The notes beneath the pieces were generated by a model. That model saw only the letters and a program-made list of their open reading frames with translations. It was not told where the DNA came from and searched no databases. Of a DNA stretch of 64,000 nt, positions 1 to 64,000 are shown piece by piece (within the stretch, counting starts at the first letter, position 1; the number at the start of each line of letters is the position of its first letter). The stretch comes from Kiritimatiellia bacterium (GTDB lineage Bacteria > Verrucomicrobiota > Kiritimatiellia > RFP12 > UBA1067). The stretch lies in NCBI GenBank assembly GCA_017525225.1, contig JAFXTB010000068.1, positions 14,526-78,525 of the forward strand, given 5' to 3'. Made by a program: the position numbers and the translations under genes.

Positions 1-1365
1 GCGCAACGGAAGACGGGCGATGCGGTCCCTCATCTCGTTGATGACCGACTCGTCTATTTCCCGTTTCCGCTTGACTTCAACAACGTATGCCGTCATAGGG
101 GTCTGTATCAGAAGATCGATTTGGCATCCCCCCTTCCCGCCCTTCGCATCGCGCCGCATGTTACGGTATGGCGCAGCAGACTCCACTATCGAATTTCCGA
201 GGTGAAGATACGGAATCAGCGACATCGCGTTGTTGACAATCAGATTCTCGAACTGAAGTCCCATCACGGCGTTCCATTCAGGAAGCGTTCCAAGCGACGC
301 GAACCTGAAACTTCCCGCCTCAATTTGCGGCTTTCGAGGCTTTACGTACTTCAGGTAGAAACGAGTGTAGTTGTCCTTCAGGCGGTATTTCCCCGTTCTC
401 ATACTTTCGCCAGTCGCGGGGTTGAGTCCGGGGTCGTCGGACAAAAATCCACCCTCCTTCAGTTCGCGGAGCGCGGACGCCATGCGTCCGCTTCGCTTCA
501 TCCCAAGGCGAACGGACAGTTCCGAGCCGGACATTGGACCGTCCGCCAACGATTCGAGAATGCGCCGCTTGAAATCCACGTCCGCACCGAATATCGGGCT
601 GAATATCGCATCGAAGTCCTTGTAGAGCTCGCCGCTCGTCGAGAAATACATCCGCCTGATGTTCTCCTCGGCGGAAAGCCCCGGATCGATTTCTTCGAGG
701 TAGCGCGGTATGCCGCCCGTGACGGACAGCACGTCAAATATCTCGCGAACGGAAACACTGTCCTTGGCGCCACGCCAGAACTCGGCGCATTCCTCGAGAT
801 TCAGTTCGGGAAGGACATAGTCACGAGAGAACCTCCCCGTAAAGCCGGTGTTGTCCAGAATGTTCTCCTTGATCCATGCCGATACCGAACCGCACACGGC
901 TACGACAAGTCTTGGGTGACGGTGGAAGTACGTCTCCCACGCGGTGCGTAATGCACCAGGATAGTTGATGTCATATCCGCCCATCCACGAGACCTCGTCC
1001 AAAAGTACGACCGTGCGCCTATCGTCGTCAATCTGTCCGTCAAGCCGATGGAACGCCTCTATCCAGTTGGCGACGGGTTCGCTTGATGCGTTGGTCTGCT
1101 CTGCGAGCGCAGATACAAAATGGTCAAGCTGCCGCTGATTTGTCATTTCCTTGTCTGGCGGCAACCCTTCAACCTCGATGTATGCGCTGGAAGTCCGCCG
1201 GGCGAATTCTCGTATCAACGTCGATTTGCCAATGCGCCGCCTCCCACGACAGGCAATAAAGGAACTCGTCGCTTTTCTCCAAAGCGATTCAAGGTCGTCA
1301 AGATACTCTCTCCGACCAATAAAATGCACGAAATTCGGATTCTTGCTGTTTTGTTTTTTTAACAT
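1..1365 (-). CDS. AAA+ ATPase (archaeal-ATPase / DUF234-type), 3' end runs off the left edge
   Basis: Not in the ORF track because it is incomplete. Hand translation from the ATG at 1365..1363 reads MLKKQNSKNPNFVHFIGRREYLDDLESLW... Walker A is 'GRRRIGKST' and a Walker B-like segment is 'VVLLDEVSWM'. The frame is open for 455 codons down to position 1. Confidence 0.75.
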   Translation of the reverse strand, partial: MLKKQNSKNPNFVHFIGRREYLDDLESLWRKATSSFIACRGRRRIGKSTLIREFARRTSSAYIEVEGLPPDKEMTNQRQLDHFVSALAEQTNASSEPVANWIEAFHRLDGQIDDDRRTVVLLDEVSWMGGYDINYPGALRTAWETYFHRHPRLVVAVCGSVSAWIKENILDNTGFTGRFSRDYVLPELNLEECAEFWRGAKDSVSVREIFDVLSVTGGIPRYLEEIDPGLSAEENIRRMYFSTSGELYKDFDAIFSPIFGADVDFKRRILESLADGPMSGSELSVRLGMKRSGRMASALRELKEGGFLSDDPGLNPATGESMRTGKYRLKDNYTRFYLKYVKPRKPQIEAGSFRFASLGTLPEWNAVMGLQFENLIVNNAMSLIPYLHLGNSIVESAAPYRNMRRDAKGGKGGCQIDLLIQTPMTAYVVEVKRKREIDESVINEMRDRIARLPLR

Positions 1366-1372
1366 ATCGCGT

Positions 1373-1401
1373 ATTATATCACTTTTTACCCAACATATCA
1401 A
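1373..1401 (-). promoter_or_regulatory. sigma70-type promoter for the ATPase gene, apparently leaderless
   Basis: Minus strand reads TTGATA (1401..1396), a 17-nt spacer, then TGATATAAT (1381..1373). Only 7 nt (acgcgat) separate the -10 from the ATG at 1365. Confidence 0.5.
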
Positions 1402-1408
1402 CAACGAA

Positions 1409-1443
1409 TGTCACGAAATTCAAAAATCCCGAATTTCGTGACA
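1409..1443 (-). terminator. 13-bp perfect inverted repeat; candidate terminator of the upstream Zn-ribbon operon or operator of the ATPase promoter
   Basis: TGTCACGAAATTC (1409-1421) and GAATTTCGTGACA (1431-1443) flank a 9-nt loop. On the minus strand the hairpin is followed by the U-rich UUCGUUGUUG and abuts the -35. Confidence 0.45.
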
Positions 1444-1604
1444 TTGCCTGCGACACTACCACAGACCTCATACATCCTTGGATGACCGCCTAACTGCGAA
1501 CGCCGCCATTTTGGCGGTGGGTTCTAACGGCCTTAAAGCCTTTACGGTCCTTAAAGCCATTGAGAACCAGCCATTTGACAAGGTTCGGACTCCGGCCGCA
1601 CCGT

Positions 1605-1829
1605 CTACGGCATCTCCACCTTCACCTTGAAGAACCTATGCAGGGAGTTGGTGGGATAACACCATTCACCGTCCAAAAGCGATTCTTTGCCATATACTTT
1701 GTAGGTTAGTATGATACCGTTGGTGTTGAGGCCTGGCGACCATGTGACATGCGGTAATCCATCCACCATTTCAATCGCCGCCGTGAAAACGCTGTTCACA
1801 TTGGTGGGATCCCTACAAGCTATCCTCAT
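1605..1829 (-). CDS. small hypothetical protein (74 aa), last gene of the Zn-ribbon operon
   Basis: Its start overlaps the upstream stop in ATGA (1826-1829) and it has the same AT-rich composition. The C-terminal '...YKVYGKESLLDGEWCYPTNSLHRFFKVKV' resembles the terminal beta-sandwich motif also ending protein 61170..61910 ('QFFKVIG'). No signal peptide. Confidence 0.5.
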   Translation of the reverse strand: MRIACRDPTNVNSVFTAAIEMVDGLPHVTWSPGLNTNGIILTYKVYGKESLLDGEWCYPTNSLHRFFKVKVEMP

Positions 1830-2740
1830 CTCCCCGTCATTTTCGTGTATCCATCTATCAACATCCTGTCATGTATAAGACTTTCCGCTATCTCCTTGGG
1901 TAGTGTTCGCGGCCGTTCAATCTGATTTGTCCTACGATAATATACTATCTGGTATTTCGTCCATGTATTAACGTCAAGAAGCATTAGATCACATATCCCA
2001 CTGGTTTCGTCGAAATATGATTCCGTCAATCCCAATCTGGAAAGGTTCTGTCGATATCTGCTCTTGATATTCTCTAGTGCACCGTTTATGGCCTCTTTCG
2101 CACTTGCAGGAGATCTGTGGTTCGATGTCATAGATGATGCTCGCGATGGATTAGATGGCGAAGAATTTAGATTCTTGTAGTAGTCCTCTCTCTCCTTCTT
2201 TAAGGCTTTATTTCTTTGGTCGGTTTCATCTATTATAGCCTGTGCCTCTGCATATGGCTTATACGGCTCATTGAGCGGTATGTATTCTGGTGATTCTGGT
2301 GAATCCACCTCTCGTTGTCGATAATCATCCTCCTTGTTACCGGACATGGTAAAAACACATATCAACAAAACTATAAAACAACCTCCGATAATCCATGCCA
2401 ACGAAATTCTGTTATTCATAGTTGATAGGCCAACTATCCGTCTCGGCAAATTCCATTCTACGTATTTTCTTCGAGCCTCCTCAAAACACTTCCTGCTAGT
2501 TTCAAAAGCGACGCCCGCGACTTTTTTGACTCTAGTTTGCTGAGACCTCCAATCAATATTCTTAACCCTTTCATAGACAGTGCCCGTTTTGACTCTAGTG
2601 GTATCTCTCATCGCCTTGGCCGTTAAAGTCCCTGCGACAAAACCCTTACCGCAGGATGCGCATTTGACGAACCTACCGTACTCGTTTTCCTCGGCGTCAT
2701 ATTCTGTTCCGCAATGGGGACATGCTATTTTCATTTGCAT
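1826..2740 (-). CDS. zinc-ribbon / single-TM membrane protein (304 aa from MQMKIACPHCG)
   Basis: N-terminal 'CPHCG-x17-CASCG' zinc ribbon and TM 'ISLAWIIGGCFIVLLICVFTM'. A strong RBS (GGAAAGGAAG) precedes the ATG at 2740, so the track start at 2788 is probably an extension. Carries the shared module 'SPEYIPLNEPYKPYAEAQAIIDE...KNLNSS'. Confidence 0.7.
   Translation of the reverse strand: MQMKIACPHCGTEYDAEENEYGRFVKCASCGKGFVAGTLTAKAMRDTTRVKTGTVYERVKNIDWRSQQTRVKKVAGVAFETSRKCFEEARRKYVEWNLPRRIVGLSTMNNRISLAWIIGGCFIVLLICVFTMSGNKEDDYRQREVDSPESPEYIPLNEPYKPYAEAQAIIDETDQRNKALKKEREDYYKNLNSSPSNPSRASSMTSNHRSPASAKEAINGALENIKSRYRQNLSRLGLTESYFDETSGICDLMLLDVNTWTKYQIVYYRRTNQIERPRTLPKEIAESLIHDRMLIDGYTKMTGR
2160..2297. 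repeat. copy 1 of a duplicated ~135-bp coding module shared by two adjacent genes
   Basis: Both ends are near-identical to 2982..3117 ('gaagaatttagattcttgt' and 'acggctcattgagcggtatgtattctgg'). The centre is diverged. Confidence 0.8.
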
Positions 2741-2875
2741 ACTTCCTTTCCTAGTATTCACAATGCGTCTCCCGTCCGACCTCCCCATATTTATTGTCTA
2801 TTGTTCTCTATCGTTCCTTCGGCGGAGATCCCTTGGCCTTAGCATCCGCCGATTTTGTAACTTCCCCTTTTCTGC

Positions 2876-5410
2876 CTAAGGCAGGCGTCCACTTGTGGTA
2901 TTTTCAGTCGCTCCCTCCATTGGAGCAGCCACTTCTGATGCCTCCTCGATTGAATGCCGTCTCCTACGCCTACGGGAAGTAGAAGAATTTAGATTCTTGT
3001 GATGGTCATCTCTCTTTTTCATTAACTCTCTGGAAGTTGCCTTAGCCTCATCAATTGCGGCCTGTTCCTCCGCAGTTGGCTTGTACGGCTCATTGAGCGG
3101 TATGTATTCTGGCGATTCCGACACAGACGCATGCTTGAGGCTCTTGTCCAGTTCCTTACGGTCATTGTTGGTTTTCTGCTGCAATATAGACTTCCCCTGA
3201 TTTACTTCTTTTACGCCACTTGATACCGATTTCTGTCCCAAATCGGACTTCTGCCCAGAAGTTTGGTTATCAGTCTCATCCTTATTACTAGAATCACCAC
3301 CTTTCATGGGTATTACATTTTGTCCGTCAGTCTTAGGTCTGTATGTAAAACCCCTGCCGTCACAACGGACACACTTGAATTTACCCTTACCGTTACAGTT
3401 CGAGCATGGCTCACCATTACCGCGTGACACTTCGCCAGAACCTCGACATCTGCCGCAAGTCTGCCATACCCCAACTTCACCACTGCCAAGGCAATTTTGA
3501 CAAGATTGTGGATAACCCCGGCCACTACCTCCGCAATTACTACATTGTTCTTTTGTGTCAAATCGTGCAGTACCATGCGAAACCCATACACGCCCCTTGC
3601 CACGACATGTTCCACATCTTTGTGTAATCCGACCAGTACCTCGGCAATGATCGCATTTGACTTGTTTTTTGACATAACCCTTACGTTCGCCATTACCACA
3701 TAGCGGGCACATTTCATGGTCATACACAACAATAGTTCCACTTCCCTTACAACGAGTACAATCAATGACACCTGTTCCACTACATAATGAACATTTCACC
3801 TTGCGTGATTCTAATTCTTTTGCCTCTTCTTCGGCACGTCGCTTCTCTTCTGCTACGGCTTTCTCAATGCGTCTTTTCTCTTCAATCGCCGCCCTTTCGA
3901 CTCGCTGACGGCTGTGAACCTTATAGCATTCCTCAAGAACACGCAATTTCACATCTAGCCGTTCCAATTCACGGTCAAGCCGTAACTGTTCAGTCTCAAT
4001 TTCTTCCAGTTTACTGGATGTCGAAAGGAGATGATTGTTATGCGGGATTACCTCCGTTTTTGTATCGGCAGTAGGATTGACTCGAATCGCCTCCTGACAC
4101 CCGAAATCATCACTCACCCCTCGGTTCAGAAATCTATTAATGTTCGCTATACGAGTTGAAATCATCTTACTTGTTTCAATGACATGATTAAGCCGTTTTT
4201 CCTTCTCTTTTTGCTCGCGTACCGCATTTTCTTCCTCTTCTGCCCTTCTTCTGGCTTCTTCTTTCTCTGACAACCGTTTGCGGGCGATTTTTTCATCCAT
4301 CTCTCGCATAACACGATAAATGCTACCATAAATCTCTACTGTACCACAGCAAACATATACACATGGCAATCCACTTAGAAGTCGAGGCCGACTTCGCCGA
4401 GTATTCAAAAACACATCACATCCTGAAAAATGTACTAGAGTTCCTGGCCGCCTATGTATTCTGCAATAAGATTGGCGAGCTTCTACTGGCCCAAGCGCTT
4501 CCAGATGGCCAGTCTCTCCATGCGTTGTATCTAACCCCGCAAAAGCATAGGCAGTTCCAATCTGGGGTCCGTTTCGTAGATTTTGAACAGAAGCGTCAAT
4601 AAGTGGACATTTTCTCTCATTGACATCTTCTATGTCGAACCAAAGAGGTCCAGTGATTAACCGAACAAGTATTGTTGCAATTATGTAACATACAATAACC
4701 ACAAATACCGAACGCCGTCTGCCTGGCGGGGATTGCATCACTCCAACATAATGGTATTGATACCAAGCACCGCAAGGTCGTGCGATGAGCAACGAGATAA
4801 TGGCTATGCTAGCGACTGATTGCATGAGAATACCGATAAAATCGTTCGGCCCCCAATTCCATACAGTTACAGCATAGATTGCACCAAGTATGCTGACGAC
4901 ATTCCCTATGTAACCGCAAATAATTGTCGTCCACCTAAACCAATTCCACTTGAGTAACATCCATGCGAAAAACATTGAAAACGAGAGCCCTATTCCCATG
5001 CCAATAGCACGTAACAACCATTGATAACCGAAAAACATTGGCGGCGGGAGACCTATTTCCATGCCAATAGCAATAGCAGGTAACCACCAGTGATAATCGA
5101 AGTCACAAGGGCAGATAGGCCACGTAGTAATTCCACCTATCGCCATCCATGCTACACAAATCCTAATCTGCCATGGTGCCGCCATAAATAATCGACGTAT
5201 ACTTTCATGCTCTGCTGAAACACGAACCTCTACGTCTTTCGGCATGTTCGTACAATCTGCAGAAGCGTCTCGTGGAATTGCAACATTCGTACCACAATAA
5301 GGACATCCCTGCATGCGTCCCTTAGCAAGATCGTCGGCAAACATTTGTTTGCCGCACTGCGGACAAATGAACTTAAAAGTCCTTCCCCCTATCTGCTTTT
5401 GAACCATCAT
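2876..5410 (-). CDS. 844-aa polytopic membrane protein: zinc ribbon, ~6 TM, coiled coil, 10x DnaJ-type CxxCxGxG cysteine-rich domain
   Basis: N-terminal 'CPQCG-x15-CPYCG' and hydrophobic segments at aa ~76-255. A Glu/Arg/Lys-rich coiled coil spans aa ~370-535. Aa 540-687 hold CSLCSGTG, CTRCKGSG, CPLCGNGE, CDHCRGTG, CGTCRGKG, CSNCGGSG, CQNCLGSG, CGRCRGSG, CSNCNGKG and CVRCDGRG. The tail has the shared module 'SPEYIPLNEPYKPTAEEQAAIDE...KNLNSS' followed by RRRRRR. Confidence 0.8.
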   Translation of the reverse strand: MMVQKQIGGRTFKFICPQCGKQMFADDLAKGRMQGCPYCGTNVAIPRDASADCTNMPKDVEVRVSAEHESIRRLFMAAPWQIRICVAWMAIGGITTWPICPCDFDYHWWLPAIAIGMEIGLPPPMFFGYQWLLRAIGMGIGLSFSMFFAWMLLKWNWFRWTTIICGYIGNVVSILGAIYAVTVWNWGPNDFIGILMQSVASIAIISLLIARPCGAWYQYHYVGVMQSPPGRRRSVFVVIVCYIIATILVRLITGPLWFDIEDVNERKCPLIDASVQNLRNGPQIGTAYAFAGLDTTHGETGHLEALGPVEARQSYCRIHRRPGTLVHFSGCDVFLNTRRSRPRLLSGLPCVYVCCGTVEIYGSIYRVMREMDEKIARKRLSEKEEARRRAEEEENAVREQKEKEKRLNHVIETSKMISTRIANINRFLNRGVSDDFGCQEAIRVNPTADTKTEVIPHNNHLLSTSSKLEEIETEQLRLDRELERLDVKLRVLEECYKVHSRQRVERAAIEEKRRIEKAVAEEKRRAEEEAKELESRKVKCSLCSGTGVIDCTRCKGSGTIVVYDHEMCPLCGNGERKGYVKKQVKCDHCRGTGRITQRCGTCRGKGRVWVSHGTARFDTKEQCSNCGGSGRGYPQSCQNCLGSGEVGVWQTCGRCRGSGEVSRGNGEPCSNCNGKGKFKCVRCDGRGFTYRPKTDGQNVIPMKGGDSSNKDETDNQTSGQKSDLGQKSVSSGVKEVNQGKSILQQKTNNDRKELDKSLKHASVSESPEYIPLNEPYKPTAEEQAAIDEAKATSRELMKKRDDHHKNLNSSTSRRRRRRHSIEEASEVAAPMEGATENTTSGRLP
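2982..3117. repeat. copy 2 of the duplicated ~135-bp coding module
   Basis: See 2160..2297. Encodes 'SESPEYIPLNEPYKPTAEEQAAIDEAKATSRELMKKRDDHHKNLNSS'. Confidence 0.8.
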
Positions 5411-6072
5411 GCACCTACTTTTTGCTGTTTAGAATAGTAGTTTAGAATAGTAATTGCAATATAACGAAATCCTAGATATCCAATTGGCATAGAGATAAAT
5501 GTTCCGATACCCATGCTTATTCGACATATCATGTCCAGATCCACACCACTGACACCAAGAATAAAACCTAGTATACCACAAAACACTACGGCTGCAATTA
5601 TCGTAGCCAAGGAATAGACAAGCCAGGCGACAAAATACTTCCATTCAGAGATATGACTTGTACCACCTAAAGGTACATAAGGTGAATATAGGTTTGACTT
5701 GGCATGCTGTTTTGGTGTATCCAACTGCTTTTCCGATTCACCGATAATAAATTTCCTTCCACACACTCCACAAATTGTACTGCGATACATGTCCTTCTTT
5801 TCTACAGTGTATTCCGCCCCACAGTACGGACATTTTGCCTGTGGACAATCGTTTTGATTCAATAACTTATTACGATTACCTTTTTGGTTTGGATCTCCTT
5901 GATAATGGTCTCGTGATATTGCCTCTGGAGGTTTTCTAACCCCAAGCCTCGATTTGCCGTGAGGCACTACAATTCCTTTACCACAGTGTGGACATTCCGC
6001 CACCTGACCACGAGACGACTCATCTGCAGCCACCATTTGCCCACATTGCGGACACTTGAATTCGATGTTCAT
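5407..6072 (-). CDS. double zinc-ribbon membrane protein (221 aa), first gene of the AT-rich operon
   Basis: 'CPQCG-x14-CPHCG' and 'CPYCG-x15-CGVCG' ribbons, plus C-terminal TM helices 'YFVAWLVYSLATIIAAVVFCGILGFILGV' and 'ISMGIGTFISMPIGYLGF'. RBS AAAGGAGAA lies upstream. Its stop overlaps the next start in ATGA (5407-5410). Confidence 0.75.
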   Translation of the reverse strand: MNIEFKCPQCGQMVAADESSRGQVAECPHCGKGIVVPHGKSRLGVRKPPEAISRDHYQGDPNQKGNRNKLLNQNDCPQAKCPYCGAEYTVEKKDMYRSTICGVCGRKFIIGESEKQLDTPKQHAKSNLYSPYVPLGGTSHISEWKYFVAWLVYSLATIIAAVVFCGILGFILGVSGVDLDMICRISMGIGTFISMPIGYLGFRYIAITILNYYSKQQKVGA

Positions 6073-6106
6073 TTTTTCGTTCTCCTTTCAAAATCCTTTT
6101 GTACCT

Positions 6107-6117
6107 ACTCTACCGAA
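6107..6117 (-). promoter_or_regulatory. weak candidate -10 (TTCGGTAGAGT) for the Zn-ribbon operon
   Basis: Degenerate version of the window-wide TTTGnTAnAAT element, 34 nt upstream of the ATG at 6072. Confidence 0.3.
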
Positions 6118-6549
6118 CAACGCCACTTCGGCACAAAAAGAAAGCGGCGCACCCTCGAAACCCTGTTTCCGAGAGGCACCACTACGAGCCTGGATGAAGC
6201 AGAAGAAAGAGGTTGCGCCGCATGATTGCCACACGGCGCAACACCGTATTTTCGCCTCATCCGTGAATAGTAGTGGTTTCCCGGAAGCTTCAATACGCTG
6301 TTGCGTATGTGTCGAAGTCCCGGATGGGATTCTTCGACCCCTCGCTCCGCTGCCCATTGCCGACACAGCTTACACGAGGTTTTGCCCTTCGCCTCCTGAT
6401 GCGGAAGCGTGAGATCACGCCACCATACCGTTGGCTTAGGACCGACAGCGGGAGCAATCGGCCTCCCGCCTATATCAAAGATCAATTCGTCCCGTTTTTG
6501 CGGAACGGTGGAATTATAGCAGATTTGCCGGTTGTCTGAAAGCCTAAAG

Positions 6550-6581
6550 ATATCCATGCAGAATTTCCTCTACATGGATAT
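6550..6581 (-). terminator. possible weak terminator after the kinase gene
   Basis: ATATCCATG (6550-6558) and CATGGATAT (6573-6581) form a 9-bp AU-rich stem with a 14-nt loop, followed by CUUUAGGCUUUC on the minus strand. Confidence 0.25.
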
Positions 6582-6614
6582 TTCCCTTTACCCCTGAAAT
6601 CTGACAGGGAAGAA

Positions 6615-8144
6615 TCAATAAGAAGAAGGAATTCCCTTCCGCATGACCTCCAAGGCGAACTTCTTGTCTTCCTTGCGTACTTCCTCGTAGGAGTCCGGGC
6701 CACGAAAGCGGAATAACGGCGTTCCGTTCCCTTTGAAGCTGTCCACCCAAATGTTCTTGTAATCACGATCCGCCGGAGGGTCGAGGTTCTTGAAGTTCAG
6801 ATAGCATGCGCCGTTGAGAACATATTTCATACTTGATTCTGGATAAGGTGTTGAGGTAAGGTTTATCAGTACCGCATGGTCATTCAGTTCAAGACTCACC
6901 TCTCGTGAACCTGTGATAGACGCAGTAATACGGCCTGGCCCAATCAGTTCAATCTTGCGTTTTCCCTCCAACTTCACTTCCCCGGGAACCACTATGTCGC
7001 GTCCACCTAACGACATATGTGTGACAAACATTCCATTTTCAAATTTAGTCTCACCTAGCTCAAGAAAGTTTTCTGCCGTTTTCGGCGCGATTTGAGAAAT
7101 TTCATTCGGTTTTATATTTTCCTCATGGGGGCTGTCCCCTTTTTCACGGGGACTGTCCCCATCGTAAATAGGTTGCGGACGCGCGGGACGCGCGTCCCTA
7201 CCGTAGTTTGCGACTGTCTCTTTTTGTGATATGACTGCTGTTTCCGGAGGCGTATCTGGTTTCGCCGGCTTAGTTGCATCTTTGCGGAAACAGATTGTTG
7301 CGAAGGCAACAACTGCCATGATGGCAATCGCGGCGAACCACCAATGCCAGACATGACGACGACGGATTGCCCTTTCAAATTCAGAGACGGAAGAATACCG
7401 TTGTTCCGGGATCGAGCAGGTCGAACGGCGGATGATCTTCGTCCATGCTTGCGGCGGATTACCACCAAAGCAGGCATTCGCCAACATACCTAGAGCATGG
7501 ATGTCGGTCGCAGGACCGATCTTGCCGCCCGCGAATTGTTCCGGTGCGGAAAACCCCGGCGTACCTACGCCTACGGCATGACCATCTACAACCGACACCG
7601 TATCGTTGCAGGCCTGTAGCGTATCGTCACTCTCCTTGGCAAGCCCCATGTCGATGAGTACGCTTTCGCCCGTAGCTGGGCGCGTCATCACATTGCGTGG
7701 CTTTATGTCCCGATGCACGAATCCACAGCGATGCAGTTCTTCAACACCCGCCGCCACATGCAGTATGAATCGCGCCACGGCCGTATCTGTTTCCGGGAGC
7801 GGCATCGGTTCCAGAAGTTCCTCGGCAATGTAGAAACGTCCGTTGGCATTACCCGCCTCATAGAACTTTGGAAACGACGCACATCGCATTTCGGCGAGAA
7901 GACGAGCCTCGCGCCGGAACCGCTCACGGGTTCTGTCGTCCGTTCTGCAAAGTATCTTCAACGCGGCTACGAAGCCTGTCGTTTCGTTTTCTGCACGATA
8001 GACCTCGGAGCTTCCGCCGCGTCCGAGAAAAGCTCGAATCATCCATCCACCTACACGGTCGCCGCAAGCAAGAATCGGCGGTTCCTCGAAAGGCCCGTGC
8101 GACCGGAGAAACCCCTCTATCTCTTCATCAGCGACATCAGACAT
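6615..8144 (-). CDS. membrane-anchored Hanks-type Ser/Thr protein kinase with extracytoplasmic C-terminal domain
   Basis: Gly-loop 'GRGGSSEVY', 'VAALK', catalytic loop 'HRDIKPRNV', 'DMGLA' (DFG variant) and 'GTPGFSAPE'. TM is 'WHWWFAAIAIMAVVAFATICF'. A ~210-aa C-terminal domain has no motif I recognise. Confidence 0.9.
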   Translation of the reverse strand: MSDVADEEIEGFLRSHGPFEEPPILACGDRVGGWMIRAFLGRGGSSEVYRAENETTGFVAALKILCRTDDRTRERFRREARLLAEMRCASFPKFYEAGNANGRFYIAEELLEPMPLPETDTAVARFILHVAAGVEELHRCGFVHRDIKPRNVMTRPATGESVLIDMGLAKESDDTLQACNDTVSVVDGHAVGVGTPGFSAPEQFAGGKIGPATDIHALGMLANACFGGNPPQAWTKIIRRSTCSIPEQRYSSVSEFERAIRRRHVWHWWFAAIAIMAVVAFATICFRKDATKPAKPDTPPETAVISQKETVANYGRDARPARPQPIYDGDSPREKGDSPHEENIKPNEISQIAPKTAENFLELGETKFENGMFVTHMSLGGRDIVVPGEVKLEGKRKIELIGPGRITASITGSREVSLELNDHAVLINLTSTPYPESSMKYVLNGACYLNFKNLDPPADRDYKNIWVDSFKGNGTPLFRFRGPDSYEEVRKEDKKFALEVMRKGIPSSY

Positions 8145-8739
8145 CCCCGACGGCCTCCAATGCCCGCACGATTCCGCGAAGCCGTGCTATCATGCGGCTC
8201 TTGGTCTTGTCGATGTTATTCCGGCTTGTCCCGTAGGCGGTGGCGACCTCTTCTGGCGCAATGCCGTCAACGGTAAGCCTCTGGAATATCTGCTTGGACT
8301 TGTCGGGGATCCTTTCGTCAGAAAGAAGTTGATGCATCGCGATTTCAAGAAGAGAAGTCCGCCAAGCGGTCTCCTCGTTTTCCGATGCCGCCTGCACGGC
8401 AGAAACCATATTCTCGCGCAAGCTGGCCTTCAGAGCACTGACCCGCTTCTCCTTCTCGTGCCACTTGAGCGCCTTCTTGTGGAGGATCCCCGTAAGATAG
8501 TTTCGGAAACGCCCAGTTTCATCCGGTGCATAACGGTAGCATGGGAGCGCTTTCGACAACACGGCAAACGTTTCCTGAACCATGTCATCGGCATCCACAT
8601 CAGGGAAATGCGTCTTAAGATACGCAAGCATCATAGGACGATACCGTGCCACAAACTCCGGCCAACGTGCGTTGCCCGCATCGGCCGATATCTCGCGCAG
8701 AAGAGTTGTAGATGTTTCTGGCACCATAAAAATCCACAA
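8137..8739 (-). CDS. ECF-type sigma-70 family factor
   Basis: Region 2-like 'DDMVQETFAVLSKALPCYRY' and region 4 HTH 'GIAPEEVATAYGTSRNNIDKTKSRMIARLR'. Its stop overlaps the kinase start by 8 nt (ATGTCTGA, 8137-8144). Confidence 0.85.
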   Translation of the reverse strand: MWIFMVPETSTTLLREISADAGNARWPEFVARYRPMMLAYLKTHFPDVDADDMVQETFAVLSKALPCYRYAPDETGRFRNYLTGILHKKALKWHEKEKRVSALKASLRENMVSAVQAASENEETAWRTSLLEIAMHQLLSDERIPDKSKQIFQRLTVDGIAPEEVATAYGTSRNNIDKTKSRMIARLRGIVRALEAVGDV

Positions 8740-8812
8740 ATACCTACCTCACCCTTTACAGGCGGGTAGAATTCATTATGCCGAACTGCGTTCCCGTTCA
8801 AGGAACGATGAA

Positions 8813-8820
8813 ATTATACA
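8813..8820 (-). promoter_or_regulatory. extended -10 (TGTATAAT) upstream of the sigma gene
   Basis: Reverse complement of attataca, about 73 nt upstream of the ATG at 8739. Confidence 0.4.
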
Positions 8821-8909
8821 CTATCGCGCTATGCGACGCAAGGGTACACGAGAAAAATCATTAGTGGCCAATTTTTCGGCAGGCCGTCTTATCAATCCCA
8901 TCCCTATCT

Positions 8910-10298
8910 TCAGAATCGCGGCAGCCTTGCCAGCGAATCCGCGAGGCCGCCTTCCCGGTTGCGAAGGCGCCACACGCGGGCATGGTCCTCGCGCAGGAAC
9001 CTGAGCCGCCTCTCATCCCGCCGGTTGCAGGCGGCATCCACGAGGTTGGCGATATGCACTATCTCCTCCGCCCACACCGCGCCCTGGCCATAGAGCGTGG
9101 GCGATGTGAACGCGCTGGCCGCATGGCGGCAGCCTTCGGCGATGGAGGAGATCTCGGCAAGGACGGAATCCGTCAATCCCGGATGGCGCGAATAGCCACG
9201 GTCGCCCGCAAGAATGCGGAAGAGCTCCGACGCATTGGCGCGCAGGGCGCCGCCACGCAGGTAGAGCGTACCCAACCGCAGCAGCGTACCGCCGAGCGGA
9301 ACCCCCATCGCGGCATCAAGCGCCTCCTCGAGGTTCATCTTCGCGGCAGAAGGCCCTTCCGACGCGAACGCGCCGCCGAGAATCAGACCCGGCAGGGATG
9401 CGGCCAATGGCTGCCAGTGCCCCCCGTCGCCCCAATCCGTCACCATGTATCCTTTCGCGCCGAACTGCCTGCCTGCGCGTTCCGCGGCCTCGAGGTTCTC
9501 GCGCATGTTCTCTATGCGCCCGGCAAGCGAATTCCAGCTGCTAGTGCCTGGGCATACGTAGAAGTCGAGTCCGGCGGCCTGGAATTTCGCCGCCTCCTCC
9601 ATGAACGGATGGTTGCCTTCATATCCCCAGTCGAGCGCGACCATGTCCTTCGGCAGCTCCGGCACGAGCTCGGGATGCTTCAGTATCATGTCGCCCCAGA
9701 ACATCGGCCTCCTGCCGTGCCTGCGGACGAGATCCGCCACCTTTTTCAGAAAGTCCAGATAGACGCGTCCGGCCCCCTTCTCCTTCACGGCGGCGGCGCT
9801 GCGTCCGCCGGGCGAGAGCAGGTCGAACGTCTCGTCGCATCCGATGTTGAAGAGCCTCGAGCCGAAGTTCGGGAGAAGCTCCGCGTAGAGGCCGTCGAGG
9901 AACTCGAGCGTGCGCGGATCCGTGGGGCAAAGCGTGGTGGGATCCTTCTTGACCGTGCCCCACGGCGTCATCGCGCCACCTTGCGGCAGCTCCGCCAGCG
10001 CGTTGTATTCAGGCAGCGAGAGCCACCTCTCCATGTGGCCGAAGGAGTTCTGGTTCGGCACAAGCTCGATGCCGTTCATGGCGCAGCAGGCATCGAGCTG
10101 GCGGATCTCGGCGGCGGTGAGGGGGGAGGCGTTGCGCCAGACGGCCTCATGCGCCGAGTAGGCGAACGCGTGCTCGATGTACAGCTGAAGCTGGTTGTAT
10201 CCAAAGCGCGCAAGCAGCTCGACGATGAGCCGCAGGGTGGACATGGTCGGAACCTTGTCCCGGCTGATGTCGAGCATATAGGCGCGGTACGTGAACAT
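8910..10298 (-). CDS. GH20-like beta-N-acetylhexosaminidase (catalytic domain)
   Basis: 'MLDISRDKVP', 'NSFGHMERW' and 'FNIGCDETFD' (D-E pair). The start is trimmed to the ATG at 10298, 2 nt after the rlmB stop; the track's 539-aa ORF overlaps rlmB with an Arg/Gly-rich extension. Confidence 0.7.
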   Translation of the reverse strand: MFTYRAYMLDISRDKVPTMSTLRLIVELLARFGYNQLQLYIEHAFAYSAHEAVWRNASPLTAAEIRQLDACCAMNGIELVPNQNSFGHMERWLSLPEYNALAELPQGGAMTPWGTVKKDPTTLCPTDPRTLEFLDGLYAELLPNFGSRLFNIGCDETFDLLSPGGRSAAAVKEKGAGRVYLDFLKKVADLVRRHGRRPMFWGDMILKHPELVPELPKDMVALDWGYEGNHPFMEEAAKFQAAGLDFYVCPGTSSWNSLAGRIENMRENLEAAERAGRQFGAKGYMVTDWGDGGHWQPLAASLPGLILGGAFASEGPSAAKMNLEEALDAAMGVPLGGTLLRLGTLYLRGGALRANASELFRILAGDRGYSRHPGLTDSVLAEISSIAEGCRHAASAFTSPTLYGQGAVWAEEIVHIANLVDAACNRRDERRLRFLREDHARVWRLRNREGGLADSLARLPRF

Positions 10299-10300
10299 GG

Positions 10301-11092
10301 TCACCCACGCTGGCGGAGAATCTCGTACAGCGCTATGCCGGCGGCCACGCCGGCGTTGAGCGATTCGAATCCGCCTGGCATCGGCAGCTCGGCTATGAAG
10401 TCGCATGTCTCGCGCACCAGCCGCGAAACCCCCGAGCCTTCGGCCCCCACCACGAGCCCGGCACGTCCCTTGAAATCCACCTTGGTGTAGTCGCGGGCGC
10501 CCTCGCCCCAGTCCAGGGCCGTGAACCACACGCCGGCCTCCTGCAGCTCCTTCATGGCGCGCACGAGGTTGACCACATGGGCGACGCGCAGGTGCTCGGC
10601 CGCTCCGGCGGAAGCCCGCACCGCCGCAGGCGTGATGCCGCAGGAGCGGTCCTCCGGAATCACCACGCCCGTGGCGCCGGCGCAGAGCGCGGTACGGAGG
10701 ATCGATCCCACGTTCTGGGGATCCTCAAGATGGTCCAACACCACCACGAGGGCGTTCTCATCGTCGGTGGCGGCGCGTACGATCTCGTCGAACCCCACGT
10801 ACGGATATCCGGTCGTCCTGAGGGCCACGCCCTGGTGGTGCCCGAAATGCGTAAGCCTGTCGAGCCGGTCGCGGTCCTCGCAACGCAGCGCAATCCCGCG
10901 GGAGCGCGCCGTCGCGCGGAGCTGGGCGATCTCGTCGGATTCACCCTTGTCGAACGGCGGCAGGATCATCTCGGTGACGGTCCGCCGGCCTGCGCGCAGA
11001 GTCTCGATCGCGGGGTTCCGCCCGTAGATCCATTCTCCGCCGCCGCACGCCTCGCGCGGACCCTTCCTATGTCCTTCCCTGCCCTTCTTCAT
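10301..11092 (-). CDS. rlmB: 23S rRNA 2'-O-methyltransferase, SpoU/TrmH family (RlmB-like)
   Basis: 'GRNPAIETLRAGRR', 'VLDHLEDPQNVGSILRTA' and 'GAEGSGVSRLVRETCD...ESLNAGVAAGIALYE'. Confidence 0.85.
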   Translation of the reverse strand: MKKGREGHRKGPREACGGGEWIYGRNPAIETLRAGRRTVTEMILPPFDKGESDEIAQLRATARSRGIALRCEDRDRLDRLTHFGHHQGVALRTTGYPYVGFDEIVRAATDDENALVVVLDHLEDPQNVGSILRTALCAGATGVVIPEDRSCGITPAAVRASAGAAEHLRVAHVVNLVRAMKELQEAGVWFTALDWGEGARDYTKVDFKGRAGLVVGAEGSGVSRLVRETCDFIAELPMPGGFESLNAGVAAGIALYEILRQRG

Positions 11093-11132
11093 TCCCGGGA
11101 TCCTCTCTCATGCGGACGGACTGCGTATGCGT

Positions 11133-12077
11133 TCATTGCAGTTCGACCGTCGTAAGCGTGGTTCCTCCGAAGTCGGCCACGTAGAGCAGTCCTCGCCATA
11201 CGCACGGTTCGCTCGGACGCGTGAAGCACCCGCTGGCGAGCACCGTCCGACGGCCGTCCGGCGAAAAGCGCACGGCCGAACAGCCGAGCATGTCGGCCAC
11301 ATAGAGGTTGCCGGCCGCATCCACGCACAGTCCATCCGCCGACGGAAGCCCCGTGGCGAAAAGCTCCGTCTTCGTGAAACGGCCGTCCGCGCCAGGCGTC
11401 AGCCGCCAGATGCGTCCATCGCCATAGTTTCCGGTGTAGACGATTCCGTCCCTGGTGACGGCGACACCGTTCAGTCCGCCTCGCTTGACGCGGTTGGTGG
11501 TGAAGTCGGTGAACACGCACTGCGCGTCGGCCGGCGTGTTCAGCACCTTCACATCGCGGTCGGTCGCGGCGAACATGTACAGCGCGCTCTGCGAATTGCC
11601 GTCGGTGCGCTCCACGTTGCGCTGGTACGCCTGCGTGAGATAGAGGAAGCCGTTGAGGTACTTCACCCCGTTGGCGTTCTCAAGGCCGCACGCCACGGTC
11701 TCGAAGGCCACGGCCTTGTCGTCGCGTATGGTCGCGCACAGGAGCCTGCCCTTGCGGTCCGGCTGGCAGTCGCAGATGTAGAGCTCGCCCTCCGGGCCGA
11801 AGCATATTCCCATCGGAGCGGAGAACCCGGTCGCGGGGTTGACCGGCACATCGAACCATTTGACCGGTGCCTGCCCGGGCCCGCAGATGCGGAAGATCGC
11901 GCCGGGCTGGCTGCGGTCGTTGTTTGGGGCGGCTATCACCAGACGCCCCGCAGGGTCGACCGCCATGCCGTCGGGCGTGGTGCACGAAGCAGGCATCTGT
12001 ATCTTGGACGTACCGCCAAGGGCGGCTAGGGCGGCTAGGCCGAATATGGTTCCGATCGTGGTTTTGCTCATGGTCAT
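11133..12077 (-). CDS. secreted SMP-30/gluconolactonase/NHL-type beta-propeller protein
   Basis: Signal peptide 'TIGTIFGLAALAALGG'. Repeated 'DG.LY.AD' type blades: 'PEGELYICD', 'RDGIVYTGN', 'AAGNLYVADM' and 'GLLYVADFG'. Confidence 0.6.
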   Translation of the reverse strand: MTMSKTTIGTIFGLAALAALGGTSKIQMPASCTTPDGMAVDPAGRLVIAAPNNDRSQPGAIFRICGPGQAPVKWFDVPVNPATGFSAPMGICFGPEGELYICDCQPDRKGRLLCATIRDDKAVAFETVACGLENANGVKYLNGFLYLTQAYQRNVERTDGNSQSALYMFAATDRDVKVLNTPADAQCVFTDFTTNRVKRGGLNGVAVTRDGIVYTGNYGDGRIWRLTPGADGRFTKTELFATGLPSADGLCVDAAGNLYVADMLGCSAVRFSPDGRRTVLASGCFTRPSEPCVWRGLLYVADFGGTTLTTVELQ

Positions 12078-12103
12078 CCTCGTTTGAATCTATCGATGGG
12101 CTG

Positions 12104-12114
12104 TATTATATCAA
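12104..12114 (-). promoter_or_regulatory. extended -10 TTTGATATAAT for the beta-propeller gene
   Basis: Reverse complement of attatatcaaa, 26 nt upstream of the ATG at 12077. Confidence 0.45.
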
Positions 12115-12141
12115 ACGGTGATGGACGGGGCAACCGATTGC

Positions 12142-12170
12142 TTGCCAACACGGGGAAAACTTGCTAGAAT
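12142..12170 (+). promoter_or_regulatory. sigma70-type promoter of the alanine/cation symporter gene
   Basis: TTGCCA (12142-12147), a 17-nt spacer, then TAGAAT (12165-12170) preceded by TTGC. Confidence 0.45.
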
Positions 12171-12215
12171 CTCTGCGACCTACAACCAAGGACCACGGAG
12201 CCCAACGGAAACAGC

Positions 12216-13691
12216 ATGGCAATTCCATTCCTCGCACAGAGCGCGACAACGCAGACGGCATGGCTTAGGCAGGCGACAGAGGTCATCGACCGCATCGACG
12301 CATGGGTGTGGGGATGGCCGCTGATCGTCGCCCTGCTCGCGGTGGGCGCCATCTACACCGTATGGCTGCGCTTTCTGCCGCTGCGGCTGCTTCTGCATGG
12401 CTTCAGGCACACCTTCCGCCACGAGAAGGGCGCCGAAGGGGAGGTATCGAACTTCGCATCGCTCTGCACTGCGCTCGCCACCACCATCGGCACCGGGAAC
12501 ATCGTCGGCGTGGCCACCGCGATCGGCACGGGCGGACCTGGCGCCCTGTTCTGGATGGAGCTGGCAGCCCTGCTCGGCATGGCCACCAAGTACGCCGAAG
12601 GGTTTCTCGCCATCCGCTACCGCGAAGTGCTCCCCGACGGCCGGGTGGTCGGCGGCCCCTTCCAGTACATCGAGAAAGGCATGGGGCGGCGCTGGAAGCC
12701 CCTGGCCGTAGCCTTCAGCATATTCGGCATCTGCACCGGTCTGCTGGGCCTCGGCACGCTCACGCAGGTGAACAGCATAACCGCCGCCGTGCAGCGCGTG
12801 TTCGATCCCACGTTCAACCCGGCCGACCCGTCCACGGGCATCATGCTGTTCGGTTCCTGCCATTCACTGGCGACGGTCATCGCAGGGGGGCTGGTGACGA
12901 TCGCCGTGGCGGCGGTCGTAGTGGGTGGACTCAAGCGCATCGCCGCCGTCGCAAGCGTGATAGTGCCGTTCATGGCCGTGGTATACCTGTTCATCTGCCT
13001 GCTGCTCATCGTCCGCCACCTGGACGCCCTCCCCGGGGCGTGCCTCGACATCGTGCGCGGTGCGTTCAACCCGGCCGCGGTCGGAGGCGGGGCCCTGGGC
13101 ACGTTCTTCATTGCGTTGCAGCGCGGCGTCTCGCGCGGCATCTTCTCCAACGAGGCAGGTCTGGGGTCGGCACCGATCGCATCCGCCGTCGCCCGGACGC
13201 ATGAACCCGTCCATCAGGGTCTCATATCCATGACCGGCGTGTTTCTCGACACCACCATCGTCTGCACCATGACCGGTCTCGCGATTGTGGTGATGGGCAC
13301 CTGGCGGCCCGAGCTCGCGCTGCAGGGCGTCGACATAACGCTGGCCGCGTTCTCGCAGGGGCTGCCGTTCGGCGGACGCACCGCAGAGGTGCTGCTCATG
13401 GTCTCGCTCATATTCTTCGCCTACACCACCACCCTGGGCTGGACCTTCTATTCCGAGAAATGCCTCGACTATCTGGTCGGTCCCGGCAGACGAGGCGCGG
13501 TGGGCGTACTGCGGACGACATTCATCTGCGCAGTGGCCATCGGCCCGTACTTCACCGTAGCGGCCGTGTGGGGCATAGCCGACATCTGCTCGGGCCTCAT
13601 GGCCCTGCCCAACCTGGTGGCGCTGCTGGTGCTCTCGCCCGTGGTCGTGAAAAGCACGCGGGAATGGATGGAGCGCAGGAAGCGCGGTTGA
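12216..13691 (+). CDS. alanine/glycine:cation symporter (AGCS family)
   Basis: 'LCTALATTIGTGNIVGVATAIGTGGPGALFWM', 'GGPFQYIEKG' and 'SNEAGLGSAPIA'; multiple TM helices. Confidence 0.85.
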   Translation: MAIPFLAQSATTQTAWLRQATEVIDRIDAWVWGWPLIVALLAVGAIYTVWLRFLPLRLLLHGFRHTFRHEKGAEGEVSNFASLCTALATTIGTGNIVGVATAIGTGGPGALFWMELAALLGMATKYAEGFLAIRYREVLPDGRVVGGPFQYIEKGMGRRWKPLAVAFSIFGICTGLLGLGTLTQVNSITAAVQRVFDPTFNPADPSTGIMLFGSCHSLATVIAGGLVTIAVAAVVVGGLKRIAAVASVIVPFMAVVYLFICLLLIVRHLDALPGACLDIVRGAFNPAAVGGGALGTFFIALQRGVSRGIFSNEAGLGSAPIASAVARTHEPVHQGLISMTGVFLDTTIVCTMTGLAIVVMGTWRPELALQGVDITLAAFSQGLPFGGRTAEVLLMVSLIFFAYTTTLGWTFYSEKCLDYLVGPGRRGAVGVLRTTFICAVAIGPYFTVAAVWGIADICSGLMALPNLVALLVLSPVVVKSTREWMERRKRG

Positions 13692-13697
13692 CGGCGA

Positions 13698-14066
13698 TCA
13701 CGCCTCGGCCATGCAGTCGATCTCTATGCGGGCGCCCTTTATCAGAGAGGCTACGCCTACGCAGGCGCGGGCAGGCTTGTTGTCGCCGAACACCTCCGCG
13801 TACGCGGCGTTCATCGCATCGAACTCGCCAAGGTCCGTCATGTAGACCGTGCACTTGAACACCTTGCTGAGCGACGAGCCCGCGGCCTCGAGCAGACAGC
13901 CGAGCTTCTTCAGCGCCATGCGCGTCTGGTCGCCGATGTCGGGCGGCAGGCATCCTGCGAACGAGTCGTACCCCGTCTGCCCGGAGCACCATATCACGTT
14001 TCCCACGCGCTTTGCGCCGCTGTAGGGGCCTATCGGACGTATCCCACCTGCGTTTATAGTCTCCAT
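13698..14066 (-). CDS. ridA: RidA/YjgF family reactive-intermediate deaminase
   Basis: 'IGPYSGAKRVGNVIWCSGQ' and 'ARACVGVASLIKGARIEIDCMA'. The start is trimmed to METINAGG with RBS GGAGGTGG. Confidence 0.8.
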   Translation of the reverse strand: METINAGGIRPIGPYSGAKRVGNVIWCSGQTGYDSFAGCLPPDIGDQTRMALKKLGCLLEAAGSSLSKVFKCTVYMTDLGEFDAMNAAYAEVFGDNKPARACVGVASLIKGARIEIDCMAEA

Positions 14067-14082
14067 GATCCACCTCCTCGCA

Positions 14083-15279
14083 TCAGTATACGGGCTTCGA
14101 GCAGTCAAGCCCGTCGAAGTAGTAGTAGGTGTCACCCTTCGGGCGTATGTCCGTGAGCGTGCCGGTGTAGTGGCGCAGTATGCGCGGCTGGTACGGACGC
14201 TTCAGGACCTCCTCCAGGTTGACCTCGATGCCCAGCCCGGGGGCGTCGCCGATCAGCAGGCATCCATCCTCGTACTTTACGTTCTCGTTCGTTATGAACC
14301 TGCGGAAGGAACCGTCCGTAAGCATCATCTCGTGTATGAGGAAGTTGGGCGTAGTGGCGGCGAGCTGCAGCACGGCGGCGTTCGAGATCGGGCCCGACGG
14401 ATTGTGGATGCTCACGGGTACGTGGCACGCCTCGCACATGGCGGCGACCTTCTTGGTCTCGAGGAAGCCGCCGTTGTGGAACATGTCCGGCTGGCCGATG
14501 TCCATCGCCTCCTTCCTGAGCGCCTCCTGCCACATGTACTTGCCGTAGTAGCGCTCGCCGGCGGCGATTGGCACCTGGCTGTGGTCACGTACCCATCTGA
14601 GCGAGTCGGAACTGTCGGGGACGGTTGGCTCCTCCATCCACATGGGCTTGAACGGTGCCAGCTCGCGCGATGCCTCCACCGCGGTGAAGTGGTTGAAGCG
14701 GCCGTGGCACTCTATGATCAGCTCCATGTCCGGCCCGACGGCCTCGCGCACCGAACCCACAATCGCCACCGCATGGTCCATCTCGGACCGTGTCAGCGTC
14801 ATGTGGGCCTTGCCGAAGGGATCCCACTTGATCGCCTTCACGCCTATCGCCTTCACCTTGACGGCCGCGGCGGCGAATTCCTCGGGCTCGCGCGCGCCGA
14901 CGAACCAGGCGTTGGCGTACATCTTCACCCTATCGCGGATCTTGCCGCCGAAGAGCCTGTGCACGGGAACGCCGAGCGACTTGCCTGCGATGTCCCAGAG
15001 GGCGATCTCGATGCCGCTCATGGCGCTCATCATCACAGGTCCGCCCTTCCAGTAGCTGTCGCGGTAGACCTCGAACATGAACTTCTCAATCTCGGTCGCG
15101 TCGCGGCCGAGGACCATCCGCTTGAGGTCGTTCACGCATCCCTCAAGGGCCATCTCCCGCGTGCCAAGCGACGCTTCGCCCCATCCGTAGAGGCCGGCCT
15201 CGTCGGTCTCCACCTTGATGAAGGTCCAGTTGGTCCTGAACGCATCGAACGTGTAGGTCTTGATGTCTGTGATCTTCAT
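14083..15279 (-). CDS. enolase-superfamily sugar-acid dehydratase, D-galactonate dehydratase (DgoD) family
   Basis: 'MKITDIKTY...NWTFIKVETDEAGLYGWGEA' and 'SGIEIALWDIAGKSLGVPVHRLFGG' match my recollection of DgoD. The ATG overlaps the upstream stop in ATGA (15276-15279). Confidence 0.8.
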   Translation of the reverse strand: MKITDIKTYTFDAFRTNWTFIKVETDEAGLYGWGEASLGTREMALEGCVNDLKRMVLGRDATEIEKFMFEVYRDSYWKGGPVMMSAMSGIEIALWDIAGKSLGVPVHRLFGGKIRDRVKMYANAWFVGAREPEEFAAAAVKVKAIGVKAIKWDPFGKAHMTLTRSEMDHAVAIVGSVREAVGPDMELIIECHGRFNHFTAVEASRELAPFKPMWMEEPTVPDSSDSLRWVRDHSQVPIAAGERYYGKYMWQEALRKEAMDIGQPDMFHNGGFLETKKVAAMCEACHVPVSIHNPSGPISNAAVLQLAATTPNFLIHEMMLTDGSFRRFITNENVKYEDGCLLIGDAPGLGIEVNLEEVLKRPYQPRILRHYTGTLTDIRPKGDTYYYFDGLDCSKPVY

Positions 15280-16091
15280 TTTTCCGTCTTCCCCTTCTCC
15301 CAGTACTTGACGTTGTAGGTGTCGTTCTTCGCCCAATCGGCGCGGTACTGCAGGAGGCTCGCGCCCAGGCCGCTGTCGACGGGCATCTCGACGCCCGATA
15401 TGGTGGCCGCCTCGTCGGAGCAGAGGAACCTCACGGCGGCGGCTATCTCGTCCATGTACGATTCGCGTCCCACCGGGTAGCGCGAACGCCACGTCGCGAT
15501 CTGCTCTTCGCTCAGGGCGTTCCACCTTTCGGTGCGTATCGCCCCCGCGAGGACGGAGTTGACGCGGATGCCCAGATGCCCCAGCTCCACGGCCATCGAA
15601 CGCACCATTCCGCCTATCGCGGCCTTGGAGACCGTGTAGCAAATGCGCCCTGGCACGGAGCGCAGCTGGTGGACGCTCGACACGAACACCATCGCGCCGC
15701 CGCCCTTCATGAGCTTCACTGCCTCCTGCGCGCCGAAGAACGTCCCACGCGCGTTCGCGTTCATCACCGAATCGTACTCTTCTGGCGTCGTGTTGAGGAT
15801 GGAAAGCCCCACGCCGAGGTTGGCCGCATTGGAGACGAACGCATCCAGACCGCCGAACTTCTCCGCGATCTGCGCGAAAGCGGCGCGTATATCGTCCACG
15901 TTCGCCGGATCCATCCGCACCCCGAGCGTCTCCACCTGCGGAAACTCCTCCTTGAGCCGTCCTGCGGCGGCGGAGGAGGATGCCTGGTCGCGGCTCGAAA
16001 CCGCGACGTTCCAGCCGTCGGACGCGAACCGACGGGCTATCGCGAAACCGGTGTTCTTCGTCGCACCGGTTACGAACATTGTCTTTGCCAT
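15276..16091 (-). CDS. short-chain dehydrogenase/reductase (SDR)
   Basis: 'VTGATKNTGFAIA' and 'YTVSKAA' (YxxxK). The start is trimmed to MAKTMFVTG with a GGAG RBS. Confidence 0.8.
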   Translation of the reverse strand: MAKTMFVTGATKNTGFAIARRFASDGWNVAVSSRDQASSSAAAGRLKEEFPQVETLGVRMDPANVDDIRAAFAQIAEKFGGLDAFVSNAANLGVGLSILNTTPEEYDSVMNANARGTFFGAQEAVKLMKGGGAMVFVSSVHQLRSVPGRICYTVSKAAIGGMVRSMAVELGHLGIRVNSVLAGAIRTERWNALSEEQIATWRSRYPVGRESYMDEIAAAVRFLCSDEAATISGVEMPVDSGLGASLLQYRADWAKNDTYNVKYWEKGKTEK

Positions 16092-16105
16092 TGGTCTATC
16101 TCCTT

Positions 16106-18154
16106 TCACTTCGTAAGCTCCACGGACCCCGCACCCGTCCTTTTGATGACGCGGAAGCCTTCCTTTACGCGCTTGTCGATCTGGTTCGCGGGCACCTCCA
16201 TGGCGCCCGTGTTCACGACGGTATTGTTGCGTATCGGCGCCATGCGCTCCAGCGGGGCCTCCCTGCCGAGCTGCAGCGGAATCCGGCAGTCGATGAATAC
16301 GTTGTCCTCCACGGGATTGTAGAGCGGCTCCTTCGGGTGGTCCTCCATGATGCGCGCGAGCCTTGGATACCTTGCCGCCCATACTCCGTTGGTGTAGTCG
16401 AATTTCTTCGCCTTGCTCTCCAGATCCCAGCTGCCGCCGGGAACGTTCCAGTTCTTCCAGGTCATTCCGCGGCAGTCGATGGACATGCCGATGCGGCAGT
16501 TGATAAAGACGTTGCCCCGGATGGGATGGTCGCGTCCGCCACCAATCAGGATGCCGCGCCCGATGTTGCTGAAGACGTTGCCGTAGACGGTGTCGCCGCA
16601 CTCGCAGTCATCGAAATAGAAGCCCATCGTGTTGACGTCGGTCACGGCCATGTCGGCGCCGTCGGAGGAGCTGCTGGTGCCGGCGCCTAGGTCGTGCACG
16701 TAGTTGTATCTGAGCACATTCCCCTGCATCGTCCAGTCGCGCCCGATGTAGAACGCGCCCGCGTCGCCCGTCTCGAGAAGCACATGGTGGACGTCGTTAG
16801 ATTCGAGGAGATGCTCGTTGCCCGAGAAGAACACCGCCGCATGCGGGGCGTCCCATATCTCGCATCCACGCAGCACGAGCCCGCACCCCTGGATACACGC
16901 ACCACCCGCATAGGTGCGCGAGAATATGCCGAAGTCGTGTATCCTGCAGTTCTCGATGCGCGAATTGGCGGGGACGAGCGTCTTGCGGTCGCCGCCGTAG
17001 AGGCTCGCGCCGCCAGCGCCACAATGGGCGATCTCGCAGCCGACTATCCCGCTTCTGCTGCCGCTGAGCGTGACTGCCCCCTGGCCCGTGCAGAAGAACG
17101 TGCAATTGGAGATCGTAACGTCGTCCGCCCCCCACAGCGAGACGAACGGGCCATAGTTGTACTCGAACGAGAGCCCTTCGATGCGCAGGTTCGCGATGTT
17201 CTTCGCGGAAAGAAGAGGCTTGCTGGAAAACGCGATGCGAATGTCGGTATCCGCCTTCATCTCGCCGCCCGGAGGGATGAGGTAGATGCGAAGCGTTTCG
17301 CGGTCGAGCCACCATTCACCCGGCTCGTCAAGCTCCTCTAGGAGGTTAAACGCGCGGAAACGGCGCTCCTTGCGCCCCCACGTGCCGCTCATGACGCCAT
17401 ACGGCATGTGCGCCTGGTCGTCGAAGCGGACGATGTCGTTGGTGCCACCCTCCACGCCGAACGACACGGCCTTGGCTGACCAGTTGAACCAGTCGTGCGT
17501 GAAATATCCGTTGAGCCACACGCCCTTCGAGAAGTCCCAGCGCTTCGCGCGCGGATCGGAGAACGCGAAGGCGCCACCTCTGTACCTTTCGCGCGCCTCG
17601 AGCGGGATTCCCCTGTCCACACGGTTCGTGAAGACCGCCCAGTCGTTTCCGTTGGGCCAGCGGGCGAGATCGGCGACACGACCATCCATGAACACCACGG
17701 GCGGCGAATAGAGCCCGCTGAACGCATTCTTGAACGAAGGTACCTTCTTTCCGGGACAGAACGCGGAGACGTCCGCCCAATACACCTTCCCACGCGCCTC
17801 CGCGGGAATACGCGAGAGGATGGATTCGTCCACGACCTTGGAGAAGGCCGAGACTGGCACGCGCCCGGCCCCGGTGAACTTCGTCGCACCGGGCTTCGCC
17901 GCGCGCCACGTCACCGGAGCCCCGGCAACACCGCAGTCGGCGGCGGTCAGCACGAGACCATCCGAGAGGACCCATTCGCCGGCGGCGAAGACGAGCTCCA
18001 CTCCCCGGGCCTTTTCCCCGGGCGGAATCGCGCGAACCTTGTCGAGTACGGCCTTGACGGACTCGCCAGGCTTCACTTCGATGACGCGCGGTCCGGCGAA
18101 AAGCGCCGCAGAGACGAGGAGCGTCATCGGGAGCATGCAGACATGGTTTCTCAT
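16106..18154 (-). CDS. secreted right-handed parallel beta-helix (PbH1-repeat) protein, probable polysaccharide-active enzyme
   Basis: Signal peptide 'MLPMTLLVSAALFAG'. Repeated 'N(C/V)xIxxC/G' rungs: 'ISNCTFFCTGQGAVTL', 'IVGCEIAHCGAGG', 'IENCRIHDFG' and 'LRGCEIWDAPH'. Confidence 0.65.
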   Translation of the reverse strand: MRNHVCMLPMTLLVSAALFAGPRVIEVKPGESVKAVLDKVRAIPPGEKARGVELVFAAGEWVLSDGLVLTAADCGVAGAPVTWRAAKPGATKFTGAGRVPVSAFSKVVDESILSRIPAEARGKVYWADVSAFCPGKKVPSFKNAFSGLYSPPVVFMDGRVADLARWPNGNDWAVFTNRVDRGIPLEARERYRGGAFAFSDPRAKRWDFSKGVWLNGYFTHDWFNWSAKAVSFGVEGGTNDIVRFDDQAHMPYGVMSGTWGRKERRFRAFNLLEELDEPGEWWLDRETLRIYLIPPGGEMKADTDIRIAFSSKPLLSAKNIANLRIEGLSFEYNYGPFVSLWGADDVTISNCTFFCTGQGAVTLSGSRSGIVGCEIAHCGAGGASLYGGDRKTLVPANSRIENCRIHDFGIFSRTYAGGACIQGCGLVLRGCEIWDAPHAAVFFSGNEHLLESNDVHHVLLETGDAGAFYIGRDWTMQGNVLRYNYVHDLGAGTSSSSDGADMAVTDVNTMGFYFDDCECGDTVYGNVFSNIGRGILIGGGRDHPIRGNVFINCRIGMSIDCRGMTWKNWNVPGGSWDLESKAKKFDYTNGVWAARYPRLARIMEDHPKEPLYNPVEDNVFIDCRIPLQLGREAPLERMAPIRNNTVVNTGAMEVPANQIDKRVKEGFRVIKRTGAGSVELTK

Positions 18155-18163
18155 GGCGTTCTT

Positions 18164-18174
18164 ATTATACCAAA
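18164..18174 (-). promoter_or_regulatory. extended -10 TTTGGTATAAT, 9 nt from the beta-helix gene ATG
   Basis: Reverse complement of attataccaaa; nine nt (aagaacgcc, minus-strand orientation) lie between it and the ATG at 18154. Confidence 0.45.
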
Positions 18175-18187
18175 AAGAAACGATGTG

Positions 18188-18196
18188 TGGTATAAT
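18188..18196 (+). promoter_or_regulatory. extended -10 TGGTATAAT for sppA
   Basis: Reads tggtataat, 23 nt upstream of the ATG at 18220. Divergent from the beta-helix promoter. Confidence 0.45.
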
Positions 18197-18219
18197 GTCC
18201 GCCCAAAGGAACAAAAGAG

Positions 18220-19290
18220 ATGGAAGACTCAACAAAAGGATTTTTCGTAGGATGCGTCACCTCCGTGCTGGCGCTGATACTGTCGGTCTTCCTGTTCGTG
18301 CTGATGTGCGGACTGCTGATGCGGGGCTGCGCGGACGCCGCCTCCTCCAGCGAGGCGAGCAAGGTGCTGTCCGAAGGACTGAAGGGGCGGTTGGAGAACC
18401 CCGAAGACGAGGGCGACTTCACGAAGGTGTGGGTGTGCGGCCGAGGCAGCGTGAACGCGCCACAGGTACTACGTATCCGCCTGAGAGGCATCATCGGCGA
18501 CAACGAGCGGCGCAGGCTCATCGAGCTTGACGATTCGGCAAGCGCCCCCGCCGCGCTTCGCCAGCTGAAGGCCGCCGAGAAGGACAAGTCCATAAAGGGG
18601 CTTCTGCTGGACATCGACTCTCCCGGCGGCTCCGTGACGATGAGCGACCGTCTCTACGACGCCATACTGCGCTTCAAGAGCGTCAGCACCAACCGCTTCG
18701 TGCTTGTGCTCGCCGGCGACCTCTGCTGCTCTGGTGGCTACTACGTCTCCGCCGCGGCCGACAGGATCATCGCCAGGCCCACCACGTTGACCGGTTCGAT
18801 AGGCGTGATCATGAACGGCTTCAACGCCTCGCAGCTGGCGAAACGGCTCGGACTGGAGAGCGTCACCATCGCATCCGCCTCGAACAAGGACCTGTTGAAT
18901 CCGCTGAAGCCCGTAGATCCCGCGCACGTGGAGATACTGAAGCGTCCCATCATGCAGATGTACGAACGCTTCGTCTCGATAGTGGCGAAAGGACGCGGGA
19001 TGCCGGTCGAGAAGGTCCGCGCACTGGCCGACGGCAGCGTCTTCTCCGCCGAGGACGCGCGCGCGAAGGGACTGATCGACGGCATCGGCCATGAGCGCGA
19101 CGCCATCCGGGAGCTTGAGAAGCTCGCCGGCGGCAAGCCCGTGCGCGTCTACCGCTATCGCGAGAGGCCCAGCCTTGAGAAGCTTTTCAGCTCGTCGTTC
19201 CTCTTCGAGACGATGGGCGACTTCGCACGGGAGGCGAAGGCGGCGGCGGACGATGCGTCCACGCCCGTCGCCGAATACCGCATGCGCTGA
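18220..19290 (+). CDS. sppA: signal peptide peptidase SppA (36K type, S49)
   Basis: N-terminal TM, 'DIDSPGGSVTMSD', 'CCSGGYYVSAAADRI' and 'LTGSIGVI'. Confidence 0.85.
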   Translation: MEDSTKGFFVGCVTSVLALILSVFLFVLMCGLLMRGCADAASSSEASKVLSEGLKGRLENPEDEGDFTKVWVCGRGSVNAPQVLRIRLRGIIGDNERRRLIELDDSASAPAALRQLKAAEKDKSIKGLLLDIDSPGGSVTMSDRLYDAILRFKSVSTNRFVLVLAGDLCCSGGYYVSAAADRIIARPTTLTGSIGVIMNGFNASQLAKRLGLESVTIASASNKDLLNPLKPVDPAHVEILKRPIMQMYERFVSIVAKGRGMPVEKVRALADGSVFSAEDARAKGLIDGIGHERDAIRELEKLAGGKPVRVYRYRERPSLEKLFSSSFLFETMGDFAREAKAAADDASTPVAEYRMR

Positions 19291-19295
19291 AGCCT

Positions 19296-20129
19296 TCAGC
19301 GCAGGTCTGCGATCGCGATGCCGTCCATGTCGTCGAACGCCTGGTTCTCGCCGCCCATCGCCCAGCAGAACGTGTAGGCGCGCGTGCCTACACCCGCGTG
19401 GATGGACCACATCGGCGAGATCACGACATCGTGGTTGTGCATCGCAAGATGGCGCGTCTCGTCGCCGGCGCCCATGAAATGGAACACGGTGGCGTCCGGC
19501 GCGATGTCGAAGTACATGTACATCTCCGTGCGACGCTCATGCGTGTGCGCGGGCATCGTGTTCCAGTTGGAACCCGGCTCCAGCTGGGTGAACCCCATCA
19601 CGAGCTGGCAGCTGTCGCACCGGCCGGGAAGTATGAACTGGTGGATGGTACGCACGTTGCAGTCCTCGACGGTTCCGAGGTGGCGGTGGTTCGCATCCTC
19701 GAAGCGGATGAGTTTCGTGGGGAATTCCCTGTGCGCCGGATATGACGCGAGATAGAACTCAGCCGGCTTCTTCGCGCTCTTCGAGGCGAAGAGCACCTTC
19801 TTCGCGCCCCTGCCCACGTACAGCACGTCGCGCGGCCGGAGGTCGAACCTGCGGCCGTCCACCGTCACCGTGCCGGCACCGCCTATGTTCAGCACGCCCA
19901 GCTCGCGGCGCTCGCAGAAGTAGTCGCTTGCAAGCTCCTTGCCCGCCGGCAGGGCCAGCTGCTTCGCAAGAGGTACCGCGAAGCCGGCGATCCCGCGCTC
20001 GACCTCGCAGTACATGAGGTTTACCTTGCCCTTCTCGCAGAGCTTCGTGTTCATGAACGCCGCGCGAAGCTCATCCGTCGTCATGCGGCGGTAGGAATTG
20101 CGGTCTGTACCGTATCTGACTTCCATCAT
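19296..20129 (-). CDS. kduI: 5-dehydro-4-deoxy-D-glucuronate isomerase
   Basis: Length is ~277 aa from MMEVRYG. 'MPAHTHERRTEMYMYF' and 'SIHAGVGT' form a cupin His cluster typical of KduI. Confidence 0.8.
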   Translation of the reverse strand: MMEVRYGTDRNSYRRMTTDELRAAFMNTKLCEKGKVNLMYCEVERGIAGFAVPLAKQLALPAGKELASDYFCERRELGVLNIGGAGTVTVDGRRFDLRPRDVLYVGRGAKKVLFASKSAKKPAEFYLASYPAHREFPTKLIRFEDANHRHLGTVEDCNVRTIHQFILPGRCDSCQLVMGFTQLEPGSNWNTMPAHTHERRTEMYMYFDIAPDATVFHFMGAGDETRHLAMHNHDVVISPMWSIHAGVGTRAYTFCWAMGGENQAFDDMDGIAIADLR

Positions 20130-20218
20130 TGTTTTGTCCTTTTCTTTTGTCTGTTCGGCCGTTGCAACAAATCCAGCATCCACAATCCACCGGCGATTAA
20201 ACCGAATGTACATGGGGA

Positions 20219-21349
20219 TTACGGAAGACGCGACAGCCAGATTCCGAAGAGCCTGTCATATACCTCATAGCCGCTGTCCGAACGATAGACGAGGTCGGCG
20301 TCGCCAAGCGACTTCAGCGCCGCCGCCACGCTCGAAGCCGCCCGAAGACCGTGCCGAGCAATGAATTCTCCGCCAGTGACCGCAGCCACGCGACCTTCCC
20401 TGGCGATTGCCTTCAGAAGCCGCGTTGCGCCATCGGAGCATCCGCGCAGAATCGCCTCGTATTCATACGCATTGCTCGCCACCAGGAATTCAACCGCATC
20501 ATTGACGTCGTTCCCTGTCGGCTTTGCCGCACCAAGCTCGAACAGGCGGTTCATGATGGTCTGCACATACCACGTGATTCCGTCGAATCTGTCGTAAACC
20601 GCCATGAATACATCGCGGTCGAGCGCCATTCCCGAATGTGCGAAATGGAGATTGGCGAAGTCAAAGTAGCGATTCCGGTCTATGGGACCTATGTGCATCA
20701 TCTGGGTTGAGTGGTAGAACGGGCGCTTGGCCGAGATGAACATTTCGCTCATCATGTGCTGCCTTGAGCCAGAGAATATGAACTGGTGTCCGGTAAGGAA
20801 CTGTATGCGGCTGCGGAGCATGGCTTCGGTTCCCTTCTCGGGATATTCGACAATCTGTTGAAATTCGTCAAGAGCTACGACCGTCCTGAATTTCAGCGAC
20901 TCGAGATAGTCGAACACCCCGGTGAGTGTCACCTCGGCTGCCGACGGCTGAACCTCGAAAGAATATTTCTGAGTTCCGAGAGTATCGAAAGTGACGGTCG
21001 GCCTGAATCCCTGGAGAAATGTGGAAGCCGCTCTCGCAACCTTGTCAAACGAAGATTCAAACGACGTGAATACGCCTGACGCAAACGCCTTGACAAAATC
21101 AGCCAGGCACTGCGTTCCGAAAATGTCCACATAAGCACACTTGTATTCACCCTGCTGCGCAAGGTGGTAGAATGCGTTTTTGACAAGCCCGCTTTTGCCC
21201 ATACGTCTCGGTGCCACAAGGGTGACATTGCGGTCATTGTTGACCGCTGAGATCAAGTCTGATGTCTCGCGCTCACGATCACAGAAGTAATCTGGACTAT
21301 GATATCCTGCAGTTAAAAATGGATTCCTTGGATTCATGTTTGGATTCAT
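20219..21349 (-). CDS. AAA+ ATPase (archaeal-ATPase type) with C-terminal wHTH-like region; second copy of this family in the window
   Basis: 'FCDRERETSDLISAV', Walker A 'APRRMGKSGL' and Walker B 'VVALDEFQ'. The DNA is visibly AT-richer than its neighbours. Confidence 0.75.
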   Translation of the reverse strand: MNPNMNPRNPFLTAGYHSPDYFCDRERETSDLISAVNNDRNVTLVAPRRMGKSGLVKNAFYHLAQQGEYKCAYVDIFGTQCLADFVKAFASGVFTSFESSFDKVARAASTFLQGFRPTVTFDTLGTQKYSFEVQPSAAEVTLTGVFDYLESLKFRTVVALDEFQQIVEYPEKGTEAMLRSRIQFLTGHQFIFSGSRQHMMSEMFISAKRPFYHSTQMMHIGPIDRNRYFDFANLHFAHSGMALDRDVFMAVYDRFDGITWYVQTIMNRLFELGAAKPTGNDVNDAVEFLVASNAYEYEAILRGCSDGATRLLKAIAREGRVAAVTGGEFIARHGLRAASSVAAALKSLGDADLVYRSDSGYEVYDRLFGIWLSRLP

Positions 21350-21356
21350 GTGTAGA

Positions 21357-21367
21357 ATTATACCAAA
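21357..21367 (-). promoter_or_regulatory. extended -10 TTTGGTATAAT, 7 nt from the ATG (leaderless layout)
   Basis: Reverse complement of attataccaaa; 7 nt (tctacac) lie between it and the ATG at 21349. A TTTACG -35-like hexamer sits 17 nt upstream. Confidence 0.5.
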
Positions 21368-21541
21368 CCCCCGACGTTTCGTAAAGTGCGTAACGCAAAA
21401 TACGAAATCGGTCTGCGGTTAACAAATGAATGTATATGAAGATATGAAGTTAGTGTATTAGACGGGAGGGCTGAGCTGTCTGTTGGTTCAAGCAGGCGTC
21501 AAGAAGGGCGGGAGAAAGGAATTCGCGGGTGTCGTCGCCGC

Positions 21542-22018
21542 CTACCAGATCGGAGGCGGCGGTGGAGGAGGTGGCGGCGGGGGAGCCGATCTCACGACAG
21601 GCGCCGGATAGGCGTACGCGGGCGGTACGTAGGCGGTGGACGGCGCGTAGGTAACGGACGGCGCGTAGGTAACGGGCGGCGCGTAGGCGGCAGCCGGATA
21701 TACCACTGGACGCGGAGCCACCACATCATGTACGACGGCGGCCGTGCCTAGCGCAAGCCCTGCCGCACCTAGACCGATTCCCCAGCCCCTTCCCGGATGA
21801 TGATGACCTACATGGTGGAAACCTCCACCATGGTGGAAGCCGCCGCCGTGATGGAAACCGCCGCCGTGGTGGAAGCCGCCGCCATGGTGGAAGCCGCCGC
21901 CGTGATGGAAACCGCCGCCGCGAGGACCGCATCCAAAGCCGCCCGGACCCGGACGTGCCATTGCAAATCCGGATGCTATCGCAGCGACTAACGCAAGTGT
22001 GTATTTGATCTTGTTCAT
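21542..22018 (-). CDS. secreted His/Gly-repeat, Pro/Tyr-rich protein (158 aa)
   Basis: Signal peptide '[21 protein letters not shown]', then (GGGFHH)x6 and 'VGHHHPG'. A Gly/Ala hydrophobic segment follows, then '[29 protein letters not shown]' and a P12 tail ending IW. Confidence 0.7.
21812..21919 (-). repeat. six tandem 18-bp coding repeats (GGGFHH units)
   Basis: Units alternate between ccgccgtgatggaaaccg and ccgccatggtggaagccg. They lie in frame inside the CDS. Confidence 0.9.
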
Positions 22019-22106
22019 GTCGTACCTTTCTTTCTGTTGGTGATGCCAACAAGAGGCAAGGAACGTATGGCGGCGGAAACTGACGAACTTTCTTGAAAAA
22101 AATTCA

Positions 22107-23321
22107 TCAGGCACGAATGGTGCCGTCTCCCTTGATCGTGTACTTGTAGGTGGTCAGCTCCTCCAGCCCCATCGGGCCGCGCGCATGCAGCTTGTCGGTG
22201 GAGATGCCGATCTCCGCGCCCATGCCGAACTCGCCGCCGTCGGTGAAGCGCGTGGAGGCGTTCCAGTACACGGTGGCGGAATCGACGTCCCGGAGAAACA
22301 TCTTCGCCCGGGCTTCGTCCGCCGTGACGATCGCATCGGAATGGTGGGAACCATAGTGGTTCACGTGTCGGATTGCCTCCTCGACGTCAGAAACAATCCC
22401 GATGTTGAGATCGAGCGAAAGCCACTCGCGACCCCAATCGGCGTCGGCCTCATGGAGTGTTACGCCCCTTTCCTTCGCCCATGCCTCCACCTTCGGCATG
22501 AACGCCGCCGCGACCTTGGCGTTCACAAGCAGGCACTCGGCGGCGTTGCACGCACTTGGCCGCTGCACCTTGGCGTTGTCAAGGATCTTGAGGGCCATGT
22601 CGAGATCCGCACCCTCGTCCACGTAGAGATGGCACACTCCCTTGTAGTGCTTCAACACGGGTATGAGCGCCGCCTCGCACATCGCGCGGATCAGCCGTTC
22701 GCCGCCGCGCGGGATGGCCACGTCCACCAGTCCCACGCTGCGCACCAGCTCCGTCACGCCCGCATGGTCCGGATTCTCCACGAACTGCACCGCATCCGCC
22801 GGAAGCCCCGCCAGGGCGAGGCCGCGCCGCACCGCGGAATTGAGCGCCTTGTTGGAGCGGATCGCCTCATGGCCGCCGCGCAATATGATCGCGTTGGACG
22901 TCTTTAGGCAGAGCGATGCCGTATCAACGAACACGTTTGGACGAGATTCGAACACCACCGCTATCACGCCGAACGGCTCGCGCACCTTGGCGATCTCGAT
23001 GCCGCTTGGACGCGTCCGGCGCCAGATAATCTCGCCCACGGGATCGGCGAGCCCGATGATATCCCTCACACCCTGCACCATCGCCGCGAAGCGCTTGTCG
23101 GTGAGGGTCAGGCGGTCTATCATGGCCGGGGAGATGCCGTGTGCCTCCGCCTCCGCCACATCCTCGGCATTGGCCGCGGATATCTCGTCCCGGGCCGCCT
23201 CAAGCGCCTTGGCGATCGCCTCGAGCGCGGCGTTCTTTTGCTCGGTGGAATAGGCCCGCAAGGCCTGTGCGGCGGCACGCGCCTTCACGCCGAGTCCATG
23301 TATCTCTTCCTGGATCGTCAT
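22107..23321 (-). CDS. proA: glutamate-5-semialdehyde dehydrogenase
   Basis: N-terminal '[30 protein letters not shown]' and 'IPRGG..LI'. ~404 aa. Its ATG overlaps the upstream stop in ATGA (23318-23321). Confidence 0.9.
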
Positions 23322-24640
23322 TTGTCCTTACCTTCCTCTTTGTCCGAAAAATAGAGATGTGCTATCTCGCAGGCTGAACCATCCGACATGCCGCCCACCT
23401 CCACCGTGGCCGACACCGCCCCCTGCGGCACCGCGATGCCGCGGCCCTTGCGGCTGCGCGTGAGGCTCTGCTTGATCCTGTCGAACGTCGTCTCCTCGGC
23501 ACGCAGCGGAGCGCCCTTCGCATCCTTGAATACGATATGCGCTCGCGCCGGGACGGATCCCTTCGCCAGCTTCAGGCTGAAGAACACCTTGGTCGTCCCC
23601 CACGGCAGCTCAAGCGTTTCGGTCCTGACAGGCGATGCGACGGGCGATGGCGCGATCTCCTGCTTCACGACCTCCTTTACGACGGTATTGGTGACGGTCT
23701 CCTGCCTCACGACCGTCCTGACCACAGTCTTCTCCATCGTCCCGAAGCGTATGGCCAACGCCGCGCCGGCCGCGAGCGCCAGCGCCGCCGCCAGCACGAC
23801 CGGGAGCGCATGGCGCCTTGGCGGATCGGGGGGTGGCGGAACCTGCACCGCCCCGGTCTTCACCTTCACGGCCTTGCCGAACTTCGCCCCGCCGCGCACC
23901 TGCGGCACGGCGCGTTCCCTAGCGCGCGCCACCACCCAGGGCGCCTCGTCCAGCCCCTTGCCGCCCATCTTCTCGCGATAGCCCTCGAGGTCGAACGGCA
24001 GGGATCGGAAGAACACCGCGCGCGAGACGTCGTCGTATATGCAGTAGAAGCTGCGGCAGAGTCCGCTGCGCGGATAGCCGACAGACCCAACGTTCACGAT
24101 GTAGCGCTTGCCGTCCTCCACTACGAAATCCGCCGGCTCAAGCCGGTGCGGCACTCCGCTCTCCCCTATCACGAATATGCCAGGCTGGTGCGTATGCCCC
24201 ACGAACATGAGCTGCTCCGCGCGCGCTTCGAACGACGGCAGCGCGTCTTCCGGATCGAGAATGTAGTTGAACGCCTCCGGATCGGTGAAGTCGCCGTGGG
24301 CGCACGCGAAGCCATCCATCGCCGAGACGTACGGCAGGCGGCCGAGCCAGGCAAGAGCCTCGGACGTCAGTGCCTTGCGCTGGCGGACCACGGCGCTGGC
24401 GGCGAATTCATTGAAGTCCTCGGTGGAGCACCGCCCGCACACGGCATCGTCATGGTTGCCGGCCAGGCACACGTGCACGCGCGAATAGACGGTCTCCAGC
24501 GCCTGCACTGGATCGGGGCCGTAGCCAAGCACGTCGCCAAGGCATACCACCCTGTCCGCCTTCATGTCCTGTGCATCCACAAGCACCGTCCGCAGGGCGG
24601 CGGCGTTGGCGTGTATGTCGGAGATGATGGCGTAGCGCAT
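23318..24640 (-). CDS. metallophosphoesterase fused to a TM helix and a C-terminal domain of unknown function
   Basis: 'ISDIHAN', 'LGDVLGYGPDP', 'AGNHD', 'GHTHQP' and 'NVGSVGYPR', then 'PPPPDPPRRHALPVVLAAALALAAGAALAI' followed by a ~140-aa tail. Confidence 0.75.
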   Translation of the reverse strand: MRYAIISDIHANAAALRTVLVDAQDMKADRVVCLGDVLGYGPDPVQALETVYSRVHVCLAGNHDDAVCGRCSTEDFNEFAASAVVRQRKALTSEALAWLGRLPYVSAMDGFACAHGDFTDPEAFNYILDPEDALPSFEARAEQLMFVGHTHQPGIFVIGESGVPHRLEPADFVVEDGKRYIVNVGSVGYPRSGLCRSFYCIYDDVSRAVFFRSLPFDLEGYREKMGGKGLDEAPWVVARARERAVPQVRGGAKFGKAVKVKTGAVQVPPPPDPPRRHALPVVLAAALALAAGAALAIRFGTMEKTVVRTVVRQETVTNTVVKEVVKQEIAPSPVASPVRTETLELPWGTTKVFFSLKLAKGSVPARAHIVFKDAKGAPLRAEETTFDRIKQSLTRSRKGRGIAVPQGAVSATVEVGGMSDGSACEIAHLYFSDKEEGKDK

Positions 24641-24649
24641 GGCGGTGTA

Positions 24650-26518
24650 CTACCTGCCTGCCGCCTCTATGATCTTGCGATGGGCGGCGGAAAGGACCTT
24701 TGGATCGAACTTCAACACCTTGCGGTCGTATGTCATCAGACCGTTGATCTCGATCTCCACATCGGTGGTCTGCGTGTAGACGCTACCCGCGAGCCCTTGC
24801 GCGGCAAGTCCGGCGAGCTTCTCCATCAGCCCAAGGTACGCGTTCTCCAGACCCTTGGGCGTCGCGGTGTCGGCAAGGCCGCCGTAGCCCCATGTGCTGG
24901 ACACTTTCCAGAGATGGTTGGATACCACGTGCCCCAGCCCGCCGAACTCACCGAGAAAGCTCGCACGGCGGTCGTTGACGGCAAACATGGCAGGACCGCG
25001 GTAGAGATGCATGTCCACCATGTCCGACGCCTCGCACTCTCCAGCCGGCCTGTGCGCCGTCTCGACGCGGTTGGTCCAGGCCCACCCATTCGGAAGCAGA
25101 TGTCCACCCTCCCAGTCCCATGCGCCGGACGGGCCGTCCACCGGCCGAGTGGGGTCGTAGCGCCGCACGAAGTCGAGCGTGGCGTGCGTGAGATGCTCGC
25201 CGGGCTGGGTCCAGCCCTCGTTGTACGGCACCCAGGCCACGATGGAGGGCACTTTCATGAGGTTGTCGAGCATGGCCTTGAGCTCATGCCTGTAGAAGCC
25301 GTATCTCTTCATCACATCGCTGCCCATCGGGGTCCTGCTGCTATCGTTGCCGGACGGCATGTCCTGGAACACCAGCAGGCCGAGTGTGTCGCAGAGGTGG
25401 TAGTAGCGGCGTGGCTCCACCTTGATGTGCTTGCGCATCATGTTGAAGCCGCATTTCTTCAGCGTCGATATGTCGTGCGCCATCGCCTCGTCGGAAGGCG
25501 GCGTCAGAAGCCCATCCGGCCACCAGCCCTGGTCGAGCGTGCCTATCGCGAAGTACGGCTGCCCGTTAAGGTGGAACCGCAGCACGCCCTTGGAATCCTT
25601 CTTCACGGCGAACGAGCGCATTGCGAAGTAGCCGTCAACGGAATCCCTGCCGTAACGCGCCTTGAAGGTGTAGAGGAACGGCTCCTCGGGCGTCCAGCGC
25701 CTGAAGCCGGCAGGCATCGCCACCTTGCCGCCCACGTCTGGGTTGAACGCCGCGGAGGCGACCTTGCGTCCATCTTCGAACACATCCAGGAACACGTCGC
25801 CGACGCGCGGGCCTACCACCTTGAAACCGAACGACACCGCACTACCCTCGAGGTCCACCGCCACGGAATAGTCTTCTATGCGGGACTCCGGCACCGTCTC
25901 CATCCAGACGCTCTGCCAGATGCCGCTCGCCCGCGTGTAGAAGCAGCCCCTGGGCTTGAGCGACTGCTTGCCTCGACTCTGGATGAAATCGTCGGTAGGA
26001 TCCCACACGCAGACCGTCAGCTCGTTCTCGCCCGCCTTCACATACGGCGTGATGTCTAGCGTGAACGGCTCCTGCGCCCCTGCATGCGGTACATCCGTCA
26101 CCTCGGCATGTCCGATGTACACCTGCGCAAGGAAGTCCACGCCGTCGAAATGCAGGAGGATGCGCTCGCCCTTGCGCGGCGAACACGAGATCCTGCGGGT
26201 GTACCAGAGAAGCTCGTCAGGGGCGATCTGCCGCCCCACGCCGGAAAGGGCGCTCTCCGGCACGAAAGGCACGAGTATCTCGCCATCCCACTTCACAGGA
26301 CGTCCCGGCGTGTTGGTGACGGAAGTCACCGCGTACTGCCACAGTCCGTTGAGACACGTCCATAACGGTCGCACCATCTGCGGACGCGGATAGGCGCGCC
26401 AGGCGTTCTCGGGCGTCATCCTGGCGCCCCAATCCGTCATCAGCGGCGCAGGCGCAGGCTTGTAGGCCAAGGCCGGCGCGGCAACGATCGCGGCAATCGC
26501 AAGCAATGTGTTTCGCAT
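24650..26518 (-). CDS. secreted glycoside hydrolase family 2-like
   Basis: Signal peptide 'MRNTLLAIAAIVAAPALA', an N-terminal sugar-binding-like region 'WRAYPRPQM...LNGLWQY' and a TIM-barrel region 'FNMMRKHIKVEP...VAWVPYNEGW'. Confidence 0.7.
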   Translation of the reverse strand: MRNTLLAIAAIVAAPALAYKPAPAPLMTDWGARMTPENAWRAYPRPQMVRPLWTCLNGLWQYAVTSVTNTPGRPVKWDGEILVPFVPESALSGVGRQIAPDELLWYTRRISCSPRKGERILLHFDGVDFLAQVYIGHAEVTDVPHAGAQEPFTLDITPYVKAGENELTVCVWDPTDDFIQSRGKQSLKPRGCFYTRASGIWQSVWMETVPESRIEDYSVAVDLEGSAVSFGFKVVGPRVGDVFLDVFEDGRKVASAAFNPDVGGKVAMPAGFRRWTPEEPFLYTFKARYGRDSVDGYFAMRSFAVKKDSKGVLRFHLNGQPYFAIGTLDQGWWPDGLLTPPSDEAMAHDISTLKKCGFNMMRKHIKVEPRRYYHLCDTLGLLVFQDMPSGNDSSRTPMGSDVMKRYGFYRHELKAMLDNLMKVPSIVAWVPYNEGWTQPGEHLTHATLDFVRRYDPTRPVDGPSGAWDWEGGHLLPNGWAWTNRVETAHRPAGECEASDMVDMHLYRGPAMFAVNDRRASFLGEFGGLGHVVSNHLWKVSSTWGYGGLADTATPKGLENAYLGLMEKLAGLAAQGLAGSVYTQTTDVEIEINGLMTYDRKVLKFDPKVLSAAHRKIIEAAGR

Positions 26519-26525
26519 GCCGCAG

Positions 26526-26536
26526 ATTATATCAAA
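26526..26536 (-). promoter_or_regulatory. extended -10 TTTGATATAAT, 7 nt from the GH2 ATG (leaderless layout)
   Basis: Reverse complement of attatatcaaa; 7 nt (ctgcggc) lie between it and the ATG at 26518. Confidence 0.5.
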
Positions 26537-26603
26537 CCACGCGCAGACGGTCAAACCGAACGCTGACGCACGGCAGACCGGACCGCGTGCAGCCCTGCCG
26601 GGG

Positions 26604-27938
26604 TCAAGGCGCGTGCTTCGCGGCAAGCGGACGGATCGCTGCCACATCCATGCGCGCGAGGTCGAGCGACTCTATGCCGAGAAGTTCCCGGCGCTCCCAT
26701 GCGCCGCGCGTGAAGTCCGGCACCTTCTGCGGCGTGGAACCTTCGCGGACGCTTTTTTCCGTGAGTTCGCCGAGCGAACACCACGCGGCAAGATCATACA
26801 CGTCCTGGTCAAGCGGCAATCCGTTCTGCAGACAATACGCCCACCTGAGATCCATGATGAGATCCATGCCGTCGTGCCCGCCCACCTCCTGCGCGAGCTT
26901 CCCCGCCTGCCGCCAGAGCGGATGCATGAAATCCTCGCGCACCGAGGCCGCGCGTGCATCGTCGAAATAAGTGTGGACACCCTTCCCCGGCTCGTCCTCC
27001 CAGCCGACGCGAAACGGATAGTCGGTCAAGATGCCGCGTGTGCCGATCAGGGTATTGAGGCGGCTGTACGGCCGCGGCGTGGCGATGCCGTGCTGGATCA
27101 TGATCGACCGTCCGCCGACGGTTCTCACGAGCGTCGTGTTCATGTCGCCCATGGCCACCTTCTCCGATGCGCGCCAGTCGTCAGCCGGATACTTGGCCTT
27201 GGCGTATTCCTCGAAGCCCGACTGGGCAGACTCCAGCGACACCAGATAGTCCAGCCTGTCCCCGCGATTGACACCCATGCACTGGCAGATCGGGCCCAGA
27301 CCGTGCGTGCAGTACTGGTTGCCCTTGTGCGCCGCGTTCCAGTGGAGCCGCCAATAGTCGCGGTAGTGCCACGATGCGTCTTCCTCCGGCGAATTGTAGT
27401 TGTAGCTCCTGAGGTCGTGGAGATAGGCGCCTTCGCCATGGACGATCCGGCCCAGCATCCCCTTCCGGGCGATGTTCAGCGCCAGAAGCTCGATCTCGCC
27501 GTAGCAGCAGTTCTCCAGCTGCATGCAGTGCCTTCCTGTACGCTCGGCCGTCTCCACGAGCCGCCAGCAGTCCTCGACCGTGAACGCCGCCGGCACCTCG
27601 ACGAGCGCATGCTTGCCGTTTTCCATGGCGCAGACCGCGACCGGAACGTGCAGACCCCACGGCGCGCAGTTGTAGACGACATCGATGCCGTCCCATTCGC
27701 ACATCGCCCGGTACGCCTCCGGCCCGACAAACTCGCGTGCCGGCCGAAGGCCGTTCTGCCTGAGCTTGTCTTGCTGACGGGCGACGAGATGCGGACGGAT
27801 CTCGCACATTGCCGCCACTTCGACGCCGGGGATGATCGGCAGGCGGTCCATCGCCATGTCGCCACGGCATCCAAGCCCGACAATGCCGACTCGAATGCGT
27901 TCGATCGGCTTCGCCGCAAAGAAAAGACTTTGTCCCAC
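26604..27938 (-). CDS. Gfo/Idh/MocA NAD-dependent oxidoreductase, GH109-like
   Basis: GTG start. Rossmann 'RVGIVGLGCRG', 'KHALVEVP' and 'MQLENCCYG'. No signal peptide. Confidence 0.7.
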   Translation of the reverse strand: MGQSLFFAAKPIERIRVGIVGLGCRGDMAMDRLPIIPGVEVAAMCEIRPHLVARQQDKLRQNGLRPAREFVGPEAYRAMCEWDGIDVVYNCAPWGLHVPVAVCAMENGKHALVEVPAAFTVEDCWRLVETAERTGRHCMQLENCCYGEIELLALNIARKGMLGRIVHGEGAYLHDLRSYNYNSPEEDASWHYRDYWRLHWNAAHKGNQYCTHGLGPICQCMGVNRGDRLDYLVSLESAQSGFEEYAKAKYPADDWRASEKVAMGDMNTTLVRTVGGRSIMIQHGIATPRPYSRLNTLIGTRGILTDYPFRVGWEDEPGKGVHTYFDDARAASVREDFMHPLWRQAGKLAQEVGGHDGMDLIMDLRWAYCLQNGLPLDQDVYDLAAWCSLGELTEKSVREGSTPQKVPDFTRGAWERRELLGIESLDLARMDVAAIRPLAAKHAP

Positions 27939-28203
27939 GGTTATCTCGCCTCTCCGAAGCCAATGTTCCTCTTCAAGGATTCAGAACCTCTCAACCGCGC
28001 AATCGGCGAGGTGGCGTGTCTTGGCGTCGAAGGGAAGGCTATCGGCCTCATTGCGCGGGTATTATACACCATCCGCCGCCGCTCGCGCAAGGAAGTTCAC
28101 GAAACATCCAAGTCGCCACGGCCTTGGGCGACGTTCTTCGACGCTCAACTGCGACGCAGCCGGCGGGCAAGTCCGCCCATGACCGTTTCACCGTGTTGAC
28201 TGT

Positions 28204-30654
28204 TCAATATTCCACCTTGTTCACACCTGCCTGAAGGGATTGCACGGCGCCCTTCCATGCGAAGCGGCCCGGCAGCCCTGCGGGCAGCGATACGGTACCG
28301 GCGACCCGCCCGCCATCGAAACGCAGATCGAGCGACACCTGACCCCTGGGCGTGGGCATGGCGGCCTTGAACCATTTCAGTCCGCCAGGCTGCGGGGCTA
28401 TGCTAACGGCTGAAAAACCGTCTGCCGCCGGACGTATCCCCGCCACGCCTGTAAGCAGGTGGTATATCGGGTGAGACCCCCATGCATGGCAGTCGCTGCG
28501 AGCGCGCAGGCCCGGCGCCTCAAGCGGCGTCCTCAGGCCGTCCTTCACATAGCCGCGCCAGAGGTCCAGCCGCTTGAGGAAGAGGTCTGTACGGCCGTAC
28601 TTCACATACACGTCGAAAAGATAGTGCGAGAAATACACGGTGGTTCGAGCCAGATCGGCATCCGACAGAAGTCCATCGAGGACGCGTCTCTCGCGCTCAG
28701 GCGGCAGAATGTCCGACAGCAGGGCAAGGCACTGGGCGTGTTCGCTGAAGCAATCCTGCCTGACGGTATCGGCCACCAACCCGCGCCTTTCGCACCAGAA
28801 CTTCCGCAATGTCGCATCGGCGAGAGCCTTCTTCTTCGTGCGCCAGTAGGCGGCCATCAGCGGATCGCCGGCGGCATCCTCGGCGTGGGCGGCGCAGTCA
28901 AGGGCATACACGGCAAGCAGGTTGTTCACCGAGCTGAGGCCATGCACGCCATCGGGCGCGGTACCATGCCAGCTCCAGCCCAATACCCAGTCCTGGAAGC
29001 TCCAGCCTGGCAGATCGACCAGCAGACCCTCGTCGTTGACGTAGTTGAGGATCAGGTGCAGCGTATGCCGCATGCCCGGAAGGCGCGCCTTGAGCCATCC
29101 GTCGCGTCCCTGCCACAGGGCATAGTCGCCAAGCATCATCGCCCAACACAGCGAATACGTGGAGGAGTCCTGCACAGTCCGGCACGGATAGTTCATCGGC
29201 ACGAGGCCGTTGTCGCGTCGCGCATAGTCGAAAAGCCCCGCGCCGAAGCGCGTAAGCCGGGAATCGCCGCTCAAGGCATCGACTATGAGCATTACCACCC
29301 GCGTGTCGCCGGGGTACATCTGCTGTTCGAAGTACGGACAGTCCATGTACGTCTCGTGCATGCAGTTCTCAAGCCCGCGCAGGCAGATGCGCCAGACATC
29401 GGCGATGGATGCGTCGTCGCAGTCAAACGACGCCTTGACGGCGAGCGGGTAGCGCACTTCCGTGAAGGCGAGCCTGGTGAGGGTCAAGGGTTCCTCGGCG
29501 GTCTTCACCTCGAACTCGCACCAGCGGCCGCACCTCCACCACGGCGAGGTGAAATGTGCGGCAGCGCGACCATCCGTACGGAACGTGTCGCGCAGGGCGT
29601 GGGCGCATCTCTTCTGGTCGAAGGCGTCGCGGTCCGCACGCTGGTGGCTGCGGTCATAGAGCGACTCTGCCCATCCCCAGCGCACCTCGGCGCCCTTGCC
29701 GCCCGCCGCCTCCAGCACCGGGTAGGCGCAATAGTAGTCGCCAAGATCCCAGACCAGCCGAGCGGACGTGCCTGCCGGTATCGTCACCGGCTTACCGTTC
29801 AGCAGTGCGTTCATGTCGGCCACCAGCGGAAATGCGGCGTCGGCGGCGACATAGTAGATGTTCGTATCCGCCCGGTAGAGCGGCTGCCCGGCCTTGAACT
29901 TCCCAGGGTGGCGCGTCACGGCCATCTGGTCAGGACGCTCGGTTGGAAACAGCGCCCAGCCAGGACGCGACACGCCGCCTTCGTGGTCCCGTACCTTCGC
30001 GCGTACCACCTTCGTGGTGCACGGCACGCCAGTGACGGCGGCGGGGTCGAGGAAGCCCGTGCCTTCCACCACGCATTCGCCCGAACCCCCGAAGCTCTCG
30101 CTATCGCCATAGCCGCACATGCGCGTGCCGGCGATGCGCACGGCGTCCCATTGGACGCGCCCCGTGGTGAGAAGCCTGTCGTACGCGCCCCCTGCCTTCA
30201 GCAGGAAGCCGCCCCGGCCATAGGTCAACACTCCGGTGGGACGGCGGCCCTCCATGCGGTAGACGATGGCATCCAGGCGATGCCTGCCTGGCGTGAGGGA
30301 CGCTATCTCGTAGGTCTGGTAGTACCAGTGGTGCACGTCGCCCTTGTGCGGACCGCGCGCGATCTCACGACCATCGAGGAAGAGCACGAACCGTTCGTCG
30401 CCGGAGACGTCCAGCACGAGCGGTTCCGCCTGCGCCACGAAGCTTCTGCTGAAGCGCACCGCATCCATCTCGCCCTTCGCAGGCCCCGCTCCTTCGATCC
30501 ATATCCAGTCGGCGTCGTCGGCAGGCTGCAGCTGGCGCAGGTTGACATTGCCCCTCGTGAACCTCTCCTCGCGGAACACCTGCCTCACCTCGAACGCCTG
30601 CACCGCCAGCGCAAAGACCGCAAACCCCGCGGCCAGAATCCTTCCTTTGCTCAT
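28204..30654 (-). CDS. secreted alpha-L-rhamnosidase-like (GH78-like) six-hairpin glycosidase
   Basis: Signal peptide 'ILAAGFAVFALAVQA'; 'YMDCPYFEQQMYPGDTR' sits at the position of the GH78 DCPxRxE motif. C-terminal 'GIRPAADGFSAVSIAPQPGGLKW' is as in GH78 enzymes. Confidence 0.6.
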   Translation of the reverse strand: MSKGRILAAGFAVFALAVQAFEVRQVFREERFTRGNVNLRQLQPADDADWIWIEGAGPAKGEMDAVRFSRSFVAQAEPLVLDVSGDERFVLFLDGREIARGPHKGDVHHWYYQTYEIASLTPGRHRLDAIVYRMEGRRPTGVLTYGRGGFLLKAGGAYDRLLTTGRVQWDAVRIAGTRMCGYGDSESFGGSGECVVEGTGFLDPAAVTGVPCTTKVVRAKVRDHEGGVSRPGWALFPTERPDQMAVTRHPGKFKAGQPLYRADTNIYYVAADAAFPLVADMNALLNGKPVTIPAGTSARLVWDLGDYYCAYPVLEAAGGKGAEVRWGWAESLYDRSHQRADRDAFDQKRCAHALRDTFRTDGRAAAHFTSPWWRCGRWCEFEVKTAEEPLTLTRLAFTEVRYPLAVKASFDCDDASIADVWRICLRGLENCMHETYMDCPYFEQQMYPGDTRVVMLIVDALSGDSRLTRFGAGLFDYARRDNGLVPMNYPCRTVQDSSTYSLCWAMMLGDYALWQGRDGWLKARLPGMRHTLHLILNYVNDEGLLVDLPGWSFQDWVLGWSWHGTAPDGVHGLSSVNNLLAVYALDCAAHAEDAAGDPLMAAYWRTKKKALADATLRKFWCERRGLVADTVRQDCFSEHAQCLALLSDILPPERERRVLDGLLSDADLARTTVYFSHYLFDVYVKYGRTDLFLKRLDLWRGYVKDGLRTPLEAPGLRARSDCHAWGSHPIYHLLTGVAGIRPAADGFSAVSIAPQPGGLKWFKAAMPTPRGQVSLDLRFDGGRVAGTVSLPAGLPGRFAWKGAVQSLQAGVNKVEY

Positions 30655-30678
30655 TTCGTACCCCCGTTACTGAAACCT

Positions 30679-30712
30679 ACGGGGATCGGCGGCGACCGCC
30701 GCCGATCCCCGT
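30679..30712 (-). terminator. 14-bp GC-rich perfect hairpin after rubrerythrin
   Basis: ACGGGGATCGGCGG, a 6-nt loop, then CCGCCGATCCCCGT. It lies 17 nt after the rbr stop and 24 nt before the next ATG (30654). Confidence 0.55.
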
Positions 30713-30729
30713 CCTCAATGGCATGCCGC

Positions 30730-31263
30730 TCAGTAGTTCTGCGGCTCGAGCTGGAAGTACGCCTTTGGATGGGCGCACACCGGACACATCTCGGGCGCAC
30801 TTTCGCCCTCGACTATCGCCCCGCAGTTCCGGCACTGCCAGCGGTTCTGCCCGATGCGCACCCACACCTCGCCCTTCTCGATGTTGGCGGCGAGCCTGCG
30901 ATAGCGTTCCTCGTGGTGCTTCTCGATCTCCGCCACCTTCGCGAAGAGGAAGGCGAGGCGGTCGAACCCTTCGGCCTTCGCCTCCTCGGAGAAGCGCCTG
31001 TACATGTCGGTCCATTCCTCGTGCTCCCCTGCCGCCGCAGCAAGCAGGTTCGCCGGCGTATCGCCGATGCCGCCGAGCTCTTTGAACCACATCTTGGCGT
31101 GCTCCTTCTCGTTGAGCGCCGTCTCCTGGAAGATGGCCGCGATCTGCTCATAGCCGTCCTTCTTCGCACGCGAAGCGAAATAGTCGTACTTGTTGCGCGC
31201 CTGCGATTCTCCGGCGAACGCCGTGAGAAGATTCTGTTCAGTCTTGCTGCCTTTGAGTTCCAT
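30730..31263 (-). CDS. rbr: rubrerythrin
   Basis: '[11 protein letters not shown]', 'EKEHAKMW' and 'EEWTDMY' make the di-iron four-helix motifs. The C-terminal rubredoxin-like segment is 'CRNCG...CPVCAHP'. Confidence 0.9.
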
Positions 31264-31316
31264 CACTGGATTCCTTTCGTTTTCGGATTTTCGCGGCATT
31301 GCCGCCAGACGCCCAC

Positions 31317-31327
31317 ATTCTATCAAA
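31317..31327 (-). promoter_or_regulatory. extended -10 TTTGATAGAAT for rubrerythrin
   Basis: Reverse complement of attctatcaaa, about 53 nt upstream of the ATG at 31263. Confidence 0.45.
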
Positions 31328-31451
31328 TCCGGAGGGAAGAGGGAAGAGCCGACACACCAAAAATCGTGTTCATAAATGCCATTCGCAGGTTTTTAGGGGG
31401 TAAATGATTTTTGGTGCGTCGGCCCTAGGGAATGGACGCCTCTGCGGCACG

Positions 31452-33599
31452 TCAGCGGGCCTGCCTGAACACATGCCGGACATCGATGGTCGAGACGGCG
31501 TCGCGGGATGGCTTGAACGACAGATGCACCACCTTGCCATCCCGGACCTCGCATTCAACCCATGCGCCGCCGGGCGACGGCAGCCTGAAGGCGTAGTCCT
31601 TCCACCCATCGGGCACGCCTGGCGCGATGTGCAGCACGCCGTCTATCTCCGCCACCAGCATCTGGGCGAGCGCATACGCGCACATCCCGCTTGCCGTGGC
31701 GAACCACGGATGCAGCCGCAGCCCTGGTTCGTTTATCTCCCATGTCTCGCCGAAGAGACCTTGCGCGGACGCCGCCTCCGAGAGCCAGCGGTACGGTTCC
31801 CTACTGTCGCCTAGCATGATCATCGACGCCGCCATCTTGCCGGCATACCATGGGCAGACCTTGGTACCCATCGGGTACATGTTCCCGGCGGCTCGGCCGG
31901 CGGCGATGAAATGGCGCGCCGCGTTCGCCTGCAGCGTGTCGGTGGACCTGAACACCGGGAACGGATACAGCCCGCCAAGCGTACCCACGCTCTCCTCCTC
32001 GCAACCCTCGTAGGCGACATAACGCGTGCCGTCCGGCGAAACCGGCAGCCCCTTCACAAGCCGATCCGCCGCCGCGCGGAAGTCAGCCGACTCCGTGGCG
32101 TTCGTGGATAGAATCCCTGCCGCATCCGCCGCCGCGCGCATCGCGTAGATCGCACCGCACGTGGTAAGAAACGCACGGTCGCGGGAAGGTCCCAGCCTCT
32201 CAAGGTCCGTGCATCGGCCTATGTGCGCAACGCCGCCGCCGTCCTCGAACACCCAGTTGTTGCGGAAGAAGAGCGCGCAGTTCCGTATCACCGGATAGCC
32301 CTTCGCGGCAAGCCATGCGACATCGCGCGAATACAGGTATTGCGTCCAGGCACTCCTCGCGATCGTGCCCATCGCGAAGATGTGATCCTGCCAGAAGCCT
32401 ATTCCTGCGACATCGATGTCGCCATCCTCCAGCGACATCCACATCCACCGCGCACCGTACCGGCCGGGCTTCTGGTAGTAGCCCTGGCGTCTCTCGGCCC
32501 ACGGCATCACGGCATGACGCCAGTCGGGACAGCGCCGCGCAACGTCGAAATGCCCGGACGCCACAAGCCCGTCGTGCATGTACGTGGCATCGAAGCCGAA
32601 GTACTTCCCCTGCCAGTGGTGCGGGAATATTCCCACCGGGAAGCCCCATCTGCCGGCGTTGCATCTGAGGTGGTACTGCGCCACGTCGTACATTCGCTGG
32701 AGCCTGGCGTCCGGCACGCGCACAAACGATTCTCCGAAGTATGCGTTCCAGCGCCGTGAATGCTCGCTGAAAAGCCCGTCCCAGCCGCCACGTGCAAGTT
32801 CCCGGCAGAGCGCATCGGCCCTCGCAACCGGCGGATGCGCACGTCTCCTTTCAGCACAAAGGCTGTTGGAGTCGCCCACGTTCTCGAGTTCAAGCGTATC
32901 GGTGAACACGATGAACCAATCCACGGTCCTCGTCTCCCCGGGCGCTAGCGAGAACGATCTCGAAACGCCGCCTCCGTCCGCCGCGACGACCGATATCGTG
33001 AAGTCCGTGACGCGATGCCCGTACGTGCGGCCGGTGTAGCGACGCATCCCGCCGATTTCCTTCCATTCGCCTGCCAGCCTATCGTGCGGCGGAAGGTTGT
33101 AGTCCATGCCGCAGGTCAGGGAGTGGCGTTTGCCATCCGTGGCTGTGAACGTCCGTCTGACGCCGACAACGTTGCGGTGCAGGGCGCAGAACGTCCTCGT
33201 GGACGTCTCCACCCCCGCATATCTCCCGACGGTCTCGACGATGGCGTTCGTGATGTCGAGCGTCTGCGTCCATTCGCCCGGGCACCCTGCATCCACGCCG
33301 TCGATGGACATCGTGGGGTTGAACCTCCCGAATCCGAAGAGCGGGGCCTCGCGGGCCACTCCGCGGCGCCCCTGCCAGTAGACTTCGGTCCTGAGGTTGA
33401 AGTATACGTTCGTACCCTGTCCACCCCACCAGTCCACGAGCATGTTCAGGTCGCCGTTGGAGATGAGCGGCGGACAGTACCCGTCCGGCAGAACGCCGCC
33501 AGCGCCGCCGACACCGGCGAACGCGATTCCGCAGACGGCAATGGAGGCGGCCGCGGTGATCGCGATGCCTGCATGCCTTGAATGTCTGTTGCCGTACAT
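31452..33599 (-). CDS. secreted (alpha/alpha)6-type glycoside hydrolase-like protein, family not assigned
   Basis: The start is trimmed to MYGNRHS, after the upstream stop at 33613, and a hydrophobic N-terminus 'AGIAITAAASIAVCGIAFA' follows. Trp/Tyr-rich helical repeats ('RMYDVAQYHLRCN', 'FWQDHIF', 'WFATASGMCAYALAQ') suggest a six-hairpin fold. Confidence 0.5.
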   Translation of the reverse strand: MYGNRHSRHAGIAITAAASIAVCGIAFAGVGGAGGVLPDGYCPPLISNGDLNMLVDWWGGQGTNVYFNLRTEVYWQGRRGVAREAPLFGFGRFNPTMSIDGVDAGCPGEWTQTLDITNAIVETVGRYAGVETSTRTFCALHRNVVGVRRTFTATDGKRHSLTCGMDYNLPPHDRLAGEWKEIGGMRRYTGRTYGHRVTDFTISVVAADGGGVSRSFSLAPGETRTVDWFIVFTDTLELENVGDSNSLCAERRRAHPPVARADALCRELARGGWDGLFSEHSRRWNAYFGESFVRVPDARLQRMYDVAQYHLRCNAGRWGFPVGIFPHHWQGKYFGFDATYMHDGLVASGHFDVARRCPDWRHAVMPWAERRQGYYQKPGRYGARWMWMSLEDGDIDVAGIGFWQDHIFAMGTIARSAWTQYLYSRDVAWLAAKGYPVIRNCALFFRNNWVFEDGGGVAHIGRCTDLERLGPSRDRAFLTTCGAIYAMRAAADAAGILSTNATESADFRAAADRLVKGLPVSPDGTRYVAYEGCEEESVGTLGGLYPFPVFRSTDTLQANAARHFIAAGRAAGNMYPMGTKVCPWYAGKMAASMIMLGDSREPYRWLSEAASAQGLFGETWEINEPGLRLHPWFATASGMCAYALAQMLVAEIDGVLHIAPGVPDGWKDYAFRLPSPGGAWVECEVRDGKVVHLSFKPSRDAVSTIDVRHVFRQAR

Positions 33600-33612
33600 T
33601 GCCGTGGAGTCC

Positions 33613-35304
33613 CTAGCGCGAGACATCGTGGCGGCCGGCTGGAAGCTCGAGGCGACGGCCAGCGAACTCGACAAGCGCCGGGGATGGGGACGAGAACCCG
33701 AGCCTGTCGGGCGTGGCCTCGATTGAGATAGGCCCGGCAACTGTGGGGATTGTCGCCTTCACGTGCCTGAGTCCGCCAAGCCGAGGACGAATCGACACCT
33801 TCCGGAATCCAGGCTCAAGCGGAGTCACCCCCAGGATGAAGCGCGAGATGATGTTCAATGGTTCGGAGGCCCAGGCGTGGTTCAGGTCGAGATTTGGCTT
33901 GTCGGCGACGGTCCAGGCTTCCATGGTGATGGTCGAACCGAAGTCCATCATGCCGATCCATCCAGCCTTTCCTCTGGTGGACATAAGCCTCACGGCGGCC
34001 TCGGCGCGGTCTGCCAGGCAGAGTGCCTCAAGCAGATACTGCGCGAAATACGTGCTGCACGCCATGCCCCTCTTCTCGACATAGTCTGCCACCTGCGCGA
34101 CATGGCGCGGGGGCACCAGCCCGAAGGCCAGCGCGGCCGCATTGGCATGCAGCGAACAGTGGTCGGTGCCTTCGCCATCGGCATATAGTCCGATGGAAGG
34201 CCGGAAGAAGGCCTTATGGAAGGCGGCGTGCACGGCCTTCGCACGAGCGACGAACGCGGCGGCATCGTCCGGCCGGCCAAGCGCGCCCGCGATGTCGGCA
34301 AGCTCCAGCAGGTTGCGGTGGTAGAAGGCGTTGACGACCGCATTGACAGGCTTGAACACGAATCCATCGCGGGATTCAGCCGGCCAGTCCACGATGTCGC
34401 TTGCGCCGGGCTTCGCGCCCTTGCGCCGTTCGCCGCCTGTCTCGAGAAGCCCATCGGACGGGCGTGCAAAGCGGTCCATGAGCTTATCCCCCTTGAGTGA
34501 GGCGTAGTATTTGCCTATCGAGCGCGTATCACCCGTCCACATCCAGTCCGCCCACGCCATCTTGATGGAATGCTGACGCCATTCGGTCGGCCAGGTGGGA
34601 TGCTACATGAGCCATTCGTGCGACTTGCGCGCCAACGAGCAGTCGTCGTCGATCGCGTAGTGGCTCAGCTGGTTGATGTAGGCGTCGGCCTCGTACGGGG
34701 TACGCTCGCGGTCGCCATCCACATACACGCCGCAGAACGAGGTGGCCAGTATGGAATACTTGCAGAAGTCATACACGCGCACAAGGTCGGCGTTGTCGCA
34801 CTCGAAGGCGCTCTTGCCCATGTCGATGGGATAGTTCACCGCGATCTGGCGCAGCCGGGCAGGCGGACATCGCACTATCTCCGCATAGCGGAACGGCGTC
34901 ACGATTCCGAAGCGTTCAGGCAGCAGGATCGCAGGTGCCTTCGTATCCCAGCCCTTGAGATTGAAGGAGTCAGGTGGCATCTCTACGCGATGGCGGCCCG
35001 CCTGCTTGAACCCCTTCAGCCGCTGGCAGCGGATGTTGGACCGTGGATACTCGTTGGTCACCTCCCCGCGCGCATTGCACAGTTCACCGATGACTATCTC
35101 GTACGGTCCGGCCGCCGGCCCTTCCAGCTCGAGCCAGCCGACAGCATCGCGTCCGAAATCGGCCACACTGCGCCCGGCGGCGTTCACTGCCGTCTTCACA
35201 GGCACGATCTCGCGCGTTACAAGCTCCTTGTAGTCGTATGGATCGCCGGCCGCATACGACACGGCGCATGCGCCTGCCATGGCGCACACAAGCAGTTCTT
35301 TCAT
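33613..35304 (-). pseudogene. GH78 alpha-L-rhamnosidase interrupted by a single in-frame TAG
   Basis: ORFs 34603..35304 and 33613..34560 are in the same frame (35304-34560 = 744). Reading through gives '...ARKSHEWLM*HPTWPTEWRQHSIKMAWADWMWTGDTRS...'. The TAG is at 34605..34603. 'DGDRERTPYEADAY' and 'STITMEAW' are GH78-like. Confidence 0.7.
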
Positions 35305-36053
35305 GTTTTCACGCTCCCTTGCTTCATTCCATGTTCCATGGACTCGGAAAAGGCGGCCAGTACCGACATCCCGTATATGGCGGCCGTTTCCGCCCGCAGG
35401 ATCGTAGGCCCGAGCGACACTGGCTCCGCCACGGCCAGCAGCGCGCGAAGTTCATCCGGAGTGAAGTCCCCTTCCGGCCCGACGAAAAGTCCAAGCCCTC
35501 CGGATCCGCCACACGTTCCCAGCGCGGACCAGAGCGGCGGCGGCGGCGGCGACATGAGCGCACCCGCGAACACGCGGCCGCAATGCGCGGCGAGATCGAG
35601 GGCGACGGGGAAGTCCTCCGCCTCCATGACCTCCGGCAGCCATACGGCGTCGGACTGGCGTGCGGCATCCTCGGCGATCCGCCGCCAGCGCGCGGCCTTT
35701 GAAGGACGCTCCGACGCAGACAGGCGCACGATGCAGCGCTCAGAGATGACCGGCACGATGCGCGTGACGCCCAGCTCCACGGCCTTCTCGATGGTCCAGT
35801 CCCAGCGGCTGCCCTTTGTAACGCACGCGAAAAGCGACAGCTCCCTCGGCGGCCTGGGATGGTCTACGCATGGGCCGGAGGCCGCCAGCGCACCTGCCGA
35901 GAACACATAGCGGCGCGTATGGCCACAGCCGTCGAAAAGCTCTATTGCCTCGCCCGGCCTGGGACGCAGCACTTTCAGATGGTGCGCTGCGCCAGGCGGC
36001 AGGACGGCCTGCCCGAGAGAAAGACATTCAGATGGTACGAGCAGCCGATGCAT
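35301..36053 (-). CDS. rsmE: 16S rRNA (uracil1498-N3)-methyltransferase
   Basis: 'HHLKVLRPRPGEAIELFDG', 'TKGSRWDWTIEKAVELGV' and 'GPEGDFTPDE...LGPTILRAETA'. ATGA overlap at 35301-35304. Confidence 0.85.
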   Translation of the reverse strand: MHRLLVPSECLSLGQAVLPPGAAHHLKVLRPRPGEAIELFDGCGHTRRYVFSAGALAASGPCVDHPRPPRELSLFACVTKGSRWDWTIEKAVELGVTRIVPVISERCIVRLSASERPSKAARWRRIAEDAARQSDAVWLPEVMEAEDFPVALDLAAHCGRVFAGALMSPPPPPLWSALGTCGGSGGLGLFVGPEGDFTPDELRALLAVAEPVSLGPTILRAETAAIYGMSVLAAFSESMEHGMKQGSVKT

Positions 36054-36061
36054 GGCGACAA

Positions 36062-37348
36062 TCAGAGGAAGAGCGAACTCCAGAGTCCAACCGTGCCGCG
36101 CAGCTCGTCGCGGGATATCCTGATGAAGAACCGCTCGTTCGGCCCCTGGCGCCAGCTCATGAAGCCCAGTCCGTCGCCACGCACCGGCTTGAGCAGGCGG
36201 ATGCCGAGCTCCAGCTGCACCGCATCCTTTATCGGCATCTTGGCGGCGATGCGCGGCAGACTCTGGCGCAGTACCTCCGTAGGCGAGCAGAACATCACGT
36301 TCTCAAGATCCGCGCGCCGGGACGCTTCGGGCAGTATGGCGGCAAGGCGGTTGTGCGGCAGGCCGACGGCCTTCGGCGCCGGCTTGCCGGGCGGGGCCCA
36401 GGCCGGCAGATGGTACGCAGTGGCGGGCGAGCCGGGCGCACGGGCCTGCACGAGCGACCTGCCGACGAACGACGACACCTCCGGTCCGGCGATGGCGAAC
36501 ACCTCTGCCGAACGGATGTCCGAACGGGAGGTGGTGACACCGAAAAGCGGCGCTGTCGCTGGTACGCGGGCAAGACCCATCGCCCCCGCCGGCAGCGTGC
36601 CGGAGGCCTGGCCTGGCTTCATGCGCACCGTGCCGTCGAGCTCCAGGCCGGAAGGCCCCATGCGAACGAATATGGAACCGCCCGCGCAGGCGTCGGACTG
36701 GAACAGCGCGCGCGAACCTGCGGCGCTCATCTGTATGAACGCGAGGTCGCGGCCGAGCTTGTACTTTAGCGCCGGCGCGGCCGCCACCGGCGTATGCTTG
36801 GCAAGCACCGCCGACACGGAAAGGGAGACCCATTGCCCATCAGGGGAATAGAGCGCATAGACCACCGGCCCCGGCTGCCCCTGTGCCGGCGGGATCGCAA
36901 GGCATCCGTTGACGTTCTTGACCGTGGGATGCGCCTTGAGGAAGGCCGCCGGGCCGATGGACGCCGGATAGTAGAGCGTCCAGTGCTTCGCCCGCGCCAG
37001 ATCGGCCTCGCGCTTCTTGCGGCCGGCGGCGTTCGCCGGCGTGGCGAGGATACGGGCGATGACCTGCGAATCCACGTAGCAGACGGATACCCCGTTGGCA
37101 CCCGGGCGCATCGGGCCGAACATGCGGGCTGCCGGCGAATTGACGATCGCCGCCGGGATAGAGCGGTTGAGCAGCATGTCCGACGTCCCCTTGCCAAGCG
37201 ACTGAACATGCGCCGCTATCGTGCGCGTATCGGTGAACGTCACCGTGATGGCGGGACTGAACGCCCCGTCAGCCCGGACACCCCCTGCGGCAAACAGCGC
37301 CACTGCCAGCGCGAGACCTGCGACCCTGCCTTTTCGTATGTTCGCCAT
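36062..37348 (-). CDS. hypothetical secreted protein (428 aa)
   Basis: Signal peptide 'GRVAGLALAVALFAAGGVRA'. I recognise no motif. Coding is supported by length, co-orientation and 8-nt spacing to rsmE. Confidence 0.55.
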   Translation of the reverse strand: MANIRKGRVAGLALAVALFAAGGVRADGAFSPAITVTFTDTRTIAAHVQSLGKGTSDMLLNRSIPAAIVNSPAARMFGPMRPGANGVSVCYVDSQVIARILATPANAAGRKKREADLARAKHWTLYYPASIGPAAFLKAHPTVKNVNGCLAIPPAQGQPGPVVYALYSPDGQWVSLSVSAVLAKHTPVAAAPALKYKLGRDLAFIQMSAAGSRALFQSDACAGGSIFVRMGPSGLELDGTVRMKPGQASGTLPAGAMGLARVPATAPLFGVTTSRSDIRSAEVFAIAGPEVSSFVGRSLVQARAPGSPATAYHLPAWAPPGKPAPKAVGLPHNRLAAILPEASRRADLENVMFCSPTEVLRQSLPRIAAKMPIKDAVQLELGIRLLKPVRGDGLGFMSWRQGPNERFFIRISRDELRGTVGLWSSLFL

Positions 37349-37375
37349 TGCAATCCTTTCTCTTCGCGTGCCCCT

Positions 37376-37386
37376 ATTGTACCAAA
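37376..37386 (-). promoter_or_regulatory. extended -10 TTTGGTACAAT for the 36062..37348 / rsmE / rhamnosidase string
   Basis: Reverse complement of attgtaccaaa, 27 nt upstream of the ATG at 37348, with RBS GAAAGGA between them. Confidence 0.45.
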
Positions 37387-37474
37387 GTTTAGGGCTTCGC
37401 GAAAGGGAGAAGCTTCACAACCCTCCGCCATCGCCACATTCCCAGACATTTTGCATGCCGGCATCCCGGAATTA

Positions 37475-37483
37475 TGGTACAAT
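37475..37483 (+). promoter_or_regulatory. extended -10 TGGTACAAT, 7 nt from the ung ATG (leaderless layout)
   Basis: Reads tggtacaat, then gcacgcc (7 nt), then ATG at 37491. Confidence 0.5.
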
Positions 37484-37490
37484 GCACGCC

Positions 37491-38162
37491 ATGGATGTAA
37501 AGATACACGAATCCTGGAAAAGCGTTCTCGCCAGCGAGTTCGCCAGCCCCTACTTCGCGAAGCTCGTGCAGTTCGTGAAGGACGCCTATGCGCATGGCAT
37601 TGTATATCCTCCTGGGCGCCTCATCTTCGAGGCGTTCAACCGCACTCCGTTCGACAAGGTCAAGGTGGTCATCCTCGGCCAGGACCCCTACCACAACCCG
37701 CGCCAGGCGCATGGGCTGTGCTTCTCGGTGCCGGAAGGCGTGGAACGGCCTCCGTCGCTGGTGAACATATTCAAGGAGCTTGAAAGCGAATACAAGACGC
37801 CGTTCAGCAACCGTAGCGGCGATCTTTCCGGCTGGGCCGACCAGGGCGTGCTGCTGCTGAACGCCACCCTGACGGTGTCGGGCGGGGCGAACATGGCAGG
37901 GTCGCACCAGGGCCGCGGATGGGAGACCTTCACCGACGCCGTGATCGACAGGCTGGCCAACGGCCGCGAGCACCTTGTGTTCATGCTGTGGGGATCGTAT
38001 GCGCAGAGAAAGGGGGCGCTGATCGACCGCACCAGACATCTGGTGCTGGAAACAGCGCACCCTTCCCCTCTATCCGCACACCGGGGATTCTTCGGCTGCG
38101 GGCATTTCCTGAAGGCCAACTCCTACCTGATGGCTCACGGCCTCAGGCCAGTGGAGTGGTAG
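37491..38162 (+). CDS. ung: uracil-DNA glycosylase, family 1
   Basis: 'VVILGQDPYH', 'GVLLLNATLTV' and 'HPSPLSA'. The start is set at MDVKIHESW; an alternative ATG exists at 37482. Confidence 0.9.
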   Translation: MDVKIHESWKSVLASEFASPYFAKLVQFVKDAYAHGIVYPPGRLIFEAFNRTPFDKVKVVILGQDPYHNPRQAHGLCFSVPEGVERPPSLVNIFKELESEYKTPFSNRSGDLSGWADQGVLLLNATLTVSGGANMAGSHQGRGWETFTDAVIDRLANGREHLVFMLWGSYAQRKGALIDRTRHLVLETAHPSPLSAHRGFFGCGHFLKANSYLMAHGLRPVEW

Positions 38163-38168
38163 GAATGC

Positions 38169-39137
38169 TTAGAACGTCGCGGTGATGGCCACGCCGCCAA
38201 CGACATTCCAGGAATATCTGTAACGGTCGGCACCGCCCCATTCCGCATTGTGCGAACGGGCGCCGTCACGCATGTTGGCGTCGAACAGATAGTCGTAGTA
38301 GGCCACGTACGCGGTGATCGACAGCCAGTCGTTTATGGGCAGCTCGAACTCGCCCTTGACGGATGTATCCATGAACCCGCCATGGTCAAGCGGCTCGTCC
38401 GAACCCGGATGCGTGTAGAAGTATCCGCGCGCACGCAGGGTGTTGCCGAAGCCCTGGCCGACGGAAGGACGGAACGTGAGCGTGGGATCCTCATCATCGC
38501 CGATGATCGTGAACTTGTGCCCGACCTCGAAGTTGAAGTACGTGCCGTCGTCGGCCATGAGGTCGCGCTCTACGGCGAACGTCGGCTCAAACCAGAGGTC
38601 CCCGAGCGACAGCTCAAGGTTCAGGTACTGCGTGTCGCCCATGTCCTTGTCCTCGCCGCTTGAATTGTGGTACTTGTAGCGGCGGAGGTATTCATAGATG
38701 TAGTTGAAGTCCACGGAGAGCGCGCCAAGCGTCTCGTTGAGCTCGAAGTCGTGCGCGATGCCGACGGTGGAATCGAGCGTGGTCCATTCCCCGGCCCGCC
38801 TGCCGTAGCCGCCCCGCTTGCCGTTGCCCTTGGTGAGATCGTATATGGCCGAGACGTCGAAATACACCCAGTCGAAGAACGTGAGCGTGGCATTCGGGGT
38901 AAGGATCGGATCCTTGCCATCCATGACGCCGTATGTCATGTACTTCGAGTCGAGCGCCAGGCCGACTTCGGCCGTGACGATCTGCATCTCGCCGAACGAC
39001 ACCCCTTCGCCGGGGGTGAAGGAAAGGCCTTCCTTCTCTTCCTTTTCCTTTTCGGACTCGGCCTTGGACTCCTCGGCCAAAGCCCCACACGCAAGGCCGG
39101 CCGCGCAAAGGGCCGCCAGAATCTGCTTTGAACTCAT
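38169..39137 (-). CDS. outer-membrane beta-barrel protein
   Basis: Signal peptide 'ILAALCAAGLACGALA' and an acidic linker. Alternating hydrophobic beta-strand pattern throughout. The protein ends in an aromatic residue, '...VVGGVAITATF'. Confidence 0.6.
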   Translation of the reverse strand: MSSKQILAALCAAGLACGALAEESKAESEKEKEEKEGLSFTPGEGVSFGEMQIVTAEVGLALDSKYMTYGVMDGKDPILTPNATLTFFDWVYFDVSAIYDLTKGNGKRGGYGRRAGEWTTLDSTVGIAHDFELNETLGALSVDFNYIYEYLRRYKYHNSSGEDKDMGDTQYLNLELSLGDLWFEPTFAVERDLMADDGTYFNFEVGHKFTIIGDDEDPTLTFRPSVGQGFGNTLRARGYFYTHPGSDEPLDHGGFMDTSVKGEFELPINDWLSITAYVAYYDYLFDANMRDGARSHNAEWGGADRYRYSWNVVGGVAITATF

Positions 39138-39188
39138 CTCTTTCTCCTTTTTTTTATGCGCCCGGCGATTTCGCACGAGACGCGTTGT

Positions 39189-39199
39189 AGTTTACCAAA
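39189..39199 (-). promoter_or_regulatory. extended -10-like TTTGGTAAACT upstream of the OMP gene
   Basis: Reverse complement of agtttaccaaa, 51 nt upstream of the ATG at 39137. Confidence 0.35.
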
Positions 39200-39220
39200 C
39201 CAAGCTTGCCGCCGCAAGAC

Positions 39221-39376
39221 CTAACTGTCCTTTTTTGCGTGTCCGCAGCAGCCTTCGCAACATTCCTCGTCGGAGCATCCGCAGGAGCAGGGAGCCCCTT
39301 TCCTGAGATTCCGCCACACGGCCAGCGCCGCCAACGTACCAATGACAACCAGCACTACTATCGAACCATTCGACAT
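39221..39376 (-). CDS. FeoB-associated Cys-rich membrane protein (51 aa), absent from the ORF track
   Basis: Hand translation: MSNGSIVVLVVIGTLAALAVWRNLRKGAPCSCGCSDEECCEGCCGHAKKDS*. One TM plus a Cys cluster, 29 nt downstream of feoB. The track ORF 39192..39404 is in a different frame. Confidence 0.8.
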   Translation of the reverse strand: MSNGSIVVLVVIGTLAALAVWRNLRKGAPCSCGCSDEECCEGCCGHAKKDS

Positions 39377-39405
39377 CTTCCATTCTCCATTCTACATTCT
39401 GCATG

Positions 39406-41979
39406 TTACATTTTACATTTCGCCGGGCGCACCACCATCCACAGGCACCATAGGTCGACCACGATCGCTATGGCCGTCCAGATGCCGAAACCGCCGCCGG
39501 CGAAAAGCATGCCGAGTTGATAGGCCGAGAGCGCAAGCATGTATCCTACGAGCAGCTGGAAGCCGACCGCGAACCAACCCCATGCCTTGGACCCCATCTC
39601 GCGGAAGGTGACGGCGATCGCGACCATGCACGGCGGCACGAACAGGTTGAAGAGCATGAACGACAGCGCCGCGAGCTTCGGGAAGTCGCTCATCGAGGCG
39701 AACAGGTTGGAGACATGCGCCGCCGTCGAGGCGCCATCCATGTTCGCCGCCACGAGGCCGAGCGTCGCGGTGGCCTGTTCCTTCGCAATCTCGGCCGAGA
39801 CGGATGCCGCCGCGCCCTGCCAAGTGCCGAAGCCGAGCGGCGCGAAGAGCCAGGCGATCCACGAACCCATGTCGTGCAGCATCGACTTCTCGATCTCCTC
39901 GTCGGCAAGCAGGTTGAAGCCCCAGTCGAAGTGCATGATGAACCAGAGGAACACGCAGGCGGGAAAGATGATCATGCCGGCCTTGAGCATATATGCCTTC
40001 ACGCGATTCCACGTATGGCGGAAGATGCCTCCAAAGGTCGGCATGTGATAGGCAGGAAGTTCCATCACGAACGGCGCGGCCTCGCCCGAGAACGCCTTGG
40101 ACTTCTTCAAAGCAATGCCGCCAAGCACTATTATGGCTATGCCGACCACATCCATGAGCGGCGCCACATACCACATGTCGCGGAAGAAGATCGCCGCGAA
40201 CATGGCTATGATCACCGTCTTCGCGCCACAGGGGATGAATGTGGCGAGGATGATCGTCATGCGGCGGTCGCGTTCGCTCTCGATCGTCCTGGCGGCCATC
40301 ACGGCCGGCACCCCGCAACCCTTGCCCACTATCATCGGGATGAAGCTCTTGCCCGAAAGTCCGAACTTGCGGAAGAGGCGGTCCATGATGAATGCCACGC
40401 GCGCCATGTATCCGCAGTCTTCAAGGAACGCGAGGAACAGGAATACCACGCAGATCACGGGTACAAAGCCGAGTACCGTGGCAACGCCGCCCCATGCGCC
40501 GTCGTTGACCAGCGAAGCGACCGTTTCGTTCACGCCCATCTTTTCCATGGCGCTGCTGATCAGCGCGCCAATCCCGGGCACCCATACTCCAAATTGCGAC
40601 GGATCAGGCTCTTCGTATTCGGCGGCCTTCTGATAGGCCGCATAGTCGACATCCCACATTTCCGGTTCGCCGCAACCACAGCCGCAGCCCTCGCAATCTT
40701 CGCCAGCCTCGCGTTTCTTCGTGCATTTCTCGCAGTCGCATTCCTTGGTCTTTGGCTCGCCCGTCTCCTCGTCCTCTACGAACACGCCCTTGGCGACAAT
40801 CGTCTTGGCGATGGCCTCGTCGATCTTTTCGGGCATCTTCTCGACCTTCTCGCCATCGGGCTTGCCCTCGTTGACCTTCTCCAGATAGGCTTCCTCCCAC
40901 TTCGACTTCGAGGCATCCTGCTTGGCGAATTCATCCTGCGCATCCTCGAACTCCATGCCCTTGTACGCGCCATCGGCAGTGCATTCGTGCGTGGTGAACG
41001 GCAGATGCCACCCTTCCCCACCAAGAAATCCGTCGTTGGCCCAGTCTGTCAATATGGTACCCGGTCCGCCATCGGCGACGGCAAGCCACCACATCACGCA
41101 TAGCGAGAGGATGAATATCGGCAACGCCAGGATACGATGGGTCACGACCTTGTCGATCTTGTCCGAAAGCGTCAGCGACGCCTTGCGCGGGGACTTCTTG
41201 AACGTCTCGCCGACGATCTTCTGTATGTAGGCGTAGCGCTGAGTGGTGATGATGGATTCTGCATCGTCGTCCATCTCCTTCTCGCAGTCCTTGATATGCT
41301 CCTCAACGTGTGCGACGATGTCCGTCGGCACCTTCAGCATCTCTACCGCCTTCGTATCCCGCTCGAAGACCTTGATGGCCGCCCAACGGCTCGTGGCGTT
41401 CTCCACCTTGCCGTGCAGCGATTCCTCGATATGCGCCAGCGCATGTTCCACGGAACCGGTGAACACGTGCGGGCGCTCGGACATCCGCTTCTTGGCCACT
41501 TCGCCGATCGCCAGCAGCGCCGCCTCCTTCGTCCCTTCGCCCTTCAGCGCCGAAATCTCTATCACCGGGCATCCAAGCGCCTTCTCAAGCCTTGCGATGT
41601 CGAGCGTGTCGCCGTTCCGGCGCATTACATCCACCATGTTCACCGCCACCACCATCGGCAGACCCAGCTCCAGAAGCTGTGTGGTGAGATAGAGGTTGCG
41701 CTCCAGGTTCGAGCCGTCGACGATGTTCAGGATGGCATCCGGCTTCTCGCTCACGAGATAGTTGCGCGCGACAACCTCCTCCAGCGAATATGGCGAGAGG
41801 GAGTAGATGCCGGGCAGATCCTGTATGACCACATCCTTGCGGCCCGACAGTAGGCCGTCCTTCTTCTCCACCGTGACCCCCGGCCAGTTGCCGACATACT
41901 GGTCCGATCCGGTGAGATCGTTGAACAGCGTGGTCTTTCCGCAGTTCGGATTGCCGGCGAGCGCTATTTTTGTTGCCAT
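39406..41979 (-). CDS. feoB: ferrous iron transporter FeoB with a large Cys/acidic loop insertion
   Basis: G-domain 'GNPNCGKTTLFN', 'DLPGIYSL' and 'NMVD'; membrane domain 'LEDCGYMARVAFIMDRLF'. The start is chosen at MATKIALAG (RBS GAAAGGA); the track start is 41994. Confidence 0.9.
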   Translation of the reverse strand: MATKIALAGNPNCGKTTLFNDLTGSDQYVGNWPGVTVEKKDGLLSGRKDVVIQDLPGIYSLSPYSLEEVVARNYLVSEKPDAILNIVDGSNLERNLYLTTQLLELGLPMVVAVNMVDVMRRNGDTLDIARLEKALGCPVIEISALKGEGTKEAALLAIGEVAKKRMSERPHVFTGSVEHALAHIEESLHGKVENATSRWAAIKVFERDTKAVEMLKVPTDIVAHVEEHIKDCEKEMDDDAESIITTQRYAYIQKIVGETFKKSPRKASLTLSDKIDKVVTHRILALPIFILSLCVMWWLAVADGGPGTILTDWANDGFLGGEGWHLPFTTHECTADGAYKGMEFEDAQDEFAKQDASKSKWEEAYLEKVNEGKPDGEKVEKMPEKIDEAIAKTIVAKGVFVEDEETGEPKTKECDCEKCTKKREAGEDCEGCGCGCGEPEMWDVDYAAYQKAAEYEEPDPSQFGVWVPGIGALISSAMEKMGVNETVASLVNDGAWGGVATVLGFVPVICVVFLFLAFLEDCGYMARVAFIMDRLFRKFGLSGKSFIPMIVGKGCGVPAVMAARTIESERDRRMTIILATFIPCGAKTVIIAMFAAIFFRDMWYVAPLMDVVGIAIIVLGGIALKKSKAFSGEAAPFVMELPAYHMPTFGGIFRHTWNRVKAYMLKAGMIIFPACVFLWFIMHFDWGFNLLADEEIEKSMLHDMGSWIAWLFAPLGFGTWQGAAASVSAEIAKEQATATLGLVAANMDGASTAAHVSNLFASMSDFPKLAALSFMLFNLFVPPCMVAIAVTFREMGSKAWGWFAVGFQLLVGYMLALSAYQLGMLFAGGGFGIWTAIAIVVDLWCLWMVVRPAKCKM

Positions 41980-42065
41980 TGCTTTTCCTTTCATCGGGCA
42001 TGCCGAAAGCTTTCGTTAGCCCTGATTAAACTAGTTAGCCTATGCGAATTTAAGTGCCAAAAAAA

Positions 42066-42284
42066 TCACACGACCTCGATTGCCGCCGCCTCGTCCTTGC
42101 GGATCGAAAGCTCGTAGCCCCTCACCGTCAGCTCGATGGGATCGCCGAGAGGCGCTATCTTCCTGACGGCCACCTCAGTTCCCTTCGTCAACCCCATGTC
42201 CATGATGCGGCGCTTGACGGCGCCTGCTCCGTTGATGCGGACGATCTTGACGCTACCGCCCGGCTTTACTTCGTTCAGTGTCAT
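42066..42284 (-). CDS. feoA: FeoA family protein
   Basis: 'MTLNEVKPGGSVKIVRINGAGAVKRRIMDMGLTKGTEVAV...GDPIEL', an SH3-like FeoA pattern. Confidence 0.85.
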   Translation of the reverse strand: MTLNEVKPGGSVKIVRINGAGAVKRRIMDMGLTKGTEVAVRKIAPLGDPIELTVRGYELSIRKDEAAAIEVV

Positions 42285-42306
42285 TTCCGTTTCCCTTTCC
42301 AAAGAG

Positions 42307-42516
42307 TCATACCAGAATCCGCTGCGCGAGGCTGCGGTCAACCGCCACGCGGCTGTCCATCACCGCGAGGATAAGGTTGCCGCCGTTGTCTGCGACAATC
42401 TCCACCACGGCTCCCTCCGTGAACCCCAAGGAGCCCAGGTGCTTGCGCACGGCGTCATTTCCGCGTATCGCCGCTATCTTCCGGCGCGTACCTACTTCCA
42501 TCATCGACAAAGGCAT
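42307..42516 (-). CDS. feoA: FeoA family protein (second copy)
   Basis: 'GTRRKIAAIRGNDAVRKHLGSLGFTEGAVVEIV'. Confidence 0.8.
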   Translation of the reverse strand: MPLSMMEVGTRRKIAAIRGNDAVRKHLGSLGFTEGAVVEIVADNGGNLILAVMDSRVAVDRSLAQRILV

Positions 42517-42543
42517 GTTTGTTTTCTCTTTCTTTATTGTTGC

Positions 42544-42562
42544 AGTCTAACCTAATTAGACT
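42544..42562. promoter_or_regulatory. 7-5-7 palindrome, candidate metalloregulator operator of the feo operon
   Basis: AGTCTAA-cctaa-TTAGACT, located between the predicted -10 (42574-42582) and the feoA ATG (42516). Confidence 0.35.
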
Positions 42563-42573
42563 TGGCGAACAAT

Positions 42574-42582
42574 ATTCTACCA
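42574..42582 (-). promoter_or_regulatory. extended -10 TGGTAGAAT for the feo operon
   Basis: Reverse complement of attctacca, 57 nt upstream of the feoA ATG. Confidence 0.45.
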
Positions 42583-42903
42583 CACCACCGTCCGCGTTGT
42601 CAACGGGAAAAGTTAGATAAAGTTAAGGTCAAGAGTGTGAGCAATTTTCGTAAGGCATCAACCACGGAAAACACGGAGACCCGCGTTCGCGGGGCACCGA
42701 AATCAGCCCGAAAGAGACCTACGGGCATCTCGCTGACATTAGCCCATCTGCCATGTGCCGATACTCTCGGAGAGGTAATTATCGGCTGAAATGTGTGAAA
42801 CCTCAATTTCTCAGCCCTTTCCGTGCCGTACAAGGGTACGTTTCAGAGTATTCCGTGGTTGAATCAGCCTAACAGAATTTGTCCGCGCCCGTTAAGGAAG
42901 GTA

Positions 42904-42929
42904 CTGGAGCCGGGTTCTGAAGGCTCCAG
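42904..42929 (-). terminator. 8-bp stem hairpin after the permease gene
   Basis: CTGGAGCC, a 10-nt loop, then GGCTCCAG, 15 nt after the stop at 42944. The U-tail is weak (UACCUUCCUU). Confidence 0.35.
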
Positions 42930-42943
42930 GTGCCGGCGGACCT

Positions 42944-44215
42944 CTACGGGAAGAAGGGATAGAGGATCGGCAGGAGCAGCATGGAAAGGACGAATGCGAC
43001 CGCGCTCAGGGCGAGGCCTGGACGCAGGAAATCCTTGAAGCGGAGGTTGCCCGGCACCAGGATCATGGAGTTCGCCGGGATCGCCAGGGGCGTGCACACC
43101 GCGACGGACGACGCCATCAGCACCGCGATCACGACGGCGCGCGGATCGGCGCCGAGCGTCTGCGCGATGCTCCAGCCGATCGGACAGAATAGCGCACACG
43201 TGGCGGTGTTGCTCATCACCTGCGTAAGTCCCCACACTGTGAGCCAGAGGGTGGCCATAAGAAGGATGGGGCCATATCCATCGGCCAGCGACACGACCGC
43301 GCGCGCTATGCTGTCCGCCGCGCCGGTGTCGCGCATGGCCTGCCCCAGAGGCGTCATGAACGACAGCAGGAACACCGCCTGCATGTCGAACGCCGCGAAT
43401 GCCTCCTTCTGCGTTATGACCCGGAAGAGCACTACCGCCATCGCCCCAACGCATGCGGTGATGTGCATGGGCGGGAGCACCTTCACGTAGTCGGCGGCGA
43501 CCATGCATGCGACCGAGCCGAGCAGGACGGCAAGCGTGAACCATCCGCGCGCATCGATGCGGGAGGACGTGCGGGCCGCGTACTTCCCCACCTCCTGGCT
43601 ATCGCGCGCAGGCAGCAGCCTTGGACCGAGGATCGCCATGAAAAGCGCAGTCGCCAGCAGAAGCGGAACGCCGATCTTCGCGTATTCGAAGAACGTCACC
43701 GACATCGTCCCCGACGAGAACTTCTCGATCGTCTCCTTCGCGATCAGGTTGCCCGGCGAGCCTATCACCGATATGTTCCCGCCGACAGTCGCGCCGGCCG
43801 TCAGCGGGATCAGCAGACGGCTCGGCCTTATACCGTGCGTCGCCGCCACGCCCATCACGATCGGGATCAGCACCGCCACCGTGCCTGTGTTCGACACGAA
43901 GCTCGACACCGTCCCCGAGAAGAGCGTCACCATGAAGATGAGCGACCGTTCGCCCGGACAGAACCTGAAGAGCCTGTCGCCTATCCTCTCGGCCATACCC
44001 GTCTTGAAGAGCGCGGCCCCTATCACGCTCATGGCGACCACCAGGATTATGCTCTGCCCGACAAGCGGCGCGAATATGGCCTTCGCCTCGATGATGCCGG
44101 CGAAGTAGAGGGCCACCGGCACCGAGAACACCAGAAGCCCCATCGGCAGCACGTCAACGACGAACAACGCCACCGACAGCGCGAAGATCAGCAGAGTAAC
44201 GCCTGCATCCGACAT
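42944..44215 (-). CDS. DASS/SLC13-type anion (di/tricarboxylate-like) permease
   Basis: Two hairpin-tip SNT motifs, 'FVSNTGTVAVL' and 'VMSNTATCALF'; about 11-12 TM helices. Confidence 0.7.
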   Translation of the reverse strand: MSDAGVTLLIFALSVALFVVDVLPMGLLVFSVPVALYFAGIIEAKAIFAPLVGQSIILVVAMSVIGAALFKTGMAERIGDRLFRFCPGERSLIFMVTLFSGTVSSFVSNTGTVAVLIPIVMGVAATHGIRPSRLLIPLTAGATVGGNISVIGSPGNLIAKETIEKFSSGTMSVTFFEYAKIGVPLLLATALFMAILGPRLLPARDSQEVGKYAARTSSRIDARGWFTLAVLLGSVACMVAADYVKVLPPMHITACVGAMAVVLFRVITQKEAFAAFDMQAVFLLSFMTPLGQAMRDTGAADSIARAVVSLADGYGPILLMATLWLTVWGLTQVMSNTATCALFCPIGWSIAQTLGADPRAVVIAVLMASSVAVCTPLAIPANSMILVPGNLRFKDFLRPGLALSAVAFVLSMLLLPILYPFFP

Positions 44216-44225
44216 GGGCCACCCG

Positions 44226-46757
44226 CTACCAGTCGCGCTCGTTCGGCGAGGGAGGCACCTTCCTCATACGCGCCTTCTTCTCGTTTTCATGCTGATCGTT
44301 GCGGTCCTTCGCCTTCTGCAGCAGGGCCTCGACCTCGTCCTCGCTCGGCGGGGGCTGGTCCTTCTTCTCCTCGGACTGTTTCTGTTCCTCCTGCTTCTGA
44401 TCCTGCTGCTGGTCCTGCTTGTCCTGCTGCTTGCCGTCCTTGTCCTGGTCCTTGTTCTTGTCCTTGTCCTGCTGCTTGTCGTCCTGGTTCTGGTTCTGCT
44501 GCTGGTCCTGGTTCTGCTGCTGGTTGTTCTGTCCGCCGCCGTTCTTGTCCTTCGGCAGCAGCTCCCTGATGCGTTCCAGCTTCCTGAGGGCGTCGAGCAT
44601 CGTCGGCGGATCCTCCGCCTTGAGAAGGGAGAGCTGCATCTTCTCCACCTCGCCTGCGAGGGCGTTTATCTCGGCCTGCGCCTCCTTCGTGAACGGGGGC
44701 TTGTTGGTATCGGCCTGCGCCTGCTGCTCGTACTGCTGCGCCCACGCCGGGAAACGCGCGCGAAACGCCTTGGTGAAGTCCAGGGCCTCCGGCTGCCATG
44801 CCCTGCCGTTGATCTTCTCGGCGTCGATGAACGCGTTGGTCTGGGCCAGGATGCCCTCGGCGATGGCGGCCGGCGGCATGACGGTAAGCTTCCAGAACCT
44901 GTTCAGCGACTCCTCGGCCTGGGCCAGCTGCGTCTGCGCGGCGGGATCGAGATCCGCAAGCGAATCCGCGGCCTTCTTCGTCGCCTCCCGCGCAGCCTCG
45001 ATCTCGTTCACCGCGTATGCGAGCTGCTGCTGGTTCGTGGCGTTCTGCGCCATCGCCTGCACCACGCCCTCCTTGATCGGTATCCACACATCCGCCAGCT
45101 TCGCCGCCTGGCGCGACATCGCCTCGGAGAGCGCCAGCGCACGCGGGGCATCGTTGGTCAGCACTCCCGCCGACTCCTTCATGAGCCCGCGCGCCGTCTG
45201 CACCGCGGAGCCAAGCTGCTGGTCCGGACCCTGCCCTTGCGCCGCCGCCAGTACGGCCTTAACGTGCGCCGCCTCGCGCAGCTCCGCCACGCGATCCGAC
45301 GCCCGGGTGAAGTTCCGCTGCGCCCTCTGGTCCTCGGGCGCGGCCCGTAGCGCGATCTGCATGGCGGAGGCCGCTTCCTCCGCGGCCGCCGCGGCCGTTG
45401 CCGGGTCCTCCGCGGCGGCGGCGAGCATCTGCCCGTGCCTGATCGCCCCCACCACCTCGCTGGCGCGTGCGCCATGCGTCCTGGAAAGCATCAGCGGACG
45501 AAGCGTTGAAAGGGCGTTAGTGCCATCGCCCGAGCGCCAGTAGTCCACCCCCTTGTTCCACACCTCGCCATCGGTGAGCTGCGATTCTCCGTACGATGGG
45601 ATGGTTGCATCCCGCGCTATGACCGCCATGGCATTTGTCGCCGCATCCTCCGCGCTGCCGCCATCCTCGGCAGGGGCGGCGGCTGGAGCCTGTGCATGCA
45701 CGGCGAACACGGCAAGCATGGCGGCAAGAAGCGCCGCGGCCTCGCGCCTGCGACGGCCGGCGAAGCGTCCGCGCGAAAGCATCCCAGCCAGCAGCATCAG
45801 CAGCAGTCCCGGCACGAGAAACACGCCGAACCGCTCCGTCGCCCGAAGCTCCTCCTCCTCGGCCTGTTCCTTGGCCGCCACCTGGCGGAGAAACCTGCGG
45901 TAGATGGCCCCAAGCGTCGTCTCGGCGGTGCCGGCCGTCGCGAGCGGCACATACCTGCCGCCGGACGCCTTGGCTATAGCCGCGAGGGTCTGGTCCTCGA
46001 GCTTCGCGGTCACCGCCTGGCCCTTGTACTGCTGCACGCCCTTGCCGTCCTCGCCCGGGACCACGCCCGCGCGCCTGGGGTCGCCGATGCCCACGGTGAA
46101 TACCGGCACGCCACGCTTCCTGGCGAGACCGGCCGCGTCGAGCGCGCCGCCGCGCAGGTCGCCGCCATCGGAGATGAGTATGATGGCGTTGTGGCCATCG
46201 GCGGCAGGATCGAGCGCATCGAGGGACGTGCGGATCGCGGCCGCGAGATCCGTCTCGCCGCGCGCCGCTGAATCGGGCGAGGCGCCCTCCAGGGCGGAAC
46301 GCAGGAAGGCATGGTCGGTCGTGAGCGGGCACAGCAGCACGCCAGTGCGGCGAAAGGCGACGAGCGCGCAACGGTCCCCTTCCAGCGAATCGACCAGGTC
46401 GGCGATGTCGGCCTTGGCACGTTCAAGGCGGTTCGGACGTACATCCGCCACCAGCATCGAGCGCGATACGTCCAGCGCCACCACCACGTTGCGGCTGCGC
46501 GCCTCGAACTTCTGCGAGGAATGCCCCCATTGCGGACGCGCCGCCGCAAGCGCCACCAGCGCGAGTCCGGCGACCATGAGCGGCATCTGCAGGCGGTGCA
46601 GCGGACCGGAGGACGCGGGAAACAGGCGGGCGATGAGCGAAGGGGCCACCATCCTGGCCAGCCTACGTTCCGCCCGGGCGCGCAGAAATATCCAGAACGC
46701 TCCCGCCACGGGCACGAGGGCGACCAGCATCAGCATCCACGGATATACGAACTTCAT
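44226..46757 (-). CDS. BatA/BatB-like von Willebrand factor A membrane protein fused to a long helical region and a Gln/Asp/Lys-rich tail
   Basis: N-terminal 'MKFVYPWMLMLVALVPV' (BatA-type); MIDAS 'VVALDVSRSM' and 'ILISDGGD'. A TM follows the VWA domain. C-terminal 'QNNQQQNQDQQQNQNQDDKQQDKDKNKDQDKDGKQQDKQDQQQDQKQEEQKQ'. Confidence 0.75.
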   Translation of the reverse strand: MKFVYPWMLMLVALVPVAGAFWIFLRARAERRLARMVAPSLIARLFPASSGPLHRLQMPLMVAGLALVALAAARPQWGHSSQKFEARSRNVVVALDVSRSMLVADVRPNRLERAKADIADLVDSLEGDRCALVAFRRTGVLLCPLTTDHAFLRSALEGASPDSAARGETDLAAAIRTSLDALDPAADGHNAIILISDGGDLRGGALDAAGLARKRGVPVFTVGIGDPRRAGVVPGEDGKGVQQYKGQAVTAKLEDQTLAAIAKASGGRYVPLATAGTAETTLGAIYRRFLRQVAAKEQAEEEELRATERFGVFLVPGLLLMLLAGMLSRGRFAGRRRREAAALLAAMLAVFAVHAQAPAAAPAEDGGSAEDAATNAMAVIARDATIPSYGESQLTDGEVWNKGVDYWRSGDGTNALSTLRPLMLSRTHGARASEVVGAIRHGQMLAAAAEDPATAAAAAEEAASAMQIALRAAPEDQRAQRNFTRASDRVAELREAAHVKAVLAAAQGQGPDQQLGSAVQTARGLMKESAGVLTNDAPRALALSEAMSRQAAKLADVWIPIKEGVVQAMAQNATNQQQLAYAVNEIEAAREATKKAADSLADLDPAAQTQLAQAEESLNRFWKLTVMPPAAIAEGILAQTNAFIDAEKINGRAWQPEALDFTKAFRARFPAWAQQYEQQAQADTNKPPFTKEAQAEINALAGEVEKMQLSLLKAEDPPTMLDALRKLERIRELLPKDKNGGGQNNQQQNQDQQQNQNQDDKQQDKDKNKDQDKDGKQQDKQDQQQDQKQEEQKQSEEKKDQPPPSEDEVEALLQKAKDRNDQHENEKKARMRKVPPSPNERDW

Positions 46758-46782
46758 GGCATCGCCTGAGAATCCAGAACCG

Positions 46783-48132
46783 TCACTCCCGCTCCGACAG
46801 CGGCGTATAGGAGAACTTCCTGTAGATCGGCTTGTACGCGGGACGGATTATGGGGCCGGCGTTATCCAGCTCCTCCAGCCGGTGCGCGCACCAGCCTGTG
46901 ACGCGTGCGACCGCGAACAGAGGAGTGTACAGCTCCTTGGGGATGTTGAGCATGTCGTACACGAATCCCGAATAGAGGTCCACGTTTGCACACACGTCCT
47001 TCGCGCCGGGATGCACGCTGCGGATGACCTCCGGCCCGAGGCGCTCGATGAGCGAGTAGAGCTCGAACTCGTCCGTACGTCCGTCAGCCTCGGCAAGCTC
47101 CCGCGCCTTGGCCTTGAGCAGCACCGCGCGTGGATCGGAGAGCGTGTAGATGGCATGCCCGAGGCCGTAGACAAGCCCCGAGCCGTCTCCTGCCTCGCGA
47201 CGCACGATCTTCTCGATGTAGCCCGCCACGGCATCCTCGCTCGTCCAGTCCGGCACGTTGCGCTTGATCTCGTCCATCTGCCGCATGACGCGCAGGTTCG
47301 CGCCGCCGTGGCGAGATCCCTTGAGCGACAGCGTCGCGGCGGCGATGGCGGAGTAGGCGTCGGTGAACGACGAGGTTATGACGTGCGTCGTGAACGACGA
47401 GTTGTTTCCGCCGCCATGCTCGGCGTGCAGGATGAGCGCGAGGTCCAGGGTCTCGGCCTCGAGCTGGGTGTACGAACCATCCTCGCGTATGAGCAGCAGC
47501 AGGTTCTCCGCCGTCGACTTCTCAGGGTCGGGATAGCGTATCAGCAGGGGAAGACCGCGATGGTAGTGCGCCTGCGCCTGGTAGGCGTACGCCGCAATCG
47601 TGGGATAGCCGGCAATCAGCTCCACCGACTGCCTGAGGTTCGTCTCGATGTCGAGCAGGTCGGGCGTAGTGTCGTAGGTGTAGGCCGTGAGCACGGCGCG
47701 GGCTATGGAGTTCATCAGGTCCTTGCCCGGCCGGCGGATGATGGCGTTCTCCTTGAAGCCCTCCGGCAGACGCCGGTGCTCGGCGAGGATGGCGCACCAC
47801 TCATCGAGCTGCGCCCTCGTGGGCAGCACCCCGAAAAGCAACAGGTACGCCGTCTCCTCGTAGCCGAAGCGGCGCTCCGCCACGCATCCCGCCACGAGGT
47901 CGTTGACGTCTATGCCGCGGTAGAAGAGCTGGCCCTCCACCGCACGCTTCTCGCCTTCGTCCACCACGTAGCCATGCACGTTGCCGATGGTGGTGAGCCC
48001 CACCAGCACGCCCGTGCCGTCGGCGTTGCGAAGCCCCCTCTTGACGCTGTAGCGTTCGTACAGCGCCGGATCGATGGCGTCGGCCCGGAGCACATCGTCC
48101 GCACGCGCCTTGAGCCATGCTGGATCGATCAT
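46783..48132 (-). CDS. citrate synthase
   Basis: 'ILHAEHGGGNNSSFT', 'LKGSRHGGANLRV' and 'VYGLGHAIY'. The start is trimmed to MIDPAWLK, overlapping the upstream stop in ATGA (48129-48132). Confidence 0.85.
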   Translation of the reverse strand: MIDPAWLKARADDVLRADAIDPALYERYSVKRGLRNADGTGVLVGLTTIGNVHGYVVDEGEKRAVEGQLFYRGIDVNDLVAGCVAERRFGYEETAYLLLFGVLPTRAQLDEWCAILAEHRRLPEGFKENAIIRRPGKDLMNSIARAVLTAYTYDTTPDLLDIETNLRQSVELIAGYPTIAAYAYQAQAHYHRGLPLLIRYPDPEKSTAENLLLLIREDGSYTQLEAETLDLALILHAEHGGGNNSSFTTHVITSSFTDAYSAIAAATLSLKGSRHGGANLRVMRQMDEIKRNVPDWTSEDAVAGYIEKIVRREAGDGSGLVYGLGHAIYTLSDPRAVLLKAKARELAEADGRTDEFELYSLIERLGPEVIRSVHPGAKDVCANVDLYSGFVYDMLNIPKELYTPLFAVARVTGWCAHRLEELDNAGPIIRPAYKPIYRKFSYTPLSERE

Positions 48133-49469
48133 GTCTTCGCTTCCCAGGGCTTGCCCGGCAACGGGAACTGTTCGTCGCCAAGCGCCGGCATCGCCACGTC
48201 GCCGTCCTTCTCGAAGTCCTCGGGCGTGGGCGTGCAGGCGAGGTTGTAGTACGGGCTCTTGTCGTTGGAGATGAGCTGGTTGAGCGCCACCATCTGGCCC
48301 GTGTACGCGGAAATGCGCACCATGATGCCACACGCCGTGGACAGCGCGCAATCCTCGCCTTCGTTGAGGTAGGGCCCCAGGCCGAGTATGGACTTCAACA
48401 GGTCGACATGCTCGACGACATAGGGGTTGCCCTCGCGGAAGTCGCCCTCCAGGTCCAGCTTGTGCCCAAATTCGCACTTCACCGACCTGCCGCCGACGAT
48501 GACCGCCTTGTCGGTACGGAAAAGCTCGCTCACGTTGTTCGCGCAGTCGGCGATCTGGCGGCACATCGAATGGATATGCACCCCGTCGCCGTAGTCGAAA
48601 TCGCCCGAGAAGAAGTCGTATTGGTTCCCGGATACGCGGCGCATGCGCGCACCCACGGCCACCACCGTCTTCGGGAAGCGGCCGAGGAACCAGTTCGCCA
48701 CGTCGATGTTGTGCACATGCTGCTCGCAGATGTGGTCGCCGGAAAGCTCGGTGAAGTTCAGCCAGTTGTTACAGAGATAGTCCTTGTTGGACATCTCCGC
48801 CGCGCGCGGACGCACCCACGGCACACGGCTGTTCCAATAGACCTCGCCGCCGAGGATCTTGCCGAGCTTCCCTTCGTCGAGCGCCTTCTTCTGCAGCAGA
48901 TACTCGCGCTGGTGGCGGCGCTGCGTGCCGCAGACTATGGATATCTTCTTGTCCCGCGCGAGCCTGGACGCCTCTATCATCAGCCGCACGCCCGGCGCAT
49001 CCACCGCCACGCCCTTCTCGGCGAACACGTGCTTGCCGGCCTGCACGGCGGCCATCGTGTGGCGCGGACGGAAGTTGAGCGGCGTCGTGAGGATCACCAG
49101 GTCCACGTCAGAACGCGCCATGATCTGCTTGTAGCCGTTGGCACCGCCGTATGCGTTGGCCTTGTCGACCCCGAACTTCTCGGCGGCGAACTGGGCCTTG
49201 TCGAGGAAATAGTCGGCGAAAGCCACGGGCCTCACCTGCACGGCCACGCCCTCCTTCCTCAGGATGTCGGCCGCCTGGAGGATGTTCCCCAGCGCGCCGA
49301 ACTTGTAGAAGTCGTTGTTGTTGGCGGGCTTCCACTTGCCGCCTGTGCCGCGGCCGCCGCAGCCCACCACCGCCACACGGATCTCGCGCGTGCCATCTGC
49401 CGCCACCGCCGACAGGCTTGCCGCAGTCGCCGCCAGCGCCGATTCCTTAAGAAAATCTCTTCTGTTCAT
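48129..49469 (-). CDS. TAT-signal Gfo/Idh/MocA oxidoreductase
   Basis: 'MNRRDFLKESALAATAASL' twin-arginine signal, Rossmann 'RVAVVGCGGRG' and 'KHVFAEKG'. Confidence 0.8.
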   Translation of the reverse strand: MNRRDFLKESALAATAASLSAVAADGTREIRVAVVGCGGRGTGGKWKPANNNDFYKFGALGNILQAADILRKEGVAVQVRPVAFADYFLDKAQFAAEKFGVDKANAYGGANGYKQIMARSDVDLVILTTPLNFRPRHTMAAVQAGKHVFAEKGVAVDAPGVRLMIEASRLARDKKISIVCGTQRRHQREYLLQKKALDEGKLGKILGGEVYWNSRVPWVRPRAAEMSNKDYLCNNWLNFTELSGDHICEQHVHNIDVANWFLGRFPKTVVAVGARMRRVSGNQYDFFSGDFDYGDGVHIHSMCRQIADCANNVSELFRTDKAVIVGGRSVKCEFGHKLDLEGDFREGNPYVVEHVDLLKSILGLGPYLNEGEDCALSTACGIMVRISAYTGQMVALNQLISNDKSPYYNLACTPTPEDFEKDGDVAMPALGDEQFPLPGKPWEAKT

Positions 49470-49566
49470 GCTATTTCTCCCTCTCTTTTCATTCTTTTCC
49501 AATTTCTCCGGCAAGCGACAGACGCGGCAGCAACCGCGATCGCTACGCCGATAGACAGCGTTGGAT

Positions 49567-49577
49567 ATTATATCAGA
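49567..49577 (-). promoter_or_regulatory. extended -10 TCTGATATAAT upstream of the oxidoreductase / citrate synthase string
   Basis: Reverse complement of attatatcaga, about 97 nt upstream of the ATG at 49469. Confidence 0.4.
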
Positions 49578-49627
49578 CCTGCATTGGTCTTGCAACTTGA
49601 ATCACCGCGTCCGGGAAGACCGGGATG

Positions 49628-49648
49628 CCACGGGGATGCTCCCCGTGG
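49628..49648 (-). terminator. 9-bp stem / 3-nt loop hairpin after the isomerase-like gene
   Basis: CCACGGGGA-tgc-TCCCCGTGG, 100 nt after the stop at 49749 and upstream of the next promoter. No clear U-tract. Confidence 0.3.
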
Positions 49649-49748
49649 CGTTCGTGCCGCCGTCTGCCGAAGGCCGGAGAAGCCTCTGGCCTGATTTGCA
49701 GACACGTCCCTGCCCGCTTGAACGCGAACCTGCCGGACCTGCACCCGT

Positions 49749-50690
49749 CTACGCCTCTTCCCACTGCTCGCGCAGGAACGCGCACATGCGCGTGAGGATC
49801 TGGTGGCGCTCGGCGGCATCGGGGAATATCGGCTTGCCTTTGGCGTCCTTGCCCTTCGGTACCCAGCCTGCCTCCAGCGAGACCGCCCCACGGTAGCCGA
49901 TCTCCTTGAGGCCCTGGAAGCCGAGACGGTAGTCGTCGGCGGCGCCGTCTGATCCAGGGATCTTGCGGTTTCTGCGCGAGGCGATGTGCACGTGCGCGAG
50001 AAGCGGTCCTGCCGCCAGCATCGCAGCGCGGTCGTTGGCCTCCTCCCAGGTCATGTGCCAGAAGTCGGCCATCACCTTGCAACCGGGGCCGATCTCCTGC
50101 GCCATCTTCGCGCCATCGGAGACCTGGCGCAAGAACGGCGTCTCCTTGCGCTGCAGAGGTTCCAGAATTATCGCCGTGCCGCACTTCGCCGCCTTTTCGG
50201 CGAGGCGCTTGCCGGTGTTCGTCACGAAATCCTCGCGCAACTCCTTCAGGCCCACCTCCGGCTTGGAACGGGCCGGGCAGATGATGAGGCCAACGGACTT
50301 GATTGCGCCCAGGACCTCAAGCACCGGCATGAACTTCGCCACCTCGGCGTCATTGTCCCTGGCGTCGGCATAGTCGAAGCGGCTCGGGCCACACGCTGTC
50401 GCGCAGAAGAGCTTGCGGCCCTTCATGGCCTTGGCGAACGCCTCGCCCTTCTCCAGGACCCATTCGCCCTTCTTCCCGGTAGGGATTTCCACCGCGCCGT
50501 AGCCGTTCTGCTCCATGTAGTCGAGCTTGGCGTTGAAATCGTCGGCCGTAGGGATCGATCCCCACTGCAGGCAGAGGTTGAGCCTTGCCTGGCAAGCGGG
50601 CGCCGGGCAGCATGGTGAAGCCCCCTTCGCCGCGCCGGCCAGCGACGCCGCGAACCCGCCAAGTATGAAACCGCTTCTGCTGATGTCCAT
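49749..50690 (-). CDS. secreted sugar-phosphate isomerase/epimerase-like (xylose-isomerase-type TIM barrel)
   Basis: N-terminal 'GFILGGFAASLAGAAKGA'. 'GAVEI', 'IILEPL' and 'HVHIA' are typical TIM-barrel AP-endonuclease-2 family strands. Commonly paired with TAT Gfo/Idh/MocA enzymes in PVC genomes. Confidence 0.55.
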   Translation of the reverse strand: MDISRSGFILGGFAASLAGAAKGASPCCPAPACQARLNLCLQWGSIPTADDFNAKLDYMEQNGYGAVEIPTGKKGEWVLEKGEAFAKAMKGRKLFCATACGPSRFDYADARDNDAEVAKFMPVLEVLGAIKSVGLIICPARSKPEVGLKELREDFVTNTGKRLAEKAAKCGTAIILEPLQRKETPFLRQVSDGAKMAQEIGPGCKVMADFWHMTWEEANDRAAMLAAGPLLAHVHIASRRNRKIPGSDGAADDYRLGFQGLKEIGYRGAVSLEAGWVPKGKDAKGKPIFPDAAERHQILTRMCAFLREQWEEA

Positions 50691-50722
50691 TTTCTGTCTC
50701 CTTGCGCTTGATTCTGAGACGG

Positions 50723-51487
50723 TCAACCGATCATGCCGCCGTTGACGGATATTATCTGTCCTGTGATGTACGCCGCCTCGTCGGAGACGAGGAACGCCAC
50801 GCACCTGGCGATGTCGAGCGCGGTGCCGAAGCGCTTGAGCGGGATGGTGTCCATGTACGCCTTCTTCACGTCGTCGGGCAGCACATCCGTCATCTTGGAC
50901 TGGATGAACCCCGGCGCCACGGCGTTACACCTGACGTTCCTGCTGCCCAGTTCCTTGGCGGTCGTCTTCGTGAGCGCTATCACGCCGCCCTTCGACGCCG
51001 TGTAGTTCGCCTGGCCGGCGTTGCCCATTATGCCCACGACCGAGGCGAGGTTGACGATCGAGCCGCCGAGCTGCGTGCCGTCGGCCGCCTTGTTCTTCAT
51101 CATCGGGCGTGCTACCGCGCGCGTGAAGAGGAACGTGCCCTTCAGGTTCACGTTCAGCACGGCATCCCAATCCTCGTCCGACATCCGCATCAGCAACCCG
51201 TCCTTCGTGATGCCGGCGTTGTTGACCATGATGTCGATCCTGCCGAACCTGGCGATCACATCCTTCACGCACTGGTCGACCTCCGCGCTCACCGCCACGT
51301 TGACGCCCAGCGCCAGGGCCTCGGAGCCGGCCGCCTCTACGAGCCCCACCGTCTCCGCGCACCACTCGGCCTTCAGGTCGACGACCGCGATCTTCGCGCC
51401 GCGTTCCGCAAGCACCTTCGCTATCTGCTGGCCGATGCCACGCGCCGCGCCGGTGACAATCGCGATCTTACCTTCCAGATTTCTCAT
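50723..51487 (-). CDS. fabG: 3-oxoacyl-[ACP] reductase
   Basis: 'VTGAARGIGQ', 'NNAGIT', 'YTASKGG' and 'ITGQIISVNGGM'; 254 aa from MRNLEGK. Confidence 0.9.
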   Translation of the reverse strand: MRNLEGKIAIVTGAARGIGQQIAKVLAERGAKIAVVDLKAEWCAETVGLVEAAGSEALALGVNVAVSAEVDQCVKDVIARFGRIDIMVNNAGITKDGLLMRMSDEDWDAVLNVNLKGTFLFTRAVARPMMKNKAADGTQLGGSIVNLASVVGIMGNAGQANYTASKGGVIALTKTTAKELGSRNVRCNAVAPGFIQSKMTDVLPDDVKKAYMDTIPLKRFGTALDIARCVAFLVSDEAAYITGQIISVNGGMIG

Positions 51488-51507
51488 ACCTGTTCCTCCT
51501 TTGCCGT

Positions 51508-52431
51508 TCATCCAAGCTGCGCCACAGTGGCCTCGAGCGAGACCATGTCCGCCACGTTGAGCGTGGCGAGCGACGCGTCGATCTTCTTCACGAGACCCGA
51601 AAGCACCTTGCCCGGGCCGAACTCCACAAAGCGGCCGCATCCGATGGCCTGCGCCGCGGCCACGTCCGCCGCCCAGTTGGTCGCGCCGGTCACCTGCTCC
51701 AGCATGCACGCCTTTATCGCGGCAGGGTCGGCAGGGTGGGGCTTGCCCGTGACGTTGGACAGCACCGGCATCCTGGGCGCGCTGAACGTCACCGTGTCGA
51801 GGACCGGCGCGAGCTTCTCGCGTGCGGGCGCCATGTACTTCGAATGGAACGCGCCCGCCGTGGCGAGCGGGATGGCGCGCTTTATGCCCAGCTCCCTGGC
51901 GACGGTCGCCGCCGCCGCCACTTCGTCCTTGGAGCCCGAAAGCACCTGCTGCGCCGCGGAATTGACGTTGGCGACGGTGCAGCCGGTCTTCGCGCATAGC
52001 TCCTCGAGCTGGGCTGGGGACGCACCGACGATCGCGATCATGCCGGATGGAGTGGCCTCGCACGCCTCCTGCATGAACCTGCCGCGTGCCTCGAGGACCT
52101 TGAGCGTGGAGTCAAAGTCCAGCACCCCCGCCACGCACAGCGCGCCCCATTCGCCGAGCGAAAGGCCTGCCGCCGCCGCGAACTCGGTGGGGCGGCGCTT
52201 CTGCAGAAGCGTGTAGGCCGCGTAACTCACCACGAATATCGCGGGCTGGCAGATGTTCGACTTCGTCAGCTCCTCCGCCGGGCCTTCAAAGCACGTCTTC
52301 TTGAGGTCGAAGCCAAGTACGGCGTTCGCCTTGTCGAAAAAGCCCATCACCTCGGCATCGGCCTCGGCGAAGTCGCGGCCCATTCCAGGGATTTGCGCGC
52401 CCTGGCCCGCGAATATGCAGCAGTCGTTCAT
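51508..52431 (-). CDS. fabD: malonyl-CoA:ACP transacylase
   Basis: 'FAGQGAQIPGMG', 'AAGLSLGEWGALCVAG' and 'AFHSKYM'. Confidence 0.9.
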   Translation of the reverse strand: MNDCCIFAGQGAQIPGMGRDFAEADAEVMGFFDKANAVLGFDLKKTCFEGPAEELTKSNICQPAIFVVSYAAYTLLQKRRPTEFAAAAGLSLGEWGALCVAGVLDFDSTLKVLEARGRFMQEACEATPSGMIAIVGASPAQLEELCAKTGCTVANVNSAAQQVLSGSKDEVAAAATVARELGIKRAIPLATAGAFHSKYMAPAREKLAPVLDTVTFSAPRMPVLSNVTGKPHPADPAAIKACMLEQVTGATNWAADVAAAQAIGCGRFVEFGPGKVLSGLVKKIDASLATLNVADMVSLEATVAQLG

Positions 52432-52467
52432 TGTCGTGTCCTTTCAACCTTTCAACTTCTCAACCTT

Positions 52468-53736
52468 TCAACCCTTTTCCATCGCCGCCACCAGGGCCTT
52501 GCCGAACTCGGAACACTTGACCTCCGTGGCGCCTTCCATCTGGCGGGCGAAATCGTAGGTGACGGTCTTGGCGGCCACCACCCTGTCCATCGCGGCTATG
52601 ATCAGGTCCGCCGCCTCGGTCCAGCCCATGTACCTGAGCATCATCTCGCCGGAGAGGATGAGGGAGCCCGGGTTCACCTTGTCCTGCCCGGCGTACTTGG
52701 GCGCCGTGCCGTGCGTGGCCTCGAACACCGCCACGCCCGTCTGGTAGTTGATGTTCGCGCCCGGGGCGATGCCGATACCACCCACCGTGGCGGCGAGCGC
52801 GTCGGAAACATAGTCGCCGTTGAGGTTGAGCGTCGCTATGACATCGTACTCCGCAGGGCGCGTCAGTATCTGCTGCAGAAACGCGTCGCAGATGCAGTCC
52901 TTCACCGTGATCATACGGCCGGTCTTCGGGTTCGTGAATTCGCACCATGGCCCGTCGCCGATCGGCTTCGCGCCGTAGTCGCGCTTCGCGAGCGCGTAGC
53001 CCCAGTCGCGGAACGCGCCCTCGGTGAACTTCTGGATGTTGCCCTTGTGGACAAGCGTCACCGACCTGCGATCGTTGGCGATGGCGTAGTCGAGCGCGGC
53101 CTTCACGAGGCGCTCCGTACCCTCCACGGAGACGGGCTTGATGCCGATCGAGGCCGTCTGCGGGAAGCGGATCTTCTTCACACCCATCTCCTCTAGCAGG
53201 AACCTCTTCACCTTCTCCACCTCGGGCGTGCCGTTCATCCATTCGATGCCGGCGTAGATGTCCTCGGTGTTCTCGCGGAAGATCACCATGTCCGTAAGCT
53301 CGGGATGCTTCACTGGCGAAGGCACGCCCTTGAACCATCTCACCGGCCTCAGGCACACGTAGAGGTCGAGCTGCTGGCGCATCGCCACGTTGATGGAGCG
53401 GATGCCGCCGCCGACAGGCGTGGTGAGAGGGCCCTTTATCGACACGAGATAATCGCGGCAGGCGTCAAGGGTCTCCTGCGGCAGCCACGTGCCCGGACCG
53501 TACACGGCGTTCGCCTTCTCGCCCGCGTACACCTCCATCCAGCTGATCCGGCGACGTCCAGAATAGGCCGCATCCACGGCCGCATTCCACACCATCATGG
53601 CCGCGCGCGTTATGTCCGGCCCCGTGCCGTCACCCTCGATGAACGGCACAATCGGGTTGTCGGGAACGCACAGCTTCCCGTCCTTCATCGATATCCGTCC
53701 GCCTTCCGGCACGACGATCTTTCCGCTAGAACCCAT
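52468..53736 (-). CDS. icd: NADP-dependent isocitrate dehydrogenase
   Basis: '[14 protein letters not shown]', '[18 protein letters not shown]' and '[10 protein letters not shown]'. Confidence 0.9.
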
Positions 53737-53824
53737 CTCCCTATCCTGCTCCTTTCAGAAACGCGGATAGTATGCCATATTTACGCCCGATTTACAAGCA
53801 GAAGACGCGTCAGCAGAAGACGTA

Positions 53825-56377
53825 TCAGCGGATCAGCACGCGGACGCCACGACGGCGGCGGACGACGAGCCGGCCGGATCCGTCCACCGCAACGCATAGG
53901 AACGGCGAGAATACGCCATCCACATACACCCGCCACGAGGCGAAGCGATCCGCCGCGACCACGCTCCCGAACGTCACCGGCGGACGGTACGAGAATCCGT
54001 CCATGGGCGGCATGGAGACGAGATACAAGGCACCGTTCTCGGCCGGCGCGAACTTGGTGATTGTGCCGGCGCCGTTCACGCAATCAATCGTGAGCGAGGC
54101 GATGGCGATGGCGCTATCGAGCAGATAGGATGTATCCAGGACGGCGTTCGTGGCCACGGCGACCTTCACACCCTCCAGAGTATCCGCCGCGGTCGCGCCC
54201 TGCGTGAACTGGTACGGGACGCCGTTGTTGAAGTATCCCTCGCTAGCGCAATCGTCCTTCGGAAATTCCGATATCTTGAAATGCTCTTCCTTGGAGAGCC
54301 CGGTCGTGACGCCCCACTTGGGCACGTGGTCATCGCGTACGTTCCAGTCGATACCGTTCGCGGAAGATTCCACCATCCACTTGTACAGGGACGCCCCATG
54401 CCCCCATTGCGTAGTCTGCAATCCGTATGACGCCACGGGACCGCTATCCGTCGGCAGACGCAGCACGACATGGTTCCATGTGCTTGGATCATGCTCCTTT
54501 ATTGAAGGCCACGCCGTCTTGAACACCGTGTGCAGTTGCTGATCGAACAAGGCCGACGCGTCCATCCAGATACGTCCGTTGACCTCGTAGGGGCAGGGCG
54601 TCTCGCCGATTCCGTGCATGCAGTAGCCAGGTTGGAGATCGGCTTAGGAGCTTGGCTGCACGTTGTTCGTCTGCAAGCCGAGACTCAGGCACTTATCGTC
54701 CTTGTATGCAAAGCTCGCGGCATTCGTAGCCATGAGCGATATCGTACCGAGTTCAGCCCTCGTTACCGCGCCAGTGCTTGACTGCGTGACGTCCGCGGCG
54801 GCCTTGAAGGTGAAGCGCCACCACTTGTCCGTCGTGATTCCCGTGAACTTGAGCGTACCGCTGCGGATGTCGATGTCCAGTCCATCGAGATAGTCCCCCG
54901 CATACGCGTACGTCGTCCCCGCGTCTTCCTTGACGTACATGTACCTGTAGGCGCCCGTGCCCGCCGGGATTCTCGCGTCGTCGCACAGGTTGACTATGGG
55001 GTTCGGCGACGTTGGAGGAGTGACCACCTCCACGCCATCCGCATAGACGACAGGATTCTCGAATACGTTGTTCCCAACGAACACCACCCTGCCCGCGCTC
55101 ACGGTGAACGTGCCGCGTACCGTCACGTTCGAGACCACCAGCGTTCCCGAGCCGATCTTCTCCACATTCACGTTGTCGCAGCATGTCGCGGAAAACACGC
55201 CGTCCTGGTCGTCCGCGCCGAATACGAGCGTGGATGTGACAGTGTTGCCCTCGTGTCTGGCCATCGCGTTGGTGACCAGCGCCGAAGACGATGTAGCAAT
55301 AAGCGAGCGCAGCTTCTGCGATGTTCCGTTCGGGTCGAGGATCGCGTTGCTTTGCAGGCGGACGATGCCCGTCTCCGCCTTGTATGGGAGCTGGTCGTCA
55401 TCCATGCAGGTGATGAAAGCGTTGCTGTCAAGGACAAGGTTTCCCGTCTGCTTCCACTCTATGGGCGAGTTGGTCGCGGCAAGATAGTAGGGCATCCTGT
55501 TCGAGTTCCCGATTCCGGGAAGGTTCCCACCCTTTTCCTGGATGACAATGTTGCATTTCCCCTTGAACCTCACCGTCCCCTTGCCACCGTTGAGCGTGGA
55601 GGATAGGAACGCCTTCACTATCTTTATATCGTTCCAGTTTATCGCCTCAAGCTCCAGTACGCATCCTTCCGCCGGCGAAAGCTGAAATCCCGCACCATTC
55701 ATATAGCTGTTGCGCAACCAGCCGCCATTGAAGACGATGCGCGCGGGCTTCGCGTTCTCGTTGACGATGCAGGTGATGTCGGCATTGCCGTTCTGATCCA
55801 GCTGAAGGATGTCAAACCTGTCACCATCTGTCGTAGCGTTCGGCGAGACGACCAGCCTTTCTATCCAGAGCGACACATTGTCGACATTAGCGCCGAAATT
55901 ATTTCCTTTGGCCTGTACGAGGAACCGCCCAGAACCGCCATTCTGGCCGAGCACGAACGTCTGGCTCGTTCGCTTGACATTGCTGTCTTCCTCGTCCAGG
56001 AATCCAGGCGTGTTGCGATATGATGCATAGAAGCCGCAATTGCTCTTGATCGTCACAACCGGACACTGGTTCACTGCCGAAGAGTCCACAGGCCCCATGG
56101 GAATGGTACCCTGTATCGTAGCGTGGCCTTGTATACGTACGTAGCTATAGTTTTCAAGCGTGAGGTTCGCATGTATCTTGTTGCCGATGCGGTCATAACG
56201 ATTCGTAACGCCGGAGAATGTCGTATCTTCGGTAACGACAAGCCCCGAATCGAAATCCGTCACATCTGGATGCGCCGCTAACACCCAACCATCCATTCCC
56301 AAAATGAACACCAACGCAGCCGCGATCTTCACGACATGCTTTCTTGCGTTCCATGCAGGTATCGTCTGAAATTTCAT
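53825..56377 (-). pseudogene. large secreted beta-helix / discoidin-like surface protein interrupted by one in-frame TAA
   Basis: ORFs 54644..56452 and 53825..54619 share a frame (56452-54619 = 1833). Reading through gives '...GLQTNNVQPSS*ADLQPGYCMHGIGETPCPYEVNGRIW...'. The TAA is at 54646..54644. Signal anchor 'VVKIAAALVFILGMDGWVLAA'. The stop lies inside an apparent F5/8-type-C-like domain ('KWWRFTF...ELGTISL...WNHVVLRL...YKWMVESSANGIDW'). Confidence 0.6.
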
Positions 56378-56471
56378 CGTGTCTTGTCCTTTTCCTACCG
56401 AAACATTGCCATCGCCGAGGCTGGTGCAGGGAAGCGCCGCAGGATTCTCCAATCACAGTCCAGACGGCCCC

Positions 56472-57311
56472 CTAGCGGATCGTGTGGCGCGTGGTCCTCA
56501 TGAACGCCTTCCACAGGTCGGCCGGCGTGCTTGCGGCATTCATCAGGGCCTTGCGGTTCTCCGCCTTGGTGAAGGCTTCGGACAGCCCCGCCATCAACCG
56601 CAGATAGAACGGGCTCACGGCCACCGGGATGACGCTGAAAAACACAAGGTGGACGATCTCGCCAGCGGCATCATACCGGAATCCCTTCTTCGAGACGCCG
56701 AGCGCCAGGGTCAGTCCGCCGCCTTCAACCCCGCGTACATGCGGGAACGCAAGGCCATTGCCCATGGCCGTGGAAAGAATGCTCTCCCTCTCCATCGCGG
56801 CCGTGACGAGGGCATCGGGGTTGGACACGAACCTATTGAGCGACATGACCTCGGCCAGTTCGCCAATGACCGCCTTCGTGGTGTCGCCCTTGAGATCGCA
56901 CACCATCAGCTCTTCCGCGGAGAAGCGGCTTATGCCGGTCTTACGCGGCTCGCCGCGACCGGACATCTCGCGCATGTTGCGCGGCGCATCCTCTTCCTCG
57001 TTGTAGAGCATGCGGCCACACGAGCTGCATGTCTGCAGGGTCTTCGCCAGGCGTACCTGCTGCATCTGCGAGATCGGCAGACGCATCCCGCACACCGCGC
57101 AGCAGCCGTCGGACATCGGCGCCATCACGATGTGGCTCTTCTTGTATAGACGCTGGTAAAGGGCCTTCGGCTGGGGATCCAGCCTCTCCACAAGCGCGTC
57201 TATCGACTGATCGAGCGCATCCGTATGCGCCCCGCCATCGGTCTGGTGGAGTTCATCGCGCGTCAGGACGAGTTCCTGAAGCTGGTTGAGCATGTTGATC
57301 TGGTTTTTCAT
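56472..57311 (-). CDS. fusion protein: C4 zinc ribbon (DUF164/HP0958-like) + PTS EIIA type-2 (PtsN-like) domain
   Basis: 'CCAVCGMRLPISQMQQVRLAKTLQTCSSCGRMLY' is preceded by a short coiled coil. EIIA signature is 'AMERESILSTAMGNGLAFPHVRG'. The start is uncertain (ATGs at 57341, 57311 and 57293), and every candidate overlaps the 3' end of the upstream gene. Confidence 0.75.
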   Translation of the reverse strand: MKNQINMLNQLQELVLTRDELHQTDGGAHTDALDQSIDALVERLDPQPKALYQRLYKKSHIVMAPMSDGCCAVCGMRLPISQMQQVRLAKTLQTCSSCGRMLYNEEEDAPRNMREMSGRGEPRKTGISRFSAEELMVCDLKGDTTKAVIGELAEVMSLNRFVSNPDALVTAAMERESILSTAMGNGLAFPHVRGVEGGGLTLALGVSKKGFRYDAAGEIVHLVFFSVIPVAVSPFYLRLMAGLSEAFTKAENRKALMNAASTPADLWKAFMRTTRHTIR

Positions 57312-59757
57312 CTGTATTCGTTCTGCTTTTCCTATCTGCATCTTCCTTGGAAACCGTTCCGGCCTTGACGGCCAGCCTGTAGGCCTTTTCTATCTGCTGT
57401 ATCGTATCCTTCACCTCGGCGGACTCCGGAACGAGCTCAAGGGCCTTGTTGGCGTTGCGCCGCGCCGCATCGAAGCGTCCGGTCTTGAGCTGGATGATCG
57501 CAAGATTGTTGTATACCGCAGGTTCCGTGGGATTGCGCACGAGACAACGACGCAGGAAGTCCTCCGCACGCGCCCACTGCCCTTCCACGAAATAGCTCAT
57601 ACCCATGCCGAAGTTGGCGTTGGGGTCGGTTGGCTCGGCATCCAGAATGGGTTCCGCATACTTGCGGGCAAGCGAGAAATCGGCCCTCACGAGCGCGAGC
57701 TGCAGCCCCTCTCTGGGCGTCATCTTGCTCATCATGTACTGGCGCATCCTCTCCATGCTGCTACGGATGCTCTGGATGGCGGAATTGCAGCGGTCCAGTT
57801 CATCCGCAAGCTTCACCTGCGCCATCGCCTCCTCGGTACGGCCCGCACGGTCCGCACTCTCCGCGTTCGCCCGCATCATCCGAGAAAGCCGCCACTGTAC
57901 AAAGAGGAAGAGTTCGTTGATCGTGACGCCGGCGGCCTTGGCCGTGCCGCCTGCACGATAGAGATCGAGCATGCGAAGAGCGATGGCCTTCGCCGCGGCG
58001 ATGCCGCGCTCACGCGCGGATTCGTCCATGCCCACCGGCCTGCACAGCACGCCGGAGCAGGGGGGAGGCGTCTTGCCGTCTCGCTTCCACATGGCAAGCC
58101 CCATCTGCAGGGCCACCTTCGAAAGACGGTCTGGCTTGTCGCGCACCCAGGTACGCAGCGTCGCGGCGGCGCCGCTCTGCGCGGTGAGGATGTCCTCCTT
58201 GTCGTCCATCTCGTGGGAACGGATCCACACATCACGCGGGGTGTTCCCTGCCATGAGCGACAGCGCGCGGATGCGCCGGCCATCGCATGCGGCCATCACT
58301 TCCACGACAGAATCGAACTTGCCGTCCGTGAACAGCCAGCGGACATCGCCGCACTCTTCGCAGACCTCGCGCACGTAGTCGTCGAGAATCGCGGCCATCT
58401 GCCGCGGAACGGCGAGCCTGCGCCCGGGAACCACGCCCAGCAGCAGAAGAACGGGAAGGGCTACCAGCCCGAAGCGGCGGACAGACCCGAGGAAGCGCTT
58501 GGAAGCCAGCATCTGCTCCTCCGTATCCTCCATCTGCATCTCGGCGAACATCTGCTGCGCCAGGCGGCGATGGTTGCGGCAGAAGGCATCGACCCCGAGA
58601 ACCACCAGCCCGAGCGTGACCGTCACCGAGGCGGCCAGCATCAGCAGGCAGAGAAGATATTGCGAATGGAACTGCGGGGGATTGGATATCCACGTCCACA
58701 TCCAGAGGGGATCGAGCGAGGCCAACTGCGCGTATGCCAGCAGACCCGTGGCGATGAAGATCGCACCTATGTGGTACGGAAGGAACTGCTCCTCGTCCAC
58801 GGCGCGCGGCAGCAGCCCGGCCGACACACCGCATGGAAGAAGCACCACGCCAAGCGCCAGCACCCAGCCGAGCGGAGAAGCGGCAGAAGTAAGCAGATGC
58901 CAGATCCGCACGCCGTACGCCACCGCCATATCGCCTGTTGTCATTCCAGCCGCCTCAAGGCCGCCCAGCGCCGCGAACCCCATGCAGTTCGATGCGATCG
59001 CGAGCAGAAGGCCGAACACGAAAAGGAACGTCATGTGCCATTTGGATATCTGCTCGATGAAAGGATTGAGCAGCGGCATGTCGAACGAGAGCACGTGGCG
59101 CACCGCCAGGAAATACACCATCCAGCAAAAGGCGACGAGGACAAAACCCATGGGTGTCTCCGCGGAAAGAACGCCAAGCACAAACATCGCACCATAGGCG
59201 GATGCCAGCCTGCCGCGCTGCAGGAAGGAGAAGAAGAGATACATGCCGAAAACCGACAGCAGCAGGAGGAACGTCACGGGCGAGAACAACTGCCCTGCCC
59301 GCCATACAGGATCGGCACACACGAAAAAGATCGAACCCAGCACCGATGCGAGGCGGACGATCAGATAGCGCTGCGGCGAATACTGCAGACGAAGGCGGCT
59401 GGAAAGCGAAAGCAGCTCCCGGAAAAGCAGATAGACCATGCCGCCGCAGATTCCCACGGCCACAGCACCAAGCACCTTCAGCACGGTGAGCCCCAAGGGA
59501 AGACCCAGCCACCTGAAGAGACCTGAGACGGAGATATGCCAGATTCCCGGCGCGATCTCGGCCGCAGGACGAAGCCCCGCCGCCACGACGACATCGTCCC
59601 ACGCATCGGGGTATATGCCTGGGAAGGCCCAGAAGAACAGGAGGGCAATCGATGCAAACACAATCCCTACGGCCAGAATCCAATCGAGTCCAGACAATCT
59701 ATCGCTGGACGCGGCTCTTGCGCTCACAGGAAGCTCGTAATCTTCATCCGGAATCAT
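57253..59757 (-). CDS. polytopic membrane protein with C-terminal TPR repeats; possible DUF2723/TMEM260-type GT-C glycosyltransferase
   Basis: About 11-13 TM helices in the first ~430 aa. The N-terminal loop 'FPGIYPDAWDDVVVAAGLRPAAEIAPGIWH' resembles the DUF2723 WD..E...A...PPG loop. C-terminal TPRs are 'MSYFVEGQWARAEDFLRRCLVRNP' and 'YNNLAIIQLKTGRFDAARRNANKALELVP'. Confidence 0.45.
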   Translation of the reverse strand: MIPDEDYELPVSARAASSDRLSGLDWILAVGIVFASIALLFFWAFPGIYPDAWDDVVVAAGLRPAAEIAPGIWHISVSGLFRWLGLPLGLTVLKVLGAVAVGICGGMVYLLFRELLSLSSRLRLQYSPQRYLIVRLASVLGSIFFVCADPVWRAGQLFSPVTFLLLLSVFGMYLFFSFLQRGRLASAYGAMFVLGVLSAETPMGFVLVAFCWMVYFLAVRHVLSFDMPLLNPFIEQISKWHMTFLFVFGLLLAIASNCMGFAALGGLEAAGMTTGDMAVAYGVRIWHLLTSAASPLGWVLALGVVLLPCGVSAGLLPRAVDEEQFLPYHIGAIFIATGLLAYAQLASLDPLWMWTWISNPPQFHSQYLLCLLMLAASVTVTLGLVVLGVDAFCRNHRRLAQQMFAEMQMEDTEEQMLASKRFLGSVRRFGLVALPVLLLLGVVPGRRLAVPRQMAAILDDYVREVCEECGDVRWLFTDGKFDSVVEVMAACDGRRIRALSLMAGNTPRDVWIRSHEMDDKEDILTAQSGAAATLRTWVRDKPDRLSKVALQMGLAMWKRDGKTPPPCSGVLCRPVGMDESARERGIAAAKAIALRMLDLYRAGGTAKAAGVTINELFLFVQWRLSRMMRANAESADRAGRTEEAMAQVKLADELDRCNSAIQSIRSSMERMRQYMMSKMTPREGLQLALVRADFSLARKYAEPILDAEPTDPNANFGMGMSYFVEGQWARAEDFLRRCLVRNPTEPAVYNNLAIIQLKTGRFDAARRNANKALELVPESAEVKDTIQQIEKAYRLAVKAGTVSKEDADRKSRTNTDEKPDQHAQPASGTRPDAR

Positions 59758-59834
59758 CAGGTCTCCTCCCCTTCCAAAAAACGGCGGCCGTCATCGAACG
59801 GTCGCCGTTTCCCTTCAGTCGCGTTTCAAATGAA

Positions 59835-60335
59835 TCATACGCGCCTGCGTCGCAACGCAAGAAGCGAAGCACCGAGCATCAAAAGAAGCCCGCTGGTCGG
59901 TTCCGGTATCGCAACGAAGCCAGCATTCCATGCGGTGTAGGAAACAGGTGCAAGAGTATCGAACGTGGAAACAGCTCCGGCGGACTGAAGCTGTGTGTAG
60001 TTAGCAGCGGCAGTACCATAGCCCTGTACCTCGTAGCTGTCATTGATAAGTTCAAGAACGAACGAATAAGAAGGATCATGATAACCAGTCAGATCAAACC
60101 ATGCGCCATCAACCCCCTCGCCCTTCACTACAACATTCTGGGTGAAGCCGGTACCATCCCAAACCTTCAAGTAGGTATCAACCGCCGGGTCGCCCCCTGT
60201 TACATGAACCTGCGCCATCGTCCAACTGGAGGGATCGACATTGCTGTTCATAGAGGAGAGCTGCCAATACATGGCATCCGCACTTGCAGCGAACCCCAGC
60301 AAAACGACTGACGCGAGAAGCATTAGCTTTTTCAT
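59835..60335 (-). CDS. PEP-CTERM sorting-domain secreted protein
   Basis: Signal peptide 'MKKLMLLASVVLLGFAASADA'. C-terminal 'IPEPTSGLLLMLGASLLALRRRRV' is PEP, a TM helix and an Arg cluster. Confidence 0.85.
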   Translation of the reverse strand: MKKLMLLASVVLLGFAASADAMYWQLSSMNSNVDPSSWTMAQVHVTGGDPAVDTYLKVWDGTGFTQNVVVKGEGVDGAWFDLTGYHDPSYSFVLELINDSYEVQGYGTAAANYTQLQSAGAVSTFDTLAPVSYTAWNAGFVAIPEPTSGLLLMLGASLLALRRRRV

Positions 60336-60383
60336 CTTTTCCCCTTACAGAATTAACTCCACCGAAGCATCATCAACACAACA

Positions 60384-61145
60384 CTACCATGTGATGGTAC
60401 CGCTACCACCCTTGCTGATGTACCAGAAGCCACGGCCAGCAGGAATGGAGCAACCAGCAGTCCACACCATCTGGGTTACAGAGATCGTACCCTCGTTAGG
60501 GGGACGGGCATTAATCGTGACAGTTTTCGGGACTTCCGTACCCCATCCACTCGCACCCTTATAGGTATAGGTGACCGGCGGATAGTTTGCGACACCGCTG
60601 GGAATCTGGATCTGGTCGCTCGCGTTCGGGGTGAAACCAAACGTGGGAGTCGCACTGACAGTCTTCGGATTGGCAAGCAGATTGTAGGCATTGGCCGCAA
60701 CAGTGGATGTCGCGGAAGCCGCAGTCGACTGCCCATAGAGGTAGAGATCGTATGTGCCGGAAGTGTAGTCGCTCTTTACGAACCAGAAGCCATTTCCACG
60801 GGTAATCGCCTCGCTTGACGCATCGCCGGCTATCGTCGTCGCACCAATATCCGTTACAGCCGTCGGCTGCCAGACCAGACTGGAATCCAGCTGCCATGCC
60901 TTGAACTGTCCGTTGTCATACACGATGACTGCATCGTACTGGGCGAGGTTGGCGGTCATCACAAGGTTCGTGACCTTGACGGCCGCATCGATGTTCTCGC
61001 AGCTCACCCAGGGAGTGGCGATTATCACCTTCTTGGCATCGCACGTCACCTTCATCACGCCGAACGTGTTGGGAGCCGTAACATCCGCCGATAGCGACAT
61101 CACCAGTGCCGCCGCGCCCAGACAGGCAAGAGATCCGATCTTCAT
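60384..61145 (-). CDS. secreted hypothetical beta-rich protein with internal duplication
   Basis: Signal peptide 'MKIGSLACLGAAALVMSLSA'. Two halves end in similar motifs, 'ITRGNGFWFVKSDYTSGTYDLYLYG' and 'IPAGRGFWYISKGGSGTITW'. Confidence 0.65.
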   Translation of the reverse strand: MKIGSLACLGAAALVMSLSADVTAPNTFGVMKVTCDAKKVIIATPWVSCENIDAAVKVTNLVMTANLAQYDAVIVYDNGQFKAWQLDSSLVWQPTAVTDIGATTIAGDASSEAITRGNGFWFVKSDYTSGTYDLYLYGQSTAASATSTVAANAYNLLANPKTVSATPTFGFTPNASDQIQIPSGVANYPPVTYTYKGASGWGTEVPKTVTINARPPNEGTISVTQMVWTAGCSIPAGRGFWYISKGGSGTITW

Positions 61146-61169
61146 TGGATTATACCTTTCTATTGGCGA

Positions 61170-61910
61170 TCACTGGGCAACCTTGCGGGTGCCAATCACC
61201 TTGAAGAACTGGCCTGCATCCTTGCTGACCGTGAAAGTATTGCCAGAAGCCTCGGCCTCAACCTTCTTGGAGACGCCAGCAGGGCCTGCACCCGTATACA
61301 CCTTGTAGTCGGCGGCCGGGGAAAGCCCGGCGACGGTGAGCACGATGTTCGCGCCATCGACCTTGATCGCCGTGATGGCAGGCCTGTCGATGACCGCAGC
61401 GACCGCGACCGAACCGGCGGTCGTGGCGCTGTACGTCGCGAAACCGGATGTACCGGAACCGATCGACCCGACATCGGCGACCGAACCGGCACCGTTGACG
61501 ACGGCGGCCGTCTTGCCATCGGCGGACATGCCCGCCACCGAGTAGCCGGACGGAGCGTTCGCATCGGGCACGCGCGTATCGAGGAGGTACACCGCGTAGG
61601 AACCGCCGGTAAGCGACTCCGCCTTCTCCGCAGGAACCACGTACATGAGATTGGGGCAATGGCCATCCTTCGCCACAGGCGAGGTTAGAAGGACCTCTCC
61701 GCCAGCCGCAGCCGTGCCATCGGACTTGATCGCGAACGACCCAGGATCCGTGACATAGCACAGAGCATAGCACTCGCCATCAAGCACGGTACTACCATCG
61801 CGGTAGGTATCCGGCCCCTTGGTGGAGAACATGAGAAGCGAATCGTTGACCGCCGCGACCGCCGCGACCGACATTCCGATTGCGCCAAGAGCAAACATGA
61901 TTTTCTTCAT
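61170..61910 (-). CDS. secreted hypothetical protein with C-terminal Ig-like module
   Basis: Signal peptide 'MKKIMFALGAIGMSVAAVAA'. C-terminal 'ITAIKVDGANIVLTVAGLSPAADYKVYTG...TFTVSKDAGQFFKVIG'. The start is trimmed from the track's 62105. Confidence 0.65.
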   Translation of the reverse strand: MKKIMFALGAIGMSVAAVAAVNDSLLMFSTKGPDTYRDGSTVLDGECYALCYVTDPGSFAIKSDGTAAAGGEVLLTSPVAKDGHCPNLMYVVPAEKAESLTGGSYAVYLLDTRVPDANAPSGYSVAGMSADGKTAAVVNGAGSVADVGSIGSGTSGFATYSATTAGSVAVAAVIDRPAITAIKVDGANIVLTVAGLSPAADYKVYTGAGPAGVSKKVEAEASGNTFTVSKDAGQFFKVIGTRKVAQ

Positions 61911-61943
61911 AGTGATGAACCTTCCTTTTCCAAAGCCAGCGAT

Positions 61944-61954
61944 ACTATAACAAA
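61944..61954 (-). promoter_or_regulatory. extended -10 TTTGTTATAGT heading the surface-protein gene string
   Basis: Reverse complement of actataacaaa, 33 nt upstream of the ATG at 61910, with RBS GGAAAAGGAAGG between them. Confidence 0.45.
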
Positions 61955-62031
61955 GTTTTGGACATGATGCAAGAGGCAACGAGAAAAAAACAAAAAAGTC
62001 CAAAACCCGTTCCCCCCGGGAAAGACGCATG

Positions 62032-62715
62032 TCAGTGCTGCGTGGCATAGCAGCCGTCCACGTTCTGCCAGGGCGTGGCCGCGAAGAATCCAGAGATCGC
62101 GGCATCGTACGCGGCCGTGTGCGCGAAGGCCTTCTTCATCAGGCGGAAGCGCGTATCAAGGCCGAGCGTGCCGCCGCGGGCCGCCAGCTCCTGCGCGATG
62201 TTCGCGTAATCGCCGGGGTCGGTGACGGACGCCACGCGGAGATAGTTCTTGGCGGAAGCTCTCACCATGCACGGACCGCCGATGTCTATGTTCGTGCGCG
62301 CCATCTCGGGAGTGACGTCCGGGCGGGCCACCGTCTCGCGGAACGGATACAGGTTCACCACCACCATGTCGATGGGGCGCGCGGCAAGGCGCTTGAGGTC
62401 CGACTGGTGGGCAGCGTTGTAGGTCTCGGACAGCAGACCGAGATATATCTTGAAGTCAAGCGTCTTCACGAGGCCGCCCTGCATCTCCGGCTGGCCGGTG
62501 TACTCGCTCACCGCGACAAGCGAATCCTTCGCGGCGTCGCCAAGTATCTCGGCGACCTTGCGATACGTGCCGCCGGTGGAATAGATGGTCACGCCGGGGC
62601 ACGCCTTCACGAGCGCCGGTACAAAGGCTTCAAGGCCGGTCTTGTCGGACACGCTCATCAGCACGTTCCGGACCGGCACGCGGTTGTCGATTTCAGTCAC
62701 AATGTTGAGGGACAT
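62032..62715 (-). CDS. stand-alone IMP cyclohydrolase (MGS-like N-terminal domain of PurH); the AICAR transformylase domain is absent
   Basis: 'VLMSVSDKTGLEAF', 'IYSTGGTYRKV', 'TGQPEMQGGLVKTLDFKIYLGLL', 'VVVNLYPF', 'NIDIGGPCMVRASAKNY' and 'KAFAHTAAYDAAI'. It stops about 15 aa later, and a T-rich non-coding stretch follows. Confidence 0.75.
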   Translation of the reverse strand: MSLNIVTEIDNRVPVRNVLMSVSDKTGLEAFVPALVKACPGVTIYSTGGTYRKVAEILGDAAKDSLVAVSEYTGQPEMQGGLVKTLDFKIYLGLLSETYNAAHQSDLKRLAARPIDMVVVNLYPFRETVARPDVTPEMARTNIDIGGPCMVRASAKNYLRVASVTDPGDYANIAQELAARGGTLGLDTRFRLMKKAFAHTAAYDAAISGFFAATPWQNVDGCYATQH

Positions 62716-62750
62716 TCTTTTTCTCCTGTTGTTGCTAGGCGATGCCGGGT

Positions 62751-62761
62751 AGTATAGCAAA
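62751..62761 (-). promoter_or_regulatory. extended -10 TTTGCTATACT for the purH-like gene
   Basis: Reverse complement of agtatagcaaa, 35 nt upstream of the ATG at 62715, with RBS AGGAGAA. Confidence 0.4.
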
Positions 62762-62783
62762 TAATGCCGCCAGGTGAAAGCAC

Positions 62784-64000
<1,217 letters not shown>

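Follow-up and report, generated by a model that had tools for sequence, protein, structure and literature searches.

What connects a sigma factor/kinase gene pair with the AT-rich operon of membrane-protein genes that begins about 0.5 kb further on the same strand is the question that this locus raises. The first-pass annotation of the 64-kb stretch of DNA analysed here (the window) had offered the operon as a possible membrane partner or regulon of the pair, and had missed that the gap (6075-6605) between the kinase gene and the first operon gene, A, is conserved. We found that the link between pair and operon runs via a conserved RNA/uORF leader located in this gap.

The sigma/kinase pair and the AT-rich operon

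The pair and the sequences 5′ of it comprise the following features.

8813..8820, minus strand: extended −10-like sequence TGTATAAT 5′ of the sigma gene, of putative function
8789-8807, minus strand: hairpin CGTTCC..GGGAACG following the extended −10-like site and resembling the hairpin after promoter P2 (below)
8137..8727, minus strand: ECF-type sigma gene, 196 aa when started at ATG 8727, the more likely start
6615..8144, minus strand: Hanks-type Ser/Thr kinase gene, 509 aa, PF00069 at E=4e-26

The mechanical sigma ORF spans 8137-8739 from a TTG start at 8739, and the 8-nt overlap with the kinase gene and its coordinates were confirmed. The sigma factor matched PF04542 (E=1e-8) and TIGR02937 (E=4e-17, above cut-off), scored below the cut-off of its best NCBIfam subfamily, TIGR02989 (Rhodopirellula/Verrucomicrobium), and shares 63-72% identity with its orthologues in loci L004 and L009. 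The extended −10-like site with its hairpin recurs before the sigma gene of locus L026. The kinase, carrying the motifs GRGGSSEV, HRDIKPRN, DMG and APE, comprises a kinase domain, a single TM segment (around residues 277-297) and an extracytoplasmic C-terminal domain, and its orthologues align over the full length, the C-terminal domain included. Modelled with AF2 (pLDDT 85), residues 365-509 form an all-beta, solenoid-like structure without a significant match in the PDB. The pair is of a known kind, namely an ECF sigma factor with a Hanks kinase and without an anti-sigma factor.

Downstream lie the operon and a flanking ATPase gene.

5407..6072, minus strand: gene A, 221 aa, two Zn ribbons and a C-terminal TM pair
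2876..5410, minus strand: gene B, 844 aa, PF00684 at E=3e-8
1826..2740 (alternatively to 2788), minus strand: gene C, 304 aa
1605..1829, minus strand: gene D, 74 aa, its start overlapping the stop of C
1..1365, minus strand: ATPase_2 (PF01637) gene, truncated by the edge of the window, and 492 aa long in locus L001

The description of A-D as a tight operon was borne out by the ATGA overlaps at 5407-5410 and 1826-1829, and an RBS of gene A was located at 6084-6088. Proteins A, B and C, as had been read by eye, open with CPxCG...CxxCG, match Zn-ribbon models (TIGR02098 above cut-off for C) and continue into TM segments, a layout displayed by 3/3 ORFs among A-C versus 0/46 elsewhere in the window. 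The module common to B and C was verified as well, with 47% identity over 92 aa (E=3e-18) and 86% identity over 71 nt at the DNA level. A Pfam profile search detected no enzymatic domain in A-D, the sole match besides the ribbons being DnaJ_CXXCXGXG (PF00684) in protein B, and profile, PADLOC, structure and PHROG searches yielded no characterised relatives of A-D.

Protein B consists of a Zn ribbon, a multi-TM block, a coiled coil, nine CxxCxGxG fingers and the C-terminal module common with C; beyond the ribbon, only P0002 and P0081 matched it among 1.84 billion representative proteins. B-like genes were seen in loci L002, L012, L025 and L027, with A-like genes sitting 5′ of them in L002 and L012. 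Protein C combines a Zn ribbon, one TM segment, the common module and a conserved C-terminal domain of ~95 aa, and every named one among its 78 homologues belongs to Kiritimatiellia. The AF2 model of its residues 210-304 (pLDDT above 94) adopts an alpha-beta4-alpha fold, for which no PDB match was found. A domain search with protein D gave nothing, and the lone homologue found adjoins an ATPase_2 gene in locus L006. The AAA ATPase gene reported beside the operon proved to be of the PF01637 ATPase_2 family, and a perfect 15-nt palindrome is present 5′ of it, at 1407-1445.

Judged by their domain composition, the cargo proteins probably act at the envelope. They would be anchored in the membrane with an N-terminal cytoplasmic Zn ribbon, and the domains that may face outward are a coiled coil, DnaJ-type Cys-rich fingers, a novel alpha-beta4-alpha domain and, in relatives, Sel1. 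The outside location is suggested by single-TM relatives of B, which carry Sel1 and CxxCxGxG domains C-terminal of the TM segment, and by the C-terminal domain of C, which is also found after hydrophobic N-termini without a ribbon; the fingers of protein B are thus probably extracytoplasmic.

The AT-richness first estimated by hand was confirmed by 500-nt windows, with 41-48% GC in the operon versus 63-70% beyond 9 kb. In 1-kb bins the operon falls 4.3-5.8 sd under the rest of the window, and GC3 is 0.33-0.43 in A-C versus 0.83-0.84 in the GH20 and SpoU genes nearby. The low-GC tract extends further than first noted, taking in the kinase and sigma genes (53-55% GC) and the ATPase gene, and continues ~0.6 kb past the left edge of the window, as seen in L001. 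This compositional shift is large and was found again in every locus.

The leader between the kinase gene and gene A

The leader is ~470 nt long, of which ~370 nt make up the structured RNA, and contains these elements.

6576..6605, minus strand: Block 1, GTCAGATTT-N11-GGRAATATCC, candidate sigma-dependent promoter or operator
6105..6570, minus strand: uORF of 150 codons, with SD GAGG at 6567-6570 and AUG at 6555-6557, continuing past the terminator
6513..6540, minus strand: P2, sigma-70-type promoter TTCAGA-16-TATAAT with TG, inside the uORF
6488..6507, minus strand: hairpin H1 at the 5′ end of the P2 transcript, 8 pairs, 5 with compensatory changes
6469-6483, minus strand: conserved single-stranded motif GATCTTTGAYATNGG, 3′ of H1
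6129..6312, minus strand: 3′ domain of the leader RNA, covariance model 172.7 bits, E=2e-37
6135..6185, minus strand: alternative intrinsic-terminator hairpin GUGGUGCCUCUCGGAAAC / GUUUCGAGGGUGCGCC, then a U-run at 6135-6144

Block 1 is a single site in the window. It was present in 15/15 sigma/kinase-linked loci checked, plus L024, and absent in six of the seven loci without sigma/kinase. Parsing it revealed no recognisable ECF −35/−10 elements; a −10 located in its GAAATAT would bring the transcription start almost onto the SD. Block 1 was not found 5′ of any sigma gene in the loci examined, so there is no sign of autoregulation. P2 is the joint-best promoter-like match within 1400-9000 (10/12) and the sole one with TG, and its TGNTAYAAT is kept in 14 of the 17 distinct loci whose sequence extends there, being missing in three.

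Comparative folding predicts that the leader is a conserved structured RNA, which is previously undescribed. The pairing of H1 was derived by RNAalifold over 15 sequences. The 3′ domain runs from a small hairpin (6294-6307) through a rod of four nested helices, the apical one a 14-bp hairpin at 6212-6242, to a GGGTGCGCCGC segment and the U-run. Across 19 distinct sequences, 43 pairs were determined in the 3′ domain, of which 20 had changed on both sides in a compensatory manner, and 94.8% of the cells were paired versus 33-52% in slid controls; the observed value was matched by 0/500 shuffles on four of five measures and by 1/500 on the fifth. Covariance model scores reached 155-200 bits on the forward strand versus 35-45 on the reverse, and the leader of the window itself gave a folding z of −6.35. 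The more distant loci L016 and L038 matched the model weakly, with position unchanged.

The terminator hairpin and rod helices 2-3 are mutually exclusive. The hairpin appears in the single-sequence MFE fold, a scan also reports a terminator-like site, and the consensus 10-bp stem fits 16/16 sequences, the 3′ arm being set by the search pattern and so displaying no covariation. As the 5′ arm is also used by the rod, the rod may itself be the antiterminator.

Of the 16 distinct Block 1 loci, 15 keep the frame that begins at the uORF AUG open throughout the RNA, the exception being L024, where Block 1 is present and the uORF ends early. No stop was found in this frame in 10 loci and one, 41-42 nt before the U-run, in 4 loci, while the other frames of Block 1 loci contain 1-8 stops and every frame of Block 1-negative loci 3-9; loci L016, L036 and L037 agree with an open uORF frame. 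One could then read the uORF as a normal protein-coding gene, with a hypothetical product of 115-180 aa and an incidental RNA structure, given that SD and AUG are kept, the first ~35 aa are conserved in a long open frame, GAYATHGG varies at third codon positions, and both L004 (146 aa) and L036 (181 aa) have a gene annotated at this place. We consider this extremely unlikely. The frame in which the conserved 3′-domain DNA is read differs between loci, all three being used for the uORF 3′ end including the terminator segment; conservation tracks base pairing, with the 20 compensatory pairs, and the RNA is equally conserved where all frames are closed; and the conserved N-terminal codons coincide with the −35/−10, H1 and the RNA motif, which persist in closed-frame loci.

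Linkage of the pair, the leader and a variable cargo

All six loci of close sigma orthologues with enough sequence have an adjoining AT-rich Zn-ribbon cassette, versus none for three distant sigma homologues (47-48% identity), and sigma/kinase plus cassette occur at unrelated chromosomal sites in ruminant- and human-gut Kiritimatiellia. When loci were fetched via C-domain homologues, the leader RNA was directly 5′ of the cassette in 6/6 independent loci, four of which carry sigma/kinase. A metagenome scan for the RNA pattern, blind to proteins, yielded 15 loci, with a kinase gene directly upstream in 8 and a co-oriented cargo gene in 15/15, starting mostly 20-70 nt past the U-run. These loci lack phylogenetic independence and derive from a small number of data sets on the ruminant and human gut. 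Leader and cargo without sigma/kinase were found in at least six loci (L006, L030, L031, L033, L035 and L038), and the cargo varies: a B-like gene and the C-domain form a recurrent core, whereas type I R-M, BREX, FRG or CBS/LRR genes take its place in some loci. Of the earlier reading, the genetic linkage of pair and cassette was supported and the four genes as a fixed operon were not, the set being one version of the variable cargo. The module, namely sigma/kinase, leader and variable AT-rich cargo, has so far been found only in gut Kiritimatiellia, and its leader probably controls whether the exchangeable cargo operon, which looks foreign, is expressed.

This linkage could alternatively reflect an insertion hotspot, in which an independent stable ncRNA gene gathers AT-rich islands at its 3′ side, as tRNA or tmRNA genes gather foreign islands, and the pair is a neighbour with a separate regulon. 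The sigma-70-type promoter and terminator-like end of the RNA, its presence without sigma/kinase, typical island content among the other cargo (type I R-M, BREX BrxC, Schlafen/AlbA_2, FRG) and a cargo GC of 42-51% versus 60-67% in the flanks of most long loci would all conform to such a hotspot. We rate it as unlikely, since neither an integrase nor att-like direct repeats were found at island borders, the first cargo gene is always on the strand of the RNA, its start so close to the U-run leaves no room for a promoter, and an unrelated neighbour would not explain why Block 1, SD-AUG and the open frame track sigma/kinase. Equally concerned with the cargo is the idea of a defence island, where A-D and the ATPase would act against phages or predators and the pair would sense infection or envelope damage. 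In its favour, the ATPase matched PADLOC PDC-S27 at E=5e-74, the cargo position of sister loci holds or adjoins R-M, BREX, FRG, Schlafen and PIN genes, and a T6SS directed against amoebae is under the control of an ECF43/kinase pair (PMC8999054). Its chances appear rather slim, as the few PADLOC matches of A-D (E>=0.001) cover the Zn ribbon only, A-D have no nuclease, NTPase or other effector domain and no informative PHROG match, the RNA pattern was absent from the viral contigs searched, and the PD-T4-6 matches of the kinase in PADLOC represent generic kinase-domain similarity. A defence role bears on what the cargo does and would fit the regulatory model as well.

A further alternative makes the Zn-ribbon proteins, above all C, anti-sigma factors in the membrane or partners that signal directly with the pair; the ribbon of C is cytoplasmic, a single TM segment and a domain on the outside follow, and C is encoded adjacent to the pair. 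We find this very improbable: A-D contain neither the HxxxCxxC motif, in agreement with the first reading, nor an anti-sigma-domain match; as many as five ribbon proteins occur in one locus, and ribbon proteins also in loci without sigma (L006, L038); the C-terminal domain of C exists without the ribbon; and ECF groups paired with kinases are typically without anti-sigma factors (PMC7826278).

Proposed working and comparison with known systems

Taken together, we propose, with about even confidence, that 1-8820 is a copy of a module in which sigma factor and membrane kinase are translationally coupled, the kinase-activated sigma factor acts at Block 1, and translation of the uORF is coupled to read-through into the cargo. 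The beta-solenoid-like C-terminal domain of the kinase would sense an extracytoplasmic cue, and the kinase would activate the sigma factor, presumably via phosphorylation by analogy with other ECF/kinase pairs without anti-sigma factors. The activated sigma factor may use Block 1 (6576-6605), as suggested by their co-occurrence alone. Block 1 transcripts would carry the SD and AUG of the 150-codon uORF that spans leader and terminator, and ribosomes on the uORF may suppress the terminator (6135-6185) so that RNA polymerase enters A-D, a step suggested by the conserved open frame and its differing frames between loci. Because P2 is inside the uORF, P2 transcripts could not be translated; they would form the rod-like RNA and either end at the terminator or continue past it at a basal level. 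Termination could also be favoured by a ribosome that lags behind and melts the rod, so the effect may have either sign.

Among known pairs, ECF43 (EcfP/PknT of Vibrio parahaemolyticus and EcfK/PknS of Xanthomonas citri) likewise combines an ECF sigma factor and a transmembrane Hanks kinase without an anti-sigma gene, ECF59-62, ECF217, ECF267 and ECF283 being further kinase-associated groups in the same comparison. Activation by phosphorylation has experimental evidence for two kinase-paired ECF sigmas, and EcfK has an adjacent T6SS cluster as its likely target, as adjacent genes are here (PMC7826278; PMC8999054). The present pair is not of the ECF43 type: its region 2.2 retains an acidic DADD, where ECF43 is defined by an S/T-rich replacement, and the mechanism of ECF43 therefore cannot be carried over directly. 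None of the known groups has been described with a structured RNA/uORF leader or swappable cargo.

Intrinsic terminators within or just after an ORF are suppressed by ribosomes, and the pyrBI attenuator lies inside its own leader ORF (PMC4824070; PMC5021804). Judged from sequence, the uORF likewise reaches through or to the edge of the terminator, where a ribosome following closely would keep the hairpin from forming, but it has 115-180 codons versus 44 in pyrBI, overlies a large covarying RNA, and the presence of its start on the transcript appears to be set by which of two promoters fires. Riboswitch/attenuator expression platforms and the processive-antitermination leaders EAR, put and ops/RfaH similarly place a long conserved structured 5′ leader, with mutually exclusive helices that include a terminator arm, before a long, often horizontally acquired operon, antitermination being putative here; unlike these, the present leader had no match among 4227 Rfam families.

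Plant Orange/BSD2-type holdases are DnaJ-type CxxCxGxG zinc-finger proteins without a J domain. Protein B, which has no J domain, nine CxxCxGxG fingers and PF00684 above cut-off, may be likened to them and to anti-TRAP, whose model it matches below cut-off; it differs in its coiled coil and in its anchoring in the membrane, behind a Zn ribbon and multi-TM block. Finally, the integron platform, a promoter with exchangeable promoterless cassettes behind it, also places variable co-oriented genes of foreign composition after a conserved expression platform. The present module has no integrase and only a single structured element in each locus, where integrons have an attC for every cassette, and its G-U-rich, strand-specific pairing points to an RNA rather than to single-stranded DNA.

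The sigma factor/kinase pair and the low-GC tract

All six ORFs that the first-pass annotation had placed here, together with the 8-nt overlap of the sigma factor and kinase genes and the two ATGA overlaps, were recovered at their claimed positions, every one on the minus strand. The four products of the operon following the pair, i.e. the cargo, are designated A to D.

Genes of the module (window coordinates)
8137-8739, minus: sigma gene (ORF); ATG 8727 is the likelier start by N-terminal alignment with orthologues
6615-8144, minus: kinase gene, overlapping the sigma gene by 8 nt
5407-6072, minus: A, joined to B by an ATGA overlap
2876-5410, minus: B (ORF)
1826-2740, minus: C, joined to D by an ATGA overlap
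1605-1829, minus: D (ORF)

The operon was AT-rich as claimed, with 41-48% GC versus 63-70% beyond 9 kb; its 1-kb bins lay 4.3-5.8 sd under the GC of the other 55 bins of the window, and GC3 was 0.33-0.43 in A-C versus 0.83-0.84 in the adjacent GH20 and SpoU genes. The low-GC tract exceeded the operon outlined earlier: it took in the flanking ATPase gene, the sigma (55% GC) and kinase (53% GC) genes were intermediate, and it ended ∼0.6 kb past the window's left edge, as seen on L001, a 39.6-kb contig from a ruminant gastrointestinal metagenome with this same sequence. Integrases or att-like direct repeats bounding this island were not found. The flanking AAA ATPase proved to be a PF01637 ATPase_2 protein that matched PDC-S27 (E=5e-74), a candidate single-gene system in PADLOC 2.0. 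Between D and this gene lies a perfect 15-nt inverted repeat, AATGTCACGAAATTC-N9-GAATTTCGTGACATT (1407-1445), of operator-like character, suggesting control of the ATPase apart from that of A-D; in locus L006 (13292-14580), the sole D homologue sits at the 3′ terminus of a further ATPase_2-like gene, so D may travel with the ATPase and not with A-C. Other low-GC 1-kb bins (54-58% versus a mean of 63%) occurred at 20001-22000, 42001-43000, 55001-56000 and 59001-61000, and AT skew was unusually high (+0.30) at 58-60 kb; no leader, Block 1 (the conserved cis-element just 3′ of the kinase gene) or zinc-ribbon/TM ORF was found in those bins.

ECF (group 4) sigma factors are defined by having only the sigma2 and sigma4 regions in about 200 aa and by an ECF profile match. 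The sigma product was of this type: it matched PF04542 (E=1e-8) and, over residues 28-188 of its 200-aa ORF, TIGR02937 (62.3 bits, cut-off 42.9). As in kinase-associated ECFs, the kinase was conserved beside the sigma, with the 8-nt overlap kept in at least 15 loci, and no anti-sigma domain occurred among the neighbours. Kinase-associated groups comprise ECF43, 59-62, 217, 267 and 283, and ECF/kinase pairs are abundant in PVC bacteria. By gene features the pair is a further member of this known kind, and no numbered ECF group is given to it. ECF43, the hallmark of which is the replacement of the acidic DAED of sigma2.2 by S/T residues that are phosphorylated (PMC8999054), was rejected because the motif stays acidic (DADD in the window); it reads DAGD in L004 and EAED in L009. 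The kinase (PF00069, E=4e-26) carries GRGGSSEV, AALK, HRDIKPRN, DMG (a DFG variant) and APE, and is predicted to be a Hanks-type Ser/Thr kinase from its Gly-rich loop, catalytic Lys, HRDxKxxN, DFG and APE elements. Its outside domain gave a confident all-beta, solenoid-like AF2 model, with no significant match by Foldseek against the PDB (best E=0.026), and its match to PADLOC PD-T4-6 came via the generic kinase domain alone.

The leader between kinase and cargo

An alignment across loci displayed strongly conserved blocks in the ∼0.5-kb region between the kinase gene and the cargo, of which P2, a putative internal promoter, scored joint-best among the promoter-like matches there and alone has TG.

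Elements of the leader region (window coordinates)
6576-6605, minus: Block 1, GTCAGATTT-N11-GGRAATATCC
AUG 6557, minus: GGAGG-bearing hairpin followed by this AUG (alignment)
6105-6557, minus: uORF with SD and AUG, spanning the terminator-like hairpin and U-run at 6135-6185
6513-6540, minus: P2, TTCAGA-16-TATAAT with TG (sigma-70-type match)
6488-6507, minus: hairpin H1 (compensatory changes)
between H1 and the middle section, minus: motif GATCTTTGAYATNGG (alignment)
between motif GATCTTTGAYATNGG and the 3′ domain, minus: variable GC-rich middle section (alignment)
6129-6312, minus: 3′ domain of ∼185 nt, a small hairpin and a rod of four nested helices

Across 19 distinct sequences, 94.8% of the 3′-domain cells were paired versus 33-52% with slid partners, both-side changes were counted in 20 of 43 pairs versus 4-9 in controls, and the covariation score was 0.39 versus about 0.09; on four of the five measures all 500 shuffles fell short of the observed value, on the fifth all but one. 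The covariance model gave exactly one strong match per locus, on the cargo strand (155-200 bits versus 35-45 on the reverse strand) and upstream of the first cargo gene, not between cassettes; in the more distant L016 and L038 this position gave weak matches, and no second leader copy was found in the window. The whole window leader folded at -189.5 kcal/mol (z = -6.35). Searching Rfam 15 yielded no match with E<=1 in window 1-10000 and chance-level matches alone on the L013 leader, and the RNA is probably a new family, with covariation support on par with curated Rfam families and a source in a poorly studied gut phylum. The RNA pattern was absent from viral contigs, so a phage origin is not supported. 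Second, weak model matches (30-32 bits) were noted in L025 (9244-9409, minus) and L027 (3765-3931, plus), in each case some hundreds of nt upstream of the main leader; a decayed tandem copy of the rod could explain them.

The rod is followed by GGGTGCGCCGC and a U-run. Base pairing of GGGTGCGCCGC to the 3′ strand of rod helices 2-3 is possible and would form a terminator-like hairpin right before the U-run, to the exclusion of the rod; this terminator arm is fixed by the search pattern of the leader scan. The first cargo gene was always encoded on the leader's strand and usually started 20-70 nt past the U-run, so the RNA is read as the 5′ leader of the cargo, not as a separate gene. Three other readings of the region were rejected: as the terminator of the kinase gene, because the region also occurs without the kinase and in L009 lies away from it; as an attC-like DNA hairpin, in view of pairing that is strand-specific and rich in G-U; and as a conventional coding gene, in view of reading frames that change from locus to locus.

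Block 1, a single site in the window, was present in all 15 sigma/kinase-linked loci examined, including L009 with the pair downstream of the cassette, and also in L024, the upstream sequence of which is too short to score the pair; it was missing from L006, L030, L031, L033, L035 and L038, i.e. the loci without the pair. Wherever Block 1 was present an SD and AUG followed, and of the 16 distinct loci with Block 1 all but L024, hence 15, had a leader ORF running over the terminator. Among 14 tabulated loci, including L032 and L034 as duplicates or near-duplicates, the uORF frame was stop-free to the U-run in 10, while in four a lone stop fell within the terminator's 5′ arm, 41-42 nt ahead of the U-run; the other two frames contained 1-8 stops, and Block 1-negative leaders had 3-9 stops in all three frames. 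The uORFs of L016, L036 and L037 displayed the open-frame pattern likewise. The product was conserved only over its first ∼35 residues, the codons of which coincide with the -35 and -10 elements of P2, H1 and the GATCTTTGA motif, all persisting in ORF-free leaders, and loci differ in the frame (0, 1 or 2) in which the terminator segment is read. Thus, it is the openness of the frame and not the encoded product that appears conserved, and an open frame kept over a conserved RNA in differing frames is unusual. Since the -10 element of P2 lies inside the uORF, the AUG would be carried only by transcripts begun upstream, at or near Block 1. Judged by its sequence, the gap between the kinase gene and A is a conserved, putatively regulatory leader that tracks the sigma/kinase pair.

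Upstream of the sigma gene itself lies a sigma-70-type TGTATAAT (8813-8820) without Block 1. As Block 1 was absent upstream of any sigma gene, an autoregulatory reading was rejected, and control of the sigma would fit a post-translational mode. After TGTATAAT comes a hairpin, CGTTCC..GGGAACG (TGTATAAT and hairpin together at window 8789-8820; also in L026), close to the H1 that follows P2, so that the sigma and kinase genes look bracketed by two promoter-plus-hairpin copies. Upstream of the sigma gene in L034 (∼1300-1500), a fragment resembles the 5′/middle part of an L006-type leader (TTGATCTTTTCCATACTCCCGGGCGC...), a hint that a leader was there first and the pair joined it by insertion or recombination. 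Further features in this surrounding were CCCCRTT heptamer repeats in a run just upstream of Block 1 (L009, 2084-2200), three ∼35-nt repeats (ACCCGTCAAAAATATGCA...) upstream of the TGATACAAT of the sigma gene (L009, 7190-7500), a Y1 (IS200/IS605-type) transposase gene just upstream of the sigma gene in a human-gut locus (L036, 2424-3503), and a PIN toxin-antitoxin pair in place of the sigma/kinase pair and the leader 5′ half (L006, 7084-7754).

Distribution of the module and its variable cargo

Loci were sampled independently in three ways, via proteins with the C-terminal domain of C (the C domain), via the sigma, and via an intergenic DNA pattern blind to proteins, and the three samplings agree. 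The C-domain proteins led to six independent loci (L003-5/L039, L006-8, L009-11, L036, L037 and L038), of which all six carried a ribbon/TM cassette and four a close sigma/kinase pair. The sigma led to at least nine GTDB loci; ribbon/TM genes followed the kinase gene in the close-orthologue loci L013, L015 and L016, and were found likewise in L012 (the L003-5 locus, already counted), the window and L009, versus none of three distant sigma homologues (47-48% identity), while contigs L014 and L020 end too early to be scored. The DNA pattern led to at least 15 metagenome loci, with the kinase directly upstream in eight, absent in five, and upstream sequence too short in two. The GTDB-representative sigma relatives came from sheep, goat and rumen MAGs labelled Kiritimatiellae, "Lentisphaerae" or Verrucomicrobia, and one locus from a human (Hadza) gut sample. 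A cassette next to close sigma/kinase orthologues recurs across gut loci, as found in the neighbourhood comparison that the first-pass annotation had proposed; the four-gene set as a fixed unit did not hold up, because the cargo differs among loci. The flanking housekeeping genes differ as well (GH20/SpoU in the window, HAD/ABC and pseudouridine synthase in L012, ddl-ftsQAZ in L009), so the module is not kept by a conserved neighbourhood. An A-like then a B-like gene was found in L002 and L012, a B-like gene then a C-domain protein in L012, L025 and L027, and a Sel1/CxxCxGxG protein (738-769 aa) then a C-domain protein in L036-L038; elsewhere the cargo was an FRG-domain gene, CBS plus a 2496-aa BspA-LRR protein, BREX BrxC, or a type I R-M system with Sel1 and Schlafen/AlbA_2 genes. 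Cargo GC was 42-51% versus 60-67% in the flanks in most long loci.

A, B and C do open with CPxCG...CxxCG ribbons followed by hydrophobic segments, as had been reported, and such ribbon/TM ORFs made up 3/3 in the operon versus 0/46 elsewhere in the window. Zinc ribbons of the MJ0042-type/Zn_ribbon_4-5 kind are defined by two N-terminal CxxC knuckles about 15-20 residues apart, and A-C are of this kind; C scored 23.2 bits on TIGR02098 (cut-off 20.9), A, B and C matched PF13717, PF13719 and PF21344 near or under the cut-offs of those models, and the AF2 ribbon matched LysW with a probability of 0.97-0.98 (Foldseek against the PDB). The module said to be common to two products was located in B and C (47% identity over 92 aa, E=3e-18) and is still 86% identical as DNA. 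Beyond the ribbons, profile searches on A-D and a structure search with C identified no already characterised family, and profile searches, in line with the earlier reading, found no enzymatic signature; the only further domain was nine DnaJ-type CxxCxGxG fingers in B (PF00684, 34.2 bits, cut-off 32.7), and B as a DnaJ/Hsp40 was rejected, since it has the finger domain only, the J domain is absent and full-length DnaJ models scored far under their cut-offs.

The C-terminal domain of C (∼95 aa) was modelled as alpha-beta4-alpha with AF2 pLDDT >94 and had no significant Foldseek match in the PDB (best E=0.08); C has 78 relatives from metagenomes and MAGs, and all source-named ones are from Kiritimatiellae/Kiritimatiellia. 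An exhaustive HMMER search of 1.84 billion representative proteins returned two that match B beyond the ribbon, and a word-indexed homology search with B likewise gave two proteins only, missing the B-like genes in the fetched loci, by which the claim that B is unique was rejected; B appears rare and nearly an orphan. The recorded B gene starts at the second Met and not at the start of the 844-aa ORF. Within B, a 44-nt direct repeat at 63-nt spacing (window 4966-5072; L001 10336-10442) corresponds to a tandem 21-aa duplication in the TM block (AIGMEIGLPPPMFFG / AIGMGIGLSFSMFFA). L005 (2341-4455), which represents the L012 locus in variant form, has the B-like gene broken into two parts encoding 222 and 479 aa; the longer product is P0081, one of just two distant matches to the membrane region of B. 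In single-TM relatives of B the Sel1 and CxxCxGxG domains are C-terminal to the TM segment, the C domain also occurs behind a hydrophobic N-terminus in ribbon-free proteins, and in C the module common to B and C comes after the TM segment; the ribbon is likely inside and the remainder outside.

Two functional readings of the cargo were weighed against this picture. An anti-sigma role of C, for which it had been put forward as a candidate, was not upheld: ZAS anti-sigma factors have an N-terminal anti-sigma domain with HxxxCxxC and pair 1:1 with the sigma, while A-D carry no HxxxCxxC motif, as had been noted, no anti-sigma profile was matched, and the ribbon proteins are several per locus and also occur without a sigma. 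That A-D form an anti-phage system is a minority alternative, consistent with the PDC-S27 ATPase beside them and with the R-M, BREX, FRG and PIN genes in sister loci, but A-D had no meaningful PADLOC match, and PADLOC, NCBIfam and PHROGs together gave nothing informative for them, without defence or phage signature. Because enzymatic, anti-sigma, defence and phage signatures are all absent, we take A-D as an envelope-exposed protein set.

Proposed control of the cargo and comparison with known systems

To our knowledge experimental work has touched only two ECF/kinase pairs, and what such pairs control is established in few cases; the present locus offers a compact, testable output made of a cis-element, a uORF, a terminator and a cargo operon. 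Alongside the observed linkage, RNA structure, terminator-like alternative, open frame and co-occurrence of Block 1 with the pair, a mechanism can be proposed. The kinase would activate the sigma, by analogy to ECF/kinase pairs lacking an anti-sigma factor, for two sigmas of which experimental evidence of activation by phosphorylation was obtained (PMC7826278; PMC8999054). The sigma would use Block 1 as promoter, the hexamers of which are not assignable to -35/-10. Ribosomes are established to block intrinsic terminators inside, or few bases past, an ORF, and the pyrBI attenuator sits within its leader ORF (PMC4824070; PMC5021804); on this ground, ribosomes on the uORF are proposed to suppress the terminator, by which RNA polymerase would enter A-D, while transcripts from P2 would be untranslatable and would fold, allowing basal read-through only. 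The rod itself may alternatively be an antiterminator, in which case the sign of the translation effect could go either way. Leaders without the sigma/kinase pair must work differently.

Put together with suppression of the terminator by uORF ribosomes, these steps give a joint reading that we regard as tentative and lean somewhat against holding in full, namely that the leader represents a novel class of large riboregulators in bacteria (∼320-450 nt), with translation decided by the choice of promoter: an upstream promoter dependent on the ECF sigma would add the uORF start, translation through the rod and terminator would switch the swappable, xenogeneic cargo on, and the constitutive internal promoter would yield untranslated, terminated RNA only. 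If true, this would be a clean case of selection for translation as such and of promoter choice governing attenuation; gut Kiritimatiellia would use a single sigma/kinase-gated, integron-like dock for horizontally exchanged envelope/defence genes, and the dominant zinc-ribbon/CxxCxGxG/Sel1/alpha-beta4-alpha cassette would be a new envelope system. The variable AT-rich cargo, with orphan membrane proteins here and R-M and BREX genes in sister loci, points to a common dock from which genes exchanged horizontally are expressed, with relevance to the expression of foreign low-GC DNA in high-GC gut bacteria.

Integrons are defined by an IntI integrase, an attI site and one attC per cassette; no integrase occurred in any locus table, and each locus had one strong structured element. 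In Rfam and the searched literature, no description was found of the leader RNA/uORF and its coupling to swappable cargo. The nearest organisational analogue is an integron-like expression dock, and the nearest mechanistic one is pyrBI-type attenuation, which has in common with the present locus the ORF spanning the terminator, here recognised from sequence alone; on defining features, the locus would stand outside both classes, and it represents overall a new form of ECF/kinase signalling, including an RNA family that is probably new to Rfam.

Follow-up and report, generated by a model that had tools for sequence, protein, structure and literature searches.

A stalk-mounted domain of ten DnaJ-type cysteine knuckles, probably exported, in membrane proteins of gut Kiritimatiellia

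P0001, encoded in a window of 64,000 nucleotides from the genome of a Kiritimatiellia bacterium, is a real membrane protein of this gut organism that carries a stalk-mounted array of ten cysteine knuckles, here called CR10. Judging from its sequence and modelled structure, CR10 is probably a rod of ten DnaJ-type knuckles with about five zinc ions. By analogy with known knuckle proteins, we put the probability at roughly 50% that P0001 serves as the periplasmic protein-binding or sensing head of an envelope module linked to an ECF sigma factor and a kinase. The parts of the protein and the genes around it are listed in Table 1.

Table 1. Features of P0001 and its surroundings (positions refer to the window unless a locus is named)
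Feature	Position	Strand	Description
P0002, downstream gene	1826..2788	minus	zinc ribbon, one TM helix, shared tail module, C-terminal domain of about 100 aa
P0001 gene	2876..5410	minus	844 aa; start ATG shares ATGA with the stop of the upstream gene
C-terminal tail, aa 694-844	2876..3331	minus	low-complexity, Ser/Asn/Lys-rich, RRRRRR run
CR10 domain, aa 532-693	3332..3817	minus	ELESRK, ten CxxC(xGxG) knuckles, GRGFTYRPK
Charged helical stalk, aa 366-531	3818..4315	minus	ER/K-like segments 366-425 and 466-535 with a conserved 40-aa linker between them
Orphan beta-rich globular domain, aa 257-365	4316..4642	minus	predicted; conserved CP, NGPQIG and YVCCGTVE motifs
Polytopic membrane region, aa 79-256	4643..5176	minus	five likely TM helices and one non-spanning segment
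63-nt tandem duplication	4966..5072	minus	copies 4966-5009 and 5029-5072, 84% identical
N-terminal zinc ribbon, aa 10-45, CPQC...CPYC	5276..5383	minus	weak Pfam zinc-ribbon matches; predicted cytoplasmic
P0003, upstream partner	5407..6072	minus	221 aa; two zinc ribbons and C-terminal TM helices; ATGA-coupled to P0001
Spacer upstream of the operon	6073..6614	minus	nucleotide-level conservation upstream of other CR10 operons
Receptor-type Ser/Thr kinase	6615..8144	minus	Pfam Pkinase 3.7e-26; upstream of the operon
ECF-type sigma factor	8137..8739	minus	Sigma70_r2 1.2e-8; overlaps the kinase gene
Contig 60 paralogue-like protein	L005 1408-2697		N-terminal CxxC array, then ER/K stretch and TM helices

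Translation of the window gives a reading frame that is open and stop-free over all 844 codons, and a public protein collection holds an entry identical to P0001 except that the first methionine is missing. RNA support comes down to two contigs, perfect 151-nt pieces of the gene within positions 5018-5336, both found in a single RNA run from another sample; one of them includes the duplication copy at 5029-5072. Three sequencing runs (X1-X3) show the same lengths and depths of contigs and are apparently one data set filed three times, so we did not treat them as separate lines of evidence. Its internal duplication and borrowed tail raised the suspicion that the gene is a pseudogene or an assembly chimera. 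We rejected this: the reading frame is uninterrupted for 844 aa, the duplication keeps the frame and has diverged by 16%, and the stretch at 5018-5336, with one copy of the duplication, occurs in the other sample's RNA. The tail itself contains a module (nt 2982-3118) matching nt 2160-2296 of the next gene, the two forming direct repeats D1 and D2 that are 84-86% identical; at the protein level, aa 752-840 are 47% identical to aa 152-243 of P0002. This module would appear to be either copied from, or common to, P0002. The tail is absent from both orthologues, and the orthologue P0005 ends at TYRPK.

The preliminary description of this DNA reported ten CxxC knuckles in the 844-aa protein, and a regular-expression scan recovered the same ten strings, starting at aa 540, 551, 568, 586, 599, 623, 637, 652, 669 and 680 (array aa 540-687, nt 3793-3350, inside CR10). 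Nine of the ten are strict CxxCxGxG motifs and one is the variant CPLCGNGE. The Pfam DnaJ cysteine-rich model PF00684 matches three stretches at 34.2 bits (E 3.1e-8), just above its gathering cut-off of 32.7; all 20 array cysteines are invariant in nine homologues, in which the CxxCxGxG glycines are also conserved, and 28 of 37 relatives have exactly ten knuckles with fixed spacing. The score above cut-off, the invariant cysteines and the fixed spacing together argue that the motifs have not arisen by chance. Profile searches of the PDB with CR10 found the DnaJ cysteine-rich domain 1exk (9.6e-10), 2ctt and, at 1.3e-5, anti-TRAP 3lcz; the top Foldseek matches to the CR10 model were DnaJA2, DNAJA3 (2ctt), DnaJ (1exk), 6jzb and BSD2.

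The knuckles are spaced palindromically (11,17,x,13,[tip],14,15,17,11), with the outer gaps of 11, 17 and 17, 11 fixed in 28 proteins. In the AlphaFold2 model successive knuckles are joined by one strand each (lengths 9, 7, 5, 4 / 4, 6, 7, 9), and the chain turns just once, at the tip, after knuckle 5 and before knuckle 6; the pLDDT is above 84 for residues 25-135 and below 50 for knuckles 1 and 10. This pattern fits one five-rung hairpin in which the 1-4/2-3 topology of DnaJ may have been extended. Knuckles 1-10, 2-9, 3-8, 4-7 and 5-6 would then pair on one long beta-hairpin to form about five Zn(Cys)4 rungs, a pairing that we infer from the spacing and strand pattern only, and the result would be a rigid rod whose length we estimate at roughly 10 nm. 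The proposal that the knuckles are of DnaJ type and make up about five zinc centres, put forward before any database search, thus agrees with the Pfam score, the 1exk and Foldseek matches, the palindromic spacing and the modelled strands.

Despite these matches, P0001 is not an Hsp40. The J domain, already noted as missing, is absent from a Pfam scan (PF00226), and the NCBIfam DnaJ equivalogs reach only about 31-32 bits against cut-offs of 338-377, matching the cysteine-rich stretch alone. Type I Hsp40 proteins combine a J domain carrying HPD, a G/F region and C-terminal client-binding domains, none of which P0001 has.

At the N terminus, the two CxxC motifs that lie outside the array, at aa 16 and aa 36, together with the weak Pfam matches bear out the zinc ribbon recognised earlier. 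This ribbon is 33-39% identical to those of P0003 and P0006, and when 1.84 billion representatives were searched exhaustively with HMMER, 108 of 110 matches covered only aa 10-60 of P0001. In the same search the TM and globular part was matched by P0005 and P0013 alone, giving three known members; the beta-rich domain (aa 257-365) has no match in Pfam or NCBIfam. The N-terminal domain is a true orphan, with three members among the 1.84 billion representatives. For the N-terminal 365 aa AlphaFold2 had an alignment of three sequences and returned a pLDDT of 38, which makes the model of the orphan domain unreliable; from it we used helix positions alone.

Hydropathy and a Hessa-type dG scale point to TM helices at about aa 80-100, 134-153, 160-184, 190-211 and 234-256, of which the first is marginally hydrophobic (dG +4.5). 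The preliminary description had counted about six helices with an internal duplication. The duplication is real, a 63-nt tandem repeat encoding AIAIGMEIGLPPPMFF / AIGMGIGLSFSMFF, but the helix count probably does not hold: the duplicated segment at aa 109-130 has a dG of +9.9 kcal/mol against +0.3 for its twin copy and contains Glu and PPP, and is therefore unlikely to span the membrane. Five TM helices are thus most likely on sequence grounds, and the AlphaFold2 helix positions agree with this at low confidence. The orthologue P0005 lacks the extra segment, and the duplication is missing from the orthologues in loci L007 and L008.

Between the membrane part and the array lies the stalk, which had been described as a charged coiled coil of about 165 aa. 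The charged region stands (its segments contain 53-59% charged residues and are free of Pro and Gly); a coiled coil is not borne out, as there are two helical stretches, separated by the 40-aa linker, with a weak heptad signal. Together with CR10 the stalk forms a shuffled, mobile module (aa 373-693). This part of P0001 is 46% identical over 327 aa to the Sel1-type protein P0006, and CR10 alone is 53-74% identical to the Sel1-type family. Among Kiritimatiellia of the gut and rumen, 35 or more protein clusters carry the module, nearly all with Sel1 repeats and none with a name other than 'hypothetical protein'. Their usual order is Zn-ribbon, one TM helix, Sel1 repeats, stalk and array; in P0007 a Ser/Thr kinase is followed by one TM helix and the Sel1-CR10 part. 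The closest CR10 subgroup (61-74% identity) includes three different N-terminal architectures.

P0001 shares with this family the charged stalk with its conserved linker, ELESRK, the ten fixed-spacing knuckles and GRGFTYRPK; a Pfam scan found no Sel1 repeats in it, and it is not a single-TM protein. The named examples (ACI4RD_09910, a 'hypothetical protein' and our P0010; P0006; P0007) have a homologous stalk-CR10 and the same ribbon type, and share with P0001 a downstream partner gene, kinase association and low GC, whereas in P0001 the single helix and the Sel1 repeats give way to five TM helices and the orphan beta-rich domain, and a 150-aa tail is added. No model in Pfam or NCBIfam covers the P0001 architecture, and the search for orthologues yielded only P0005 and P0013 as further matches to its full TM and globular part, so the early impression that it belongs to no described family was justified. 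Among 61 relatives two carry the module, as do two of 401 genomes from the phylum; a genome of the same genus lacks it.

The CR10 array most probably lies outside the cytoplasm, as judged from sequence features of P0001 and its relatives. P0007 puts its kinase and its Sel1-CR10 part on opposite ends of one TM helix, positive charge is found on the N side in 9 of 10 single-TM members, and the loop charges of both P0001 and P0005 fit an N-in, five-helix, C-out arrangement. Moreover, the tail module found behind CR10 recurs in P0002, where it lies past the TM helix on the side that is exported, and the C-terminal domain of P0002 occurs behind signal peptides elsewhere. On the other side, the charge bias around the TM helix of P0007 is reversed; if helix 1 of P0001 did not span, or if the duplicated segment did, the C-terminal part would fall in the cytoplasm; and a highly charged stalk with an RRRRRR run is unusual export cargo.

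These points leave room for a cytoplasmic array, which would make P0001 a DnaJ-like holdase or zinc scaffold tethered to the membrane's inner face, a reading that we consider unlikely. The reducing cytoplasm is where Zn(Cys)4 sites are typically found, six hydrophobic segments would leave the C terminus inside if the duplicated one were counted, and a paralogue-like protein on contig 60 of the same genome has no signal peptide and carries its CxxC array at the N terminus, presumably in the cytoplasm. Nevertheless, the poor membrane propensity of the duplicated segment, the orthologue with five segments only and loop charges that fit C-out, and the placement of the module across the membrane from the cytoplasmic N-domain in all single-TM relatives and the kinase fusion speak against it. 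Were the 20 cysteines to form disulfides instead of metal sites, CR10 would be an extracellular domain knotted by disulfides, with a structural or adhesive role, that resembles DnaJ knuckles in sequence only. This seems improbable: DsbA, DsbB and VKOR are all absent from the 100%-complete genome in searches whose controls were positive, which makes zinc rather than disulfides plausible; the host bacteria live in gut and rumen and are presumably anaerobic; the glycines of CxxCxGxG are kept, as they are in zinc knuckles; and the profile and Foldseek matches are specifically to zinc-binding cysteine-rich domains. A further idea, which we consider unlikely, is that CR10 works in the periplasm of strict anaerobes as a zinc-thiolate switch, responding to redox state or metal, and signals to the receptor kinase and the ECF sigma factor. 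In the gut or rumen, exposure to oxidants or oxygen, or a loss of zinc, would dismantle the five Zn(Cys)4 rungs and make the rod collapse, and the collapse would reach the kinase and sigma factor, directly so in the kinase-fused P0007. If true, this would be an extracytoplasmic counterpart of the zinc-release switches Hsp33 and RsrA, built as a five-rung DnaJ-type ladder.

The genes around P0001 recur in part at other CR10 loci. A P0003-like gene, 47% identical, directly precedes the orthologue in L007 and L008. In L011, L017 and L020 the gene immediately behind the CR10 gene codes for a signal-peptide protein, and the C-terminal domain of P0002 (aa 219-317) is 42-68% identical to these proteins; this downstream partner domain is found in four of eight CR10 loci. 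In L020 an orthologous kinase, 53% identical over 505 aa to the one next to P0001, lies upstream of the CR10 gene. The link of CR10 to kinase and sigma factor is based on two loci and one fusion, and the closest kinase gene in G035 lies 5 kb away and is no orthologue. The spacer upstream of the operon has no Rfam match and aligns by blastn with L009 and L020 (72-74% over 217-261 nt) and with L017 (68% over 216 nt). The adjoining DUF234/PDC-S27 ATPase, one of which is also found near an orthologue, was considered as a partner and rejected, since it is not conserved at other CR10 loci. A second ATPase of this type is encoded elsewhere in the window, and a nucleotidyltransferase/HEPN-like pair, read by eye from the open reading frames, lies near the orthologue.

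This neighbourhood bears on two further explanations. P0001 could mainly regulate the adjacent ECF sigma/kinase pair, being anti-sigma-like, a kinase substrate or a co-receptor, in which case its key activity would be cytoplasmic, via the zinc ribbon, and CR10 a mere sensor. Its layout (a zinc-binding N-domain, a TM region and a large outside domain) is anti-sigma-like, the sigma and kinase genes are directly upstream with no recognisable anti-sigma gene at positions 1-9000, and the L020 kinase, the P0007 fusion and a PrsW-type site-1 protease that carries the same ribbon and is encoded upstream of the CR10 gene in L011 point the same way. However, the ribbon (CPQC...CPYC) shows neither the HxxxCxxC (ZAS) signature nor a zf-HC2 match, most CR10 loci have no adjacent sigma factor, and the operon and the kinase gene are 540 nt apart; we regard this role as unlikely. 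Highly improbable, in our view, is that P0001 travels with an accessory or defence-type island that moves horizontally, and serves in conflict with phages or competitors and not in envelope housekeeping. The region's GC content of 42-46% against about 64% for the genome would suit such an island, as would the lower GC content of CR10 genes relative to at least one flank wherever flanks could be used (relative to both flanks in L008 and L009), the sparse distribution of the module, the PDC-S27-like ATPase next door (5.5e-74, PADLOC), and the HEPN-like pair and DUF234-type ATPase near the orthologue. Against this, PADLOC gave no meaningful match for P0001, P0002 or P0003, the ATPase is not a constant neighbour of CR10 genes, and the loci we read contain no integrase, transposase or phage genes.

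In the reading we favour, that of a periplasmic protein-binding or sensing head, P0001 would be an inner-membrane protein with its zinc ribbon facing the cytoplasm. After five passes it would display the orphan beta-rich domain, the charged helical stalk and the 162-aa CR10, an expanded DnaJ-type cysteine-rich domain, in the periplasm. The stalk and CR10 form a mobile module, which in this bacterial lineage is usually attached to a Zn-ribbon with one TM helix and Sel1 repeats and in one case to a Ser/Thr kinase, and CR10 would act as an extracytoplasmic head within an envelope module comprising P0001, the coupled P0003, the exported P0002-type domain, the receptor kinase and the ECF sigma factor.

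The proposed binding or sensing role is drawn by analogy from the knuckles of DnaJ, BSD2 and anti-TRAP, which bind proteins. The type I DnaJ/Hsp40 domain (PF00684; E. coli 1exk, DNAJA3 2ctt) has the same CxxCxGxG knuckle, gave the best PDB and Foldseek matches and would share the hairpin, its outer knuckles pairing with outer and its inner with inner. The DnaJ domain has four knuckles and two sites whereas CR10 has ten and about five predicted sites, and CR10 is probably exported, on a charged stalk at the end of a membrane protein, with the conserved flanks ELESRK and GRGFTYRPK. Anti-TRAP (RtpA, 3lcz) makes one Zn(Cys)4 site from two DnaJ-type knuckles and is purely protein-binding, but it is a 53-aa cytoplasmic protein with a single site; the NCBIfam RtpA model scores 34 bits on P0001 (E 2e-8) against a cut-off of 65, so P0001 is not an RtpA member.

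The plant DnaJ-like zinc-finger proteins (BSD2, LQY1, PSA2, OR, FIP) resemble CR10 in having such knuckles without a J domain. Some are membrane-anchored, they act by binding partner proteins, and some are reportedly credited with disulfide-isomerase-type activity. Their knuckle pairs are three residues apart, like CR10 knuckles 1-2 and 9-10, but they are eukaryotic plastid proteins with four knuckles rather than ten, and they lack the stalk, the zinc ribbon and Sel1 repeats. The BSD2_CRD model falls below its family threshold on P0001 (13 bits against 27, E 0.12), and we saw no homology to the plant proteins beyond the knuckles. Members of the BSD2/LQY1/PSA2 type are small proteins ending in four CxxCxGxG motifs (two pairs), and PSA2 resides in the thylakoid lumen, topologically outside (PMC4806229). 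A literature search for bacterial periplasmic CxxCxGxG proteins turned up only plant papers.

None of the domain libraries tells CR10 apart from the generic DnaJ cysteine-rich model. DnaJ-type cysteine-rich domains are known as two-zinc modules of cytoplasmic or plastid chaperones. CR10 extends the DnaJ knuckle to a conserved ten-knuckle module, most probably exported and stalk-mounted, that has moved between membrane proteins, proteins with Sel1 repeats and a receptor kinase in poorly studied Kiritimatiellia of gut and rumen. If the zinc stoichiometry and topology hold, CR10 would be a new extracytoplasmic zinc-ladder domain, and would offer a handle on PVC envelope signalling through ECF sigma factors and Ser/Thr kinases.

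The preliminary description placed ten DnaJ-type CxxC motifs in P0001, the 844-residue protein of the window, and a pattern scan bore this out, identifying nine strict CxxCxGxG knuckles and one variant, CPLCGNGE. Outside the array, P0001 holds only two CxxC pairs (residues 16 and 36), both in the N-terminal zinc ribbon. The Pfam model PF00684 (DnaJ_CXXCXGXG) matched P0001 at 34.2 bits, above its gathering score of 32.7, and this score, together with the exact mapping of the motifs, confirms that the ten-motif array is real and far beyond chance. The NCBIfam DnaJ equivalogs scored ~32 bits against cut-offs >338 and matched only the cysteine-rich stretch; no J-domain model of Pfam or NCBIfam matched P0001, in keeping with the reported absence of this domain. 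A PDB profile search with the array recovered the DnaJ CR domain 1exk at 9.6e-10, with further matches to 2ctt, anti-TRAP and two more DnaJ-family chains.

Features of the window and of related loci (L, loci outside the window)
Feature	Position	Strand	Remarks
P0001 ORF, 844 aa	2876-5410	minus	translation
Ten CxxC knuckles of P0001	aa 540, 551, 568, 586, 599, 623, 637, 652, 669, 680		pattern scan of P0001
Knuckle array of P0001	nt 3350-3793 exactly		mapped from protein positions
Domain of P0002, aa 219-317, ~100 aa	window 1826-2788; L011 6585-8126; L020 6354-7481; L017 5612-6610
74-aa ORF after P0002	window 1605-1829	minus	ends RFFKVKVEMP
AAA/DUF234-type ATPase	window 1-1404	minus	PADLOC candidate PDC-S27, 5.5e-74
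Second long CxxC-array protein, 429 aa	own genome contig 60, L005 1408-2697		PF00684 2.3e-10
Distant CxxC protein	L012 5191-6408 (Victivallales MAG)		31% identical

A search restricted to P0001 residues 530-700 returned relatives sharing this array at 48-72% identity, and a follow-up search that started from one such relative gave 33 clusters; the sole source name among the array clusters was 'hypothetical protein [Kiritimatiellia bacterium]'. Across an alignment of nine arrays, neither the 20 cysteines nor the ELESRK and GRGFT(Y)RP(K) motifs that flank the array vary. The array is a discrete conserved domain, which we call CR10. Exactly ten knuckles were parsed in 28/37 relatives, with gaps of 11, 17, 14-37, 13-15, 14-28, 13-16, 15-16, 17 and 11, a palindromic pattern whose tip varies, as does one bulge. 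An AlphaFold2 model of residues 531-697, built from a 10-sequence alignment, has a mean pLDDT of 75.6 (>84 at residues 25-135, <50 at both ends) and places one beta-strand between successive knuckles, with lengths of 9, 7, 5, 4 / 4, 6, 7, 9 and the sole strand-turn-strand between knuckles 5 and 6. Together, the palindromic gaps and this strand pattern fit a single long hairpin in which the knuckles would pair 1-10, 2-9, 3-8, 4-7 and 5-6, a lengthened form of the DnaJ 1-4/2-3 topology with a predicted ~5 Zn(Cys)4 rungs. The best Foldseek matches of the model were DnaJA2, DNAJA3, DnaJ and BSD2, at a TM-score of only ~0.2.

Only one other cluster matches P0001 over its full length: the orthologue P0005 (673 aa, 48% identical), found in a Logan contig and the MAG 'Verrucomicrobia bacterium UBA3624'. 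In an exhaustive HMMER search of the first 365 residues against 1.84 billion representatives, the TM and globular part was matched only by P0005 and by P0013, a third member that is truncated, the other 108 hits being to the zinc ribbon alone; the N-terminal TM and beta-rich domains are therefore an orphan. About six TM helices with an internal duplication had been proposed. The duplication stands, as a 63-nt tandem repeat (copies 84% identical) that P0005 lacks, but Glu and PPP occur in the extra segment, whose insertion energy is estimated at about +9.9 kcal/mol (+0.3 for its twin), and so we count five predicted helices. Similarly, residues 366-535, described as a ~165-aa charged coiled coil, comprise two stretches that lack Pro and Gly and are 53-59% charged, with a conserved 40-aa linker between them, but the heptad signal is weak; the region is a charged helical stalk rather than a proven coiled coil. 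The tail (residues 694-844) is missing from P0005, which ends at TYRPK, and holds a module common to the next gene, P0002 (DNA repeats 84-86%, 47% amino acid identity).

The stalk and CR10 (residues 373-693) are homologous to those of Sel1-type proteins at 46% identity; the N-terminal ribbon is homologous too. Relatives usually begin with a Zn-ribbon and one TM helix, followed by Sel1 repeats, stalk and CR10; P0007 begins with a Ser/Thr kinase instead, ahead of one TM helix, the Sel1 repeats and CR10, and in P0012 and the protein at L018 the N-terminal part is long and of another kind. In the CR10 alignment the window domain is nearer to the Sel1-type P0006 (72%) and to P0007 (74%) than to its own orthologue (61%), which suggests that the C-terminal module was exchanged between architectures recently. 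It occurs in 2/61 close relatives, the same-genus genome being without it, and in 2/401 genomes sampled across the phylum; the three operon genes have a GC content of 42-46% in a window mostly at ~64%, and at every locus with usable flanks the GC content of the CR10 gene is lower than that of at least one of them. The module is therefore an accessory, patchily distributed element. The second array protein of the same genome carries ~13 N-terminal knuckles and no signal peptide, followed by a stretch rich in ER/K and by TM helices at the C-terminus, the building blocks of P0001 in reverse order. The Victivallales protein combines a signal anchor with 13 CxxC motifs, of which several are DnaJ-type, so exported CxxC arrays also exist beyond Kiritimatiellia.

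Upstream, the P0003 stop overlaps the P0001 start (ATGA), and a P0003 homologue likewise precedes the P0005 gene. On visual comparison, the final P0003 TM helix (MGIGTFISMPIGYLGF; gene at 5407-6072) resembles the duplicated P0001 helix (GMGIGLSFSMFFAW / GMEIGLPPPMFFGY; 4950-5090). These coupled membrane proteins may have TM segments of common ancestry. The kinase encoded at 6615-8144 shares 53% identity, over 505 aa, with one upstream of the L020 CR10 gene. Between kinase gene and operon lies a 540-nt spacer (6073-6614) conserved at the nucleotide level upstream of CR10 operons (72-74% over 217-261 nt in L009 and L020, 68% over 216 nt in L017); it matches no Rfam family and may be a conserved leader, promoter region, small RNA or small ORF. 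The ~100-aa P0002-type domain, without a Pfam match, directly follows CR10 genes in four loci (L011 68%, L020 46% and L017 42% identity to the window) and is preceded by a signal peptide in the other three, making it a candidate exported partner; it is not at that position in L008, L009, L016 or genome G035. A 217-aa protein downstream of the L016 CR10 gene ends in RFFKVEVWVP, similar to the 74-aa ORF, with no BLAST match between the two. Logan contigs break at window 1605-1634. The same MJ0042-type zinc ribbon recurs at L011 3052-4233, directly upstream of the CR10 gene, in a fusion with an intramembrane protease of the PrsW family; in Bacillus, PrsW carries out the site-1 cleavage of an ECF anti-sigma factor.

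Several features together argue that the stalk and CR10 are extracytoplasmic, at a probability of about 75-80%. Positive charges lie on the N side of the TM helix in 9/10 single-TM members, and the loop charges of P0001 and P0005 (KWNWFR and GRRRS inside, acidic loops outside) fit an N-in, C-out protein with five TM helices. The P0007 kinase must be cytoplasmic, and a single TM helix lies between it and CR10. The P0002 C-domain follows signal peptides at other loci, and the tail module lies after the P0002 TM helix, on the same side as that domain. Based on this, it seems unlikely that P0001 is a cytoplasmic holdase. DsbA, DsbB and VKOR were not found in the source genome (100% complete, 4.2 Mb; control genomes positive), from which the canonical periplasmic disulfide-forming machinery is apparently missing, and the gene is present in gut, bovine and goat gut metagenomes and in RUG rumen MAGs. 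It is therefore plausible that zinc-thiolate sites occur outside the cytoplasm, and the missing machinery argues against CR10 as a disulfide-knotted structural domain, which we regard as very improbable.

We have demonstrated the domain anatomy, conservation, shuffling and linkage of the CR10 module. Knuckles of DnaJ CR, BSD2 and anti-TRAP bind proteins, and by analogy CR10 would be a head for protein binding or sensing: a hairpin rod with five zinc ions that the charged stalk keeps away from the membrane, in the periplasm. Its partners in an envelope module would be P0003, the exported P0002-type domain and a kinase/ECF sigma pair. That P0001 is instead an anti-sigma-like regulator is quite unlikely, and it falls outside the ZAS anti-sigma factors; an extracytoplasmic redox switch releasing zinc and feeding the kinase is decidedly doubtful. 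The PDC-S27-like ATPase adjoins the operon, and in L008 the orthologous gene pair has a related fragment ~3 kb away, but the ATPase is not conserved beside CR10 genes and PADLOC models match none of P0001, P0002 and P0003, leaving island or defence cargo as a highly improbable role.

Among known systems, the knuckle and predicted hairpin of CR10 belong with the DnaJ CR kind, and by score the array is a member of PF00684. P0001 itself lies outside Hsp40, anti-TRAP and the plant BSD2/LQY1/PSA2 group, which has four motifs (PMC4806229) to its ten. The architecture had not been recognised as a described family, and the Pfam/NCBIfam libraries and the literature searched likewise hold no description of it or of the ten-knuckle module. 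While the DnaJ CR knuckle and hairpin are known and the function of CR10 is putative, the apparently exported ten-knuckle module and the predicted five-TM architecture appear to be new.
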